NCBI GenBank assembly: GCA_965206595.1
Contig: OZ242214.1
Span: forward strand, 512,001 to 576,000
Direction of reading: 5' to 3'
From: Candidatus Latescibacterota bacterium
Lineage (GTDB): Bacteria; Latescibacterota; UBA2968; UBA8231
Length of the DNA stretch: 64,000 bases
The position numbers and the translations under genes are program-made. This document shows positions 1-64,000 of the stretch, piece after piece (within the stretch, counting starts at the first letter, position 1; each line of letters starts with the position of its first letter). The notes beneath the pieces were generated by a model that did not search any database, was not told where the DNA came from, and saw nothing but the letters and a program-made list of their open reading frames with translations.

Positions 1-352
1 CCTCCTCGACCTCGGGCCGGCCCTGTGGACCTTCGCACGCCGGCCCGGCGTCGAGCCGACCAACAACGACGCCGAACGAGCCCTTCGCCATGGCGTGTTG
101 TGGCGTCACACCAGCTTCGGCACCCACAGTGCCGAAGGCAGCCGTTTTGTAGAGCGCCTGCTCACGGTGCGCGATACCCTGGGCCAGCAACAGCGCAACG
201 TCCTCGACTATCTCAGGATGGCCTGTCAGGCTGCCGTGTCTCAGCAGCCGGCGCCCTCGCTGCTGCCTTCAGCCCACTCCCCCATTCGCTAATATCAGCG
301 CGCAACCATTCCGCCCCCCGGCCCCAACCTGCCAGGGGAACTGAACGGTTAC
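1..352 (+). mobile_element. IS66-family element, right end (transposase C-terminus to stop at 292, terminal IR ending ...GAACGGTTAC at 352)
   Basis: Frame reads GVEPTNNDAERALRHGVLWRHTSFGTHSAEGSRFVERLLT, the typical IS66 TnpC C-terminus. The end reads GTAACCGTTC on the minus strand, matching the IS66 GTAA terminus. Confidence 0.85.
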
Positions 353-473
353 CGCTCGGTTTTGTAGTGGGCTCTATGAATATGGGAGCGTTTTGCCGGC
401 ATAATCCCCACTTAGCCCTTGATTTCCTCCTCTGCCACCATCTACAGGTTCCACAGCATTTATCGGCATCCAT
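353..473 (-). pseudogene. Small Cys-rich phage-type protein (CGTCRWW...GLCR), interrupted by IS66
   Basis: Its ATG overlaps the methyltransferase stop (TGATG coupling at 473). It has a CxxC motif and the frame runs into the IS66 end at 352. Confidence 0.5.
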
Positions 474-1309
474 CAGGCATCTCTGTCAACGACATAGGCG
501 TCGTAGGTGTCCGTCAGGCTGACGCGCTGGCCTATGGCCTGCAGGCGCTCGATCCCCCCGTTAGCCGGTTCCTCCGTGAAGCCGAGCGGTTCCCACATGG
601 CACCGCAGTCCCGGACCATGATGACGGCCCGGCCGCCGGGGGCCAGCATCATGGGTATCTTGTCCACGTCCTTGGCGGACAGGAAGCCGTCATGGCCGTG
701 CAGGATGAGGATCTGGTCGTACGGATCCGTCGGGTACCAATGCCCGAATGAGCAGCAGTGGAGGCGGTCTGCGAAAAGCGGATTTCTGCTGGCGCACACG
801 CGGAGCATGTTTTCAGACCAGTCGATACCGCTGTAAAGCTGGGGCCGAATGTCCGGGTTGTTCCTGAGCAGCCAGCCGGTACCACATCCCACGTCGAGGA
901 TCCGCTGACCGGTCAGATCGCCCAACAGGGCCCCGAGGGGCTCGTCTCCGTGCCCGTTGGCCATGACCTGATCATACTGGTGGGCTACCTCGTCATAGGG
1001 CGTCTCGTAGCGCATCCGGGCGCGGTTCAGTATGGTCGTATCCTTCGGCGGCCACCCCATCGTCCAGTAGTAGTGGCCGTTGACCGTCAGGCTTTTGTAG
1101 TACTGGCGATTACCGTATCGGCGGCTGTAACCGAACTCCTGAACCAGCGTGGCTACTTCTTCGAAATCGTCTTCTGACCAGTTCACCCTGACGGTGTAGT
1201 AGTGCGGCTTTTCGGGCATCGTCTTGGCGAACCGGAAGGACGCTGATTTAGTCAGATCGGCTACCCGGAACAGTTGATCGTGAGTGATCCCCGGTTGGTT
1301 GTCGAACAT
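473..1309 (-). CDS. Class I SAM-dependent methyltransferase with an N-terminal domain of unknown function
   Basis: Motif I ILDVGCGTG and post-I GIDWSENML. The ~100-aa N-terminal domain contains FAKTMPEKPHYY. An AGGAG RBS lies upstream. Confidence 0.8.
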   Translation of the reverse strand: MFDNQPGITHDQLFRVADLTKSASFRFAKTMPEKPHYYTVRVNWSEDDFEEVATLVQEFGYSRRYGNRQYYKSLTVNGHYYWTMGWPPKDTTILNRARMRYETPYDEVAHQYDQVMANGHGDEPLGALLGDLTGQRILDVGCGTGWLLRNNPDIRPQLYSGIDWSENMLRVCASRNPLFADRLHCCSFGHWYPTDPYDQILILHGHDGFLSAKDVDKIPMMLAPGGRAVIMVRDCGAMWEPLGFTEEPANGGIERLQAIGQRVSLTDTYDAYVVDRDA

Positions 1310-1967
1310 GGCTGTTTTCTCCTTGAGCGTGAGGTGGTTCAGTCTCGTTCAAATTCTATGAGCTGGCTAAGTTATAGGCTGGCAACTGTGCTCGGGCAAT
1401 CTGAGCGGTAGGCATAGAGGTCTCGAAGATCTTCCATTCCGACTCTAAAATGGATCAGTCCGCCCCGGATGATGTCACTGACAGACGTGTCTACTCTGCA
1501 AGTGGGGCGGTGGAGATCAAGAAATTCCTCCTCACGAACGAGAAACTCAGAGTCTTCAACTTCATCCGGCTGCATGGTAGTATCCAAGCCATCCAACTTC
1601 CCGATACCCCCACCAGAACCACCATCACCAGATGGCACAGTCACGTCGATTGGACCGTGCGGCCTTCTGCCGGCGCTGGGGTGGCCTACATGCCGACAGA
1701 GTATGCAGGTGTCTGGATGTCCCAAGGCTGGCACGTCTCGATAAGCAGATTGAGATGGATTCGTTCTTTCGACTTCGGGGTTCTTTCCCCTCGGCTGGTC
1801 TTTTTCGTCTGGTTCTGAAAATCCCCGGTATCAAGTGATCTTTCTGGATGTCTCATGGCACTTCTGGTAGTTGTTTTCATGATGATAGCTGTCCACCCCC
1901 CAGGGTTTCGCCGTGGAAATTCCCGGTGGGGCTCTGAGGCTTTTTTATTCAACAGGATATTTTGGAT

Positions 1968-2429
1968 ATGAAACTGATAGCAGCTGTTATTATTCTCGCC
2001 GCCCCACTACAGGCAAGTGAGTGGAGCCTGGGCGTTGATCTTCCATTGGATCAGGGCGGGACGAGCTTATGGAATACCGGAGAAAAGTGGGGATACGGCA
2101 TTACTCTTGGCGGCCCCATTGTCAGCTTGGGGTGTTGCGATGACTCTAAGCTATACTATTCCTTGGGGTCCCTTACGGTACAGAGGTTCACGGGGAAGAT
2201 GTTTTGCTTTGGAGAAATAGGATACAAGATCCGAGGCCGGGATAGCCATTATGAAGCCAAAGGCGGCTTCATCAAAATGAGAGCCGGAGCTGGAATTTCC
2301 AGAAAGTATAAAGATTTTGGAGTCCTTATATCCTACGGGTTTGGATATGAGGGCTGGGATGGAGACGGCATTTACGAGAGAGTAGGACTGGACGCTTACC
2401 CGAGAGTAGTGGTTCATTGGACGCTGTGA
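1968..2429 (+). CDS. Small secreted protein, possibly outer-membrane beta-barrel-like
   Basis: Signal peptide MKLIAAVIILAAPLQA, alternating Gly/aromatic beta-strand pattern, C-terminal VVVHWTL. Confidence 0.55.
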   Translation: MKLIAAVIILAAPLQASEWSLGVDLPLDQGGTSLWNTGEKWGYGITLGGPIVSLGCCDDSKLYYSLGSLTVQRFTGKMFCFGEIGYKIRGRDSHYEAKGGFIKMRAGAGISRKYKDFGVLISYGFGYEGWDGDGIYERVGLDAYPRVVVHWTL

Positions 2430-2646
2430 GTAAGCCGCTGGACGGAGCCTTACAAGTCTTACTCTTTTTCTACGGCCTTTGAGGAATAAACTAACGGTTC
2501 AGTTTCATGCCACTTCTTTGATGATAAAGATGATTTATACCACACAGATCCGTCTTTGCATATTACAACAATCCCTACCCCTCCCTTTCCCTTGGATGAG
2601 TATGTGGCTATTCCTACAGGTTCCTTTTCAGCCGTCCGTTCATGAC

Positions 2647-2717
2647 GGTTCCCTTGGCTCTATCGTAGTAACTGCTTGCGAGGCAGTAGGTTATGGGTTC
2701 GAATCCCCATCAAACCA
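2647..2717 (+). pseudogene. Degenerate tRNA-like element
   Basis: Anticodon-like arm ACTGC-TTGCGAG-GCAGT, T-arm ATGGG-TTCGAATC-CCCAT and a 3' ACCA. The D-arm and acceptor stem are poor (only GGTT/AACC pairs). Confidence 0.45.
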
Positions 2718-2769
2718 TATTCCCATTTCCCATGTAAGCGTAAGACTTACGCCGGTCAATCAAGGCGAA

Positions 2770-2826
2770 AGGCCATAGGCCAGCCGTGTCAGCCTGACCG
2801 CAGCTATGACGCCTATGTCGTTGACA
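2770..2826 (+). repeat. Imperfect inverted copy (~57 bp) of 484-540, the 3' end of the methyltransferase gene
   Basis: aggccataggccagccgtgtcagcctgaccgcagctatgacgcctatgtcgttgaca aligns with the reverse complement of 484-540. Both translate as AIGQ...YDAYVVD. Confidence 0.85.
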
Positions 2827-2964
2827 CGGGTGAGTTATTTGCTAAATTCCATCCCTCAGCACTCTTGGTTACTCGCTTTTTTCCAGCACTACAACCCGGG
2901 CGATGATCGCCCCAGGAAAGGATTCCAATGGCTCTCAAGAAGCTCGGAAATAGCTACCTCGTAG

Positions 2965-4839
2965 GTGCCAACGACAGCGCACAGGCATTACCCGACGATA
3001 ACATCAATTACCGGAGGTTGGAAGGATTTTCTGGTGTGGGTTCCTTCATACAACTCCGATCAGCAGGCCGTGATTACCGGGTATTCCAACAAGCCGGACT
3101 CCTGGATAGATGCTTCCCTCTACCGTTGCAACAATCTCCTGGACGATCCAGGGACGTTTGTGGACGATGAATCCGTACGATCCACAATCCGGGAAGATGG
3201 GGGAGCGTCCATGACGTTTGAGTTTGGCCCGGCACCAGCTCGCCTTTCCGGGCTGTTCCGTCTCCGAATAAAGCCAAGAGACAATGATTCGATGTTCACG
3301 GTGGACTTTCAGAACCTTCCCTGGTATGCCATGGAGTGCTGGGAGCCGCGCAATAATTTCTACATCTTCGGTGTAGCCAGCCTCGCTCCCGTCAAACAAT
3401 ATTTCTTCATTCCAAGGCTGACCGAGGATGACGATTATGTTCGGGTGCGGTTGCAGACCGGGAATAACATCGAAAAAGCACAGATCGACATATACACGGA
3501 AACAGGGACAGATCCAATTGCTACGGCGAAATGCAAGGGAAAGGATGCGTCAGGAGGCGATCACCCTTGGTTCGACACGGCCCGGATAGAGGGAGACGAC
3601 CTTCCCTCAGGGTATCCAGGGGCTATCTATCGGTTCAAACTTACTAACCCTGTAAGTACTGGAAGGCAGCCGAGCGGGAATACCTGGGTGCGGTTTTCCA
3701 AGAACGTAGTTCCGTACTTTTCGGGTAGGGCCGAGCGGTTGATATACCCGATCCTTCATCAGAGAATCGATCCGGTTTCGTATGTCGATGAGTCTCGATC
3801 CCACCGGCTATACTTGACAGTTCCCCGGACCGTTCCTTCGGGAGAGACGGCCATTATCCCAGAAGCCAGTGAACTGAAGTTGAAAACAGGAACGTCGCCG
3901 GAATCGGACACGACAACGGGCTTTTCCGTTACCACAACGCTGACCTTGGATACTCCTCAGAAGATCGAAAGAGGAGATAATTTAATCGCGCAACTCCTGG
4001 ATGGGGATACGGTAGTCGCGGACAGCACCGACAAGGTCGATGCCCTTTACGGCATTCGGGAGCCCGTATACGACAGCGACTTCCCCGCAAAGATGACGGC
4101 TGTATGGGATAATGGGAACGGACGGACTACTTCTGGGGTATTGAAAGGTGGGCACGTCAACACAGTTCAGACGAGCAATGAAACCTCCATACCGCAGATC
4201 ATTGCACAGGAAGGACTGAAAGCCTGGGGCGCTCTGTACACACCTCCAGAGCAAAACAATCCTCCAATAAAGGCTTGGTTCAAGACAGAGGTCGGAGGAG
4301 AATACCCAAATGCAAACAGCGAGAATGTTCGCTTTTGGGGATACAAAGACGAGCCCGACAGCGGACCTGGGTATTACCGGGCTTCTGGAAACGTCTATCC
4401 GGTAACTGCCCTCAAGGACTTGTATGACGCTTTTCTATGCTATACGGGTTATACGAGTAAGCCCTTTCAAATCACCATCCAGCATACCATTTTCATTGAG
4501 GAATACAGCCGAGCATGCGACATTATCGGCAGCGATCCGTACGTCTGTGAAATTAAGAATTGGCCAAATGCCAATCGTGCACGGGACTGCGCAGCGGAGC
4601 TGACGTACAATAAAACTCCTCAACAAAAGCGGATGCTTATCATGTGGTGGTGGGACCCGAAGCTAGGGGTGGGAACAGCCGTTGGAGTATCCCTTTTCGG
4701 AGACGCATTCGCAGAATCGACGGGGATGGAGAGCATAGGAAGCTGGAACTTTTCGTCAGCAGGCGAGCAACTGAATAGTGTCGATCCTGCTCTATGGACA
4801 GAGATAACAAACAGAAACAACGGCTGGATCAATTCGTGA
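2965..4839 (+). CDS. Hypothetical protein with a C-terminal glycoside-hydrolase-like (TIM-barrel) region; true start may be 2928 via a frameshift
   Basis: 624-aa ORF. WGYKDEPD...DIIGSDPY resembles WELEDEPN...DIHSDDVYP of 44848-46110. The best RBS (AGGAAAGGA) precedes the out-of-frame ATG at 2928. Confidence 0.6.
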   Translation: MPTTAHRHYPTITSITGGWKDFLVWVPSYNSDQQAVITGYSNKPDSWIDASLYRCNNLLDDPGTFVDDESVRSTIREDGGASMTFEFGPAPARLSGLFRLRIKPRDNDSMFTVDFQNLPWYAMECWEPRNNFYIFGVASLAPVKQYFFIPRLTEDDDYVRVRLQTGNNIEKAQIDIYTETGTDPIATAKCKGKDASGGDHPWFDTARIEGDDLPSGYPGAIYRFKLTNPVSTGRQPSGNTWVRFSKNVVPYFSGRAERLIYPILHQRIDPVSYVDESRSHRLYLTVPRTVPSGETAIIPEASELKLKTGTSPESDTTTGFSVTTTLTLDTPQKIERGDNLIAQLLDGDTVVADSTDKVDALYGIREPVYDSDFPAKMTAVWDNGNGRTTSGVLKGGHVNTVQTSNETSIPQIIAQEGLKAWGALYTPPEQNNPPIKAWFKTEVGGEYPNANSENVRFWGYKDEPDSGPGYYRASGNVYPVTALKDLYDAFLCYTGYTSKPFQITIQHTIFIEEYSRACDIIGSDPYVCEIKNWPNANRARDCAAELTYNKTPQQKRMLIMWWWDPKLGVGTAVGVSLFGDAFAESTGMESIGSWNFSSAGEQLNSVDPALWTEITNRNNGWINS

Positions 4840-5963
4840 TTTCCCTCCTGTTCTTCCTGTTGCTGTCCCTTCCTGCCTGGGGGCAGCAATGGGAAGAAAT
4901 ATCCTCACCCTCCGGTTTGCACCTGTGGGATCTGGTCTTTGTGGACAACAGCGTTGGCTATGCGGCCGGCCCTAATCACGTAATAAAGACTGAAGACGGC
5001 GGTTATACCTGGGATCATATCCCCCTTTCGGGGATGGCTGAGGAAAAATATGGTGCTAGCATTTCGTTCATAAATCACCAGGAAGTAGTAGTTGGCCGTA
5101 ACGATTTAGGGCTATGGAAAACAGAGGATGGAGGAACCACCTGGAAAGTTTGGAACGATACCATTACCGGAATCTCTCGACGGCTTCATTTGGATAGCTC
5201 CGGAAGTGGATGGTATCTTGTCGAGAAACAACTGTGGCGGACAACAAGAGGAGAGGAATGGGTTCTAAACTCTCTGGAATTGCCTCCTGATTTTGCAGGA
5301 GGACGCCAATTGGGAAGAGATTGGGAGTGCTGCTTCAGTAACAATTTTCGGGATATGTATTGGTTCGACCGCGATTATGGAATTGTCGTAGGGGGATACG
5401 GCGAAGACCGAAAGCAAGCTGATCTTTATGATATGGGAAGAATGCATACGACTTACGATGGCGGTAAATCATGGAAAGAATGGGAAATCACCAGAGTTCT
5501 GGCTGCAGTACTGGGTGGAATAATTGTCGGGCCGAATCCTGAGAAAATATGGATTGTTGGTTCTGGAGAGCAATTATACATTGGTCATGCTATGTCGTGG
5601 AATATAATGTTACCTCGGGGGGGTCCAGATTACGAAAAGTTCAGACCTACTAGCTCCATGAGTGGCGGGGCTCCACATCTTAACTGGTGGTTTAGCACTG
5701 GGTTCATACTGGACGAACAAACAGGCTGGATTGCCGGTACACGAATTATGCGTACTGAGGATGGGGGAGAAACCTGGACCGTAGAATACGGCCCTGGCGA
5801 TGAATTAAACCCTGAATGGATACTTCGCATGGTGAGGGTGGATAACCGATTGATAGCCGTAGGATGGCGCGGCAGGATTTTAATGCGAGAAATCGGAGGT
5901 TCTTCGACAGGCATATCCCCTGCTTCCTGGGGAACTCTGAAGAGAGAGATTGCCGATGACTAA
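4836..5963 (+). CDS. Secreted YCF48/BNR-repeat beta-propeller protein with a C-terminal SWGxxK tail
   Basis: GTGA overlap with the upstream stop, signal peptide, repeated KTEDGGxTW motifs, ends SSTGISPASWGTLKREIADD. Confidence 0.8.
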   Translation: MISLLFFLLLSLPAWGQQWEEISSPSGLHLWDLVFVDNSVGYAAGPNHVIKTEDGGYTWDHIPLSGMAEEKYGASISFINHQEVVVGRNDLGLWKTEDGGTTWKVWNDTITGISRRLHLDSSGSGWYLVEKQLWRTTRGEEWVLNSLELPPDFAGGRQLGRDWECCFSNNFRDMYWFDRDYGIVVGGYGEDRKQADLYDMGRMHTTYDGGKSWKEWEITRVLAAVLGGIIVGPNPEKIWIVGSGEQLYIGHAMSWNIMLPRGGPDYEKFRPTSSMSGGAPHLNWWFSTGFILDEQTGWIAGTRIMRTEDGGETWTVEYGPGDELNPEWILRMVRVDNRLIAVGWRGRILMREIGGSSTGISPASWGTLKREIADD

Positions 5964-5986
5964 GGTTCGGAACAGGCCAAAAAAAT

Positions 5987-6688
5987 ATGGAGATTATATA
6001 CAATCTCTACGTGGCCTTCGTGTCCAGCGACGACGTGTACAAGAACGATCACGACTACGATGCAATTCGGGGATCTCTTAGAGATTTCATAGATGTCAAT
6101 GACAGCATCACTTTGGCCATCGATGGAGATCACAGCGGGGGCAAGGGCTGTCCCTACAATTGCCAGATGGAGGATTTGCGGGAGGTCCGCAGCAGGAATC
6201 AGCGCTATGAGGCCATCGCGCGCACCGTCAGCGGCTCCACCCTGGATGATATCTCTACCAGATATATAACGGAAAAGATCGCCTGGACGGTCCTGCCTCC
6301 CTACGGGCAGGGAGGCGGCGGCGTAGCAGGGGAAGCCCCGGTGATCAGCGTGATCGAGTTCTACGTCACCCCGTTCGACCGCTTTTCGTTCGATGATCCC
6401 GAGGGGAGCGTGGCCAGCGATCTGGCCGCGGGCCAGGTCATCGGCTTTGCTATCATGGTCAACGACTGGGATAGTTTTGATAGGGCTGATGATATGGAGG
6501 TTAATTCGTACTGGGTACCCGAAGCCATGAATCGCGGTGATGCCGACGACAGGCAGCATGAGATAGATGCCGGTTGGGCGGATTTCTTCCTCGACGGCAT
6601 CTTGCTGCCGGCCGGCGCCGAACCGGAAGGCACCGCGGTCGAGTCGGTCTCCTGGGGGCGAATCAAAGCCTCCCTGGAGTTGGAGTAG
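5987..6688 (+). pseudogene. N-terminally truncated member of the secreted VESVSWGRIKASLE beta-sandwich (CBM9/DOMON-like) family
   Basis: Homology to 11115-12116 and 12189-13160 begins abruptly at LYVAF (~6006). The signal peptide and first ~100 aa are missing. Confidence 0.75.
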
Positions 6689-6849
6689 CCGCCATCCCCC
6701 CTTCGCCCGCGGTTCACTTGTGCCCGACGAATTCCTCGCCACCTGACCTGGACCGACCTGTGACTGGATCATCCTGCAAACTGACGATCGGCCTGTCCCT
6801 TTTTTCGCTCCTCTGGCAGTTGTCCAATCCCGACGCCGCCCATACCCGG

Positions 6850-7104
6850 AACGAGAGCGTCTTTCTCATGGCCCGGGACGGGTCCTCCATCCAGCGCCTG
6901 TCCGCGACCGAGGGCCGGTCCGCCCCGGGCTGGGGCCCGGACGGCCGGGCCTTCGTTTCCAACCGGGACGGGTTGACCTCCATTTATCGCATGGCCTCCG
7001 ACGGCACCGGCGTCACCCGGCTGACTACGGGGCACGACGGAGACTGGAAGCCGGCCTGGGCACCTGACGGCGAAAGCCTCTGTTTCGTCTCCAGCCGCAG
7101 GTAA
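6850..7104 (+). pseudogene. TolB/PD40-repeat protein fragment
   Basis: AFVSNRDG...IYRMASDGTGVTRLT...PAWAPDGESLCFVSSR; no credible start, ends prematurely. Confidence 0.6.
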
Positions 7105-7168
7105 CCCGTACCTTGAGGAGCGGTGCCGCCGGGTCCTGCGGGTAGGGCCGCCAAGACCGCTTCTGCTT

Positions 7169-10100
7169 CTATGGTTTTTTCAGCTTGTAGACCCGCATTC
7201 GGGAACGCAGCCGCTCCGGATTCATGCCCAACAAGGCAGCCGCGCCCCTCTTCCCGGAGATGACCCAATTGGTTGCCTTCAGGGCTTCCAGGATTTGCTG
7301 TTCTTCGGACTTGAAGACCGGGCCGGCTTCGTTCTCATCCCCCTGATCGACCGGCGGGGCAGACGCCGGCGGCGAAGATCCGCCTTCGTACAGGTCTTCA
7401 TCCGGAAGCACATCCTCCAGGTCCACGACGTGACTCCGGCACACGATCACCGCCCGCTGCATCACGTGCTCCAGCTCGCGCACGTTCCCCGGCCAGGAAT
7501 GCTCCTGCAAGTGCCTCGACGCCTCGGGACTGAGAACCGGCACCGGCTGCCGCAACTTCCGGGAAAACCGGTTCGCGAAGTAGGCCGCCAGGAACGGGAT
7601 TTCCTCGCGGCGGTTCCGCAGGGGCGGAATTTCTATCGGGAACACGTTCAAGCGGTAGAACAGGTCCTTCCGGAACCCTTGGTCCATGGCCTCCTTCAAA
7701 TCCCGGTTGGTCGCCGCAACCACCCGGACATCCACCGGGACGGGGGTTTCCCCGCCGACGCGGAAAAGGTGTCGATCCTCCAGAACGTGGAGCAGAACCC
7801 TTTGGGCCTCCACAGGCAGGTCCCCGATTTCATCGAGGAACAGGGTGCCCCCGTGCGCCTGTTCGAAGCGGCCTGTCTTCCGTTCTACCGCGTTGGTAAA
7901 GGCGCCCTTTTCATGGCCGAACAGTTCGCTTTCCACCAGCCCGGGGGGCAGGCCCCCGCAATTGACCTCGACAAAGGGGCGCTTCCGCCGCCGGCTCACG
8001 GCGTGAATGTGCTGCGCGAGCACCCCCTTGCCCACCCCGGTCTCGCCCAGGATCAGCACCATCGCATCGGTCCCGGCCACCTGTCCGGCCAGCTCCAGGA
8101 CCCGGGCCATGGCCGGACTGTTTCTGAGCATGTCCTGCTGCGAGATCCACGGCATGTGCTTCAGTGCCTGGACGGGTGCGCTTTCCTCCTCCGCGACCAC
8201 CTGCACCTCCAGGCTGACCGCGTCCGACATCAGGCCGTCGCGGTCCCGGGTGCGCACCTCGAAGCGGAACCGGCCTTCCGGCAGACCGGAGAACGAGACC
8301 GAATCGGCGGAGGTGAATTCGCTCCAGGCTTCCGCCGGGCCATGACCCACGAGCCGGTGGCTGTAGCGCATCTGATCCGCCCCGGTTCGGAAACTGATGC
8401 CTTGAAAGTCGATTCGAAGCTCGCGGGTGCCTGCCGGAAAGGACACGGCCCGGGGGGCCTCGATGAGACGCCCGGCCTCGACCTCGCGGATCACCAGGGC
8501 CGGAGGGGTGCGGTTTGCCTGGTACTCGATGAGCCCCGCCCGCGTCCCGAACCACAGCCGGCCGTCGCTGGCGCGCAGGATGTCCTCGACCACGTTCTCG
8601 AGGCTGGCGTTCCCCAGGCGAAGGGTCTGGAAAGCATGCCCGTCGTACTTCATCACGCCCCCCCCCGCTCGTGCCGACCCACAGGCAGTCCTGCTCCGGG
8701 TCGGCCAGCAGGGAGAGAATGCCGTTTACCGACAAGTCCCCCTGGTCCACGGTAAACCGGCGAACTTGCCCGGCGGTGAAATCAAGGAAGAACAGGCCGC
8801 TGTTGGTTTGTGCCCACCCAGAGCCTGTCTTCGTGCTCGCACAGGGCAGTCACTTGAGATACGGCCTCCAACCCGGCCATGGCCGGCGGCTGCAAGCGGC
8901 CGTCCTCGTACCGGTACAGCGCCGGGGCGGGCCCCCCGGTGCCGATCCAGAAGGCGCCGTCCCGGGCCGGCAGCACGGCGCGGCACTCGTGGGGCAGCCC
9001 TTCTGCCAACGGGTTGAACCGGTCGGCTTCCAACCACCCAAGGCGCCCCAGGGAGGTGCCGGCCCATACACGCCCGCGGCCGTCCGCGCACAGGGCCGTG
9101 ACCTCTTCCCCGGAGCCGGTTTCGGCCACCTCGATCGCTCGGGATTCCTTTCCCGTCCATTTGAATACCTTGCCCTCGGGGCCACCCCAGACCGGCTCCG
9201 GCCCGTCCGCCTCCAGCGCCGAGACTACATGCCCGGTCTCCACCGTACGGATGCGGTCGTCTTCCCGGCAGGCCAGACCCCCCATGGTGCCGATCCACAG
9301 CCGCCCCGTCCCGTCTTCGTCCAGGCACCGGACCTCGTTGTCCGGCAGACCGTCGGCTTCCGTGTACAATTGCACGCTGACCGGATCGCAGAAGAGCAGC
9401 CCCCCGCCCCACAGTCCGATCCAGATGTTGCCCTCGCGGTCCTCGCAGGTCAGCCGCGTGTCCGAGAAATGGGTGCCCTGCAAGCGGGCCGAAAACGGAT
9501 GCCAGGCCTGCCCGTCGTACACCAGAACCCCCCGGCGAGCCATCCACAGCCAGCCCCTGTCGTCCTGGCGCACATGCCGCGTGCCGTGCTGGACGACTTC
9601 ACCGCTTTCGACCTCATGGTCCACCTCGATCAGGTCGAGCTGTTGGCGCTCGGGATCGTAGCGGCCGATAACGGCTTCGCTGCCGACGTAGCGGAAGCCG
9701 ATCCACAGACCGCCGGAGGCGTCCGGGGCGAACTTCCAGGGCCACTGCATGGCGGTTTCCCCGGTGCCCAGGTGCCCGTTCATGGGCTGACCTTCCAGAT
9801 CGATGATCCCCCGCTCCCGCGACGCCAGCCAGGTAGTACCCCCCGCGTCGGTGGCCATGTCGTACACCGCACCGAGGGGTTGGTCAGCAAGGTCGGTCAC
9901 AGACTCCAGGCACCGCCCCTCGACAAAGCGGGCGATCCCGTTCCCGGTCAGCACCTGTACCGAGCCGTCCGCCTGGGGGTGCAGGCTCAATATGTCGTTG
10001 GAGGGCAGTCCGTCCGCGGTGGTGTACACCTGAAACCCCTGCCCGTCGAAGGCGGCCAGACCGCCCCCGAGAGTCCCGAACAGCAGGCGCCCGTCCTCGT

Positions 10101-10297
10101 CCTCGGCAATGGTCATCGCGTTGAGGTGGGGAAGCCCGTTCGAGGGGCCGAAGGTCTCGAACCGGGCCCCGTCGAAGCGGCTGACCCCGCCGTCGGCGGT
10201 GGCCACCCACAGGAGCCCCCGGCGGTCCTGGTATATGTCTTCCACGTGCATCCACGTGCATCAGCCCGCCGTTCCGGGAGCCGGAAGGAGGGGTCAC
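7169..10297 (-). pseudogene. Reg_prop beta-propeller + Y_Y_Y + sigma-54 AAA+ activator + HTH fusion, broken by three frameshifts
   Basis: Propeller repeats (EDxxGxLWxGT) in 8782-10251. Y_Y_Y-like segment, then GETGVGKG, ESELFGHEKGAFTNA, LFLDEIG, WPGNVREL and an HTH in 7169-8656. Lesions: 10-bp tandem duplication at 10241-10260, +1 shift at ~8805, C9 run at 8658-8666. Confidence 0.85.
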
Positions 10298-10600
10298 GGG
10301 GTTGGGGACCTTGGCTCATTTTCATTTTCGACTTCGTTCTCTTTTGGGGAAGCAAGGAGGTGGGGATCGCTGATCGATGGCGGTACCTGCATAAGATGAA
10401 AGGAAGCGGGAAGCAAACGGTTCCGGCCCGCCCGCTCGGGGAAATCGTGAAGTTGTATTTAATACAACGAGACTCGGGGGAAGCCGATGGCGACAAGGAC
10501 GGGCCGAAGGCGGAAAAAAATAAAATGTGCTTCTATAAGCCCGAAGATAAACAACAGGTTATGTCCAACAGGAACAAATTGATGGAGCCGCGGCCATGTA

Positions 10601-10617
10601 CAGGCACCCCTTTTGCT
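10601..10617 (+). promoter_or_regulatory. Sigma-54 (-24/-12) promoter
   Basis: CAGGCACCCCTTTTGCT has exact GG-N10-GC spacing and fits TGGCAC-N5-TTGCW. An IHF-like site AAACAA-CAGG-TTA lies at 10549-10561 and a palindrome GTTGTATT-T-AATACAAC at 10452-10468. It is divergent from a sigma-54 activator gene. Confidence 0.75.
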
Positions 10618-10677
10618 TTTTCTCTGGGTGAACCGGGGTAGCGAACAGACGCGACCCCAAAAACAAAGGAGGCCGCA

Positions 10678-10929
10678 ATGAGAAATCGGTTGAAGCAGAG
10701 CATGAAGGCCGTCCTCGCCATCCTGGCGGGCGCCCTGCTGACCACCGGAGGTTTGTCCTGGGTGGAGGCCGACTCGCAGGCCGGTTGGCACCACGACCAC
10801 ACCGTGTACGCCTTCACGAACAGCGAGGCGAACGGAAAATGCAGCTATAGCTGCTCCCAGGCTGGGCATTCCAAGTACGATGCTACCAACATCGGCCCGG
10901 GGACTTGGTTGTGCGAGTGCAAGGACTGA
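10678..10929 (+). CDS. Small secreted cysteine-containing peptide (CxxxC...CxC)
   Basis: AAGGAGG RBS, Sec-type signal ending VEA, 52-aa mature part with four Cys, and its own promoter and terminator. Confidence 0.75.
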   Translation: MRNRLKQSMKAVLAILAGALLTTGGLSWVEADSQAGWHHDHTVYAFTNSEANGKCSYSCSQAGHSKYDATNIGPGTWLCECKD

Positions 10930-10964
10930 GCATCCTGCGGCGCTTTCGCTGACGAGGCACTCAC

Positions 10965-11012
10965 GGACGAGGGTTCCGTCCCCTTCAGGGGGTGGGCCCT
11001 CGTCCTTATTCT
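10965..11012 (+). terminator. Probable intrinsic terminator
   Basis: Hairpin GGACGAGGG...CCCC-TTCA-GGGG...CCCTCGTCC followed by TTATTCT. Confidence 0.6.
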
Positions 11013-11114
11013 TCCTGAAGAGGAGGCCCTGTACCCGTTCAGGATTCAGAAAATCGAAAGGGAACGGGGAAAGCCCTGTCGAGCCCATGTCGGGCGACCA
11101 GAAGGAGGAGACAG

Positions 11115-12116
11115 ATGGTCCCTGTGTGCATCCGGAATCAGTGGAGCATGGCCCTCGGCCTGCTCGTCGGCTCGGCCCTGTGGGCCGGCCTGCCTGCCCG
11201 GGCAGAAGCCCACGTCGGCAGTCGAGTCTTCCCTGTCCCCGAGCTGACCGACGAGATGCTGGAACAGATTCAGCTCGACGGCTATGTGTACGAAGAGTGG
11301 TTCGATCAGATCGGCGAACCTGCCCTGACCTCGGTGGATTTCCTGAATACCGGGAAAGAACCACATGATCCGGCCGACCTGGACTTCCGCATCTGGCTGG
11401 CCTGGCACGATGAGCCGGCTCGCCTCTATGTGGCCTTCGTGGCTGCCGATGACAGTTACTGGAATACTTTTAGCTGGGAGGGGTCTGGTACCCCAGGAAA
11501 CATGATGGCCGGTTATCGAGGTGGTAACGACGGCATTGCCCTTGGAGTCGACGGAGATCACAGCGGTGGTCCCGGGTTTGCAGGATGGATGGGGCGGGAT
11601 AGAATCGCGGAGAGTAGGGGGAATGCGCAGGCATATCATGCCATTTCCCGCACTCCTGATGGACCGATCCTGGATGACCCGAAGTCCAGACACGTGGGTG
11701 GGGTCTCCTCCTGGATGACCCTGCCCCCCTACGCGGAGGCCGCCGGCGCCGTAGTCGGGGAAGCGCCCGTCTTCTGGTCGATCGAGCTGTACGTCACGCC
11801 GTTCGACCACAGGGAAGACCTGATCAGTCCCGAGGGGTCCGTGGTGAGCGATCTGAGCGCGGGACAGATCATCGGCTTCGCGATTGGCGTGTACGAGAAT
11901 GACGCGGGGGATCCTCATGAGCAGTTGGCGGTGTTGGCACCGGAAGCGCATGCCACGGGTTCCGATAGTGAAATTCTCGACGACGTAATTAATTCTGTCG
12001 CCGACAACTTCCTCGATGGGCTGCTGCTGCCGGCCAACGCGGCCGGACCGGTGGAAAACAGCGCCGTCGAGTCGGTTTCCTGGGGGCGGATCAAGGCCTC
12101 CCTGGAGATGGAGTAG
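11115..12116 (+). CDS. Secreted CBM9/DOMON-like beta-sandwich protein with SWGRIK tail (paralog A)
   Basis: AGGAGGAG RBS, signal peptide ending ARAEA, conserved blocks DLDFRIWLAWHD, DGDHSGG, ELYVTPFD, ends VESVSWGRIKASLEME. The fold assignment is inferred. Confidence 0.8.
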   Translation: MVPVCIRNQWSMALGLLVGSALWAGLPARAEAHVGSRVFPVPELTDEMLEQIQLDGYVYEEWFDQIGEPALTSVDFLNTGKEPHDPADLDFRIWLAWHDEPARLYVAFVAADDSYWNTFSWEGSGTPGNMMAGYRGGNDGIALGVDGDHSGGPGFAGWMGRDRIAESRGNAQAYHAISRTPDGPILDDPKSRHVGGVSSWMTLPPYAEAAGAVVGEAPVFWSIELYVTPFDHREDLISPEGSVVSDLSAGQIIGFAIGVYENDAGDPHEQLAVLAPEAHATGSDSEILDDVINSVADNFLDGLLLPANAAGPVENSAVESVSWGRIKASLEME

Positions 12117-12188
12117 TCCGCGTACGGCGTCACCCTGCGGGCGCCTTCCCTGTCGAGCCCATGTCGGGCGACCAGAAGGAGGAGACAG

Positions 12189-13160
12189 ATGGTCCCTGTG
12201 TGCATCCGGAATCAGTGGAGTTTTGCCCTCGGCCTGCTCGTCGGGTCGGCCCTGTGGGCTGGCCTGTCTGCCCGGGCAGAAGCCCATGTCGGCGGTCGAG
12301 TCTTCCCGATCCCCGAGCTGACCGACGAGATGCTGGAACAGATCCAGCTCGACGACGGTTCGGTGGCCGAGTGGTTCGATCTCGTGGACGAACCCACCAT
12401 GTCCCTGGTGGATTTCAGATGGTACGGCCATATACCTGACCCCTCTGACCTGGACTTCCGCATCTGGCTGGCTTGGCACGATGAGCCGGATCGGCTCTAT
12501 GTCGCGTTCACGGCCAGCGACGACGCGCACCTCATATATGATGGAGATACTGAATACTATTTGGGCGAACCCGAACTTATCCTGGCTATCGACGGAGATC
12601 ACAGCGGCGGGGGGAGTGGTTTGGAATCCTGGGAAGCAGGGGATTATTGGGGGAACGCGCAGCAATACGGGGCAATTGCCCGTACGGCCGACGGCCGCAC
12701 TGCGTTGTTCGGCCATTTAAAGACCGGCTTGAGTGGCGGGTACACGACAACTAACAGGTATGATTCCTGGATGTTCTTTCCTCCCTACGGAGACGCAGGC
12801 GGTGACGTCGTCTGGGGAAACCCGATCATCAGGGTAATCGAGCTGTACGTCACTCCATACGACGGTTGGCAGGGAATCGACAGTCGGCCTGAAGACGTCG
12901 TGGTCAGCGATCTGACCGCAGGAGAGGTCATCGGCTTTGCGATCCTCGTGGGCGAAAGAGATGACGAATACAGCCGGGGCACCTTGACGCCTGAAGCAGT
13001 CCAGACGGAAGACCCGGAACTGGACATACTGTCCCATTACCGGGCGGATGTCTACCTGGACGGGCTGCTGCTGCCGGCCACCGCGGCCGGACCGGTGGAA
13101 GACAGCGCGGTCGAGTCGGTTTCCTGGGGGCGGATCAAGGCTTCGCTGGAGTTCGAATAG
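12189..13160 (+). CDS. Secreted CBM9/DOMON-like beta-sandwich protein with SWGRIK tail (paralog B, tandem duplicate)
   Basis: The upstream ~40 bp, 5' end and 3' end are near-identical to paralog A, with the same conserved blocks. Confidence 0.8.
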   Translation: MVPVCIRNQWSFALGLLVGSALWAGLSARAEAHVGGRVFPIPELTDEMLEQIQLDDGSVAEWFDLVDEPTMSLVDFRWYGHIPDPSDLDFRIWLAWHDEPDRLYVAFTASDDAHLIYDGDTEYYLGEPELILAIDGDHSGGGSGLESWEAGDYWGNAQQYGAIARTADGRTALFGHLKTGLSGGYTTTNRYDSWMFFPPYGDAGGDVVWGNPIIRVIELYVTPYDGWQGIDSRPEDVVVSDLTAGEVIGFAILVGERDDEYSRGTLTPEAVQTEDPELDILSHYRADVYLDGLLLPATAAGPVEDSAVESVSWGRIKASLEFE

Positions 13161-13404
13161 CCGTACCGCCATCCCCTTCGTCCGCGGTTCATTTGTGCCC
13201 GACGAATTCTTCAGCCGCGGAACCAATCGCCCAACTCTCCATCGACGACGAATGGCTCGATAACCCGATCATCCTGCCCCAGGGCCAAGTCTGGGGCAGG
13301 CCCCAAGACCACGACGCCTGTCAGGAACAGCTCTTCCTCCCCGCCTGGCGCCGCGCTGCCGTCGACGGCCGGGTCTGCTTCGGGGCCGGACCGCGCCCGT
13401 ACGT

Positions 13405-14958
13405 TCACGAGCCCGGCGAGTCGACGAACTGGAACGCGTACAGCTTGCAGTCGCGCATGACGAAGCGGATCCGGACCGGTTTTCCCGATAACGCGCCGAC
13501 ATCCTCGCTTTTCCCCCAGCGCACCGGCATGCGCACCGAGTTGCCGCAGATCCAGGATGCATCCTCCTCCGTGTAGCCGCTGAGCGGCCGGCCCTCCGCA
13601 TCCTGAAGCTCCACGCGCACGGCGCCGCCCCCTCCGGTGTCGAGGTTCAGCTCCAGACGCTGGCCCTCGAAGCGGACAACCGGCGTGACGATTTCGCCGC
13701 CGCCGTAGCCCGCATCCGCCGATACGAACCCGTCCAAGCGAAGAATGGCGCGGCCGATGCCGGAAAGGTGGCCCTTGCCCGCCGGGTCGAGGAGGCCGTC
13801 GTGGTCCCGGTTGGTGCCGCTGAAGTAGATCCAGATTTCGTCACCCATCCGCACCGGATGCGGCATGCCCCAGATCATGCGTGAGGAGAAACTGCCTTCC
13901 GGCCCCGGGCTCAGGAAGGGCCGGCGTCCGCCGCAGCGCTGGAAGTTCACTCCGTCGCGGCTCACCGACAGACGCACGTCGAAGCGGCTTGGGCCGTGGA
14001 TCTGCTGCGTCTCGGTGCGCACGACATCCAGGTCGTCGCGGACTGTGGTCACCACCGGCTCGCGGTTGAACCAGTACCAATTGGCGTTGGCGAACATGAC
14101 GTACACGCCGTCGGGGTCCGGGTACTTGAACACGGCGGCGCCGTAGTAGTCCATCGGCACCCTGCCGTAGGGTTTTTCCGGCGCCGTGGGATCCAGCGGG
14201 GGGCCGGTCTCGTATGTCGCCAGGTCTACCTCGTCCGGCCACATGACCGTCTTCTGGTTGTCCCAGTTGACGAGATCGTCGGACTCGAGCCTTCTGACCG
14301 TCCGGTAGTTCTCGTTTCCCTGAGCGGTGGTGTGGCGTTTTGCGACCCAGCGGCGGGTGTAGAGGACGTAGCGACCGATGGCCGGATCCCGGAAAATGAT
14401 GCTCTGCGTATCCCAGCCGCCCCGGTGCGGGAGCTGTATGCGGCGAAGGAATTTCCAGTGGATGCCGTCCGGCGAGCCGTGCATGTGGAACTGCATCGCC
14501 ACTTCGGGATTGTAGACCTTCGACTGGTTCTTGTAGCGCTCTTCCGCCGGGGCATTGGGGTCGATCCAGACCGAGCTGCCGCCGAGCTTGCTCGGGAGGA
14601 CGATGTTGTTGACGGTCGACCCGCCCTCGTCGATGAGGTTCAACTCCGGCTTGTGGAAGTGGATGCCGTCCGTCGATTCGGCATAGCCGACGTAGGCCTG
14701 GTCGAGGCTGAGCTCGGAATCCTCCCTGGCCCTGCGCACGTGGTACCACATCCGGACGCGGCCGTCATCTTCTCCCAACACGCTGCTGTAGATGCCGAAG
14801 CTCGTGTCGGACGGGTCCTCCCACGGGGCGTCGACGGTCACCACCGGCTCCGGGGCCTGGTAGGGTGGATTCATCGCCAGCTCCACTCCGTTGCCGGTGG
14901 CGATGAAGCGGTCGTCGACGAAAAGCTGCTTGCTCGATCCGATATCTATCGGCTTCAT
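13405..14958 (-). CDS. GH32/GH43-like five-bladed propeller hypothetical protein
   Basis: QLFVDD start, YAESTDGIHFHKPEL, WDTQ, LRLDGFVS; paralogous to 24750-26309 and 26403-27851. Confidence 0.75.
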   Translation of the reverse strand: MKPIDIGSSKQLFVDDRFIATGNGVELAMNPPYQAPEPVVTVDAPWEDPSDTSFGIYSSVLGEDDGRVRMWYHVRRAREDSELSLDQAYVGYAESTDGIHFHKPELNLIDEGGSTVNNIVLPSKLGGSSVWIDPNAPAEERYKNQSKVYNPEVAMQFHMHGSPDGIHWKFLRRIQLPHRGGWDTQSIIFRDPAIGRYVLYTRRWVAKRHTTAQGNENYRTVRRLESDDLVNWDNQKTVMWPDEVDLATYETGPPLDPTAPEKPYGRVPMDYYGAAVFKYPDPDGVYVMFANANWYWFNREPVVTTVRDDLDVVRTETQQIHGPSRFDVRLSVSRDGVNFQRCGGRRPFLSPGPEGSFSSRMIWGMPHPVRMGDEIWIYFSGTNRDHDGLLDPAGKGHLSGIGRAILRLDGFVSADAGYGGGEIVTPVVRFEGQRLELNLDTGGGGAVRVELQDAEGRPLSGYTEEDASWICGNSVRMPVRWGKSEDVGALSGKPVRIRFVMRDCKLYAFQFVDSPGS

Positions 14959-15078
14959 GATGCCCTCGTTGCAGACCCGCGGTTTGCGCCCTCCCGCGGG
15001 TTTCGCCCGCGCGCGGTTTGTCTATCATTGACGGTTTGCAATCGGGGGCGAATCTATGAGAGCTGAACCAATACACCT

Positions 15079-16230
15079 ATGAACCATTCCGTGTTGTACC
15101 GGGACGACGCCCGGTATTCCAGCTTCCCGACCGTGGTAAAGGGAGACCGCGACGAGCTCTGGGTCGGTTTCCACTGGAACTCCCACACGCCGCTGGGGCG
15201 CGGCGTCGAAGGTGCGGCGCACTCTCATTCAGGCGGTCTGGCGGGAGGCGCGACCGGTCACGTGGAGCTGTTCTCTCCGGACGGCGGGGACAACTGGTTC
15301 GAGGAGGGGAAGGACGGCCGCTACCGCGAATGCCCGGAGGCGCTGAGAAGCGCCGTGCTGAGCGACGGCACCCAGGTAAGGATCTCCAGGCCCGTCAACG
15401 CGTACCCGCCCGGGCGCAGGGAGGAGTTCGCGCGGCGAGGTTTTGCGGTTGAGGATTTTCCCGAACGCATCCACGTGGAGCACAGCCTGCGGATGTCGCG
15501 CAAGCGGCCGGGAGAAAGCGGTTGGGAACACCGCCTGCTCAGGAGCGGCGAAGAGCTGCCGTTCTTCGCCCTGGTCCGCAACGGGACCGACCTGAAGAGC
15601 TGCGTTCTCGCCGACGATACCATCGTAAACCAGGTGTACGGCAGCGCCGCGGCAGGCGATCCGTTCCGGGCCTGGGTGCTGCGCTCCGAAGACGGCGGCG
15701 ACACCTGGGAGATGGTGACGATGGCGTACGACGGCGGCGAGCATCCGTTCAACGAGAGCAGCCTCCTGGCGCTGCCGGGCGGACGCATCGTGGCGATGGT
15801 GCGCACGGCAAGCGGCAGCAAACGCATTCCTCATGAAGAGAAGTACCTGTTCCGGACGCACTCGGACGATGGCGGCAGAACCTGGAGCGAGATCAGAAAT
15901 ACCGGATTGTGGGGGTATCCTCCGCACCTGCTGCTGCTGAGCAGCGGCGACGTCCTCTGCAGCTACGGGTACCGGCGGGCTCCGTACGGGGTGCGGGCCT
16001 GCCTGTCCCGCGACGGCTGCGAAACGTGGGAAATTGCGGACGAGATCGTGTTGCGCGACGACGGTCTCACCACCGACGGGAGGGAGGCGGGGAAGGGAAC
16101 ATCCGCTGACCTGGGTTATCCGCGAACAGTCGAGCTTTCGGACGGGTCGCTGTTCACCGTGTACTACATGACCCTCGGCGACAGCGTAACTCACGTGGCG
16201 GCTACCCGGTGGGCCCTGCATCTGGCGTAG
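15079..16230 (+). CDS. BNR/Asp-box sialidase-like protein
   Basis: Asp-boxes SPDGGDNW, SEDGGDTW, SDDGGRTW, SRDGCETW; also YSSFP and DLGYP. Confidence 0.8.
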   Translation: MNHSVLYRDDARYSSFPTVVKGDRDELWVGFHWNSHTPLGRGVEGAAHSHSGGLAGGATGHVELFSPDGGDNWFEEGKDGRYRECPEALRSAVLSDGTQVRISRPVNAYPPGRREEFARRGFAVEDFPERIHVEHSLRMSRKRPGESGWEHRLLRSGEELPFFALVRNGTDLKSCVLADDTIVNQVYGSAAAGDPFRAWVLRSEDGGDTWEMVTMAYDGGEHPFNESSLLALPGGRIVAMVRTASGSKRIPHEEKYLFRTHSDDGGRTWSEIRNTGLWGYPPHLLLLSSGDVLCSYGYRRAPYGVRACLSRDGCETWEIADEIVLRDDGLTTDGREAGKGTSADLGYPRTVELSDGSLFTVYYMTLGDSVTHVAATRWALHLA

Positions 16231-16462
16231 GCGGCCCCTTCGAGCAGGGCGCGAGCCGCATTCGCAAGTGCCTGCGGGCGAAAGTAAGCGTACGAACGAG
16301 GGCACCGATGGCGCCCGGCTCGCAAGGCGCCTGCGAGTCGTACCGGGGATGTACGGAGAGCGAAGGCAACGCCGCGAGCCGGGATGCATCGTCGGCCGGA
16401 TGCACGCGGAACTGCGCTCGCAGGTACCAGGCTTTTCCCAACAGGCCGTGGGCGGGAACGCC

Positions 16463-17665
16463 GTGACGGGGATCGCCGAGCTCGACACACTGACCGTACA
16501 CGGAGACACCCCGGTCGGCTGGTGCGGCCGGACGCTTCCGAACGAGTTCGTCGACGAGGACGGCCGCCGCCTGGCTCGGGAGGAGCGGCGCCCCGGGCAT
16601 TCCGACCCGCGCTCTCCCGCCCGCCGGATCCATGACGACCCGGAGGTGGCGGCGCTGCGGGACCACCTTCGCCGGCACAACGGCATGCGCGGTCTCGAGA
16701 TTTGCGAGCCCTCCGAAGTCGAGCGCGCCGTCCGCATCTTCCGCCGCGACGGTTTCGTCGTCGTTCGCGACCTCCTCGACGCCGACGCACTGAGCCGCTG
16801 GCGCGAAGGCTGTGCACGCGTGCTCCGCCAGATCCTCGAGGTCCCCGGCAGCGACGGCCGCAAGTACGTCAACGAGAGCGGCCGCCTGCCCCACCGCTAC
16901 AGCTATGGCTCCTCTTCCGCTTCGCGCCAGCTGCTGCACGATCCGGTGTGGGCTTCGATGGTCGACCTGCCGGCGACGGCCCCCATACTGACCGAAATCT
17001 TCGGATCGGCGGAATACTTCTGTGTCGGCTCAGGGGGGGACCTGTGCCTTCCGGGAGCCATCGAGTACCAGCACCTCCACGCCGACGGCAGAGAGTCGCA
17101 CGAGATGCCGCCTTCCCGCCTCAGGCAGGCCGAGTCGCTGGGGGTCGAGCTGTCCCGCGACGGCACCACGGGCGACCTCGACGAACAGACCCGGCGCAAG
17201 GTAATCGAGCTGACTCCGCAGCTGGTGATTATCAACTTCCTGATGACGGACATGACCTGGGAGAACGGGCCCGTCAGGCAGATTCCGGCGACCCAGTCAT
17301 CCGTTTTCGATCCGCCTTCTCAGGAAGAGGAACCGGAGTGGATGCGCCTCTCGACGCTGGTCGGGGCCCCTGCCGGGGCCGGCGTGTTCCGCGATCATCG
17401 GGCCTGGCACGGCGGCACCCCCAACCTGAGCCGCCAAGTCCGCGCCATGCCCAATGTCGAATACGCCCCGGCGTGGATCGGCGAGCTCAGGGAGTTCCGG
17501 AAGACGATGCCCCATGAAATCTGGGAGACTCTGTCCCCTCACGGGCAGCGCATCTGCCGCCGCCTGAAGGCCGACCCGGGAGTGTGGCCTGCCGGCGCCG
17601 GGGTCATGCATCCCCTGGCGGGCAGGCGGCTGGAGGCCAAGGAAAAGGTGACGGAGCGGCCATGA
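16463..17665 (+). CDS. Phytanoyl-CoA dioxygenase (PhyH) family Fe(II)/2OG dioxygenase
   Basis: FRRDGFVVV, QHLHAD (HxD), ENGP, WHGGTPN. The GTG start at 16463 is estimated. Confidence 0.8.
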   Translation: MTGIAELDTLTVHGDTPVGWCGRTLPNEFVDEDGRRLAREERRPGHSDPRSPARRIHDDPEVAALRDHLRRHNGMRGLEICEPSEVERAVRIFRRDGFVVVRDLLDADALSRWREGCARVLRQILEVPGSDGRKYVNESGRLPHRYSYGSSSASRQLLHDPVWASMVDLPATAPILTEIFGSAEYFCVGSGGDLCLPGAIEYQHLHADGRESHEMPPSRLRQAESLGVELSRDGTTGDLDEQTRRKVIELTPQLVIINFLMTDMTWENGPVRQIPATQSSVFDPPSQEEEPEWMRLSTLVGAPAGAGVFRDHRAWHGGTPNLSRQVRAMPNVEYAPAWIGELREFRKTMPHEIWETLSPHGQRICRRLKADPGVWPAGAGVMHPLAGRRLEAKEKVTERP

Positions 17666-17882
17666 ACAGCCGGAGATGGGGAAGCCGGACAGGAGGCCCG
17701 CCCCGTCGGAAGGAGCCGGAGTCGAGAGCCGGCTCGCGAGACGCGCCGGGGCGGTGCGCGGGGCGGGGGAAGCGGCACCCATGGTGCTCTCCGGCGTAAC
17801 TTGCGCGGGTGTGGCGCCTGATGGCCGCGCCACTTAGAATCAGGGTAGAACTCGACGCCTCTATTCTACCCTGGAAGCGGAA

Positions 17883-18140
17883 ATGAGCCTGAACATCAAG
17901 AACGACGAGACCTGCCGGCTGGCCGGCGAGCTCGCCCGACTGACCGGAGAGACCAAGACCCGGGCGATCACCGTGGCGTTGCGGGAACGTCTCGAACGGG
18001 AGAGGCGCGAACGCAGCGCCGAGACCCGTGCAAGGGAGTTGCGGGCAATCGCCGAGCGCTGTGCTCGGCTGCTGGGCCCGGGCCCCTCCGCGGTTGAGCA
18101 CGGCGATCTACTCTACGACGAGGGCGGATTACCCAAGTGA
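17883..18140 (+). CDS. vapB: VapB-type antitoxin (Rv0623-like)
   Basis: MSLNIKNDETCRLAGELARLTGETKTRAI...LYDEGGLPK; GTGA overlap with the PIN toxin gene. Confidence 0.9.
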   Translation: MSLNIKNDETCRLAGELARLTGETKTRAITVALRERLERERRERSAETRARELRAIAERCARLLGPGPSAVEHGDLLYDEGGLPK

Positions 18141-18523
18141 TCGTCGACAGCTCGGCTGTGCTGGCCGTTCTACTCCGCGAGGCCGATGCGGAGCGCTACG
18201 AGAAGGCGATCGCCGCAGCACCGAACTGCCGCATGTCGGTTGCCAATCTACTGGAGGTATTCATCGTCGTGGAGAGCCGGGGCGGCGCCGCGGCGGGTCA
18301 CGAGTGCGACGCCTTCATGGACAAGGCGGAGATCGATCTGGCACCAGTCATGCCCGAACATGCCCAGGAGGCGAGACGCGCCTGGCGGCGCTTCGGGAAA
18401 GGCAACCATCCGGCGGCTCTCAACTTCGGCGACTGCTTCGCCTACGCCCTGGCGCGCACAACCGGGGAGCCGCTCCTGTTCAAGGGCGAGGACTTCGCAC
18501 GCACCGATATCGAGGCGGCGTAA
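18137..18523 (+). CDS. vapC: VapC PIN-domain toxin
   Basis: MIVDSSAVLA...LNFGDCFAYALA...LLFKGEDFARTD. Confidence 0.92.
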   Translation: MIVDSSAVLAVLLREADAERYEKAIAAAPNCRMSVANLLEVFIVVESRGGAAAGHECDAFMDKAEIDLAPVMPEHAQEARRAWRRFGKGNHPAALNFGDCFAYALARTTGEPLLFKGEDFARTDIEAA

Positions 18524-18525
18524 TC

Positions 18526-21500
18526 ATGACGGAAGCACAGATGAACCTCGATTTCCCGGGAAGGCCGAGCGCGCGCGCCATCCTCGACCGCATCCGCGAG
18601 GACAGCCGCGACGAGGCCGAGAAGGGGCGCTGGTTCGAACAGTTGTTCATGCGGGTTGCGCTGCAGGAGCCGGAGTTCGAGATCGAGGGAATCTGGCGCT
18701 GGCCCGACTGGCCCGAGCGCGAGGCCCTGACCGGACTCGACGGGCGCGACATCGGGATCGATCTCGTGGCGCGGCGAACCTCCGGCGAGTGGGTCGCCAT
18801 CCAGTGCAAGTGCTACGACGACCGGCATGTTCTCGGCAAGGGCGGGATCGACAAGTTTCTCGGCGGCTCCCAACAGCCGGTCTTCCGCCTGCGTTGGATC
18901 GTGGCGACATGCCGATGGGGGCCGAATGCGGAGCGCGCGATCCAGAACGCCCATCCCCAGATCACGCAGGTCGACTTTCGGCAGTATCTGAACGTCCAGG
19001 TCGAGGAGGAGGACGCCAGGCGCCCGGTGCAGGAGCCCTGGCCTCTTCAGTCAGAGGCGATCGAAGACGCCGTCACCGGACTTGCCAACCACGACCGGGG
19101 CCGGCTCATCATGGCCTGCGGGACGGGCAAGACCTTCACCGCCCTTCGCATCGCCGAGGAGATCGTCGAAGACGGACAGCGGATTCTCTTCGCCGCCCCG
19201 ACCATTGCGCTGGTCTCTCAGGCGCGGCGCGAATGGCTCCGGCAGACGACGCGCAGGCTTGAATGCATGGTCGTGTGCTCCGATCCCACCGCAGGCGGAC
19301 GCAACGAGAACGAGGATATCCGGATCTCCGAGCTGGAATGCCCGGTGACGACGGACCCGGCCGAGATCGCCGGGTCGCTCGACGGCGAAGGGGCAACCCG
19401 CGTGGTCTTCTGCACCTACCACTCGCTGGGACGGGTGACCGAGGCTCAGGCCCTTCATGGTGCGCCGGTCTTCGATCTGGCCATCGCCGACGAGGCTCAT
19501 AGAACGACCGGAGCGATTCTCGGGGAGCGCCGGTCAGCCGGGGCCCGCAAGGTCGACTTCCAGGAGTTCCATGACGACGCGCGGCTGCAGGCCCGCAAGC
19601 GCCTCTACATGACGGCCACGCCGCGCCTCTACACCGAACGGTCCAGGAGCAAGCTGGCCAAACGGGGAGTCGAAGTCGTCGATATGGGCGACTATGACGT
19701 GTACGGGCCGGAACTCCACCGGCTTCCGTTCGCCAAGGCCGTGGACCACAAGATGCTCTCCGATTACCGGGTGATCGTACTCGGGGTGAGCGAGGGCAGC
19801 GTCACCGAGGGCCTGCGCCGGCGCCTCGAAGAGCTCGACACGTCGACCAAGCGCAGTCAGGCGCCGACGACCAACGACATGACGCGTGTGCTCGGCGTCT
19901 CCCTGGCCGTGAACGGCGTCACCGAAGGCAAGGGTCTGGAGCAGCCCGCCCAGCTGCCGCGCACGATGGCCTTCGCCAACAGCATCGCGCGCTCGAAGTG
20001 GTATGCCGAAGCGCTCATGGAGAGCCAGGTTCTTCGGGCGACCACCCGGCGGATGCAGACCGGCCGGGCGATGAAAGTGGCGGCCCGGCACCTCGATGCG
20101 TCGGCCAGCGCCCTTCGGCGCAATCAGGAACTGCGGGCGCTGGCCGATGCCGACAGGGACGAAGAGTGCCGGGTGGTCTGCAACGTCAAGCTCTTCACCG
20201 AGGGCGTGGATGTGCCGTCCCTCGACGCCGTTGCCTTCCTGGACCCCCGCGACAGTCAGGTCGATGTGGTCCAGGCCGTCGGGCGCGTGATGAGGAAGGC
20301 CCCGGGCAAGCGCTTCGGCTACATCATCATCCCCGTCGTCGTCGAACCGGGCCGCGATGTGGCGGCGGCGCTCGAGCGAGGCACCGAGGGCTACGGGACG
20401 GTGGGCCGCGTGCTGCGCGCCCTCCAGGCCCATGACGGACGCCTCGCCGAGTCGCCCGCCAACTTCATCAAGGTCTACGAGGAGAAGAAGGACAAGGCGC
20501 CGGGAGACCCGAGCGGCGGCGGTGTCGTGCGCGAAACCGGGGACGACTACCTCCAGCGCGAACTGGAATTGAAGAAAGCCGAGCAGGGGATCTACGCGCA
20601 TGTCGCCGCGGCCTCGGGGCTCGGGAGGCCCGGTCAGATCGTCGCCGACGAGATCGCCGAAGCGGTGCGGCGCGCCAGCGCCGTACTCCAGGAAGAAGCG
20701 ATGGAGGGTCCGCTCGCCGAAGCCCTCGACCTCGTGCCGGAAGACGACGGCGGCTCGAAGGGCATCTGCACGGTCGCCGCGCTCATGCTCTGCAACGCCT
20801 GCCTGCTGCAGCGCCGCCTGCGCGACGAGCCGGAGATGAAGACCATCGTCAGGCTCGACAAGGTCGCAGGCGCGAGACACCCGAGAGAGGTTCTCGAAGT
20901 CGCCTGGGAGTCGATTCTCGAAAAGGACTACGCGCCGGTCTTCCGGCCCGGCCTCGCGGTGCTCGGGGCACTGCGCGAAGGCAAGGCGATCGACGACGCC
21001 ATCCGCATGGTCGCCGAGTGCGCCAACCGCGTCGCCGACTCCCTGAGCGATCTCGGCTACGACCACGCGGGACCGCTTTACCACCGGATCCTCGGCTCAG
21101 CCAAGAGTGACGGAGCTTTCTACACCAACAACCTGTCGGCCGTCATGCTGGCGCGGCTCGCCTTCACGCGGGACTTGCTCGACTGGTCCGACCCGGAGAC
21201 GGTGGCGGCGCTCCGCATCATCGATCCCGCCTGCGGAACCGGGACGCTGCTCATGGCCACGCTTCAGACCCTCAAAGCCCGGGTCGCCGAGACTCGGGAG
21301 CTGAGCGGCGAGGACGAAAATACCCTGCACAAGCGGCTCGTCGAAGATGGGCTCTGCGGCCTGGACATCAACCAGCACGGCGTCCAGCTGGCTGCCTGCA
21401 ACATGACACTCGGCGCGCCGACCGTCGATTACGCGCGCATGAACCTTCTGACCATGCCCCACGGCCCGCAGGCCGACGGCACGTTCAGGGCCGGCTCTCT

Positions 21501-22941
21501 CGAACTGCTGAATGCCGAGGCCGAGCGCTTCGACCTGTTCGAAGCGGCGCGGCCCAGGCGGGCCTTCGAGGACTTCGAAGCCGAACAGGTCGACGAGAGC
21601 GAGGTGATCCGCTTCCCGCTGCGCGGCGTCGATGCCGTGATCATGAACGCCCCGTTCACGGACAACAGGAAGCGAGGCCGAAAGTTCTCCGCCGAAGCCA
21701 TCAAGGCCATGCAGCGACACGAACTCGACATCCGGGACAGGCTTCTGGCGCGGGATTCAACAGCGGGCGGGGTCATTACGACCAATAGCATCAGCACGTT
21801 CTTCACGCCGCTTGCGGATCAGCTTCTGAGTTCCCGGCAAGGCATTCTGGCCAAGGTGATTCCCGCCACCGCCTGCACTGGCGCATCCGGCATTGACGAA
21901 CGCCGCTTTCTCGCCGAGCGATTCCACATCGAGCGTATCGTCACTACCCATGATCCGAAACGGATCAACTTCTCGGAGAACACCAGCATCCACGAATGCC
22001 TGCTTGTTTGTCGGCGTTACCCGCAAGGAGCGCGACCGGCGACGGAGTTCGTATCGCTCCGAGTCATGCCGGACGACGCCGAAGAGGCGATTGCGGCGGC
22101 AGATGCCATCGCCTCCGGTGCGCCAGGAGGCTGGGGCAGCGTCCAGCGTTGGCCGGCGGACCTCGTCAGCGCCGGGGACTGGACCCCGGCGCAGTGGTAT
22201 GACGGCGCGCTCGCGCAAGCCGCATGGGAGCTGGAGCGCAATACGCTGCTGGAGCCAGCGGGTTTGCGGTATGAAATCCGCCCCGCGGGCCAGCGTATCC
22301 AAGACGCATACGAAGTTTCCGACGGAGAAGAGCCCGGAGCGCTCCCGGGGTTTCATTCAGTCGCGGGTAGTCTACGCCGCACACTGCTCAGTCAGCCTGA
22401 CGTATGGTATCGGCCCAAGGCAGCCAAGCGCGGCTTGGCAGATCGATACAAGGCGCAACGAAGCCATCTTCTGGTTCCGATGCGCTTCGACACGGTCAGC
22501 GGGCGACTGACGGGCTTGTGGACGGAACAGCCATCGTTCGGATGGTGGGTGCCGATCGCGGTGCAGGACGAGCACACTGCGAAAGCGCTGGCCGCCTGGT
22601 GGAACTCTACACCCGTACGGCTGATGCTGCTCAATCGCCGGGCGCAGAAGTTGACGTATCCCACCTGGCAGCTCGCGCACCTTCGGGAAATCCGAATTCC
22701 GAAGCCGGACAGCCCGGCCTGGACCTCACTGCGCGATGCCTTCGATCAGGTCTGCGACACGGAACTGCTCCCCATGAGGCAGGCCGAGGAATGCGAAGTC
22801 CGCAAGACCATTGACAGGGCTGCCGCAACTGTGCTCGGCGTCGACGCTGATATCCTGGCGGACTGGCGGCGACGCTTGGCCTCAGAGCCCACGATCACCA
22901 ATACGCGAGCCGAGGGACCCGGGGGCAACACGGCGTCATGA
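18526..22941 (+). CDS. Type ISP-like single-polypeptide restriction-modification enzyme (Mrr-like nuclease, SF2 helicase, adenine MTase, putative TRD)
   Basis: GIDLVA...AIQCKCY, ACGTGKT, DEAH, MTATP, QAVGRVMR, IIDPACGTGTLL and MNAPF (motif IV variant). ATG lies 2 nt after the vapC stop. Confidence 0.85.
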   Translation: MTEAQMNLDFPGRPSARAILDRIREDSRDEAEKGRWFEQLFMRVALQEPEFEIEGIWRWPDWPEREALTGLDGRDIGIDLVARRTSGEWVAIQCKCYDDRHVLGKGGIDKFLGGSQQPVFRLRWIVATCRWGPNAERAIQNAHPQITQVDFRQYLNVQVEEEDARRPVQEPWPLQSEAIEDAVTGLANHDRGRLIMACGTGKTFTALRIAEEIVEDGQRILFAAPTIALVSQARREWLRQTTRRLECMVVCSDPTAGGRNENEDIRISELECPVTTDPAEIAGSLDGEGATRVVFCTYHSLGRVTEAQALHGAPVFDLAIADEAHRTTGAILGERRSAGARKVDFQEFHDDARLQARKRLYMTATPRLYTERSRSKLAKRGVEVVDMGDYDVYGPELHRLPFAKAVDHKMLSDYRVIVLGVSEGSVTEGLRRRLEELDTSTKRSQAPTTNDMTRVLGVSLAVNGVTEGKGLEQPAQLPRTMAFANSIARSKWYAEALMESQVLRATTRRMQTGRAMKVAARHLDASASALRRNQELRALADADRDEECRVVCNVKLFTEGVDVPSLDAVAFLDPRDSQVDVVQAVGRVMRKAPGKRFGYIIIPVVVEPGRDVAAALERGTEGYGTVGRVLRALQAHDGRLAESPANFIKVYEEKKDKAPGDPSGGGVVRETGDDYLQRELELKKAEQGIYAHVAAASGLGRPGQIVADEIAEAVRRASAVLQEEAMEGPLAEALDLVPEDDGGSKGICTVAALMLCNACLLQRRLRDEPEMKTIVRLDKVAGARHPREVLEVAWESILEKDYAPVFRPGLAVLGALREGKAIDDAIRMVAECANRVADSLSDLGYDHAGPLYHRILGSAKSDGAFYTNNLSAVMLARLAFTRDLLDWSDPETVAALRIIDPACGTGTLLMATLQTLKARVAETRELSGEDENTLHKRLVEDGLCGLDINQHGVQLAACNMTLGAPTVDYARMNLLTMPHGPQADGTFRAGSLELLNAEAERFDLFEAARPRRAFEDFEAEQVDESEVIRFPLRGVDAVIMNAPFTDNRKRGRKFSAEAIKAMQRHELDIRDRLLARDSTAGGVITTNSISTFFTPLADQLLSSRQGILAKVIPATACTGASGIDERRFLAERFHIERIVTTHDPKRINFSENTSIHECLLVCRRYPQGARPATEFVSLRVMPDDAEEAIAAADAIASGAPGGWGSVQRWPADLVSAGDWTPAQWYDGALAQAAWELERNTLLEPAGLRYEIRPAGQRIQDAYEVSDGEEPGALPGFHSVAGSLRRTLLSQPDVWYRPKAAKRGLADRYKAQRSHLLVPMRFDTVSGRLTGLWTEQPSFGWWVPIAVQDEHTAKALAAWWNSTPVRLMLLNRRAQKLTYPTWQLAHLREIRIPKPDSPAWTSLRDAFDQVCDTELLPMRQAEECEVRKTIDRAAATVLGVDADILADWRRRLASEPTITNTRAEGPGGNTAS

Positions 22942-23050
22942 ATGCAAAGCCACTCCCTCCAACGAACCCGACGCGGGTGCGCAGGAGGCTTGAGCATGTC
23001 TGTGGAGTGCTCTCTGTCCTGTACTCTTGGATCATGGAGGAGTCAATGTC

Positions 23051-24091
23051 ATGTTGAAACGCTTGCAGATACGGAATTTCCGCGGCTTCAACGCGCTTGA
23101 AATCGATCCGTTGAGCAGCATCAACCTCATCGCCGGAGAGAATAATTCCGGCAAGACCAGCTTGCTCGAGGCACTCTTTCTCTTGGCTGGTGCCGGAAAC
23201 GCGCAATTGGCCGTAAATGCCAATGTTATTCGGGGAAAAGAACCAGGTGCTCCAGTGCAAGATCCCTTCTGGAAACAACTTTTCTACAATCTGGACATGG
23301 GGCGTCATATTGACATTACAGGATATCATGAATCGCGTGGTGAATTGTCCTTGAAGATCACCTCGGAGCGACAGTCCACCACCGAGATCTCCCTTGAGCG
23401 TACGGACGGCGTTTCGGCGACGAATCTCTTCGACGAACGTTCACTCGTTTTCCAGTACAGCGACCCTTTCAATGAGGAAATTGAGAGTCACATACGCATC
23501 AAGGGACAGGACCTTGAGGTCAATCAATCTGCCACAAAGATTCTCTTGCCTACTGCAATTCTCTTGTCTCGAACCAGGAATCCCCAGGAAGATGCCACGA
23601 AGCTGGGACAGTTGAGAAGACAGAAACAGGGCGATTTGCTCTTGAGAGCACTACAGGCCATCGAGCCGAAGCTACAGAGCATCGAAGACAATTCCTCCAG
23701 CGGCGCTCCCATGATCTGGGGGGATATCGGGTTGCCCGAACTGGTGCCGCTGCCAGCAATGGGTGAAGGCATGACTCAGATTGCCCGGCTCGTGTTGGCC
23801 ATAGCTTCCATGCCGGATGGTGTCGTTCTCGTCGATGAGATTGAAAACGGCATTCACCACTCGGCACTGCCCGATGTCTGGCGGGCCATTGACGAAGCAG
23901 CCAGGCAGTTTCACACGCAGATATTCGCCACCACGCATAGTTTTGAATGTATAGAGGCGGCGCATCTCGCTCTCGGCCCTGACGGCTTTCTTCTACACCG
24001 GCTCGAAGTCAGCGACGCGGAAAATCGTTGCGTCACCTTCAAGCCAAATGGAATCAGTGCCGCCATCCGACACAATCTCGAGGTGCGCTAG
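23051..24091 (+). CDS. ABC/AAA_21-type ATPase
   Basis: IRNFRGF, GENNSGKT, signature-like MGEG, LVDEIENGIH, ATTHS. Confidence 0.88.
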   Translation: MLKRLQIRNFRGFNALEIDPLSSINLIAGENNSGKTSLLEALFLLAGAGNAQLAVNANVIRGKEPGAPVQDPFWKQLFYNLDMGRHIDITGYHESRGELSLKITSERQSTTEISLERTDGVSATNLFDERSLVFQYSDPFNEEIESHIRIKGQDLEVNQSATKILLPTAILLSRTRNPQEDATKLGQLRRQKQGDLLLRALQAIEPKLQSIEDNSSSGAPMIWGDIGLPELVPLPAMGEGMTQIARLVLAIASMPDGVVLVDEIENGIHHSALPDVWRAIDEAARQFHTQIFATTHSFECIEAAHLALGPDGFLLHRLEVSDAENRCVTFKPNGISAAIRHNLEVR

Positions 24092-24093
24092 AT

Positions 24094-24735
24094 ATGCCGA
24101 AGCCAGCAGAAATCGAATTGGCAGTCCAGCTTCTTGTCGAGGGCAATGATCAGCGCAATTTCTTTGAGGCATTTACCAGTCACCTCTCGATCGCCAATGT
24201 CCAGGTTCAGAACTTTGGCGGGGTCAACCAACTGAGCGATTTCCTGGAGGGATTCGTAGGCGCGACTGGATTTCGTGAAACCGTCCGCAGGCTCGGCATC
24301 GTTCGGGATGCAGAAACGTCCGCCGGAGGGGCCTTCCAAAGCGTTCAGTCAGCGCTGAGCAATGCCGCACTGCCCGTGCCAGACAGCCCTGTAGAATGCA
24401 CCGGGGGCAGCCCGGCGGTGGCAGTGCTGATACTACCCGGCGACAATCGCCAGGGGATGCTTGAAACGCTACTGTGTGAGAGCATTGCGGTTACGCCGGT
24501 GGAGGGCTGCATCGATGACTTTTTCAACTGTGTCGAAGCTCTGCCGGACGTGTCTGTCGGAAGATCCGACAAAGCCCGTGCCCATGCCTATCTGACCACA
24601 AAGCCCAATCCTCATTTTTCCGTAGGCGTGGCCGCAAAGAATGACTACTGGGATCTGAATCACAGCGTCTTCAGCACGGTCCGTGATTTTCTGCGGATGA
24701 TAGCTGCAATCGATGTGCCGCCGGTAGCAAACTGA
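24094..24735 (+). CDS. DUF3226-like (TOPRIM-type) protein
   Basis: LLVEGND, LGIVRDAE, GMLETL, KARAHAYL; translationally coupled to the ATPase. Confidence 0.7.
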   Translation: MPKPAEIELAVQLLVEGNDQRNFFEAFTSHLSIANVQVQNFGGVNQLSDFLEGFVGATGFRETVRRLGIVRDAETSAGGAFQSVQSALSNAALPVPDSPVECTGGSPAVAVLILPGDNRQGMLETLLCESIAVTPVEGCIDDFFNCVEALPDVSVGRSDKARAHAYLTTKPNPHFSVGVAAKNDYWDLNHSVFSTVRDFLRMIAAIDVPPVAN

Positions 24736-24749
24736 CGGGAAGGTGTGAC

Positions 24750-26309
24750 ATGACCACGCACGACATGGGGAAGCACCTGTTCGTCGACGACGAGGAGATC
24801 CACCAGACCTTCGGCACCTGGCGCGTCCTCAACCAGCCGACCAAGCTGCCCGGACCCCTGATCACCAGCGGCGAGCCCGGCCGCGGCGTCGCCGCCTGGG
24901 GCAACGCCATCCGCGAGGAGGACGGCCGCCTGCGCCTGTGGTACCTGTCCTACCTGACCAAGGGTCACGACATGGGCCGCGCCGGCGTCTGGGGCCGCGG
25001 CAGGGAGTACGGCTTCTTCCCGCAGGGCATGCCGGGGGAGTGCCCGATCACCCACCACTCCCTCGGGATGTACGCCGAGTCGACGGACGGCCTCACCTGG
25101 GAGAAGCCGAACCTCGGCCTCTACGAGCACCGCGGCTCCCGGGACAACAACATCTTCCTGACCGGGGAGGCGGCGTCGCGGCAGTTCGATGGCTGCGTCA
25201 CCAACTGGGACGGCCACACCATCGTCCGCGACGAGGCCGAGGAGGACCCGGAGCGGCGCTACAAGATGGTCGCCCACTGGGAGACCTCCCACGTCTGGGA
25301 CAACCGCGTGCACCTGCTCGACCGCCCAGAGGAGGACATGGAGCGGTTCTGGGCGCACCGGGCCAAGTACATCACCTGCAGCCCGGACGGGATCCACTGG
25401 AACCAGCCGCTGGAGCGCTTCAAGGGGTGCGAGGGGGGCGACCGCATAATCCTCATGCGCGACTACCGCAATCGGCGCTGGATGCTCTTCGACCGGCCGC
25501 TGACCGAGCCGATCCCCGGGATCGGGTACACCCGCTTCCTCGGGCTGAGCTACAGCGACGACCTCGTCGAGTTCACTAGCCCGAACGAGGTGGTGCTGAC
25601 CCCGGACGAGCTCGACGGCCACGGCGAGCTGATGCAGTTCGAGAGCTTCATCCCCTTCAACTACGGCAACCAGGACCTCGCCTTCCTGTTCGCCAGCAGC
25701 CTGCGCACCGGCGGTTTGTCGAGCACGTACCTGCTGTCCCACCGGGACAGCGGCCCCTGGAAACGGGTCTTCCGCGACCAGCCGTTCCTTCCGGTCGGCG
25801 CCCCGGGGGCCCACGACCGCTGCAGCGTCGTGCCGCTCCACAACGAGCCGATCGTCGTCGGCGACCGCATGTACATCTACTACGACTGCTCGCGCACCGA
25901 GGAGCAGCATCCCGACGGGGTGCGCTGCATCGCCGGCGCCCACCTGCGGCTCGACGGGTTCGTCGGCATGGCGAGCCGCAACCTCAGGGGACGCGGCCCG
26001 GACGGCTCGGATGCATCCGCCTGGATCATCACCCGGCCGGTGCGCGTCGAGGGCCCCGAGCTGACGGTCAATCTCGAGGTCGTCGAGGAGTGGGCGGAGC
26101 GGGAGTGCGTCGTCGAGCTGCGCCGGCCCGACTGGACGCCGATCGACGGCTACCGGTACGAGGACTGTTTCTCAGTCATGGAGAACTCGGTCGCCGCGCC
26201 GGTGCGCTGGAAGCACCGCGACAACGTCGCCGGGTTGGTTGGGGAGCAGGTGGTCGTATGCATCCGCTACAGTCACGCCGTCCTCTACAGCTACCGCTTC
26301 GGCGACTGA
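24750..26309 (+). CDS. GH32-like propeller hypothetical protein
   Basis: HLFVDD, YAESTDGLTWEKPNLG, LRLDGFVG. Confidence 0.75.
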   Translation: MTTHDMGKHLFVDDEEIHQTFGTWRVLNQPTKLPGPLITSGEPGRGVAAWGNAIREEDGRLRLWYLSYLTKGHDMGRAGVWGRGREYGFFPQGMPGECPITHHSLGMYAESTDGLTWEKPNLGLYEHRGSRDNNIFLTGEAASRQFDGCVTNWDGHTIVRDEAEEDPERRYKMVAHWETSHVWDNRVHLLDRPEEDMERFWAHRAKYITCSPDGIHWNQPLERFKGCEGGDRIILMRDYRNRRWMLFDRPLTEPIPGIGYTRFLGLSYSDDLVEFTSPNEVVLTPDELDGHGELMQFESFIPFNYGNQDLAFLFASSLRTGGLSSTYLLSHRDSGPWKRVFRDQPFLPVGAPGAHDRCSVVPLHNEPIVVGDRMYIYYDCSRTEEQHPDGVRCIAGAHLRLDGFVGMASRNLRGRGPDGSDASAWIITRPVRVEGPELTVNLEVVEEWAERECVVELRRPDWTPIDGYRYEDCFSVMENSVAAPVRWKHRDNVAGLVGEQVVVCIRYSHAVLYSYRFGD

Positions 26310-26402
26310 GGGCCTATCTGCCTGTATCCCGTGTAAATGGATGGCCGGGATTCGGCCGCGGAGGATGCAGCGGCGGCCGAATCCCGGAGTCGCGTGTGCA
26401 GA

Positions 26403-27851
26403 CTACGAACCGAGGAACTGAAACGCGTACAGCTTCACCCAGCGGCCGCTGAAGCGAAGCCGCACGTTCCTTCCGCGCAGCGCCGACAGATCGGCGGACC
26501 CGTTCCAGGTCGCGGTCTGCGCGACGTCGTTGAAGTGCAGGCGGTCCGCCTCGGTTCGGCCGTACCCCCACAGGGCGTGCCCGCTGGCGTCGAGGACCTC
26601 CACCTCGAGCCAGCCGCGCGAGCTGGCATCCATGTTCACCTGCAGCCGGTCCCCGGCGAGCGCGAACGGAACCGTGGTCAGGGACGATTCTCCGGAGTCG
26701 GCGTCCTGCGAAACGAAGCCGTCGAGGCGCACGCGGAGGCGGCCGATACCCCCGGGATCCCGGTGGCCGACGTCGAGGTCGTGCCGGTGCGGGTGGCCCC
26801 CGTAGTAGAGGAAGAGCTCGTCACCGGCGGGAAGGAGGCCGGCCCCCATGTAGAGCGACCGCGAGTCGAAGCGGCCCGTGGCTCCCAGCCGGACGAAGGG
26901 CTCGAGCCAGCGGTGGAAGCCGATGCCGTCGCGGCTCGTGGCCAGCTGGATGTCGAGGGTGTCGCTGGTGTGGTGGTAGGCCGAGGGGAAGATCAGGTAG
27001 GCGTCGGCCGCGAGGGGGTACTTGATCGCCGCGGTGTTGTAGAGCCCGCCGCCGGCCAGGTCGTCGTCCTCGGGGTGGCTGAAGTCCGGCTCGTGGACCT
27101 TCACCGGCTCGGGGAAGCGGGCGAAGTCGTCGCTTTCCGAGCGGGCGATGGAGCGGTAATCGAAGGAGCCGACCTGCCTGCCCTCCTCGTTTACGTGCAG
27201 GTGATCGTTCCAGCGCACGTAGGCGACGTAGCGCTCGATGCGGTCGTCCCAGAAGGCGACGTTGTGGGTGTCGGTGTACCACGGCATGATCGGCCCGTCG
27301 TACTTCGTCCAGTGGATGCCGTCCGGCGAGTGCGCGCCGATGACGGCCTGGTACTCCCAGGTCTCCAGCTCGCCGGTGAAATAGCGGAAGCGGGCGCCGC
27401 CGCAGTTGACGCTCGTGACCCCCCATTTCGACCGGTCCGAGCCGATCAGCTTGTAGCGCCGTTCCGGGACGTCGTGCGGGTCCTCGAAGACGCCGGCGTG
27501 GATGTCGCGGGCAACGATGTTGTTCTTCGTGTTCCCCTCGTATTCGCAGATCCCCAGCTCCGGCTTCTCCCACTCGATGCCGTCGCCGGATTCGGCGTAG
27601 CAGAGCCACTGGCTGCCGCCGCGGCCCTCGGTGCTGTAGTACCACATCTTGTGGGGGCAGTCGGTGCCTGCGGCGACGGCAGGCTGGCTGATGCCCCCGG
27701 CCTCCCACGGCCTGTCCGCGGCCAGCGCCGGCTGCTCGGCGCGCACCGCGGGGTTCATCGCCAGGTGAAACCCGCGCTTTGCCGCCACCAGGGCGTCGTC
27801 GAAGAGGATCTGCTTCTCTGTCCCGAATTCGTGCAGTGGCTGCGTCTCCAT
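26403..27851 (-). CDS. GH32-like propeller hypothetical protein
   Basis: QILFDD, YAESGDGIEWEKPELG, TDTHN, VRLDGFVS. Confidence 0.75.
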   Translation of the reverse strand: METQPLHEFGTEKQILFDDALVAAKRGFHLAMNPAVRAEQPALAADRPWEAGGISQPAVAAGTDCPHKMWYYSTEGRGGSQWLCYAESGDGIEWEKPELGICEYEGNTKNNIVARDIHAGVFEDPHDVPERRYKLIGSDRSKWGVTSVNCGGARFRYFTGELETWEYQAVIGAHSPDGIHWTKYDGPIMPWYTDTHNVAFWDDRIERYVAYVRWNDHLHVNEEGRQVGSFDYRSIARSESDDFARFPEPVKVHEPDFSHPEDDDLAGGGLYNTAAIKYPLAADAYLIFPSAYHHTSDTLDIQLATSRDGIGFHRWLEPFVRLGATGRFDSRSLYMGAGLLPAGDELFLYYGGHPHRHDLDVGHRDPGGIGRLRVRLDGFVSQDADSGESSLTTVPFALAGDRLQVNMDASSRGWLEVEVLDASGHALWGYGRTEADRLHFNDVAQTATWNGSADLSALRGRNVRLRFSGRWVKLYAFQFLGS

Positions 27852-28172
27852 CGATTTTCTCCAATCCTGTCGGCCCCGCGGGGCCGGGGTTGCCTTCCCG
27901 GTGAATTCCCTCCACCGGTCATTCCGTTCCCGCGATGATATAAAGAGACGGCTGCGCCCGCTCAAGAAGGCACGACCCGAATGACCGCCCCGTGCCCGTG
28001 CTTCGCTTCGGTCGCTACCGGTGGATGTGCGAAGCCCGGGGTGCCGCGCATCACCCGAAAGAAGGGATTGCCTTCCCGGACTGATCCGGTCCGCATCGAG
28101 CCGATGGCGATTCGGCTGGCGTTTCACCCTGGCAGATCGTCGATGCGTGAAACATGTGCGTTTCGCAGGCGG

Positions 28173-29291
28173 TCAGGTTTGGGCGCCGGCGGTTTCGAGG
28201 AAGGCGATTGCTTTCTTGTGGTTCTTCTCGTGCGCCCGCGCCAGCGGGGTTCGCCCCTGCTTGTCCTTCTGGTTGATCCTGGCGCCGTGATCGAGCAGCA
28301 ACTGCAGCATCTTGTCGCTGGCGCCGAAATGGACTGCCACGTGCAGGCAGTTCTCGCCGTCATCGCTTTCGATTTTGTTGGGATCCTGTCGCTTCTCGAG
28401 CAGCCACTTCGCCCCCTTTATGCTGCGACCGGAAACCGCACAGCCGAGGGGGGTATAGCCACCGTGATGCCCGGTGCCGCGGGTACCGTCGAGTTTACCT
28501 CCGTACTCCAGTAGCATCTCCAGGGCGTCGAACTGCCCATCGCATGCGGCGTGGTTGATGGTGTCGTCGTCCGTGCAAGTGCCGCCAGCCTCGAGGAGCA
28601 TTTCCAGGACTTCCATGTTGTTGCTGTAGATTGCCTGATCGACGCAGCCGGTGATGTCGGCGCCGCAATCCAGCAGGGACCGCGCAATCTGTGCCAAGCC
28701 CTTGCTCTTGTTCTCGTCGTCTTTTCCGATATGTGAACCGACACAGTAGTTCAGGGATGTCCAACCATCGGCGTTCGCCCAGAGTTTACTGCCCTCGTGA
28801 TGAACTTTCGCCAGGGACGGATCCGCCTCCAGGAGGGTGTTCACGCGCTCGACATCGCCGAGGACGGCAGCGTGAAAGATGTCGTGCTGTTCAGGTGCTT
28901 TCTTCAGCAGGGCCGGCAGGAATTCGGTCGAATCGCCGGTGGCGCAGAGGGCAATTGCGCTGATGAGCCAATGGCTCCCGGGCATCAACGGGTCGGCGCC
29001 AGCATCGAGCAGGAGATCGACTACTTGGTGGTGCCCCTCGTGTTTGGGAACCGTCTTCTTGAATTCTACAGTGCGGTGCAAGGGACGGTAGCGGTGTGCC
29101 GATCTGGATTTGATGTTCGGATCGGCGCCGTTCTGCAGCAGGAGCGCCACGGCGTCTGCCTGTCCGACGAAACAGGCATCCATAATCGGCTGCCAGTCGG
29201 TCGCAAGCGTCTTGTCCTGATTGAGCATGGCGTTCATGGTTTCGAGGTCGCCGCGCCCGGCTGCGGTGGCGAGTGCTTTGGCGGGTTTCAT
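28173..29291 (-). CDS. Ankyrin-repeat protein
   Basis: Multiple repeats: LLLQNGADPN, GYTPLGCA, GENCLHVA, GRTPLARA. Confidence 0.88.
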   Translation of the reverse strand: MKPAKALATAAGRGDLETMNAMLNQDKTLATDWQPIMDACFVGQADAVALLLQNGADPNIKSRSAHRYRPLHRTVEFKKTVPKHEGHHQVVDLLLDAGADPLMPGSHWLISAIALCATGDSTEFLPALLKKAPEQHDIFHAAVLGDVERVNTLLEADPSLAKVHHEGSKLWANADGWTSLNYCVGSHIGKDDENKSKGLAQIARSLLDCGADITGCVDQAIYSNNMEVLEMLLEAGGTCTDDDTINHAACDGQFDALEMLLEYGGKLDGTRGTGHHGGYTPLGCAVSGRSIKGAKWLLEKRQDPNKIESDDGENCLHVAVHFGASDKMLQLLLDHGARINQKDKQGRTPLARAHEKNHKKAIAFLETAGAQT

Positions 29292-29423
29292 TGTATTTCG
29301 CCCCTCGCTTGGGTAGTGGTAGTCAAGTAGGATGGCTTATTGGGAATCAATGATATGATAGAGGCTGGATCGCAAGGCAGTGTTAAAGTTGCGGGCCGTA
29401 TCCGGCCCTTGTCCGTGCCCGGC

Positions 29424-30011
29424 CTACCCGGCAGGATCGAGCTCGAAAAGACCCATTGACACGCGCCCCGAAACTTCACCGCCAAAGCCGACAAACGAAA
29501 ATCCAAAGGACTCGGCATTGGCCAGCACCTGCTCGAGCCCCGCGGGCTGCGCCCCATCCCGCGACCAACTGTGATACCAGCGCGCCCCATCGTTTGCAAG
29601 CGTAAAGCGGGTCGGCTCATCCGCCCAGCGTCCCGCGGGAATTTCAATCGGGTGGCCGCTGCAGTGCCAACGCGTGCCGGCAATATGCGCCCAGAAGTAG
29701 CACGCGGCCCCATTGAGCGCCAGGCCGTCCCCGCGCAGACTGACCCCCAACTCCGCCCCGCGCAGGTCGATGGGCCCTTCCCCCACCCAATTCTGATAGC
29801 GAATCAGCGGCAGGATCGACAGCGGTTTTTCGGGTGTATCGGCGCTCCACCGAGTATGATCGGCCCAGACATGACCGCCGCCGTCGATCCCCCCGGTCCG
29901 GGACCAGGTGGTCTGGATAAAAATATTGGCCCCCGCGATGATGCTCGCATGGTATTCGTAGGAGCACCAGCCTTCGGGCCCCTGCATAAAACTGGACTTC
30001 ATCTTCGACAT
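29424..30011 (-). CDS. Hypothetical protein (Trp-rich, possibly beta-sandwich)
   Basis: ~195-aa ORF with a GGAGA RBS, co-oriented with its neighbours. Confidence 0.55.
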   Translation of the reverse strand: MSKMKSSFMQGPEGWCSYEYHASIIAGANIFIQTTWSRTGGIDGGGHVWADHTRWSADTPEKPLSILPLIRYQNWVGEGPIDLRGAELGVSLRGDGLALNGAACYFWAHIAGTRWHCSGHPIEIPAGRWADEPTRFTLANDGARWYHSWSRDGAQPAGLEQVLANAESFGFSFVGFGGEVSGRVSMGLFELDPAG

Positions 30012-30140
30012 CACATCATCTCCCTGGTCAGGATCGCACAATTGCGACCCGCTATCAGCTCATATCGAGGTCTGGTGTGCACCCGTAGTCAAGCGCACGA
30101 ACAGCACGAAGAATAACAGGAACAGGGCCGCCGGGCAGGT

Positions 30141-31253
30141 CTACCTGAACCAGTCGTACTCCTCACGGAGCGAGCGGTCCGCAAGGGGAAGATCCACGCG
30201 GGCGCCGTTGCGGGCGGAAGATTCCTTCAGGGCGATGCTGGTCTCCAGGGCCACGGCCACCCTCCTGCCGGAGTTCTTCGGCTCGTCGAGCTTGCCGGCC
30301 AGGCAGTCCATGACGTCGGCCAGCGAGAAGATCGCCCCGTATATGCCGGTCTGGGGGCCGTCCCAGGGAAGCTCGACGCGGCACTTGGCCGTCTTCCGTC
30401 CCTCGGGCATCAGGGGTATCTCCGTTTCCGACCACTTGCGCCATCCATTGGACCAGTCGTGGACCAGCTCGCCGGTGGTGCCCGAGATGCGAAGCTGGGG
30501 GGCGCCGTGCCGGAAGTGGATGATGAGCCCGTCTTCGGCGACCAGCATGCCCTGGCCGCGGAATTCGTTGTTCTCGTCCTCCAGGTGGTGCCCGGTGCCG
30601 ACGACCCAGGCGGGAGGGGAGTCGAGGAAGTAGGACCAGTTCTGGTGCTGGGCCCCCGGCCCCCTCGTATCCATGGAGACGACCTCGCCGATGGCTCCTT
30701 CCTTCACCAGCTTTTTGGCGTGGGCGAAGGAAGGGTGGGTCGTGGTGATGGCCCCGCAGGAGAGGGGCACGCCGGCGTCGGCGCAGGTCCTGACCATGCG
30801 GTCGGCCTCCTCCAGCGAGTGGCACATCGGCTTGTCGGTCACGATACCCCTGGCGCCGGCCTCGACCGCGGCGCAGGTCAGGTCGGCGCGCCCCTTGGTG
30901 TTGGTGGCTATGGCGACGATGTCGAGGCGTTCCTCGCGCAGCATCTCGTAGGCGTCGGTGTAGACGGCGCCGACGCCGTAGCGCTCCCTGAAGACCTCGA
31001 TCCGTTTGGGGTCGCGGTCGGCCCCTGCGACCAGGTCGATTTCCGGCCGGTCGACGAGGGCCTCGGCGTAGGAGGTGGGCACCCAGTCGCCGGGGTACTC
31101 GTAGTGGTGGAAGGTGCGGTGGACATCGAGCTCCGGGGTGGGGCGGTCGATGTCGTCGACGTGGTAGCGGTCGGGGTGGCGGTTGTTGTAGGTGAGGTCG
31201 TAGAGCATGCCCATGTAGCCCAGGCCGACAACTCCGCCGCGGTATCCTGCCAT
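30141..31253 (-). CDS. Gfo/Idh/MocA family oxidoreductase
   Basis: GVVGLGYMG, LDIVAIAT, IVTDKPM; AGGAG RBS. Confidence 0.88.
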   Translation of the reverse strand: MAGYRGGVVGLGYMGMLYDLTYNNRHPDRYHVDDIDRPTPELDVHRTFHHYEYPGDWVPTSYAEALVDRPEIDLVAGADRDPKRIEVFRERYGVGAVYTDAYEMLREERLDIVAIATNTKGRADLTCAAVEAGARGIVTDKPMCHSLEEADRMVRTCADAGVPLSCGAITTTHPSFAHAKKLVKEGAIGEVVSMDTRGPGAQHQNWSYFLDSPPAWVVGTGHHLEDENNEFRGQGMLVAEDGLIIHFRHGAPQLRISGTTGELVHDWSNGWRKWSETEIPLMPEGRKTAKCRVELPWDGPQTGIYGAIFSLADVMDCLAGKLDEPKNSGRRVAVALETSIALKESSARNGARVDLPLADRSLREEYDWFR

Positions 31254-31405
31254 TTGTTTTCTCCTGATGTCAGTTATGGATCGTTGATTGGGGGGAGGAG
31301 CGCGGCCGGCCCGCAGGACTCGACAACCGGGCGCGGATTCCCTCGGCGCCACTCTCTTCCGGGCAAGTCGCCGTCAAACGCGGTGGCGGTTTTTCCATAC
31401 AGCAC

Positions 31406-33052
31406 CTACCGGTCCCAGCGCGACTGGCGGAATTCGATGCGGCAATGGACGTCGAGCAGCACCGTCCGCCCCCCGGCGTTCAGCCGCTGCGCCTGCTCGA
31501 GGGCGGGCACCAGTTCGTCCGCTTTCTTCACGACGATGCCGGCGGCGCCCATCGCTTCGGCCAGCCTGGCGTAGTCGCCCGTCATCTGCGCCATGCCGTA
31601 GCGCTCGCGGGCGGTCGGAAAGCCCCCGGGATAGGTAGCCATGCCGCCGTTGTCGAGCACCACGGTAGTGATCGGGACCTCGGCGCGCACGGCAGTTTCG
31701 ATGTCGAGGCCGGACATGCCGAAGGCGCCGTCCCCCATCACGTTGAGGCAGAACCTGCCGGGGTGGGCGAGCTTGGCTCCGATCATCAGGGGGATGCCGA
31801 AGCCCAGGTGGGTGGTCCGGCCCCAGCCGACGTAGCTGTGGGGTGCGGTGGCGGTGTAGAAGGGGACCATCGAATCGCGCGTCGCTCCGGCGTCGTGGGT
31901 GACGATGCTGTTCTCCCGGTCGAGGGTTTGGTCGATCGCGTGGATGACCCGGTAAGGATTGAGCGGCTGTTCGTTGGAGGTCAGCAGCGGCCTCCACTCC
32001 TCGAGCCATTGCCCTTTCAGGGCGCCGATCCCCGCGGCAACCCGCCGTTTCCGCTCTTCCCGCCCCGTCTCCCCGATCCGCGTTTTCACCTCGTCGACGA
32101 GGGCGGCCAGGGTCAGCCGGGCATCTCCGATCAGACCGACGGCGGCCGCTTCGTCCTTGTTGATGTCGTCCGGGTTGTTGCTGTTCTGGATGATGACGGT
32201 TTCCGGCCGGATCTCGTGAGAGTAGGGGGACCGGCTCAGGCTGGCGCCGACGGCCAGCAGCAGGTCGCATTCGAGGATCGAGGTGCGGGCGGCAAGGTTC
32301 ATCGCCCGGCTGCCGGCGCCCAGCGACAGGGGATGCCGTTCGTCGAAACCGGATTTGCCCGCCAGGGTGCAGAACACCGGGATGCCGGTCAGCTCCGCCA
32401 GCTCCTTCAGTTCACCGGAAGCGCCGGAGAAGAGGACGCCGGCACCCGCCCATATCAGGGGTTTCTCCGCTTCCAGCAGCAGCTTTGCGGCATCCTTCAC
32501 GTCGCCGTTCGCAGGCGCCTGAAGGGACATCCTGGGAGCGCGGTAGTCCCGGGCGTCCGGGGGAACCTCGCGTCCGCAGACGTCCTCGGTCATCTCGACC
32601 GCCACCGGTCCGGAGGGGCCGTTGCGCAAGGCGTGAAAGGCGCGCCGCATGACCGCGGAGATCTGCTCCGGCGCGTACACCGCTTCGACCCGCCTGGTAA
32701 GGCCCTGGTACTGCCGGACCGCGGAAAAGTTCGGCCGCACCCCGATGCGGTCGAGGTCGGGGCCCTGCGGCAGCAGCAGTATCGGAACGTTGTCGGCGAA
32801 CGACTGGGCCAGTCCCCCCATGGAGTTCTCGGCGCCCGGCTGCGACTGGACCGCGACGACACCGAAGCGCCGCCGGTCGCTGGTGCGGCTGTACCCGTCC
32901 GCGGCCATGACGGCGCCGCGTTCGTGGCGGAACATGACGGGCCGGATGCCTTCCCGGGCGGCCGCTTCGATCAGCGGATTGGAAGGAAAGCAGGCAAGCC
33001 ACTCGACTCCCTCGGTCTTCAGTATCCGGGCGATGAGCTCGGTGCCGTTCAT
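31406..33052 (-). CDS. Thiamine-pyrophosphate-dependent enzyme (acetolactate-synthase-like family)
   Basis: FRHERGAVMAADGY and the TPP motif GDGAFGM...LDNG. Confidence 0.9.
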   Translation of the reverse strand: MNGTELIARILKTEGVEWLACFPSNPLIEAAAREGIRPVMFRHERGAVMAADGYSRTSDRRRFGVVAVQSQPGAENSMGGLAQSFADNVPILLLPQGPDLDRIGVRPNFSAVRQYQGLTRRVEAVYAPEQISAVMRRAFHALRNGPSGPVAVEMTEDVCGREVPPDARDYRAPRMSLQAPANGDVKDAAKLLLEAEKPLIWAGAGVLFSGASGELKELAELTGIPVFCTLAGKSGFDERHPLSLGAGSRAMNLAARTSILECDLLLAVGASLSRSPYSHEIRPETVIIQNSNNPDDINKDEAAAVGLIGDARLTLAALVDEVKTRIGETGREERKRRVAAGIGALKGQWLEEWRPLLTSNEQPLNPYRVIHAIDQTLDRENSIVTHDAGATRDSMVPFYTATAPHSYVGWGRTTHLGFGIPLMIGAKLAHPGRFCLNVMGDGAFGMSGLDIETAVRAEVPITTVVLDNGGMATYPGGFPTARERYGMAQMTGDYARLAEAMGAAGIVVKKADELVPALEQAQRLNAGGRTVLLDVHCRIEFRQSRWDR

Positions 33053-33359
33053 TTGATTTGTCCGCCAGCCTGTCAGAGGTGTGATCGAAACGATTTCCGC
33101 TCCGGGGATGGTGCCGGGCCAGGAAGATGGTGCCAAAGGGCAGGGTTCGCTACGCCGGAATCAGGGGCTCGCATCGGTTGGGCCGCAACGAATGCGGATG
33201 GCAGTCTGGTCGAAGGCGAACGGGGCGGGTGCCTCTCCGGCTCCGGTCCGGGAGGGGGCAGCCCGGGTGGTTGCGGTGCGTTGTCCGGCTCGAGTACGTA
33301 CTCAGCGAACGGGTGCGCACGCCCCCGGGCGATGGCTTTCGCATGGTGGAAATGGCTTG

Positions 33360-33809
33360 AGATTTCCGGAGATCTTCCGGGCCGCCGCGCGGAAGGGGGC
33401 AGAGCTGTTCTTCCTGCCGAACGGAGGCAGTGGCTACGGGGAACTGGTCGGCGACGACGGCGACCAGACAGAGCAGGTAAAGGCGCACGTGGAGGAGGTC
33501 ATGTACCTGCTTCAGGCCCGGGCGGTCGACAACGGTTTGTACGTGTTCTTCGCCAACCAGGCCGGCCTGAGCGGCCGCTCGGGGTTTCCGGGTTATTGCC
33601 TTGCGGTGGATCCGAGCGGCCGCCTGCTGGGGGCGCACACCACCGGCGGCGAAGGGATGATCGTTGTCGAGGTTTCGAAGCGGGCGGTCGAGGAGGCGAA
33701 GAAAAACCCCAGATGTACGGTCGGCGAGATTCGTCTGGACGTGTACGAGAATCCGACGATCGTGAGAGGGTTAACAGAGAAGAAGAAAACTTTCAGGAAC
33801 AAAGAGTAA
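33360..33809 (+). pseudogene. Carbon-nitrogen hydrolase (nitrilase superfamily) C-terminal fragment
   Basis: RFPEIFR...GAELFFLP...ARAVDNGLYVFFANQAG; the N-terminal half and catalytic Cys context are missing. Confidence 0.65.
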
Positions 33810-33876
33810 GCCACCGGAGTCAGCCCGCTAAAAAGGGGGACCTTCTAACCGGGGGGGCTTTCAGGGTTTTTCGTCC

Positions 33877-35043
33877 TTATTGATCGCGGTTTTTCCATCC
33901 GGGTGGATCGGAGTTGTTTTTACAGAAGAAAAGTTGAACGTGTCCGCAATTGTTGCAGGTGAATATTTTGAACGATTTTCCAGACGTTGGTCTCAATCCA
34001 AAATTGTACATTCCATCATGATCTTTGTCCACATCAAATTGATATCTACCGAAACCACAAACTCTACAGGGACGGTCGAAATCCCCGATTGGACCACCGC
34101 CAATCCTTATGGCACCGAGAAGGCTATCAATTTTTTCAAGTAACAGCCCTGCGTTATAAAGACAGTCCGCTTCATTTTCCACAATGCACTTGTCAAGCAA
34201 GTCATTGAGAAGTGCCATTTCAGCTCTATCCGGGAACTTCTTCTCAAGATCGTTTTCGGAACGACGGTGATACCAAAGGGGAAGGATCGGGGTGTTTGAT
34301 ACCATTGACCAAATAGTCTTACCCAATGAAAAGACATCGAAACTTGGCCTTACATCCTCTAATCGCATACGGGTAGCCCATAGTGGCATCCAGTCAGAAC
34401 TGCCTGCGTTTTCGAAGGTGTCGGTGAGTCGCGTGAGCTCTCCGTCCATGAACAACACAAGGCCAAAGTCTCCCAGGATTAGCTGATTTTTTTCACTTAG
34501 GAAAATGTTATCTGGTTTGATGTCGCGGTGGACAAGATTATTTCCGTGCAAAGTTGCGACCCCTTCAACGAGTGGCCGAACTGCATTCAGGGAATTTCCC
34601 ACTTGACCGGTGAAATCTCCTGATCTGCATTTCAAGGTCCCATTTGGATAATATTTCGAAACAAACCATTTCTCTTCAATATCGTGATCTAGAACCTTCA
34701 GGAGATTAGGATGGTCGGCTTGGGCCATAGCTTCTATTTCTCGATTCAGCCGCGTTTCTGCGTCTTCGAAATTCCGGGCTTCATTCGGGGCGTTAAGGAT
34801 TTTCAGGGCACCATGGTTCATGGGATTTTCCGCTTGAAAAATGCGGACAATTTCTTTCCGGATCTGGTTCAGGATTTTTGGTTTTTCCTCCCTAGGGAGT
34901 CCCACAGTCCCAAGCCTACTAATGGCATCTGTTAGAGCATATAGATCCAGTTTGACTGACCGCCTGTCCAAGACTCGGATGACCTTACCTTGTCCACCTT
35001 CTCCAATGGGTTCGATCTCTTCCCAACGGCTTTGGTACTTCAT
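33877..35043 (-). CDS. Hanks-type Ser/Thr protein kinase with a C-terminal Zn ribbon
   Basis: GEGGQG, ALK, HRDIKPDN, DFG, DVFSLG; CRVC...CNNC; visibly AT-richer than the flanks. Confidence 0.88.
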   Translation of the reverse strand: MKYQSRWEEIEPIGEGGQGKVIRVLDRRSVKLDLYALTDAISRLGTVGLPREEKPKILNQIRKEIVRIFQAENPMNHGALKILNAPNEARNFEDAETRLNREIEAMAQADHPNLLKVLDHDIEEKWFVSKYYPNGTLKCRSGDFTGQVGNSLNAVRPLVEGVATLHGNNLVHRDIKPDNIFLSEKNQLILGDFGLVLFMDGELTRLTDTFENAGSSDWMPLWATRMRLEDVRPSFDVFSLGKTIWSMVSNTPILPLWYHRRSENDLEKKFPDRAEMALLNDLLDKCIVENEADCLYNAGLLLEKIDSLLGAIRIGGGPIGDFDRPCRVCGFGRYQFDVDKDHDGMYNFGLRPTSGKSFKIFTCNNCGHVQLFFCKNNSDPPGWKNRDQ

Positions 35044-35308
35044 TTTCTAATCTCCAAGTGGGTAGAACAACCGGCGAGCTTTATGAATGCAGGAATTAAT
35101 CGGAACAGGAAAACCTGAACCGATGGTTGGCGCAAATGAAAACCATGGACCCGTACCGAACAAGCCACTCAGGAGCTGCCGAAAAGACAGATGTCGTTTC
35201 TGTGAGGGGTATGTGGACGTTGCTTACGTCCGCATCGCATCAGTCAAACATCCGGCTGACTGAGACGATGGCCGCCGTTTGGCCGACACCCCTACCTCCG
35301 TTTCACTA

Positions 35309-36388
35309 TCACCCCGTAAGCCTGCTCACCATCTCATCGTCGAGCTCCACCCCGAGACCCGGCCCGTCCGGCACCGCGATGTACCCGTCGACCACCTCCA
35401 GCGGTTCTTTGAGGATCGGCCATTCATCCCTTATCGAAATCGGTTCGATGTTGTATTCCTGCGAGTAGGGAACCATCGGGCTCGCCGCGCAGAAATGCAG
35501 GTGGGCCACCGTGCTGAGTATCGGCTGGGTATTGTGAACGGTGATCGGAATGCCGAACGCCGACGCCAGCGCCTCGATCTTCATGAACTCCGTGAACCCC
35601 GGAACCTTGACGATGTCCGGCTGAATTATATCCACCCTTCCCCTGGTGATGAGGTCGCGGTACTGGTGGTGGGTGTAGATCATCTCCCCCGAGGCTATCG
35701 GGATCGTCAGCGCGTCGGCGATCCGCGCCAGCCCCTCGAGATCGTGCGCCGGCCGCGGCTCTTCGAAGTGGAACACCCCGAGGTCCTCCAGGGCAGCGCC
35801 GATGTAAATGGACTGGTGCACGGAGTACGCCCCGTTCACGTCGACCAGGATGTCGATGTCGTCCCCGACAGCGGCTCGCACCTCGGTCACCGTCTCGATG
35901 GTCTCGTCCGCAGGGTCGTCGATTTCACCGGGAACGGCGCTGTGCAGCTTGTACCCGCTGTACCCCTGTTCCACGAACGAGGCCGCCCGCCGGCCCTCCT
36001 CCAGGGGAGTCAGGTCGCGCCGCATCGAGCTCGCGTAGACCTTCACCTTGTCCCGGATCCTGCCGCCCAGCAGCTTGTGGATCGGAACCCCCAACGCCTT
36101 CCCCTTGATGTCCCACAGGGCGATGTCCAGGCCGGCGATGGCGCAGAACACCGCACCGCCCATCTCTTCGGCCGAACCCGCCTCCATCATGTCGCGGAAC
36201 CGCGGGCCGGTATCCAGGGGATCCCTGCCGGCTATGGCCGGGGCAAGATGCTCCTCGATGAGGGCCTTGGTCACCCCCGGCTGCCGCCGGAAACACTCGC
36301 CGATTCCCGTGATCCCCTCATCCGTATGGACCCACACGAACGGGAAATCCCCGTCCAGTATCAGGCACTCCACCGAGACGATCTTCAT
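35309..36388 (-). CDS. Mandelate racemase/muconate lactonising (enolase superfamily) enzyme
   Basis: DIALWDIKGK, LVDVN, FEEP, ASGE, IIQPD. Confidence 0.9.
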   Translation of the reverse strand: MKIVSVECLILDGDFPFVWVHTDEGITGIGECFRRQPGVTKALIEEHLAPAIAGRDPLDTGPRFRDMMEAGSAEEMGGAVFCAIAGLDIALWDIKGKALGVPIHKLLGGRIRDKVKVYASSMRRDLTPLEEGRRAASFVEQGYSGYKLHSAVPGEIDDPADETIETVTEVRAAVGDDIDILVDVNGAYSVHQSIYIGAALEDLGVFHFEEPRPAHDLEGLARIADALTIPIASGEMIYTHHQYRDLITRGRVDIIQPDIVKVPGFTEFMKIEALASAFGIPITVHNTQPILSTVAHLHFCAASPMVPYSQEYNIEPISIRDEWPILKEPLEVVDGYIAVPDGPGLGVELDDEMVSRLTG

Positions 36389-36496
36389 AAGCTGAAACCT
36401 CCAGGCTGCCGGTTTGTCCGCGCTGGCTTGGACCTCAAAAATTCCGCGCCGCCCGGCGCCGCTCCATTCCGTGTACCGGAAACCACTCCCGTAATC

Positions 36497-37651
36497 TCAG
36501 GCACCGGGGGCCTTCCATGAGAACGCCGGCTGCAGGTGCCGGTAGGGATGGCGGTTGTAGCTCGCCCGGGGTTCCCGGCCTTTCCACTTCCAGGCGATGA
36601 AATCGAGCAGGACCTCCCAGTCCTCGAGGGCGTGCGAATGGCCGCCCTTCCGGAGGTGGAAGGCAATGTCGTCCGGCACCCCGAGGAAACGGTAGATCTC
36701 TCCGGCTGCCCACGCGGACTGCACCATCCCCTCCGGGTTCGACCAGCGGTCGTCCAGGGCGAAGGTCAGCAACAGCGGCCGGGGTGCGACCGCGGCCAGG
36801 AGGCAGTGCTGGTCGAAGGGGATCTCCTTTTCCCGGCCGAGAAAGGGCCTCAGGCCGGGGCCGAACCAGGATGGGAAGGCGTTGATGATGTCGAGGGTTT
36901 CCCCGCCGTCCCCGACGTACCGGAAAGGGGGGCTGCCCGCTGCGCAGGAGGCGTTGTCGTTGACCAGGGCGATCCGGTCGTCGCTTGCTCCCGCCACCAG
37001 GGCGGCCTTCCCGCCCCGGGAGTGCCCGGTGACGGCGATGCGATCCGGGTCGATGAAGGGAAGACCCTGCAAGAGATCCACGCAGCGGTGATATCCCCAG
37101 GCCCAGGCCGCCAGGGCACCGAACTCCCGGCCGGGGTACAGATCGTAGAGCCCGCCGCTCCGCCTGGTCTTGTCAGCAACCCCCCTGTAGCCGAGGTCCT
37201 CGGCCATCTCCGTCCGGTTGAACATGACCAGGGCACAGCCGCCCTCCACCACCCGTCCGGCAACGTCGTCCGATACATACCACCAGCACCCGTCCCCGTC
37301 GACGATTGCCGGGCACGGCTCCCCTTCTCCCGGAAAGAGGATGCGCACGTTGAAGCTGAAGGGGCGTTCGCCGCCCCGGCAGTGGACGCGGAACGACCAG
37401 AGGTTCGGACTGCCGGGCAATCGCCGGGCCTGGCTGTGGCAGAGCGTCTCCACCTCGATCCCGTCCGGAGGGGGCGGCAGGCCTCCGTATTCCATCTCGA
37501 CGACCATGTCCCTCCAGGCGCGCGAACAGGCCGGCCATTCTTCTTTCGATGCTATCCTCTTGCCGCCCGGTGCAACGAACGGGTCGGGCAGTTCCCCCTT
37601 GTTCACGACTGGCTCGGTTGGATAGCTGGCTTCGGAGTTCTGTTTCGTCAT
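36497..37651 (-). CDS. CE15 glucuronoyl-esterase-like alpha/beta hydrolase
   Basis: LPDPF, GALAAWAWG, VTGHSRGGK, PFDQH, APRPLL. Confidence 0.85.
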   Translation of the reverse strand: MTKQNSEASYPTEPVVNKGELPDPFVAPGGKRIASKEEWPACSRAWRDMVVEMEYGGLPPPPDGIEVETLCHSQARRLPGSPNLWSFRVHCRGGERPFSFNVRILFPGEGEPCPAIVDGDGCWWYVSDDVAGRVVEGGCALVMFNRTEMAEDLGYRGVADKTRRSGGLYDLYPGREFGALAAWAWGYHRCVDLLQGLPFIDPDRIAVTGHSRGGKAALVAGASDDRIALVNDNASCAAGSPPFRYVGDGGETLDIINAFPSWFGPGLRPFLGREKEIPFDQHCLLAAVAPRPLLLTFALDDRWSNPEGMVQSAWAAGEIYRFLGVPDDIAFHLRKGGHSHALEDWEVLLDFIAWKWKGREPRASYNRHPYRHLQPAFSWKAPGA

Positions 37652-37789
37652 CGCGTTCCCCCGGTCATTGCTGCAGGATTGGTCAACGGACCACCGATAT
37701 CTCCGTTGCAAAATGCGGCCTGAGTCGCGAATTGCAACGCAGGCGCGGGGTTTCTTCTCCCGTATCTATCTATAAACAACCAGTTACCG

Positions 37790-37809
37790 ATACCCCCTGC
37801 AGGGGGTAT
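37790..37809. promoter_or_regulatory. Perfect 20-bp palindrome resembling a CsoR/RcnR-family operator
   Basis: ATACCCCCTGCAGGGGGTAT is its own reverse complement and has the TAC-C-tract/G-tract-GTA layout. Confidence 0.45.
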
Positions 37810-38226
37810 GGAGGCACTGGAGCGGTTCGAGGCCGCATTCTGCAGCATTTCGAGACCGATCGGCCGGCTTTCCAATATTCCCTAACCTCCGCATTTACAG
37901 CAAGTTGGCCGATTGATGAAAAGGAGGCACCGATCTTGCTCCATTTCGGGGATTCCAGAATTGCAGGATGGGGATGCAGCCGTTCAGGTAGGAGTGCTAG
38001 GGCGATGATCCGGACCGCGCTCGCCATCATCGCTCGGGCAGGTCCGAAGCGGCAGTGTAGCTATGTCAACGGATTCTGCGGCAGAGGGGAAGGGTGGATG
38101 GTGATGGGTATCGGCGAGACGGAAAGCCCCCCTGTCTCAAGTGCCTTCCATGTTTTTTGAGGGTACGCTCGAGTTTAAATTGTGCATTAAATATTGGCCG
38201 GGCTTTAGGTGGCAGTTTTTTTCCGA

Positions 38227-39737
38227 TCACTCCGTCGGCAACCGTGAGCGACTGTCGATTGCATTCATCAAGCACTGACAAATCCCCTCGACTGTTTGGT
38301 CCACTTCAGCCTTTCCGAAATCGAGTTTCGAAAAAGGGATTTGGCCCCCTGGCGCCGTGAGAGGATCTCCGTCGATTGCTACCTCAAACGAGAATCCTTC
38401 GCCTCCCAGTTTCCACCCAACAGACAGGATCAAACCAAAGTTACTGCCACCTCCTCCTGTGTAATCATCGAATTTGTATTCCTCCCTCAGCTCGATTTGT
38501 CGTTCATCCCCAAGCTTGAACCCCCGCTTCACGAAATGTTCCTGCTTCGTGCGTTCCCAGTTGGTCGAAACGAATTGCCCACCACCGATTACCTGATGTT
38601 GTCCAATGTATGAGATGCAAAAGGATCTGCGAAATAGTTCCTGCAAGTGAACAAGCGCACTCTCCAACTTATCCAGCGTAGGCCGAAGGTGCATAAGAAA
38701 GACATGATCGAGGATTTCGAGATCGGATTCGTTGGGCTCAGGTCCCCTTATATTGCGCACGAAAAGTTCCATCTCTTTGGCGGTATCGTCGGGGTCCTGG
38801 ATCGATTCTCCTTTCGCAGCCCGAATTCCCAGATCAATTGACCATGAAGCATTTTCCAGCATGAACTCGGTCAGTGGCAAGATGCGACCAACATCGGCGT
38901 TCTGGAGCGCGCTGATGTAGCGGTCCCGATCGTCGCTCTTGATCACGATAGGGAGCAGGTTTTTCCGGAGCAATGCGTAGTTTGCGAGAAGCCGCGCGGT
39001 GCGACCGTTCCCATCGTCGAACGGATGGATGCACAAGAAACGCCAGTGAGTTTCGGCCAGAAACAACGGCAGAGGATAGGCATTCCGCTCCAGATCACGT
39101 CGAAAATTCCGGGTCCACTCCTCCATTGACCGGGGTGTTTCCTCGGGCTCGGCGTACCGGTGCAGCTCCCCAGTAGTGGTCCGCACGTGATTCGGCTGTA
39201 TTTGCCTGGAACAATTCGCTTCCGGGTTGGTTGGCCATCCGGCGTTTCAGCGGGTCTCCAGAATGGCTCCTTGAGGAGGATTTCGTTCAGCTGCCTTATA
39301 TCGCTTTCCCCGATGATCTGTTCCTCACCTGCAAGGGATCGCGTATAGTCGATCGCAACATTGTGCGCCTTCATCTCCTCGTAATCCCGCATCGGATGCC
39401 CACCCGCCGTACGGCCGTGGATTAGCAGCAATTCCGTTTCGTGGTAGGTCAGCGTGTTCCCCTCGATATGGTTGCTGTTGTAGTTCCATTCGAGTCTGAG
39501 TTTCCTCCAGAGTCGTTCGTAGTCAGAGATCTTGATCCCTTCGCGCAGCTCCCGCCATTCCGCTATCTCCGCCTCCAGTTTTACAAAACGTTCAAAGAGG
39601 CGAACGTGATCACCGGTGAGGTCTGGGATGTCGATACCTAGTGAGCGAGATTCAGCGATCCAGCGGTCCATTCTTTCTCTGACCTCGGCCTCGGTTTCGA
39701 GGGCAAAATGGTCATCCGATTTTTCGGTGTTTTTCAT
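38227..39737 (-). pseudogene. Fic-family protein, frameshifted at ~39197
   Basis: The 5' ORF has YNSNHIEGNTL and the 3' ORF has HPFDDGNGRTAR. The frames join at PGKY / QPNHVRT. Confidence 0.85.
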
Positions 39738-40516
39738 TTTCGATCCCTTCAAATAACAATCCAGCCCGGCTGCGACTTCCGCAATCCCACCTCCAGTCTG
39801 AAATCTCCTGGGGCACCGGGCGATTCCTCCCCATTTCTCCGGCCGCAGGACCACATTGCCGGGAGTATCAAGGAAAATAGGTTATCCATTTTGGCCCTCA
39901 ATCCATTGGGTGAATGCACGCAGGACCGACAAGGTCCCTGAAGGACCTACCCACGGTCCTATCGGCAGTGTTTTCAGTATAGCCCCGGAGGCTGCCTCGT
40001 ATCCGATCCGATCCCGGGTCAGGCGGGACACGGGGGCCTTCAGGGCGCAGAAACCTGTGCTGCTCGTGCGTAGGGGGGCTGTCGACAGGCCAGGTCCCGC
40101 CAATTCGGGCTGCATTGGAGGGGGTCACCGCCTACGGCTTCCCGGCATCCTAACCACCAGATTGCCTCGGTTGAGTCCGGGTTCGGAAGGTCGGCAAGGA
40201 TCCTCAGCCGCCCACCGGACCGCGCATGGGCTGACCACGGCGGAAATTATTGCGGGAGGAGGATCCCCCACCGCAACCGACGACTCCATCCCGCTGATAC
40301 CCCCCGCAGGTGACAATTTGGCTTTTCCGCCGGCCTTCGGGGGCCCACTTTATCGGCGCTGTTCCGGCAACTTCAGGTACACCATCTGCACGATGCCAAC
40401 CGGAGAGACAGACGCCACCGTGCTCTGGGAGAGCCAGCGCGACCCCTTCGACGCTGCCGGTGCGCACCGTCTTCGGCGCTACCCCATGGCATTCCAACCG
40501 GCAAAAGACCGATCTG

Positions 40517-42247
40517 ATGCGCTCTCCAGATTCCGCCGGCACCCGCGATCGGCGCATGCTCATCGTCAGCATCCATGACGTGGCACCCCCGTTTGCATCC
40601 GGTGTGCGGCAGCTGCTCGAGGAGCTGGACCGCCGCTCCATCCGGCCGCGGGTGCTGAAGGTCGTACCCGACTATGCGGGCAAGTGGCCGCTTTCCCAGG
40701 ATGCCGAACTGTGCCGGCTCCTGCGGTCGGAGGCGGCCGCAGGCAGCGAGATCGTCGCCCACGGCTGGACTCACCGGACTCAGGGCCGGATGCGGGGATC
40801 GCTGACCGCCCGTTGGATCGGCTCCTGGTTCGCTCCCGGGGCGGCCGAGTTCCTCACCCTTCCCGAAGCCGCGGCCCGCGAAGCTGCCTGCCGCGCCCGC
40901 CGCGCCCTCGCCGACGCGCTGGGGGTGGAGCCGCAGGGATTCTGCGCCCCGGCCTGGCTGATCGACAGCGAAGGACGGTCCGCGGTCGCTGCCGCTGGGT
41001 ACCGCTATCTGCTCGAGCAGACGGCGGTTCGCGACCTTCGCACCGGGGAGGCAATCGCCGCTCCCTGGCAGGGCTTCATGGGGGTTGGAGGTTTCCACGA
41101 ATGGCTGGTGCAGCGAGGGAACGGGGCCGTTGCGGCCGGCGCCTTTTTCACCCGCGGCGGCTTCTCCCGCTGCCCGGTGGTCAAGGTCTTCCTCCATCCC
41201 CAGCGCCTGCAGGATAACCCGGCCCTGGAGCGGGTGCTTGACCGCCTCGCCGAGCTTGCCGCCGAGCGGGAGCTGGTGACGGCGGGCAAGCTCTTCTCAA
41301 TAGCCTACGGCCAGGAGCACTCCCTCCCCCGGACGCGGCGGGACCCGCTGCCGCTTGTCTCGGTGGTCATCCCGGCGCTGAACGAGCAGGCCTGCATCGC
41401 GCGAGCCATCGAATCGGTAGGCCGGCAACAGTATCCTGCGGACCGGCTCGAATGCGTCGTGGTGGACAACGACTCCCGCGACGCCACGGCCGACGTCGTG
41501 TCCGGTCTTGCCCGCAGCTGGGAGGCCGCGCCCGGCCGAACGCCTCGCCTGAGCCTGGTCCACGAACCGCAGCGCGGCGCCGCAAGGGCCAAGAACCGGG
41601 GAGCTGAGCAGGCGCGGGGCGATGTCCTGGTTTTCCTGGATGCGGATTCCACGCTCGGACCCGCAGTTGCCCGGGACGTTGCCGACGCCTGGCGCAGCGG
41701 CGCCCGCGGGGGCAGCATTCCGGTGCAGGCCGAGTCCGACGATTTCTGGGAGCGGGGGTTCTTCACCGCGATGGAGCTCGGCAAACGGGTCTTCGGGATC
41801 CATTGCCAGATGTTCTACCTGGACCGCCGGCTGTTCCACCAGCTCGGCGGCTTTCGGCACGAACTGCGCCTCGCCGAGGACCTGGAGCTGATGCGCCGGG
41901 CGGGAGCATCGCTGGGCACCGGAAACGGCCGCTTGCAGCGCACAGGGCGGTCCGGCTTCCGGGGCCGGACCCTCGACGGATCCTGCATTCGCACCTCGCC
42001 GCGACGGATGCGCGCGATGCCGTGGCGTGTCGGAATGATCTGGATGCTCGTGCGCTGGACCCTGGGCTTTATCGGAATCGGGCGCCGGCGGTACGTAGCC
42101 GGGGGGCCGGCGCCGGGTGTCCGGCCGATGGCTGTCCGGTGGGCCCGCAGGTTGGCCGAGGGGGGCCTGGGACTGGTGCTCTTCAGTGCCGGATCGCACC
42201 AACCGGGTAGGCCCGCCGGCCTGCTCCGGCTGTATTTCCAGCCATGA
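40517..42247 (+). CDS. DUF2334-like polysaccharide deacetylase fused to a GT2 glycosyltransferase
   Basis: SIHDVAP, HGWTH, GFCAPAW, then VSVVIPALNE, VVDNDSRD, VFLDADS, AEDLE. Confidence 0.8.
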   Translation: MRSPDSAGTRDRRMLIVSIHDVAPPFASGVRQLLEELDRRSIRPRVLKVVPDYAGKWPLSQDAELCRLLRSEAAAGSEIVAHGWTHRTQGRMRGSLTARWIGSWFAPGAAEFLTLPEAAAREAACRARRALADALGVEPQGFCAPAWLIDSEGRSAVAAAGYRYLLEQTAVRDLRTGEAIAAPWQGFMGVGGFHEWLVQRGNGAVAAGAFFTRGGFSRCPVVKVFLHPQRLQDNPALERVLDRLAELAAERELVTAGKLFSIAYGQEHSLPRTRRDPLPLVSVVIPALNEQACIARAIESVGRQQYPADRLECVVVDNDSRDATADVVSGLARSWEAAPGRTPRLSLVHEPQRGAARAKNRGAEQARGDVLVFLDADSTLGPAVARDVADAWRSGARGGSIPVQAESDDFWERGFFTAMELGKRVFGIHCQMFYLDRRLFHQLGGFRHELRLAEDLELMRRAGASLGTGNGRLQRTGRSGFRGRTLDGSCIRTSPRRMRAMPWRVGMIWMLVRWTLGFIGIGRRRYVAGGPAPGVRPMAVRWARRLAEGGLGLVLFSAGSHQPGRPAGLLRLYFQP

Positions 42248-44463
42248 GAGTCTATAGTCCCTTGATGCTATCGACGCTTCTTGCCGGCCTCGCCGCGGTC
42301 ACCCTCCAACCGGCGGCGCAGGTGGCAGCCGAGAGGAAGGTCGCCTTCGCCGCACCGCTGTCGGGCATCACCATCGACGGCCGACTCGACGACTGGCCGG
42401 GTGGCCTGCCGGTGTACAAACTCAGGGAGATGGCCGCTGTGTATGGTCCCACTGATGTGGACGGGACGGACCTGGACACCAGTACCGACTTGAGTCCGGA
42501 GTTCATGGTCGGATACAGTCCGGAAGAGCAGCTCATCTACGTGGCCATTCGCGTCAGGGACGATCGCATCAGGGTCGGCGGATGGAGTACTAACACCGAT
42601 GCGTGTGAGGTCTTCCTGGGCCGAGGGACGCTGCCATTTCAGTACATGTTGTGCCCCGAAGGCGGAAGCTATCGCGGCGGCTCGAATCCCAGCCTGACTC
42701 ACGACGATCTGGGCGGCGACCTGCCCATAAACAAAACCCGGTCCCGCGGTGCCTTCGGACGGGTCGGCGACGTCACCGTGTACGAGTGGGCATTGGAGCT
42801 GTTGGGCGCATCGCTGGAGGACTCCCTTCCCCTGGACCGGGGCATGGCCATCGACTTCGACGTCGTCGCCGTCGACAAGGACACGGAAGACGGCAATCCA
42901 GCTTACGTGTCCTGGAACCTGCTTCCGCCCAAGGGCGCCTCAAAACGCGGAGATCCTGCCCTGCAGGGCAAGTTGGTGCTGGTGAAGAGCGTTGCCGACT
43001 TGCCCGATGCGACCGTTTTGACCGAGCCCACTACCGGAACGATCAAAGGTCGAATCACTCGTCGGGAAGACGGGACGCCATTCGGTCATGCTACAGTCGA
43101 ACTGCGGCAGGATGCGCGAGTGCACCGATTCGATACCGGCGCCGACGGTTCGTTTCAGCTGTCAGAGCTTCCCGGACGTTACACGATCACCGCTTCGGGA
43201 CGGGGGGGGCTGCCAGAAACAGGCGAGGTCCAAGTCGAGATAGGCGAGGAAGTCGCCGTGCACCTGTCCCTCGCAGATCGGGGCACGCTGTTTCACATGG
43301 ACCCCGATACTCCGAAGGACAAAGACGCGGACGGTGGCAACGGCAGCGCGTCTCGTCCGTTTCGAACTATTCAGGAAGGCCTTGATGCAGCCAGTTACGG
43401 CGACACCATCCGTCTCGCGCCAGGGACCTGTGATCAACCTGCCGAACTGATCAGTGGAGTCACCCTGATGGGAGCGGGGCAGGGCCGGACGAGGGTTATC
43501 GGGGAAGCGCACTTTGGCCTGGCGCTCCGCCCCTTTATTCACTACTACTAGCCTCCCGGGGCAGGGGCTGAACTTTCGACTGTAGCTTTGCGTGATGTCG
43601 TGATGGAAGCCTTCACCTTCGACGGTGGAGAGGAGTACCCACCGCGTTCAGCCGAGGAGGTCTCTGACCTGCTGGCCCTCGTCATGGCCGCAAACCGGCA
43701 GGATGTTTCTTCCGTAGAGGACCTGCTGACGCGCAATCCCGGACTGGCCACCGCGAGAATCCTGTCTCCGGATGCGCATTCAGAAGGAAGCACACTCCTG
43801 CATGGGATCGTCAGTGCGTATTCCGCCGCTTCGGATGAAAAGCTCGAGATCGCCAAGCTGCTGATCGAACACGGAGCGGATGTCGATGCGGAGGGTGGCC
43901 AGGCTCGGGGCTCGGGCGAGTCCGCATTGGGGTATGCCGGTTTTTTTGGCGACGTGCGCCTGGTCGAGTTGTACCTCGCTCACGGTGCGGACCCCAATCG
44001 AATAAACTCCACCGGGAACACGCCTGTTGACGCCACTGCGCACGAGGGATCCCACGCCCGGGGTTACCCTACGTTCATCCCCAGTTTCGAAGCCCTGGTA
44101 AAGGCGGGCGGGCGCTACGACCTCGGTCACCTGATCATGCTCAACCACACCGAGCGGCTCGTTGCCGAGCTCGACAAGGACCCGGCCAAGGTCAATGAAC
44201 AGATCAAACTCAGACACGAACGCGACCAATACGGCAGTCCTCTGCATGAGGCGGCCGACGATTGCAGTGCTGACATTTCCGCAATGCTGCTGGATCGAGG
44301 CGCTGCTCTGAACGCCCTCGACAACAAAGGACAGACCGCCCTCCAGCGAGCGCTCAATCGCGATGACGATGAGTGTAGGGGCGTTGTCGAGATCCTGCGA
44401 GACCGGGGCGCCGACACCGCTTCCGGCACAGCACCTCACCACTCAGGCCCCGCCACGAATTAA
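42244..44463 (+). pseudogene. Secreted multidomain protein (CBM9-like, carboxypeptidase-regulatory-like, DUF1565-like, ankyrin repeats) interrupted by a single in-frame TAG at 43549-43551
   Basis: ORFs 42244-43551 and 43588-44463 are in the same frame with only the TAG between them. The beta-helix-like motif continues across it (VVMEAFTFDGG). Confidence 0.7.
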
Positions 44464-44847
44464 TTAACTCAATCACTGCACTATCTAGTCTTGCGACGCC
44501 CCCGATTCATGGCTCATTTTTTTCGGTACCGATTTCATCCATGAGATGCTGGTCAGCGATCTGGTGGATGCCCATCGCGGTCTGGAGGAGGCAGCTGAAC
44601 CGGATCTGGAGGCGGGCACTGAGATTCCGTCCCGTGCGCATACCCGAGGAGGGTGCTCCTCATACGCCGGGCTGCAACTTCATCGATGCCGGCAGCGTCA
44701 TCGGCGGCCGCGGGGCATTTGCGCGCGGTGGACCCGGGGCTCGTAGCGGCCCCGCCCTACCGGGTACCAGGGGCAAGGCTCCCCTCGGGACTGTCCCTCA
44801 CGGGTAATCCGGTTTACCATGATCTATTCAACCAGGAGTCTGAACTT

Positions 44848-46110
44848 TTGAAAGCAGCGCTGATTCTTACGGGGACCATATCTATGAGCGGATTGGCGGC
44901 GTGGGCGAAGCCTCCCCCTCCGGTGGAGAGTGTCGAGATCCGGGAAGGGCATCTGATCGTAAACGGGGAGCCGTTTTTCCCGGTGGGTATAGGCTGGGTC
45001 GCACACGGGCATTTTTCTCTGCCCGAGGCCGGGGAAAAGGGCTTCAATCTTGCCACTACCCACGGGGACCGGACCGAGCCGTGGACCTTCCGTGCCGACA
45101 TAGATGACGCGTATGCAAACGGCATGTACGCGATGGCTTCCGTTGGCAATGGTGTGTGGGAGAACCTGGAGGAGGTCGAGAGGATCGTCATGGCCTGTCG
45201 CGACGCCCCCGGACTGCTGGTGTGGGAGTTGGAGGATGAACCCAACCATGGCGGCAGCGGTGGCAACTACAGGGTTCCACCCGGGGCGCTCAAGCCGGCG
45301 TACGACCTGATCAAGCGCCTCGACCCGGCCCACCCGGTGATGCTCAACCTCGCGCTGGGGCGTCTCAAGGACCATCAGGACTACCGGGATGTGGCCGACA
45401 TCCACTCGGACGACGTCTACCCGGTTCCCCTCTATCCCCTTGCCCATGTTGCCCAATACTCCGACAGCGTAGTCAAAGGCGCGGCGGGGAAGCCGGGATG
45501 GATGTGGGTGCAGATGGGGCCTCTGCGAGGCGGCCCGGACGATCGTTCCCCGACCATGACAGAGGTCCGGTGCATGACCTACCTGGCCGTGGCGCACGGC
45601 ATCAGCGGCATCAATTACTTCAGCTTCCACTACAATGTGGGTGACATGGACTGGTGGGCGAACCAGTCGGAGCCGGCGTACTGGGCGCAGTGGGCGGACC
45701 TGACCGCGGAACTGCGCCTTCTGGCTCCTTGCCTCCTGGCCCCTGAGGTGCCCGGGCTCGGGTCGGAAATCATCGAAGGGTCCAGAGAACCCGCCAATTT
45801 CGGATACACGGCGCTGCACCTGTCACTGCGGCAAATCGAGGGCGGTTATTTCCTGATCGCCGTCAACGGCTTCGATTCGCCGATCAAAGCGCGATTCACT
45901 GTTCCGCTCCCTGCCGGCGGACTGGCGGCGGACGGCGCCGCGGTGCGTTCGGAGAATCGGCTCGTGGAAGTCAGGGATGGAGTTTTCGAAGACTCCTTCG
46001 CGCCGTATGCCGTGCATCTGTACGAGTTGCCCTTCGGCGTCGACGCAATAGGTTCGCCCGCTCAGGAACCGGTTGCCTGGCCGCGGTGGCAGCGGCGGCC
46101 CCGGCCTTGA
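44848..46110 (+). CDS. Secreted glycoside-hydrolase-like protein
   Basis: AGGAG RBS and TTG start, signal peptide, VNGEPFFPVG, WELEDEPN, DVYPV, YLAVAHG. Confidence 0.75.
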   Translation: MKAALILTGTISMSGLAAWAKPPPPVESVEIREGHLIVNGEPFFPVGIGWVAHGHFSLPEAGEKGFNLATTHGDRTEPWTFRADIDDAYANGMYAMASVGNGVWENLEEVERIVMACRDAPGLLVWELEDEPNHGGSGGNYRVPPGALKPAYDLIKRLDPAHPVMLNLALGRLKDHQDYRDVADIHSDDVYPVPLYPLAHVAQYSDSVVKGAAGKPGWMWVQMGPLRGGPDDRSPTMTEVRCMTYLAVAHGISGINYFSFHYNVGDMDWWANQSEPAYWAQWADLTAELRLLAPCLLAPEVPGLGSEIIEGSREPANFGYTALHLSLRQIEGGYFLIAVNGFDSPIKARFTVPLPAGGLAADGAAVRSENRLVEVRDGVFEDSFAPYAVHLYELPFGVDAIGSPAQEPVAWPRWQRRPRP

Positions 46111-46200
46111 CGGTGGCCGCGGCGAGTCCGCAGGGCGGAAGAACCATACCTGTCCACCGCCGCCGCTAGGCGAGGTGACCAAGCCGAAAGGAAACAGCAA

Positions 46201-47094
46201 ATGACCGCAGAACTCGAAGTGATCGCCGACGACGGCAACCTGGTAGGGGAAGGCCCGATCTGGGACGGGGAGCGCAACCGCCTGCTGTGGACGGACATCA
46301 GCAGCTCCCTCGTCTACCAGATGGACGCCGCCGGCACCAAGAGCATCATCAACCGCGACCTGGTCGTGAACGGCATCGGCCTCAATGGCGACGGCCGCCT
46401 CGTCTTTTCCGGGGCGGGCGGGCTGTTCCTTTGGAGCGGGGAAGGGGAGCACCGCAACATCGCCTCGGAGCACGAAGGGGAGGCGCTCTCCTTCAACGAC
46501 ATGATCGTCGGGCCGCAGGGGCGGGTGTACGCCGGCACCATGTACTGGGGGGAGAACGGCAAGGAAAGGGACGGCAAGCTTTATAAGTTCGGCCCGAGCG
46601 GCGTCGTCGAGGTCGTCGCCGAGGGCATCGAGCTGTCCAACGGCCTGGGTTTCAGCCCGGACGACGGGACCCTCTACCACTCCGACTCGGCGGCCCGCAG
46701 GATCTACGCATTCGACGTCGACGCGGCGACCGGCAGGCTGGAGAACCGGCGGGTGTTCGTGCAGGTGCCCGGCGACGAGGGGATCCCCGACGGCATGACC
46801 GTCGACGCCGAGGGCTTCGTCTGGAGCGCCCAGTGGTACGGCGAGCAGGTGGTCCGCTACGATCCCGACGGCAGCGTCGAGCGCCGCCTGCCGATGCCGG
46901 TGAAACAGGTCTCCGCGGTCGCCTTCGGAGGACCCGACCTCGACGAGCTGTACATCACCAGCGCCGGCGCCTCCTGGCCGAGCGACGTCGCTCCCCCGGG
47001 GTACGACTTCGCAGCGCCGAACATGGGCGGCACCCTCTTCCGGCTGCGGGCGGAGGTCAGGGGCAAGCCGGAATTCCGCGCCGCCTTCGAGTAG
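46201..47094 (+). CDS. SMP-30/gluconolactonase family protein
   Basis: GEGPIWD, FNDM, SNGLGFSPD, PDGMTVDAEG. Confidence 0.92.
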   Translation: MTAELEVIADDGNLVGEGPIWDGERNRLLWTDISSSLVYQMDAAGTKSIINRDLVVNGIGLNGDGRLVFSGAGGLFLWSGEGEHRNIASEHEGEALSFNDMIVGPQGRVYAGTMYWGENGKERDGKLYKFGPSGVVEVVAEGIELSNGLGFSPDDGTLYHSDSAARRIYAFDVDAATGRLENRRVFVQVPGDEGIPDGMTVDAEGFVWSAQWYGEQVVRYDPDGSVERRLPMPVKQVSAVAFGGPDLDELYITSAGASWPSDVAPPGYDFAAPNMGGTLFRLRAEVRGKPEFRAAFE

Positions 47095-47106
47095 GCGAGG
47101 CAGACG

Positions 47107-47439
47107 ATGCAGCGGGTAGCGTTCGTCATGCAGGTGAAACCGGGTCGCGAGGAGGAGTACGCCCGCCGCCACCGCGAGGTCTGGCCGCAGGTGGAGGCCG
47201 ACCTGAAGCGGGCAGGCGTGCACAGGATGAGCATCTTCATGCGCGGGCGGCAGCTGTTCCTGTACATGGAAGTCGAGGACTACGCCGCGGCCTGCGAGGT
47301 CCTCGAGAACAGTCCGGAGTCGGTGCGCTGGGAGGAGTACATGGCCCCGATCATGGATAATGCCGAGGGGACCGACTACGACCCGGCGAACCCCTACCCC
47401 GAGGGGCTGCCGGAGGTCTATTTCTGGGAAGCCGGCTGA
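47107..47439 (+). CDS. L-rhamnose mutarotase family protein
   Basis: EEYARRHREVWP...MSIF...RWEEYM. Confidence 0.88.
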   Translation: MQRVAFVMQVKPGREEEYARRHREVWPQVEADLKRAGVHRMSIFMRGRQLFLYMEVEDYAAACEVLENSPESVRWEEYMAPIMDNAEGTDYDPANPYPEGLPEVYFWEAG

Positions 47440-47461
47440 CGGCCGGTGAGCGGGAGAGCGC

Positions 47462-48805
47462 TCAGCCCGCGGCGAGCGCCTCTTCCTGCTGCCGGCGCAG
47501 CTCGAGGGCGGGGGATTCGGCCAGCTCGACGTCGTCGCGGTTGATCATGCCGTCCTCGGGGACGTCCCGCCTGAGCACGGCCCCGCGCGAAAGCCCGACC
47601 GGCAGCAGGTTCTCCGCTCCCGCCACCGCCGCCTTTTCGAGCAGTCCGTAGAGACAGAACCCCCCCTCTCCGTCGAGGGTGGTCCCCGCCTTCAGCGGCT
47701 TCTTCGCCGCCGACACGACCTCGGCGTGCCACCCGATCGGGGCGCCGCAGGTCTGGTTGTCGAGCATGATGGTCGCCACCGAAATCGGCATCTCGTGGCC
47801 GATCCAGTGCTGCGGCCGGTAGATCATCGCGTAGTTGCTGCGCCTGCCCATGATCATGCCGATGATCTCCCCGTACGACCCCAGCGATTCGGCGGTGAAG
47901 CCGGTCGGCCCTTCGACGACGCAGTAGAGGCCGCCGCGCAGGCTGCGCTCGACCGCCGCCTCGTTCTCGTCTATGGAGCTGACCGCCTCGACCACTCCTT
48001 CCTGTGAAAGCACGCCGCCCTTGTCGCGGTGGCAGACGACGTCGGGGATGTCGCGCAGGTCGGAGCAGGGGAAGTGCATGCCGCGCACGTCCGGCACGAG
48101 GCCGGACATGTTGGCGAGACAGGCCATCTCGATGGCGTGCTTGGTGCCGTCGAGGAAGCTGCCGAACATCTGCGCGTTGTAGTCGTCCCCGGTGAAGCCG
48201 TACAGCCGCGGCACGTCGTCGGGGTTGGCCTTGCGGAACGCAGTCCTGAAGCGCGTCCCCTTGCCCGCGGCCACCACCCGGAAGCCGAGGGCGCGGGCCC
48301 AGTCCCAGAGCCCGAGGGCGACCGCGGGCTCGTCGCCGTACGCGGCGCTGTAGAGGACCCCGGCCTCGTCGGCGAGCCGTTTCAGCTGCCAGCCGACGAC
48401 GACGTCGGCCTCGACGGTCACCATCACCACGTGTTTGCCGGCGTCGATGGCGTCGCGCGCGTGGCCGGCCCCGGCCTCGACGTTGCCGGTGGCCTCGATG
48501 ACGACGTCGACCCCGCTTTCGAACAGGACCCGGGCATCCCGGGTGACTGCGAAGCGCCCGGAAGCGATGGCAGCGTCGATGGCGTCCGCTGTATCCGCCT
48601 CGATCACCTCCATATCCCCGGCGCCCCCGATGCGGAAGGCGCGCACCGCCTTGCCGGGGTCGAGCTCGGCGATGACCGCCAGGCGCATGCCCGGGGCCGC
48701 GGCCATCTGCGAGGCGATCTGGGTGCCGAAGGTACCGGCGGCGATCAGGCCGACCTCGATCGGCTCGCCGCTTTCGTCACGTTCACGCAGTCGCTGGTAG
48801 AGCAT
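47462..48805 (-). CDS. Homoserine-dehydrogenase-like NAD(P) oxidoreductase with a C-terminal SAF domain
   Basis: VGLIAAGTFG, VEADVVVG, GDEP, DGTK, LDGEGG. Confidence 0.85.
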   Translation of the reverse strand: MLYQRLRERDESGEPIEVGLIAAGTFGTQIASQMAAAPGMRLAVIAELDPGKAVRAFRIGGAGDMEVIEADTADAIDAAIASGRFAVTRDARVLFESGVDVVIEATGNVEAGAGHARDAIDAGKHVVMVTVEADVVVGWQLKRLADEAGVLYSAAYGDEPAVALGLWDWARALGFRVVAAGKGTRFRTAFRKANPDDVPRLYGFTGDDYNAQMFGSFLDGTKHAIEMACLANMSGLVPDVRGMHFPCSDLRDIPDVVCHRDKGGVLSQEGVVEAVSSIDENEAAVERSLRGGLYCVVEGPTGFTAESLGSYGEIIGMIMGRRSNYAMIYRPQHWIGHEMPISVATIMLDNQTCGAPIGWHAEVVSAAKKPLKAGTTLDGEGGFCLYGLLEKAAVAGAENLLPVGLSRGAVLRRDVPEDGMINRDDVELAESPALELRRQQEEALAAG

Positions 48806-48811
48806 GGGCGG

Positions 48812-49585
48812 TTACTCCTCGAGGCGCTGCCAGCGCAGCACCTGCCTGGCGTGGTCGGAAAGGGAGTCCCAGAGCTCGCGGGAGAAGTGGGCTTGGGTGT
48901 TCTCGTGCTGCCAGCGGCTGAAGACCCAGGAGCTGCTCATCGCCATGCAGAGCTCGTCGCGCGGCCTGTCGGAGCGGTTGGGGGTGCCGCGGTGGATGAC
49001 GCGGTTGTCGTGAACCCACAGGGAGCCCTTGCGCAGGTTGAGCCGGCGCGAGGTGTAGCGCTCGCTGAAGGCGGCGCCGTGTCCGAAGAGGTCGTCGAGG
49101 TTTTCCGCGGGCAGCTCGCCGACGTACTGGGTGCACGGCATCACCTCGAAGCTGCCGTTCTCCTCGGAGGTGTCGCACAGAGGGAACTTGACGCCGACCT
49201 GGTAACAGGGGGTGGCGATGCCGGGGAACAGGCTGTTGATGCCGTCGCGGTGCCAGCGCTGGTAATCGCTCCCCGGCAGCGGGATGTTCGAGTCGAACAC
49301 GAACCAGACGTAGTCCTCTCCGAGGATTTCCTCGAGAAAGGCCACGAGGTCGGGGTGCTCGAAGATCTCCGGGTCGAGGAAGGGGGGCTCGTACGGCACC
49401 GGAACGTTGTAGCGGCCCCAGCCCCGGGTCGGGGGGTTCTCCCCCTGGCTGGCGATGCCGGCGTCGCGGACCGGCTCCCAGGCCTCGAGGATGCGGTCGA
49501 TCCTTTTGTGCGGGATCAGGTCCTCGAACACGGCGAGCCCGTTGATGCGGAACTGCTGGACCTTGGCGGCGGCGTCCCGGCTCAT
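48812..49585 (-). CDS. PhyH family dioxygenase
   Basis: QRWHRD, ENGSFEV, HRGTPN; tandem paralog of the next gene. Confidence 0.85.
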   Translation of the reverse strand: MSRDAAAKVQQFRINGLAVFEDLIPHKRIDRILEAWEPVRDAGIASQGENPPTRGWGRYNVPVPYEPPFLDPEIFEHPDLVAFLEEILGEDYVWFVFDSNIPLPGSDYQRWHRDGINSLFPGIATPCYQVGVKFPLCDTSEENGSFEVMPCTQYVGELPAENLDDLFGHGAAFSERYTSRRLNLRKGSLWVHDNRVIHRGTPNRSDRPRDELCMAMSSSWVFSRWQHENTQAHFSRELWDSLSDHARQVLRWQRLEE

Positions 49586-50376
49586 CGGGCCTCCTCGACA
49601 CGCATCAGCCGCAGCACCTGCCTGCCGTGCTCGGGCAGCGACTCCCACAGGGCGCGGGGGAAATGGCCGGCGGTCTCCTCGTGCAGCCACCGGTTGAATA
49701 GAAAGGGGCGCGACATCGCCATGCAAAGCTCGTCGCGCGGGAGGCCGGAGCGGTTGGGAGTGCCGCGGTGGTAGTTGCGGCCGTCCTGCATCCACAGGGA
49801 GCCCTTGCGCAGGTTGAGACGGACCGGCTTGAAGGCGGGGTTCGGGTCCGCTCCCCTGCCGAGCACCTCGTCGAGGTCCTCCCGCGGCAGCACCTCCTCG
49901 GTGACGTACTGGGTGCAGGGCATCACCTCGAAGCTGCCGTTCTCCTCGCTGGTGTCGCACAAGGGAAACTTGACCCCGATGGTCGGGACCGGCGTCATGA
50001 TGCCGGGGAAGAGGTTGGCGCGGCCGTCGCGGTGCCAGTTCTGGTAGTCGGTTCCCGGCAGCGGGATGTTGGAATCGAAGTGGGTCCAGACGTAGTCGTC
50101 GCCGAGCGCCTGCCGGAGGAAGGCGACGACCGCGGGATGCTCGAAGATCTCCGGGTCGACGAAGGGCTCGCGGAAGGGGACCCGGACGTTGTAGCGGCCC
50201 CGGCCCCGGGGCGGGTTCTCCCCCTGCCTTTCGATGTCGGCGTCGCGGACCGGCACCCAGGCCTCGAGGATGCGGTCGATCTTTTCGTGCGGTATCAGGT
50301 CCTCGAAAACGGCGAACCCGTTGATGCGGAACTCGAGGACCTTGGCGTCGATGTCGTATTCTGCGGCGGGGGTCAC
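49582..50376 (-). CDS. PhyH family dioxygenase
   Basis: QNWHRD, ENGSFEV, HRGTPN; its stop overlaps the downstream start (ATGA). Confidence 0.85.
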   Translation of the reverse strand: MTPAAEYDIDAKVLEFRINGFAVFEDLIPHEKIDRILEAWVPVRDADIERQGENPPRGRGRYNVRVPFREPFVDPEIFEHPAVVAFLRQALGDDYVWTHFDSNIPLPGTDYQNWHRDGRANLFPGIMTPVPTIGVKFPLCDTSEENGSFEVMPCTQYVTEEVLPREDLDEVLGRGADPNPAFKPVRLNLRKGSLWMQDGRNYHRGTPNRSGLPRDELCMAMSRPFLFNRWLHEETAGHFPRALWESLPEHGRQVLRLMRVEEAR

Positions 50377-50541
50377 GGTTGTCTCAAGGTCGTTGGCAGG
50401 CGAGCTACCCTGCAAGCGGGCTCCCGGTCCGGGCGGCGGAATATAGATTCCTCTCAGAAAGGTTGACAACCGGTTCCGGGCCGGGCGGTATTTGCGCCAG
50501 CACCTATTTTGCCCCCGCATGCATCAAAGACAGGAGGTCCG

Positions 50542-51492
50542 ATGAAGGCAGTCATCGCATTCGACTTGGGGGAGGAGTACGTCGCCGATCTGCGCGCCTC
50601 TTTCCCCGAGGTCGAGTTCACCCTCGCCTACAGCGAGGAGGAGCAGCTCGCCCAGGCCCCCGACGCCGAGATCTTCTTCGGCACCATCAGCCGCGCCGCG
50701 TTTCTCGCCGCCACCCGGCTGAAGTGGTACCAGTACATCGGCATCGGGTTCGACAACGAGCTGCGCCGCGTCCCGGAGCTGCTCGACAGTCCCGTGGTCA
50801 TGACGCTGAACCGCGAGACCCACGTGGTCCCGATAGCCGATCACGTCTTCGCCATGATCCTGTCGTTCGCCCATTGCATCCCCGGGTTGATCGAGGACCA
50901 GAATGCCCGCCGCTGGGACCCGCACAAGTGGACGGTCGCCGAGCTGGCCGGCTCGACCATGGGGGTGCTGGCCATGGGGGACATCGGCAGGGCGGTGGCG
51001 CGCCGGGCGCAGGGGTTCGACATGGAGGTCTACGCCGTCGACATCGCCCAGATGGAGCCGCCGCCGGGAGTGCGCGAGGTGTGGGGCCCCGAACGCCTCG
51101 ACGACCTGCTGAAGATCTCGGACTGGTTCGTGGTCACGGCGCCGCGCACCCCGCAGACCGAGGGGCTGATCGACGCCCGCCGGTTCGGGATCATGAAGCC
51201 CAGCGCCCACCTGATCGTCGTCTCGCGCGGCGGCATCGTCGACGAGGAGGCCCTCGCCGCTGCCCTCGCCTCGGGAGAGATCGCCGGCGCCGGCTGCGAC
51301 GCCCTGTGGCCGGAACCGCCGGAGCCGGACAGCCCCCTGTGGGACCTTCCCAACATGCTGATCTCGCCGCACTCGTCCGCCCATTCCCCGCAGCTTTGGG
51401 AGCGGCGCAGGCAGATCTTCAAGGAGAACCTCGGCCGCTACCTCGCGGGAGAGCCCCTGAGGTTCGTTTGCGACAGAAAGAGAGGATACTGA
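50542..51492 (+). CDS. D-2-hydroxyacid dehydrogenase
   Basis: MGDIG, VSRGGIVDE, PEP, ISPH; AGGAGG RBS. Confidence 0.9.
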   Translation: MKAVIAFDLGEEYVADLRASFPEVEFTLAYSEEEQLAQAPDAEIFFGTISRAAFLAATRLKWYQYIGIGFDNELRRVPELLDSPVVMTLNRETHVVPIADHVFAMILSFAHCIPGLIEDQNARRWDPHKWTVAELAGSTMGVLAMGDIGRAVARRAQGFDMEVYAVDIAQMEPPPGVREVWGPERLDDLLKISDWFVVTAPRTPQTEGLIDARRFGIMKPSAHLIVVSRGGIVDEEALAAALASGEIAGAGCDALWPEPPEPDSPLWDLPNMLISPHSSAHSPQLWERRRQIFKENLGRYLAGEPLRFVCDRKRGY

Positions 51493-51499
51493 AACCGCC

Positions 51500-52243
51500 A
51501 TGGCACTTACCGAAGCGATCGTCGTCAACTGGAGGGAATCGCGCACCTACCTCGGGCACGACAACGCCGTCGTGTCGCCGATACTGACCCCGGAGGGAGG
51601 AGACAACGGCATCTCCTCCTGCCTGCAGTACATCGGCGCCTTCGCCCGGCACTCGCTGCAGGGGCGCAAGAACTCCGACAACCACGCCCACGAGAAAGCC
51701 GAGCAGTACTACTACATCCTCTCCGGGGAAGGAGAGGTGCTGATCGGCGATGAGCGCCACCCGGTGCGCGAAGGCACGGTCACCTACTTCCCGCCCGGCA
51801 CGCCGCACCAGTACTTCAACGAAAGCACCGATGCCTGGGCCGAGCACCTGATCATCACCTTCCCGACGGAGCGGACCGGCAGCGCCCCGCGGGTGCTCAA
51901 CTGGCGCGACGTGACCCCGGCCTTCGGGGTCCACGGCGACGCGGTGACCTGGAAGCTGCTGGAATCGGTCCACGAGCCCGAGCCCGGCACCGACCGGCCC
52001 TGCCTGCTGAAGTCCTACTACCTGGCGAGGCAGGCGGTCATGCGCGGCAAGGCCTCGGATTTCCACGTCCACGACGACAAGGAGCAGGTCTACTACATCC
52101 TCGAGGGAGAGGGGCTGGTGATGGCGGACCGGTGGGTGCACCGGGTCGGCGAGGGGGACACCGTGTACCTGCCGCGCGGCGTCGGCCACCAGATAATCAA
52201 CGAGGGGTACGACGGCTGGCTGTCGTACCTCGTGGTGAGCTGA
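51500..52243 (+). CDS. Bicupin protein
   Basis: Two motifs, HAHEKAEQYYY...PH and HVHDDKEQVYY...GH. Confidence 0.85.
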   Translation: MALTEAIVVNWRESRTYLGHDNAVVSPILTPEGGDNGISSCLQYIGAFARHSLQGRKNSDNHAHEKAEQYYYILSGEGEVLIGDERHPVREGTVTYFPPGTPHQYFNESTDAWAEHLIITFPTERTGSAPRVLNWRDVTPAFGVHGDAVTWKLLESVHEPEPGTDRPCLLKSYYLARQAVMRGKASDFHVHDDKEQVYYILEGEGLVMADRWVHRVGEGDTVYLPRGVGHQIINEGYDGWLSYLVVS

Positions 52244-52254
52244 GGGAGAAGACC

Positions 52255-53298
52255 ATGATCACCCGGCACCCTGACACACTTCGCGACGACATCGCCCGCG
52301 TGCTGCGCGCCGCCGCCGCCGACGGCCGCAACGTCGACATCGTCGCCGACCACCTCAAAGGGGCGGAGCTGTGCGGCGTCCAGACCCACGGGATCTTCCA
52401 GATTCCGTCGTACATCGAGCAGATCGATCAGAAGGAGCTGATCCCAGACGCCTGGCCCGAGGTGCTCAGCGACTCCGGCAACCGCGCCGCGGTCACCGGC
52501 AACGTCGGCTTCGGCCACGCCGCGGCCGACTTCTCGGTGCGGCTGGCGGTGCAGAAGGCCCGCGACCACGGCCTCGCCCTCGTCGGGCTCGTCAGGGCCA
52601 ACCACATAGGCCGCCTCGGCCATTACGCGGAGATCGCCGCCGGGCAGGGGATGATCTCGATGATCTGGGGATCGGGGTACTCGGTGACCAGCGCCCGCGC
52701 CGCGCCGTTCGGGGGCCGCGACCGCGTCCTCGACACCAACCCCTACTGCGTCGGCATCCCCGCCGGGGAGGGCAGGCCCCCGGTGATCGTCGACTTCGCC
52801 ACCACCCAGGGCTCCGCGGTGAAGGTGATGAACGCCCAGCGCCGCGGCGAAGAGCTGCCTCCCGGGATGATCGTCGACAGCGAGGGCAGGCCGAGCATCG
52901 ACCCCGGAGACTTCTACGGCGGCGGGGCGCTCGCCCCTTTCGGCGGCCACAAGGGGTACGCGATCATGACCGTCGTCGAGCTGATGGGCAGGGTGTTCGC
53001 CGGGGCCGACGGCCACGCCGTCGAAGGGGAGGGGACGCCGATGATGCGTCACCAGGGAGTGACTTTCCTCGTTATGCGGGCCGACGCCCTCGGGCCGATG
53101 GATGAGTTCCTGACCCGCGCCGGCACCACCCTCGACGGCATCAGCGGCAGCGAGCCCGCGGCCGGATTCGGCGAGGTCCTCTACCCCGGGCAGAAGGAAG
53201 AGGCAACGCGGCGCAGGTGGGCCGAAGGCATTCCGCTGGCCGAGGATGTCTGGGAGATGTTCACCCAGGCGGCGCGCAAGCTCGGGGTCGAGCTTTAG
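52255..53298 (+). CDS. Ldh_2 (AllD/ComC/YiaK-like) oxidoreductase
   Basis: GVQTHG, NHIGRLGHY, TNP, DFATT, GGHKGY. Confidence 0.9.
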   Translation: MITRHPDTLRDDIARVLRAAAADGRNVDIVADHLKGAELCGVQTHGIFQIPSYIEQIDQKELIPDAWPEVLSDSGNRAAVTGNVGFGHAAADFSVRLAVQKARDHGLALVGLVRANHIGRLGHYAEIAAGQGMISMIWGSGYSVTSARAAPFGGRDRVLDTNPYCVGIPAGEGRPPVIVDFATTQGSAVKVMNAQRRGEELPPGMIVDSEGRPSIDPGDFYGGGALAPFGGHKGYAIMTVVELMGRVFAGADGHAVEGEGTPMMRHQGVTFLVMRADALGPMDEFLTRAGTTLDGISGSEPAAGFGEVLYPGQKEEATRRRWAEGIPLAEDVWEMFTQAARKLGVEL

Positions 53299-53492
53299 CG
53301 AAGCAGCAGCGCTAAACGCAGGACCCGGGGCCCGGGCGCGGGAGGGTGCGGCGAGCGTGGCCGCTTAGGCCGGTGGTGTCAGCGCCGGAGCGGGCGAATC
53401 TCCGGGGATCGCGGCCGGTCCGGGGGTAAGCGCCGGAAGCGCGGCGAACCTCCCCGGTTCGTCCGGCGGGGCTCACCGAAGGCGGGGAAAGC

Positions 53493-54494
53493 TCAGGCGT
53501 AGAGATCGGCCACGTACTCTTCGTAGCCGTTGTAGAGCAGGGTCGGGCGCCACTCCCAGATGCCGATCATGCGCTCCCGCGCCTGCGACCAGCGCGGGTG
53601 GGGCACGTCGGGATTGACGTTGAGCCAGAAATCGTACTCTCGGGGATTTACGATGTTCCAGAAGTTGTCCGGCTGCTCGGCGACGAACTCGATGCGGACG
53701 ATCGATTTGATGCTCTTCATCCCGTACTTCCAGGGCACGATCAGCCGTATCGGGGCGCCGTGCTGCACCGGCAGCTCGTGCCCGTAGATCCCGGTCACCA
53801 TCATGGTCAGCTCGTTGACCGCCTCGGGCATCGACAGCCCCTCGAAGTACGGCCAGGGCAGTTCCGGGGTGTTCCACTGACCGCGGGCGTTCTCGGTGTC
53901 GAAGAAGCTGGTGAAACGGACGAACTTCGCCGAGGACAGCGGCTTGACGAGGTCGATCAGGGCCCGCATCGGAAACCCCGTCCACGGCACCGCCATCGAC
54001 CAGGCCTCGACGCAGCGGAGGCGGTAGAGCCGCTCCTCCAGCGGCATGCGCCGGACCAGGTCGTCGACGTCCCAGGTCGCCGGCTTCTCGACGAGCCCTG
54101 ATACCTCCACCGTCCATGGCCGCGTCTCGAAGTCGTCGACGAACAGGTGCACCTGCTTCGACTGCGTGAACTCGTAGAAGTTGTTGTAGCGGCCCGCGAC
54201 CTCCTCCTCGGTCAGGGGGCGGTCCAGGGTGCCGAACTCGGGGTTGAGCTCCGCAGGGTAGAGGGGATTGCTCCCCTCGGGCGCGGCCGGCTCCTGCAGC
54301 GTCGGCAGCGCCGTTTCACCTTCCGGTTCCGGCTCGACGGGAGCGATGATGCGATCGCTGCCGCAGCCGGCGGCCAGCCCCAGTCCGGCGAGCCCGGCCG
54401 AACGCAGGAACCTGCGCCGGTTCAGGAAGACCTCTTCCGGGGTCGCTTCCCGTTCCGGGATTTCCCAGCCTCGCCTGCGCCTTATGCCTGTCAT
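53493..54494 (-). CDS. msrP: Protein-methionine-sulfoxide reductase catalytic subunit MsrP
   Basis: NRRRFL Tat signal, YNNFYEF, LRCVEAWSM, HGAPIRLIVPWKYGMKSIKSI, PHPRWSQ. Confidence 0.93.
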   Translation of the reverse strand: MTGIRRRRGWEIPEREATPEEVFLNRRRFLRSAGLAGLGLAAGCGSDRIIAPVEPEPEGETALPTLQEPAAPEGSNPLYPAELNPEFGTLDRPLTEEEVAGRYNNFYEFTQSKQVHLFVDDFETRPWTVEVSGLVEKPATWDVDDLVRRMPLEERLYRLRCVEAWSMAVPWTGFPMRALIDLVKPLSSAKFVRFTSFFDTENARGQWNTPELPWPYFEGLSMPEAVNELTMMVTGIYGHELPVQHGAPIRLIVPWKYGMKSIKSIVRIEFVAEQPDNFWNIVNPREYDFWLNVNPDVPHPRWSQARERMIGIWEWRPTLLYNGYEEYVADLYA

Positions 54495-54761
54495 CGTTTC
54501 CTCGCAATCCCCAAAATCAAGGTGTTGCCGCCCGTCGTGTTGCAGCCGGCGGCGGTCCGTATCAGCTCGAAGCTCAATTCCGCGTCACCCGGCAAACCGT
54601 AAATGACGCCCGGCGACAATTTAAGGATGTCCTGGTCGCCGATCATACCCCCCTGTCCGGAAGCGCCGCACTCCCCCAGGGTGCGCACCCCGTCGAGGCG
54701 GGCCTCGTTGTCGGCTCGGTTGCTTCCGCCGCGCCAAAAAAGCGATTTTTACCTCCGGCAC

Positions 54762-54793
54762 CACCGGCACCGGCACCGGCACCGGCACCGGCA
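54762..54793 (+). repeat. (CACCGG)5 simple sequence repeat
   Basis: Five exact hexamers ~50 bp upstream of the PAS kinase start. Confidence 0.9.
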
Positions 54794-54839
54794 GCGCCCA
54801 ATATAGGATTCGCAAATCTACACTTGGGACACGACACGG

Positions 54840-55951
54840 ATGAGCAAGCAGCAGCAGCAACAGCAGCCTGAGGGGGCCGCCGGCCCGGAGGGGTCGCGGC
54901 TGAACCTGGAGGAGTATCGAGAGCTGTTCGAGGAGTGCCGCGACGCCATGGCAATCATCGCCCGCGACGGGACCATCCTCGACGCCAACCGCGCGGCCAG
55001 CGCGCTGTTCGCCTGGCCCCATGCGGAGTTCCTCGGCAGGAACATCCTCGGCGTCTACGCCAATCCCGAAGACCGCGCCCGCTACCAGGAGCAGATCGAG
55101 CGCGACGGGTACGTCCGCGACTTCGAGGTCGTCTTCGTCACCCGCGACGGACGCCGGCTCGACTGCCTGCGCTGACCACGGTGGTTAGGCGCGCGCCCGA
55201 CGGCAGCGTCCGCGGGTACCAGGGCATCGTCCGCGACGTCAGCGAGCGTAAGCGCATGGAGAAGGAACTGCGCGAATACCACGAGCAGGTGCGCGCGATG
55301 GCGGCCGGGTTCGTCGCCATCGAAGACCGCGAGCGGCGGCGCATCGCCGTCGACCTGCACGACCGCGTCGGCCAGACCCTGGCCGCGTCGCAGATGAAGA
55401 TCGGAGTGCTGCGGCAGGCGGAGGAGGAGCGGCAGGCCCTGCTCGACGACCTGCACGGCCTGCTCGACCGGATGGACGGAGAACTGCGCACCCTCATCTT
55501 CGAGCTCAGTCCGCCCGTGCTCCACGACTTCGGGCTCATGGCCGGCCTGCAGTGGCTCGCCGGGAAGCTCGAACAGGAGCACGGGTTGCGGGTGCGTCTG
55601 GAAAGCGAGGGGGACTGCGAGGTCCCAGAGGAAGGTCTGCGCGCTACGTTGTTCCGCTGCCTTCGCGAGCTGTTGCTCAACGTCTCCCGCCACGCCGGCA
55701 CCGACGCGGCCGTAGTCTCCCTGCGCCGCGACGAGACGCAACTGAGCCTGGCGGTCGCCGACCGCGGCCAGGGCTTCGAGCCCTCTCCGGATGGTGCCCG
55801 GCAGCGCTTGGGTTTCGGCCTGTTCAGCATCGGCGAATGCCTGAGTCAGGCCGGCGGTTCCTTCGACATCGAATCGGCGCCGGGGCAGGGGACGCGCTGC
55901 GTGCTGGCGGTCCCTTCCTCGGCGCTGGAGCGAAAGGAGAACTCCCGATGA
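54840..55951 (+). pseudogene. PAS + HisKA_3 sensor histidine kinase, frameshifted at ~55170
   Basis: PAS domain in 54840-55175, continuing in another frame to GIVRDVSERK, ERRRIAVDLHD, NVSRHA, DRGQGF. N-terminal poly-Gln from a CAG repeat. Confidence 0.85.
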
Positions 55952-56170
55952 CGACCCGCGTCTTGCTGGTGGACGATCACGAGCTGGTGCGCGACGGGTT
56001 GCGCACCCTGTTCGCGCAGGACGAGGAGTTCGAGGTGGTGGGCGAAGCCGGGGACGCGCGCACCGCGGTGGAGCTGGCCTCGGCCTGCCGGCCGGACATC
56101 GTGGTCATGGACGTCTCCCTTCCCGACCTGAGCGGAATCGAGGCGACGCGGCAGGTCCTCGCCCAGGCCC
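55948..56170 (+). pseudogene. NarL/LuxR-type response regulator, truncated in the receiver domain
   Basis: MTTRVLLVDDHELVRDG...DIVVMDVSLPDLSG, after which the sequence switches to the IS630 relic. Confidence 0.85.
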
Positions 56171-56174
56171 CGTG

Positions 56175-56585
56175 GCCCCCTTCGGTGGGTGCTCGAGAGT
56201 CGTATGAATCAAAGCGGCGACCTTCTCATCGCTTATCGACCGCGGACCCCCGGGGCGCAGTTCATCGTAGAGCCCCATCAGGCCTTGCTCGCAGAAACGA
56301 CGGCGCCACTTGCCAACCGAAGCGCCCGACAGCCCAAGATGCTGTCCGATCTGTTGATTGGTGAGCCCCTCATCGCTCATCAAGACGATCTTGGCTCGCC
56401 GCACATGCGCATGAGGCAGGCTACGGGAACGGGCCATGGATTCGAGTTGGGCACGAACTTCGTCACTGAGGTCGAGCGGCTCCAACGGACGTCCCATTGC
56501 CATAGGTTCCTCCTTGCGGTATCGCTACATAGGAACCTACTGAGGAAATCATATTTATTCAATATATTCCTGGGACGGGACACTA
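56175..56585 (-). mobile_element. IS630-family element, left end with truncated transposase (start 56503)
   Basis: RRAKIVL...GKWRRRF...GL...RPGGPR HTH region; terminus TAGTGTCCCGTCCC at a TA dinucleotide. Confidence 0.85.
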
Positions 56586-57035
56586 TGTGTTCCTCAAGAA
56601 AACCAAACAGACGGCCCGTTTGTTCCCGATAAGCGCCTATGTATGGAACCGCGATGTTTCGAACGACCCAAAGGGCGGCGAGGCCAGCGGCGGAAAAAAC
56701 CAGGAATACAGCGCCAAGGCGCCAGTCGAAGTTGAAAAAGAACGCCTGAATTCCCACAAGGAGCAGGACGTTTCCCACGATCTGGACGAAGAAGAATGAA
56801 AGGAATCCGGAAAGTTCACTGCTGGACACATACGACGCCGATGAACGCGAAGGAAAGGTGGAGGAGCGTGTCCCCGTTGCCTCCCGACTTGGCCGTGTCA
56901 AGGAATGACCGAATGATCTGCGGATTGACGAGGAGCAACGCTGTGCTTCCGGAGGTCATCAGGAAAAGCAGAAGCAGACGAGACGCCTCGGGTCGCACTA
57001 ATCGACCGGCAAATCTCCAATCACTTTTCATTTTG
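56586..57035 (-). pseudogene. ABC transporter transmembrane-domain fragment
   Basis: LLVNPQIIRSFLD...FNFDWRLG...LFGFLEEH; frameshifted and cut by IS630. Confidence 0.65.
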
Positions 57036-57090
57036 GCAGCTAAGCAAGTCCTCACCAGTACTCCCTCTGCAGTACGCAGGTAAGGAAAAA

Positions 57091-57280
57091 GGCTCGTCAG
57101 TAGAATTTGTGGGTGAATGTGGCTCGGGCAAATCACCAAGCTGATGGAATGAAGCGATTTGGAGTGCCTTGAAGGTGCGGAATCCGAAGGCTTTTCTCAC
57201 CGTCAGATTCCATTTCAGGTTCAAGCCCTCGACAATGCCGTTGTTGAACTGCTTCTTGGCCCTGGACCAATTGAGGATGA
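57091..57280 (-). mobile_element. ISL3-family right-end relic
   Basis: NGIVEGLNLK...RKAFGFR; IR GGCTCGTCAGTAGAATT, near-identical to 61698-61890. Confidence 0.85.
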
Positions 57281-57587
57281 GCGGTGGGCGGCCCTGCTCG
57301 CCCGGGTGTTTTCCGCCGACCTCAGCGGCTGCCCGGCCTCCCGGCAGAACGCACTGTCCTGGGTGGCGGTCGCCCTTCGGAGATCCGATGGGACCCATCC
57401 GGCGACGACGTCTGCGGCTTGCGGTAGATGGCCGTCAGTCCCATCTGTCGCATCAATCGACGCACGCGCTTCGTGGCCGCCCTGACCGATCCGGCCTCGA
57501 TCCGGACCTGTCTGGAGGGGGTAGGGCTGCCGTCGGTGCCCCCGCCGAGGGCCCCGCCTCAGCCGCAGTTCGAGTTCGCCGCCTGAC
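57281..57587 (+). mobile_element. IS91-family (Y2) transposase C-terminal relic
   Basis: RWAALLARVFSADLSGCP...VAALTDPASIRTCLEGVGLP...PPRAPP; a second relic lies at 60574-60640. Confidence 0.65.
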
Positions 57588-57885
57588 CTCCTCTGCCCTT
57601 CGCTCCCTGCGCTGTGAGCGGTACGGAGGAGTGCCCCTCAAGTACCAGGTTGACCCCTGAAACGCGCCGAAATTCTTACAACGGTACTCGGAGCATTCCC
57701 GAACAATTCTGTGCGACGACAAGCAATTCATCAGGGACCCTGCTGGACCCTTGCGTACGAAATGTACGCCGCCTGCAGAAGCTCGGTGAGATTGCGGCCG
57801 TCCTGGTCCGCGTATGCCTTGGCGTGCATGTGGGCGAAGCTGACCCGGTGCAAGCGGTTCGTGTTGCCAACGACGGCTGAGAGAG

Positions 57886-59532
57886 TCACCGCCATTCGTC
57901 AACGGACACGGTGGCCGCGTGGTTGGCCCCGAAGATGCGCCAGTAGCCGTTCGTTTCGCCTCCGACGACGACGACCTGGATCTGGTTCTTCGGCCACATG
58001 CGGATGAGCTCGTCCTCTTCTGCTTCCAGCATCGTGGCCCAGGGCTCCTGGCCGACGAGCGCCCTCGGCTCGACGTAGTTCTCGATCAGCTGGTAATCCC
58101 AGTAGACGCCGGCTCGCATCGTGCCGTTCTCGTGGACCCAATCGACGAGCTCGTCGACGCTGTGGAAACCGCCGCGGTCGACGAACTGACGGGCCGTGAT
58201 CGGGTCGAGGACGAAGGTGGGCGCTTCGTGCGGGTCCATGCCCCGCAGCATCTGGATGACGTGAGTCTGCCAGTGCTTTTTGCGCAGCCCGAGGGTGAAG
58301 GCGGTGGATCGACATCCCGAGAATACACTGACGGTGCTGTCGCCCTTGTCGAAGCCCTGGCGGACGTGGAAGGGATCCCACGGACTGCGCTCTTCGTTCT
58401 CGGCGTAGCAGATACTGCCGTAGGCGTAGCCGTTGCCCTGCGAGCCGAGGTAGGTGTGCAGCGGCAGCGAACCGCCCTGGCCGTTCTGTGACAGCAGGCC
58501 GTAGGCGCGCCCGATGGTGGCGTTTGCGTGGTTGTAGGGTCCCATGGCGCCGACGCCCCGGTTCATGCCGATCTCTTCGCGGAGGGGCCCGTTGACGACG
58601 GCCATGGCCGCCGCCGAGCTGGTCGTGCTCGGGCGCGCTGTGACCTGCGTCGATGCCAGCGCGAGAATGGCGGGAAAGTATTCCGGCCGTGCACCGGCCA
58701 TGACGGCGTTGACGGCGACCTTCTCTACCGTGTACTCCCAGGCCTCGCGCGGGCCCGTGGGCCGCATCTGCCCGACTACCTGATCGGGATCCCGGCTCGT
58801 GCCTCTGAGCATGGCCTCGACACGGGCCTCGGTGGGCAGCACGATCGGCAGCTTGTCGGTCCAGTTTTCGCGCAGGAAGAGCTCGTGGAGGTGGTCTTCC
58901 GAATCGGGCTCGCACAGTCGCGGCGTGGATCGATCGAAGGTGACGACCTCCGTCTCCCCGGCGCTGACCGGGCGGGTCAGCGCCTCGATCACTTCCGTCA
59001 TGAACGGACGTCCGGTGACAGGATCGTCGCCGTCGACGTACGCCCGCAGCTCCTCCGGCGACTTGCCCATCACCGGCTGAGGGACGAAGACGAACCGCTG
59101 CTTCGGCATGCCCCGCGCCAGCGCCTGCGCCCGCGCCAGGGGTTCGAAGATGTCGGTGTGGACGGAGGCAGTCGGCACTCCGTATTCGGTTTCAACAGTG
59201 ATGCACTGGTCGGCGACCGCCGGCGCACACGTGCTTCAGTGGCCGACGCCGATGACGGCGGCATCTCCCTGCTGTTTGATCTCCTCGTAGAGCGCGTCGT
59301 CGCGCTGGGTGTAGACGTTCGACTTGCGGCGCACTTCCACGTTGATCCCCGGGCAGTGCTCGGTGAACCAGTCCCCCATTTGGCGCATGAGGATATCGCC
59401 GTCGTCGAAACGGCAGTCGACGAGGTAGACGGTACCGCCTTCGAGCGAGTCGGGACGAGGGGCCATGCCCAACTGCTCCGTCTTCGGCGGGTGCCCCATC
59501 GGGTTGAGGACCGTGATCCTGTTGTCGTCCAT
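57886..59532 (-). CDS. UGSC-family thioredoxin-like selenoprotein (UxxC = U-S-T-C) fused to its usual partner domain, ~548 aa
   Basis: The TGA at 59238-59236 is in frame between ORFs 59236-59532 and 57886-59178 (GVGH-U-STCAPA). A SECIS-like hairpin follows immediately. The C-terminal domain has LPIVLPT and VAVNAVMAG. Confidence 0.85.
59198..59230 (-). promoter_or_regulatory. Bacterial SECIS element
   Basis: CGGC-GGUC-GCCG upper stem with the loop starting 17 nt after UGA, plus a GUGUGCG/UGCAUCAC lower stem. Confidence 0.7.
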
Positions 59533-59643
59533 CGGTCTTTCTCCTTAGTAGTACGGGTTGACCTGAGATGGAAGGAAGATCTGCAGGTACCGTGAAGCGG
59601 TGTGGTCGAGGCGCCGTGTCTCCTGTCCTGTCCCCGGCGGACG

Positions 59644-60543
59644 TCACCCCGCAGCCGCGGGCTTCTGTCCGGCGGCGTCCAGGCGGCGCTTGGCCTCGGC
59701 ATACGTCTCGGGAGAGAGAGGTCCCTTCGAGATACCTGCGATGTTCTCTTCGAGGTGATCGACGCGGGTCGTTCCCACGATGTTGGTGTTGGAGTGAGGG
59801 TGGGTGAGGGTGTAGCGCAGCATGAACGTGGTGCGGCTCTCCCCCTCGACCAGCTCGTCGAGACGGGCCGTCTCGAACACCTTCCACCTGTCCGCTCGCT
59901 TGTCTCCCGAGGCAGCATCCGGCTCACCCTGTGCCACCCCGCCGCGGATGACGATGCCGGTCCCCGCCTGCGCAGCCCTGGTGATCCACTCTTCGTGTTG
60001 CCGCTCCAGGGCCGAGTAAGGGATCTGGAACACGTCGAACACTCCCCACCCGAGGAAGGTCGGCAGGTGCGGCAGGGTCGTCGACACGCCAATCCAGCGC
60101 ACCTTGCCCTGCTCGCGCATATCCTCCAGCACTGTCACCAGATCGCCGGCCTTGCACTCCTCCACCGAGGGATTGTGGTACTGCATCAGGTCCACGTAAT
60201 CCGTCCGCAGCCGTCCCAGGCTTTCGTGCAGTCCCCGGAAAGCGTTTTCCCGTGTCCAGATGTGGTCGCCGCCGCCGGGAGGGCATCCGCACTTGGTGGC
60301 CAGGTAGAATTCCGAGCGGCGTCCCGAGAGATGCCTGCCGATCTGTTCTTCCGCCGGGCTCGCCCAGTGCAGGCCGTAGTCGTTGGCGGTATCCACGAAA
60401 TTGATCCCCGCGTCCAGTACCGAGTTCAGCAGCACCTCCCAGCGGTCGTCGTCGAGGCCGCTGCGCAGTGCGGTGCCGAACCCGAGGCGGGTGATTTCCA
60501 GGCCGGTGCGCCCCAGCTTCGCGGTTGGAATGGCTGATGTCAT
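59644..60543 (-). CDS. Aldo/keto reductase
   Basis: LGRTGLEIT, GINFVDTANDY, LATK, SLGRLRTDYVDL, GKVRWIGVS. Confidence 0.92.
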   Translation of the reverse strand: MTSAIPTAKLGRTGLEITRLGFGTALRSGLDDDRWEVLLNSVLDAGINFVDTANDYGLHWASPAEEQIGRHLSGRRSEFYLATKCGCPPGGGDHIWTRENAFRGLHESLGRLRTDYVDLMQYHNPSVEECKAGDLVTVLEDMREQGKVRWIGVSTTLPHLPTFLGWGVFDVFQIPYSALERQHEEWITRAAQAGTGIVIRGGVAQGEPDAASGDKRADRWKVFETARLDELVEGESRTTFMLRYTLTHPHSNTNIVGTTRVDHLEENIAGISKGPLSPETYAEAKRRLDAAGQKPAAAG

Positions 60544-60573
60544 GTCGTCTCCTCTTTCAGCTGGCAGGTTTCA

Positions 60574-60640
60574 GTGTGTGCCTGTGGCGGTCGTCTTCGG
60601 ATCGTGGCCGCCCTGACCGATCCGGTCTCGATCCGGATTC
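60574..60640 (+). mobile_element. Short IS91-family transposase relic
   Basis: CACGGRLRIVAALTDPVSIR; its DNA is nearly identical to 57472-57507. Confidence 0.55.
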
Positions 60641-60709
60641 CAAGATCCTCAAGTTCCCCTGGTCCGTATGCTCAGAGCAGGAGCCTCTCTCGTTCTGATG
60701 ATTGCCCAT

Positions 60710-61697
60710 CTACAGCTCCTCAACTCCTACAAATCTGCCCGTGCCACGACTTCTGACGGCCGCCTCCACCAGCGCCAGAGTGTGGATCGCATCGGCATAT
60801 TCCGAGCGGACCAGCGACCGTTCGCCTGTTTCTATAGCGCGCAACCAGGCACCGGTCTTATCCATGCCCAGGCTGTTCTCTTCAGGCACCGATTTGTCCA
60901 ACTCCTGTCCATTGAGGTACCCAGTAATCCGGTTTTGGGTCACGTTTGCGCGAAGACGCAGGTGAGGGCCGATAACCTCGAGATCAAAGCTGAACCCTTC
61001 AGTGCCACAGTGATTGGTATGTGTGCCCAAGACACCGTTGTCAAGCGCGTAAGTCATCTGGATGGCATTCTCGGCGTCGAATTCGGAGCGGTCGTGTGCC
61101 ATGTTTTTGACTGCCAGCGCATGTGCCTGAACCGGTTTGGGATTGCCCAGGACGAAACGTCCACAATCGAGCAGGTGGATGGCCTGCTCGGCTATAGGCC
61201 CTCCGCTGATCTTCTGTTGCAGGAACCAAGGCGCCATCTTAAAGCTCAGATAGTAATTGACTGTACAGACGGTCTGCATCAGATGGACTGTCTCATTGGC
61301 CAGCAGATGTTTCAGCCTCTCGTAGAGCGGTGCGTAACGCAATTGAAAACCAACGGCGGCAATTACCCCGGCTTTTTCGATTTGCTCCAGACAGTCCCGT
61401 CCCTCGTCCATGTTCAGCGCAGGGGGCTTTTCGATCATCAGATGGATACCCCGTTCACAAGCCATTCGCACCGGTTGAAGGCGTACCGGAGGAGGCGCAG
61501 TGATAACTACGCCATCGATTTCGTGCTCGAAAAACGGGTCGAGTTCATCAGTGGCGATCTCTGCACCGCTTGCCGTCGCCAGCTGTTGTGCGGCATCCAG
61601 GCGAGTGCTGTGAACCGCGACGACCTGCGCTCCATAAGCAGCAACGGCTCGCCCATGCGCACGTCCCATGTTGCCGGCACCAACAATTCCGATCTTT
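60710..61697 (-). CDS. Gfo/Idh/MocA oxidoreductase whose native start was removed by ISL3
   Basis: KIGIVGAGNMG begins directly at the IS end; IEKPP, VGFQLRY, EQAIHLLD. Confidence 0.8.
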
Positions 61698-62918
61698 GGC
61701 TCGTCAGTAGAATTCGTGGGTGAATTGTGGCTCGGGTAAATCGCCAAGCTGATGGAATGAAGCGATTTGGAGTGCCTTGAAGGTGCGGCATCCGAATGCT
61801 TTTCTCCCTGTCAGATTCCATTTCAGGTTCAAGCCCTCGACCATGCCGTTGTTGAACTGCTTCCTGGCCCTGAACCAATTGAGGATGAGCTCTTGGTGAC
61901 GCCGCAGCATTCCGGCGATGTCTTTCATCGGTTCGATGTTGCTTCTCATCGTACGGAAACACCCGCGCTGGAGGAACTTCTCAGCCCACGCGGAGTAGGT
62001 GTAGTCCCAGAAGCGCTGGAAGTCCTCCTTGAGCAGGTAGGCTCTGACCGTCCGCAGGTTCATCTTCAATAGCTCCGACAGCTTCAAGCCTTGGGAGTCG
62101 CTTCTGGTCGAGGAAACGGGTCGGCTCCTGCTCGCCGCCGGCTTCCTGCTTGCGCCGGTGCTCCTGCTCCCGTTCGGTAAAGCCGTCGTTCAAGGCCTTC
62201 TTCGTCCGCTTCTCGCCCATCCACAACAGGCGGCGGCGGTGGGGGTCGATCTGGTACAGCAACGTCAGATAATGAGGCCCCTTACGATACTGGATTTCAT
62301 CCACGCCGAGGGCCGTGACCTGGTCGAGGCAGCGATGAGCGAGCCCATAGTCCACGACGTACTGGACGGAGTGGTAGACCTTGTCCCAACGGGTCCGGAA
62401 GGAACGCGCCACCTCGATCCACGACAGTTTTTTGGCCCCCTGGGCCAGGAAGCAGCGGTAGAGGTCGGTCAGGTGGTGCTTGCCCGTGCTCCAGGGGACC
62501 TTCTCGACGACCACCCGGCCGCAGGCTTTGCAGGCAACCCGGCGCATGCGATACACCAGAAAGACCGGAAACCCCCAGAGGGGAACAAACTCGAACAGCC
62601 GGGCCTCGGGGGCCGTGTCATAGGTGGGGGCCAAGTGACCGCAGCCGCTGCACGCGCCCCGGGAGTTTTTCCGTGGCCTTATCCTCACCATTATCCTTCC
62701 GTGCCGGTCAAAATGACTGCCCTCAAACACAAACCGCTTGAAGGTCGTGCACCGGTTTAGTACCGTGATCAGGCGCATCATTCCCTCCACAGGTAGTTGG
62801 GTTCCGTCTTGGTGGACTGTCCCAACATACCGGGGGATGATGCGCCTGGGCTACCTGGCCTCCTCTATTCCCATCGCCGCAGCCTCCCCTCCTCACCCAC
62901 AGATTCTCCAGAGGAGCC
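61698..62918 (-). mobile_element. ISL3-family IS with an internally deleted/frameshifted transposase
   Basis: Imperfect 26-bp IRs GGCTCCTCTGGAGAATCTGTGGGTGA / GGCTCGTCAGTAGAATTCGTGGGTGA. CSGC...CKAC zinc finger, LGVDEI, NGMVEGLN. Break near 62100. Confidence 0.9.
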
Positions 62919-63295
62919 ATAAAATCTAGTCCCCAAGACTCGGCATTGTAATCGTGGTCGTTCTTGTATATGTCGTCGCTGGCAACGTAGGCCACGTAGA
63001 AACGGGCCGGATCGTCGTGCCAGGCCAGCCAGATGCGGAAGTCGAGGTCGGACGGATCAGGAGAAATCCCCGGATCCAGGCTTGTGAAATCCAGCATGGT
63101 CATGGACGGCTCGCCGATCAGCTCTTGCCATTCCTCCACCGAGCCGTCCTTGAGATCGATCCGTTCCAGCATCTCGTCGCTGATATAGTGGATCGGGTAC
63201 AAGCGGTCGCCGATGTGGGCGTCTGCCGAGACAACCAGCCACAGAACGAGCCCCAGGGCGGCGCAACACTGCTTCCTGCTTCCGACAGAAGTCAT
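62919..63295 (-). pseudogene. N-terminal part of a fourth secreted beta-sandwich paralog, truncated by ISL3
   Basis: AGGAGG RBS, signal peptide, DLDFRIWLAWHDDPARFYVAY. Confidence 0.8.
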
Positions 63296-63544
63296 CTCTT
63301 TCCTCCTTGCCCGGTCCGTGTCCCCGGACTGGCCATCGGTTACCCCGGTGGTTGATGCGCTTGGGTTGCCCCTCTGATGCGGGCACAATATAGGCGGTCT
63401 GTTACCGGTCTCCTCGAATAACCACGGCTACTACTTTCCATAGACACTTCGTCCTGTTGTTGAATCGCTCGGGATTCGCCGCGATCGGTGTAACCCCCTG
63501 CGCCATGCCGTATCTTTGCGGCCACACTCATTCCGGGAAACCAG

Positions 63545-64000
63545 ATGTCAACCACCAGAAAAGGACTGCTGACCGCGGTCGGCCCGGGTATGCTGGTCGC
63601 GGCCACCGGGGTAGGCGCCGGCGACCTCGCCACCGCGGCGCTCACCGGCTCCCGGCTCGGCCTCGCCGTCCTCTGGGCGGTCGTGGTCGGGGCCTTCGTC
63701 AAGTTCGTCCTCAACGAGGGGCTGACGCGCTGGCAGCTGGCGACCGGCGAGACCCTGCTCGAAGGGGCCATGCGCCGCCTCGGCAGGCCGGCGCAGTACA
63801 TCTTCCTCGCCTACCTCCTCGCCTGGAGCTTCATGGTGGCCGCGGCGCTGATGAGCGCCAGCGGCATCGCCGCCCACGCCATGCTGCCGATCGCAGCGGA
63901 TCCCTCCGACGGCAAGATCGTCTACGGCGCCCTGCTCAGCCTCGTCGGCCTGGCGATGGTGCAGGTCGGCGGCTACCGCCTGTTCGAGAAGGTGATGGGC
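63545..64000 (+). CDS. Nramp/MntH-like divalent metal transporter family protein (runs off the window)
   Basis: MSTTRKGLLTAVGPGMLVAATGVGAGDLATA...NEGLTRWQLATGETLLEG; absent from the ORF track because no stop falls in the window. Confidence 0.85.
   Translation, partial: MSTTRKGLLTAVGPGMLVAATGVGAGDLATAALTGSRLGLAVLWAVVVGAFVKFVLNEGLTRWQLATGETLLEGAMRRLGRPAQYIFLAYLLAWSFMVAAALMSASGIAAHAMLPIAADPSDGKIVYGALLSLVGLAMVQVGGYRLFEKVMG

Follow-up and report, generated by a model that had tools for sequence, protein, structure and literature searches.

The DNA analysed here, a window of 64,000 nucleotides from a Latescibacterota genome, carries two intact tandem genes, which we call B and C, and two fragments, A and D, of a single family of predicted secreted proteins. 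Copy B (11115..12116, + strand) encodes 333 residues, comprising a signal peptide, a body with a predicted CBM9 fold and the tail SWGRIKASLEME. Copy C (12189..13160, +), 323 residues long and likewise intact, stands in tandem with it, and has a body orthologous to that of a sister-genome copy at another locus (L002). Copy A (5987..6688, +) is a 5'-truncated family fragment with no signal peptide, in which homology begins at 6004, equivalent to family residue ∼100, and which covers family HMM positions 99–324; it is probably a pseudogene. This fragment duplicates genome positions 6478571–6479522 at 87% identity, with ∼260 nt of its 3' flank included (6689..6948, +; 87% identical to genome 6479250–6479522), the first ∼45 nt of which are common to the 3' flank of C (13166..13210, +). 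Copy D (62944..63295, −) consists only of the N-terminal ∼117 residues, with signal peptide, its 3' part having been lost at an ISL3-family element (61695..62918, −; transposase in two ORFs), which truncates it and has many near-identical copies in the genome, both full and partial. We also considered A and D as halves of one gene, an idea we rejected because they share a stretch of ∼20 codons, 86% identical, and because the closest paralogue of A is not that of D.

The initial annotation of this DNA had placed four homologous copies at these positions, and a tblastn search of B against the genome confirms them far beyond chance (E 5e-89 for C, 5e-46 for A and 2e-28 for D); the short near-invariant blocks that it quoted are present in the protein alignment of the window copies. 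The 3' flank sharing it described (6689–6735 and 13166–13210) is also real, with a 28-nt core that occurs at only these two sites in the genome when up to five mismatches are allowed. The pair of copies it found to be near-identical in the upstream flank and at both termini must be those at 11115 and 12189, B and C, which have 44 identical nucleotides upstream and are 91–94% identical over their first ∼45 codons and 93–95% identical over their last ∼40, with loop windows between these termini that are 33–60% identical.

Transcribed divergently to the B/C side is an ORF for a sigma-54 activator (7169..8656, −), containing the last blade of a propeller, a Y_Y_Y domain, a Sigma54_activat AAA+ domain (E 7e-66) and HTH_8. 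The remainder of the propeller lies in a Reg_prop sensor ORF (8782..10251, −), whose domain runs on into the activator ORF, and the same split between sensor and activator is found in 3 of 3 paralogous cassettes. A sigma-54-like −24/−12 element (10602..10616, +; AGGCAC-N5-TTGC, AGGCACcccttTTGC) is located 62 nt upstream of a gene for a Cys-rich peptide of 83 residues with a signal-peptide-like N-terminus (10678..10929, +). This peptide has four other matches, ranging from weaker ones to 72% identical, 394–582 nt from other family loci, and the genome has three paralogous cassettes in which activator, peptide and family genes occur together. Sigma-54-like sites lie within 700 nt upstream of 10 of 65 family gene starts, against an expectation of 0.012 per gene. 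Two traits of a sigma-54 regulon, a −24/−12 element forming a predicted promoter and an adjacent AAA+ enhancer-binding activator, are both present in this sequence, and sigma-54 activators equipped with propeller sensors may turn on part of the family.

The family comprises 93 loci in the 7.05 Mb genome, many of them in tandem arrays and 48 of them full-length, and takes up ∼1% of the 7 Mb. Its HMM detects 108 positive ORF pieces, of which dozens cover only part of the model, and many are truncated or frameshifted. Members are present in 68 of the 75 genomes of the taxonomic family, and a search of 1.84 billion representative proteins gave 929 matches at E ≤0.001; most of the relatives listed in protein searches are ∼290–340 residues long. 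Neither Pfam nor NCBIfam has an above-threshold match for the family, no Pfam family is hit by any of the four window copies even at E ≤1, and a profile search of PDB sequences gave no significant hit (best E 0.19). Among weak Pfam matches the commonest is CBM9_1 (PF06452), seen in 7 of 100 members with a best E of 0.033, and its gathering score is reached by none of the 100 members scanned. A full-text search of the literature found no account of the family, nor does it appear in the passages retrieved from a paper on sponge-associated Latescibacterota (PMC12993501), which list classes of eukaryotic-like proteins and CAZymes. We think it likely that these are lineage-specific, stand-alone proteins of ∼320 residues, predicted to be Sec-exported and as yet without database annotation.

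The N-terminus of family members is hydrophobic and is followed by a small-x-small motif (AxA in 58 sequences) and then H.G.R in 98 of 114 sequences, with His following the predicted signal-peptidase site; a divergent subfamily has Gln in place of this His. Two further histidines stand out in the alignment, H98 being nearly invariant and H149 invariant. The C-terminal tail, SWGRIKASLE, is short and nearly invariant, and occurs at the end of 71 ORFs, including 11 without a family-HMM match; it may act as a sorting or docking tag.

Comparison of the fold rests on an AlphaFold model (pLDDT 79, pTM 0.80). With this predicted model as query, Foldseek matched the CBM9 module 7nwo with an E of 8e-8, and VIA-align superposed it on CBM9 modules with Z scores of 19.0, 18.6 and 17.6 at an rmsd of 2.5–2.7 Å, with 185–189 of the 189–195 CBM9 residues aligned. 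These residues are spread over model residues 37–308, and ∼85 extra residues are found in loops. The body is thus, as modelled, a CBM9-type β-sandwich of the DOMON superfamily with loop enlargement. Nearly the whole module aligns with those of Caldicellulosiruptor kristjanssonii (7nwn/7nwo) and Thermotoga maritima Xyn10A (1i82), which have a ligand slot with an aromatic clamp and calcium sites (ligand glucose in 7nwo and cellobiose in 1i82), but the likeness is one of fold, sequence identity being just 11–15%. In addition, CBM9 is a module of carbohydrate-active enzymes, whereas B and C are stand-alone ORFs with signal peptides and no glycoside hydrolase attached, and the family has a conserved C-terminal tail and tens of paralogues per genome. 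The same superfold is found in the putative carbohydrate-binding protein BACUNI_03838 (4jpq), which is exported and of a stand-alone or subunit type, with a match weaker than that of CBM9 (Z 15.2). The proteins would be binding modules, with glycans or other surface ligands as their most likely targets.

Divergence is distributed unevenly over this fold. In 34 independent close pairs, ω is 0.35 in strands, 0.46 in coil and 0.32 in the tail, while in the 19 closest pairs it is 0.10 in the core strands (residues 89–112), alongside 0.23 in the tail, and rises to 0.75 in loop 1 and 0.79 in loop 5, where dN relative to the gene-wide dS is 0.98 and 0.99, respectively. Loop 1 (11469..11531, +, in B; residues 119–139) is a recurrent hot spot, with the most divergent 15-residue window beginning in it in 7 of 18 usable pairs, and loop 5 (11898..11927, +, in B; residues 262–271) is the second fast loop. 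In B, the hot-spot loops taken as a whole cover residues 113–139, 151–171, 178–206 and 262–299. In a patch of B covering residues 120–137, pN and pS against the orthologue are both 0.48, compared with a pS of only 0.02–0.11 in the flanks, and the differences involve every base and extend to indels. In relatives taken from other assemblies, which are 67–88% identical, signal peptide and loops account for most of the differences, and loop 1 falls into discrete types. The conserved scaffold with variable loops proposed in the initial annotation is accordingly upheld, with variability concentrated in loops both among paralogues and among these relatives and a predicted CBM9-type sandwich beneath it. 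The loops are also AT-richer, as had been noticed from the window alone, with a GC3 of 0.586 in the four variable loops against 0.704 in the framework of the 48 full-length copies (0.65 and 0.79 in copy B). The strong selection invoked to explain them, if positive, finds no support: pooled pairwise estimates of ω stay below 1 in every structural class, every loop and every window of 10 residues, reaching at most 0.79 in the loops and 0.71 in the windows.

The same initial annotation had suggested recombination between conserved anchors, and this is borne out by several lines of evidence. A 5' gene-conversion tract of B (11071..11280, +), consisting of a 44-nt leader with AGGAGG and ∼55 codons, matches a partner tract of C (12145..12354, +). 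Over residues 1–32, B and C are 94% identical to each other versus 81% and 80% to their own orthologues; their bodies are 90–99% identical to orthologues and 53% identical to each other (residues 111–300). Among pairs with a body identity of 0.55–0.65, the termini of tandem neighbours are homogenised, adjacent copies having an identity of 0.68 in the signal peptide and 0.87 in the tail compared with 0.47 and 0.73 for non-adjacent copies. In the PHI test, the observed value was reached in 0 of 500 permutations for three close subclades and in 5 of 500 for a fourth. The result for 23 deeply diverged main-clade copies was non-significant (114 of 300), and therefore gives no support to pervasive shuffling of old copies. 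Relative to the sister genome, the B–C locus of the window is recombinant by sequence comparison, its left side matching L001 and its right side L002. Judged from these alignments, the mosaicism, seen in the B–C converted tract, the homogenised neighbours and the PHI signal of close subclades, is real. In metagenome runs, which are represented as short contigs, these contigs break in the conserved multi-copy blocks. Depth peaks at 11328–11418, 12056–12146 and 13057–13147, joints may stem from other paralogues or organisms, and parts of B are uncovered in run X4.

The combination of demonstrated gene conversion, dozens of partial-model ORF pieces, discrete loop-1 types and a sharply bounded, highly diverged patch between near-identical flanks in B could point to an active variation system, either a DGR that rewrites loops or pilin/Vls-type variation with fragments such as A and D as donors. 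We find this highly improbable. Like DGR targets, the family combines a binding scaffold and a localised segment that is hypervariable, but here there is no nearby reverse transcriptase, template repeat or adenine-restricted pattern: the genome has only two RVT_1 matches (6113267 and 2642807), both far from all 93 family loci, and the changes in the B patch hit every base and include indels. Neither template nor donor for this patch turned up when the genome and 56 related loci were searched, the hits being self-matches plus one 26-nt match of 88% between the two B-like copies, and the genome contains no second copy of the patch or its flanks. Cassette-type systems (pilE/pilS, vlsE) pair one expressed locus with silent cassettes that lack promoter and start codon and donate segments. 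Here fragments occur beside full-length genes, but each of the 48 full-length copies begins with a start codon and signal peptide of its own, and these are therefore not silent cassettes; no donation from a fragment to an intact copy was seen among the copies compared, within-population reads being represented only as short contigs. Moreover, the conversion tracts we found homogenise termini rather than diversify loops. The antibody-like analogy drawn in the initial annotation is thus left with no mechanism, the linked reverse transcriptase it proposed to look for being absent, and the evidence does not support a new mechanism of diversification.

A role unrelated to glycans has also to be weighed. 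An N-terminal His is able to form a copper 'histidine brace', and the His after the predicted cleavage site, together with H98 and H149, would suit metal- or haem-binding DOMON-type redox proteins or metallochaperones with the first mature His as ligand. The superfold is indeed shared with NxrC (7b04), the haem-b subunit of nitrite oxidoreductase, and with the gamma subunit of ethylbenzene dehydrogenase (2ivf), also a haem-b protein, both at Z 11.1 and likewise exported and of a stand-alone or subunit type, and structural matches extend to cellobiose dehydrogenase cytochrome domains (Z 5.2–5.7). CBM9 modules match far better than these haem proteins (Z 17.6–19.0), however, the divergent subfamily carries Gln in the position of this His, and a redox cofactor site has no obvious need of more than 50 paralogues with variable loops; no gene for a partner oxidoreductase was seen next to B or C. 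This makes a metal or haem protein unlikely. It is less likely still that the family has little function and is a repeated, recombination-prone sequence in near-neutral spread and decay, with loops that vary because they are unconstrained. Weak constraint would also agree with an ω of 0.32–0.46 across all structural classes and with the many fragments, as well as with loops 1 and 5 evolving at the synonymous rate, the truncated or frameshifted ORF pieces and the IS hits, but the low ω of the core strands and tail, the 48 full-length open frames, retention in 68 of 75 genomes and dedicated sigma-54 cassettes that were duplicated along with the family all argue against it.

Our preferred explanation, which we regard as likely, is a birth-and-death repertoire of secreted CBM9-fold binding modules, partly under sigma-54 control. 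The steps of birth and death seen here are tandem and segmental duplication, truncation by IS and other DNA, frameshift decay and recombination between copies. Recombination takes place mainly where copies are still alike, in the framework blocks and at the two ends, one made up of leader and signal peptide and the other of the tail, so that the termini of neighbours stay alike and the loop-bearing bodies stay different. These bodies drift at a near-neutral rate, and in their number may constitute a hard-wired repertoire of specificities. Neisseria opa and Borrelia vls/erp are examples of bacterial surface- or secreted-protein families shaped by duplication and gene conversion, and they share with the present family conserved termini, variable middles, conversion between copies and fragments beside intact genes. 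Unlike these, the family has no evident single expression site with silent cassettes, its conversion homogenises termini, and its host is an uncultivated Latescibacterota rather than a pathogen facing adaptive immunity.

A more far-reaching reading, which we consider doubtful, is a germline-encoded recognition repertoire of more than 50 CBM9-fold binders per genome. Hot-spot loops, chiefly loop 1, would set specificity; diversifying selection and the exchange of whole bodies and loop segments between paralogues and strains at framework anchors would renew these loops, and sigma-54 switches coupled to sensors would deploy the binders. If true, such a system would be the bacterial equivalent of innate receptor repertoires, directed at varied host, prey or phage surfaces. 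Under the birth-and-death explanation, a classical carbohydrate-binding fold would have become a scaffold that stands alone, is massively duplicated and combines fast loops with termini that recombine. Should its members bind different ligands, they would amount to a natural library of CBM9-based binders, and would provide a handle on the interactions of uncultivated Latescibacterota with their surroundings. As a separate observation on where this DNA occurs, the window stretch is partly present in metagenome runs labelled sponge and coral.

Four homologous pieces of one secreted family, as the initial annotation had proposed, are recovered from the ORF listing and alignment of the window (tblastn E values between copies of 2e-28 to 5e-89), and the conserved blocks quoted for them are present in the alignment. 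Copies B (11115–12116, 333 residues) and C (12189–13160, 323 residues) are intact and lie in tandem, 72 nt apart. Copy A is a fragment, in an ORF at 5987–6688 where homology begins only at 6004; its first family residue is ~100, it lacks a signal peptide, and it duplicates genome 6478571–6479522 at 87% identity, with ~260 nt past the stop codon duplicated too. Its left border adjoins a stretch of lower GC content (0.47–0.53 over 1001–6000, about 0.6–0.7 in most other 1-kb windows). The right border of this stretch is the truncation point of A, and within it lie a 624-aa ORF that matches no family (2965–4839) and a BNR/Ycf48-like gene for a secreted protein (4794–5963). Copy D (62944–63295, minus strand) retains the signal peptide and the sequence to residue ~117 and is interrupted by an ISL3-family element (61695–62918), the transposase of which is split over two ORFs and which has at least four full-length and at least nine partial copies across the genome at 95–100% identity. 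The 698 nt left of this element (61000–61697) are 98% identical to genome 3722374–3723071, hinting at an IS-associated rearrangement.

These copies belong to a set of 93 family loci in the 7.05 Mb genome, as counted by tblastn. An HMM built from relatives matches 108 ORF pieces; 48 copies are full-length, the other pieces being truncated, frameshifted or only distantly related, and many copies lie in arrays (e.g. eight at genome 6974848–6983808). The 56 related loci fetched from the public genome collection come from the Latescibacterota MAGs CBDETY01 (35) and CBDCXV01 (16), three further Latescibacterota MAGs (one each) and a MAG labelled Aminicenantes (two). Family matches occur in 85 of 168 genomes of the phylum and in 68 of 75 of the window’s own taxonomic family. 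Among 1.84 billion representative proteins, 929 match at E ≤ 0.001 and 292 at E ≤ 1e-30; the 120 relatives listed carry no precomputed Pfam domain. Parts of the window also match sequencing runs (20 rows, 14 studies), some of which have a sponge or coral metagenome label; one RNA library labelled sponge metagenome (X20) yielded 42 contigs, none at ≥99% alike, and does not bear on transcription.

The window copies had no match in Pfam or NCBIfam, nor was anything found among PDB sequences; across the family the weak Pfam match seen most often is CBM9_1, in 7 of 100 members (best E 0.033). The AlphaFold2 model for B, based on a 100-sequence alignment (pLDDT 79, pTM 0.80; poor in the signal peptide and last 23 residues), matches the CBM9 structure 7nwo in Foldseek (E 8e-8). 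VIA-align gives Z scores of 19.0, 18.6 and 17.6 for CBM9 7nwn, 7nwo and 1i82, respectively (rmsd 2.5–2.7 Å, 185–189 of 189–195 residues aligned), 15.2 for BACUNI_03838 and 11.1 for the haem-b DOMON subunits NxrC and EBDH-gamma. As the CBM9-aligned positions are spread over model residues 37–308, the CBM9 core is complete in the model, with about 85 residues of extra loop material. The family represents a new and large, lineage-specific variant within the CBM9/DOMON fold family, and its evolution is one of birth and death, the termini evolving in concert.

Export of the family proteins is inferred from their hydrophobic N-terminus and a small-x-small motif that precedes H.G.R in 98 of 114 sequences, as AxA in 58. 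Since H.G.R directly follows the predicted cleavage motif, the mature protein would begin with His, which could serve as a metal ligand. In B this His is residue 33 (11211–11213); it is found in 98 of the 114 family sequences, and Gln takes its place in one divergent subfamily. At the other end, 71 genome ORFs finish in the tail motif [ST]WGx[ILVM]K, 11 of them without a family HMM match; exported proteins of this organism seem to carry it as a general C-terminal tag. Tail-motif ORFs include those at genome 689124–690791, 4998578–4999675 and 874814–876805, and in one 664-aa ORF the family HMM match is confined to the tail.

To measure divergence along the genes, residue classes were taken from the secondary structure of the model, not from variability. 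Nei–Gojobori analysis of 34 close pairs, kept independent by using no sequence twice, gave omega values of 0.35 for strands, 0.42 for helices, 0.46 for coil, 0.32 for the tail and 0.70 for the signal peptide. In the 19 closest pairs omega is 0.10 in core strands 89–112, 0.75 in loop 1 (113–139), 0.79 in loop 5 (262–271) and 0.46–0.60 in the other loops. Divergence is thus uneven along the genes, and the conserved scaffold with variable loops described from the window holds, with a real framework/loop contrast of about seven-fold. In 7 of 18 usable pairs amino-acid differences are significantly clustered (≤5 of 1000 permutations), and in 7 of 18 loop 1 holds the start of the most divergent window; the nineteenth pair, with A, was left out because the missing N-terminus of A counts as indels, while its columns were retained in the pooled rates, making the enrichment conservative. 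The strong selection suggested for the loops is not supported, nor is positive selection demonstrated, pooled omega reaching at most 0.79 in any loop and ≤0.71 in any 10-residue window. Relative to gene-wide dS, dN in loops 1 and 5 is 0.98 and 0.99, and in loop 1 it is above that reference in 9 of 19 pairs; these two loops evolve at about the neutral rate. Between B and its sister-genome orthologue, pN and pS are both 0.48 over residues 120–137, against a pS of 0.02–0.11 in the flanks. In relatives from other assemblies at 67–88% identity, most differences fall in the signal peptide, loop 1, loop 2 and residues 276–300, loop 1 showing indels and discrete types.

The second mechanism proposed, recombination at conserved anchors, fared better. 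The near-identical upstream flank and termini are seen for the B/C pair: 44 identical nt upstream, containing an AGGAGG ribosome-binding site, 91–94% identity over the first ~45 codons and 93–95% over the last ~40, while loop windows are 33–60% identical and framework blocks form peaks. Over residues 1–32 B and C are 94% identical, against 81% and 80% to their own orthologues; over residues 63–333 the values are 53–91% and 90–99%, respectively. Identity at synonymous codons is likewise higher at the N-terminus (33/38) than in the middle (36/70; Fisher p 0.0003). By these sequence comparisons B and C have a converted 5' end in common, the tract comprising the 44-nt leader and about 55 codons. 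Comparison of 32 tandem-adjacent pairs with non-adjacent pairs of equal body identity gave signal-peptide identities of 0.68 versus 0.47, 0.71 versus 0.56 and 0.75 versus 0.64, and tail identities of 0.87 versus 0.73, 0.82 versus 0.76 and 0.93 versus 0.84, at body identities of 0.55–0.65, 0.65–0.75 and 0.75–0.90, respectively; more alike termini in tandem neighbours are a general pattern. PHI in close subclades gave 0 of 500 permutations at the observed value in three and 5 of 500 in a fourth, and over 23 saturated main-clade copies was not significant (114/300). Loops are AT-richer, as had been noted (GC3 0.586 versus 0.704 in framework, 48 full-length copies), and the lower dS and higher GC3 of the framework may reflect conserved blocks being converted more often. 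The 3' flank reported as shared by A and C is confirmed over about 45 nt, and its 28-nt core occurs genome-wide only at those two sites.

Compared with the sister genome, the B–C locus is itself recombinant. Its activator side and B match one locus there (L001); another (L002), 2.6 Mb from L001, is matched by the body of C at 96% and by the gene downstream at 91%, and the leader of C resembles the L001 copy. Window 9000–15309 corresponds to the left part of one sister-genome cassette locus joined to the right part of the other; the peptide gene seems to be absent from L001, where only about 59 nt correspond to window 10667–11071.

The antibody-like reading of the repertoire is not supported. 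The genome has two RVT_1 matches only (6113267 and 2642807), neither of them near any of the 93 family loci, and no donor for the loop-1 patch of B was found in the genome or the 56 fetched loci. Differences in this patch affect all bases and include indels. A dedicated diversifier is likewise not supported.

Divergently oriented upstream of B are two ORFs, one with a Reg_prop propeller and one with Y_Y_Y/sigma-54 AAA+/HTH domains. A sigma-54-like –24/–12 site (10602–10616) lies upstream of an 83-aa Cys-rich peptide gene (10678–10929), whose product has an N-terminus resembling a signal peptide and does not match Pfam. Such sites occur within 700 nt upstream of 10 of 65 family gene starts, against 0.012 per gene expected. 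The whole cassette is present three times in the genome, its activator region 97% and 86% identical to the two paralogues. Four other family loci (genome 6970119, 6978096, 6984383 and 5625207) have further tblastn matches to the peptide (72% to 35% identity) at a distance of 394–582 nt. Between window 7139–10253 and genome 6973789–6970675 the propeller ORF is identical (489/489 aa), the AAA+ ORF 91% and the peptide 72% identical; an identical propeller amid divergent neighbours suggests an older segmental duplication within which conversion occurred recently. The propeller domain is divided between two ORFs (7169–10251, minus strand), a split seen in all three cassettes. The activator start is preceded, at a distance of 2 nt, by a C9 run (8658–8666; G9 on the coding strand), and one shift there would not join the two frames; the split may reflect two genes, an old double frameshift or a homopolymer assembly error.
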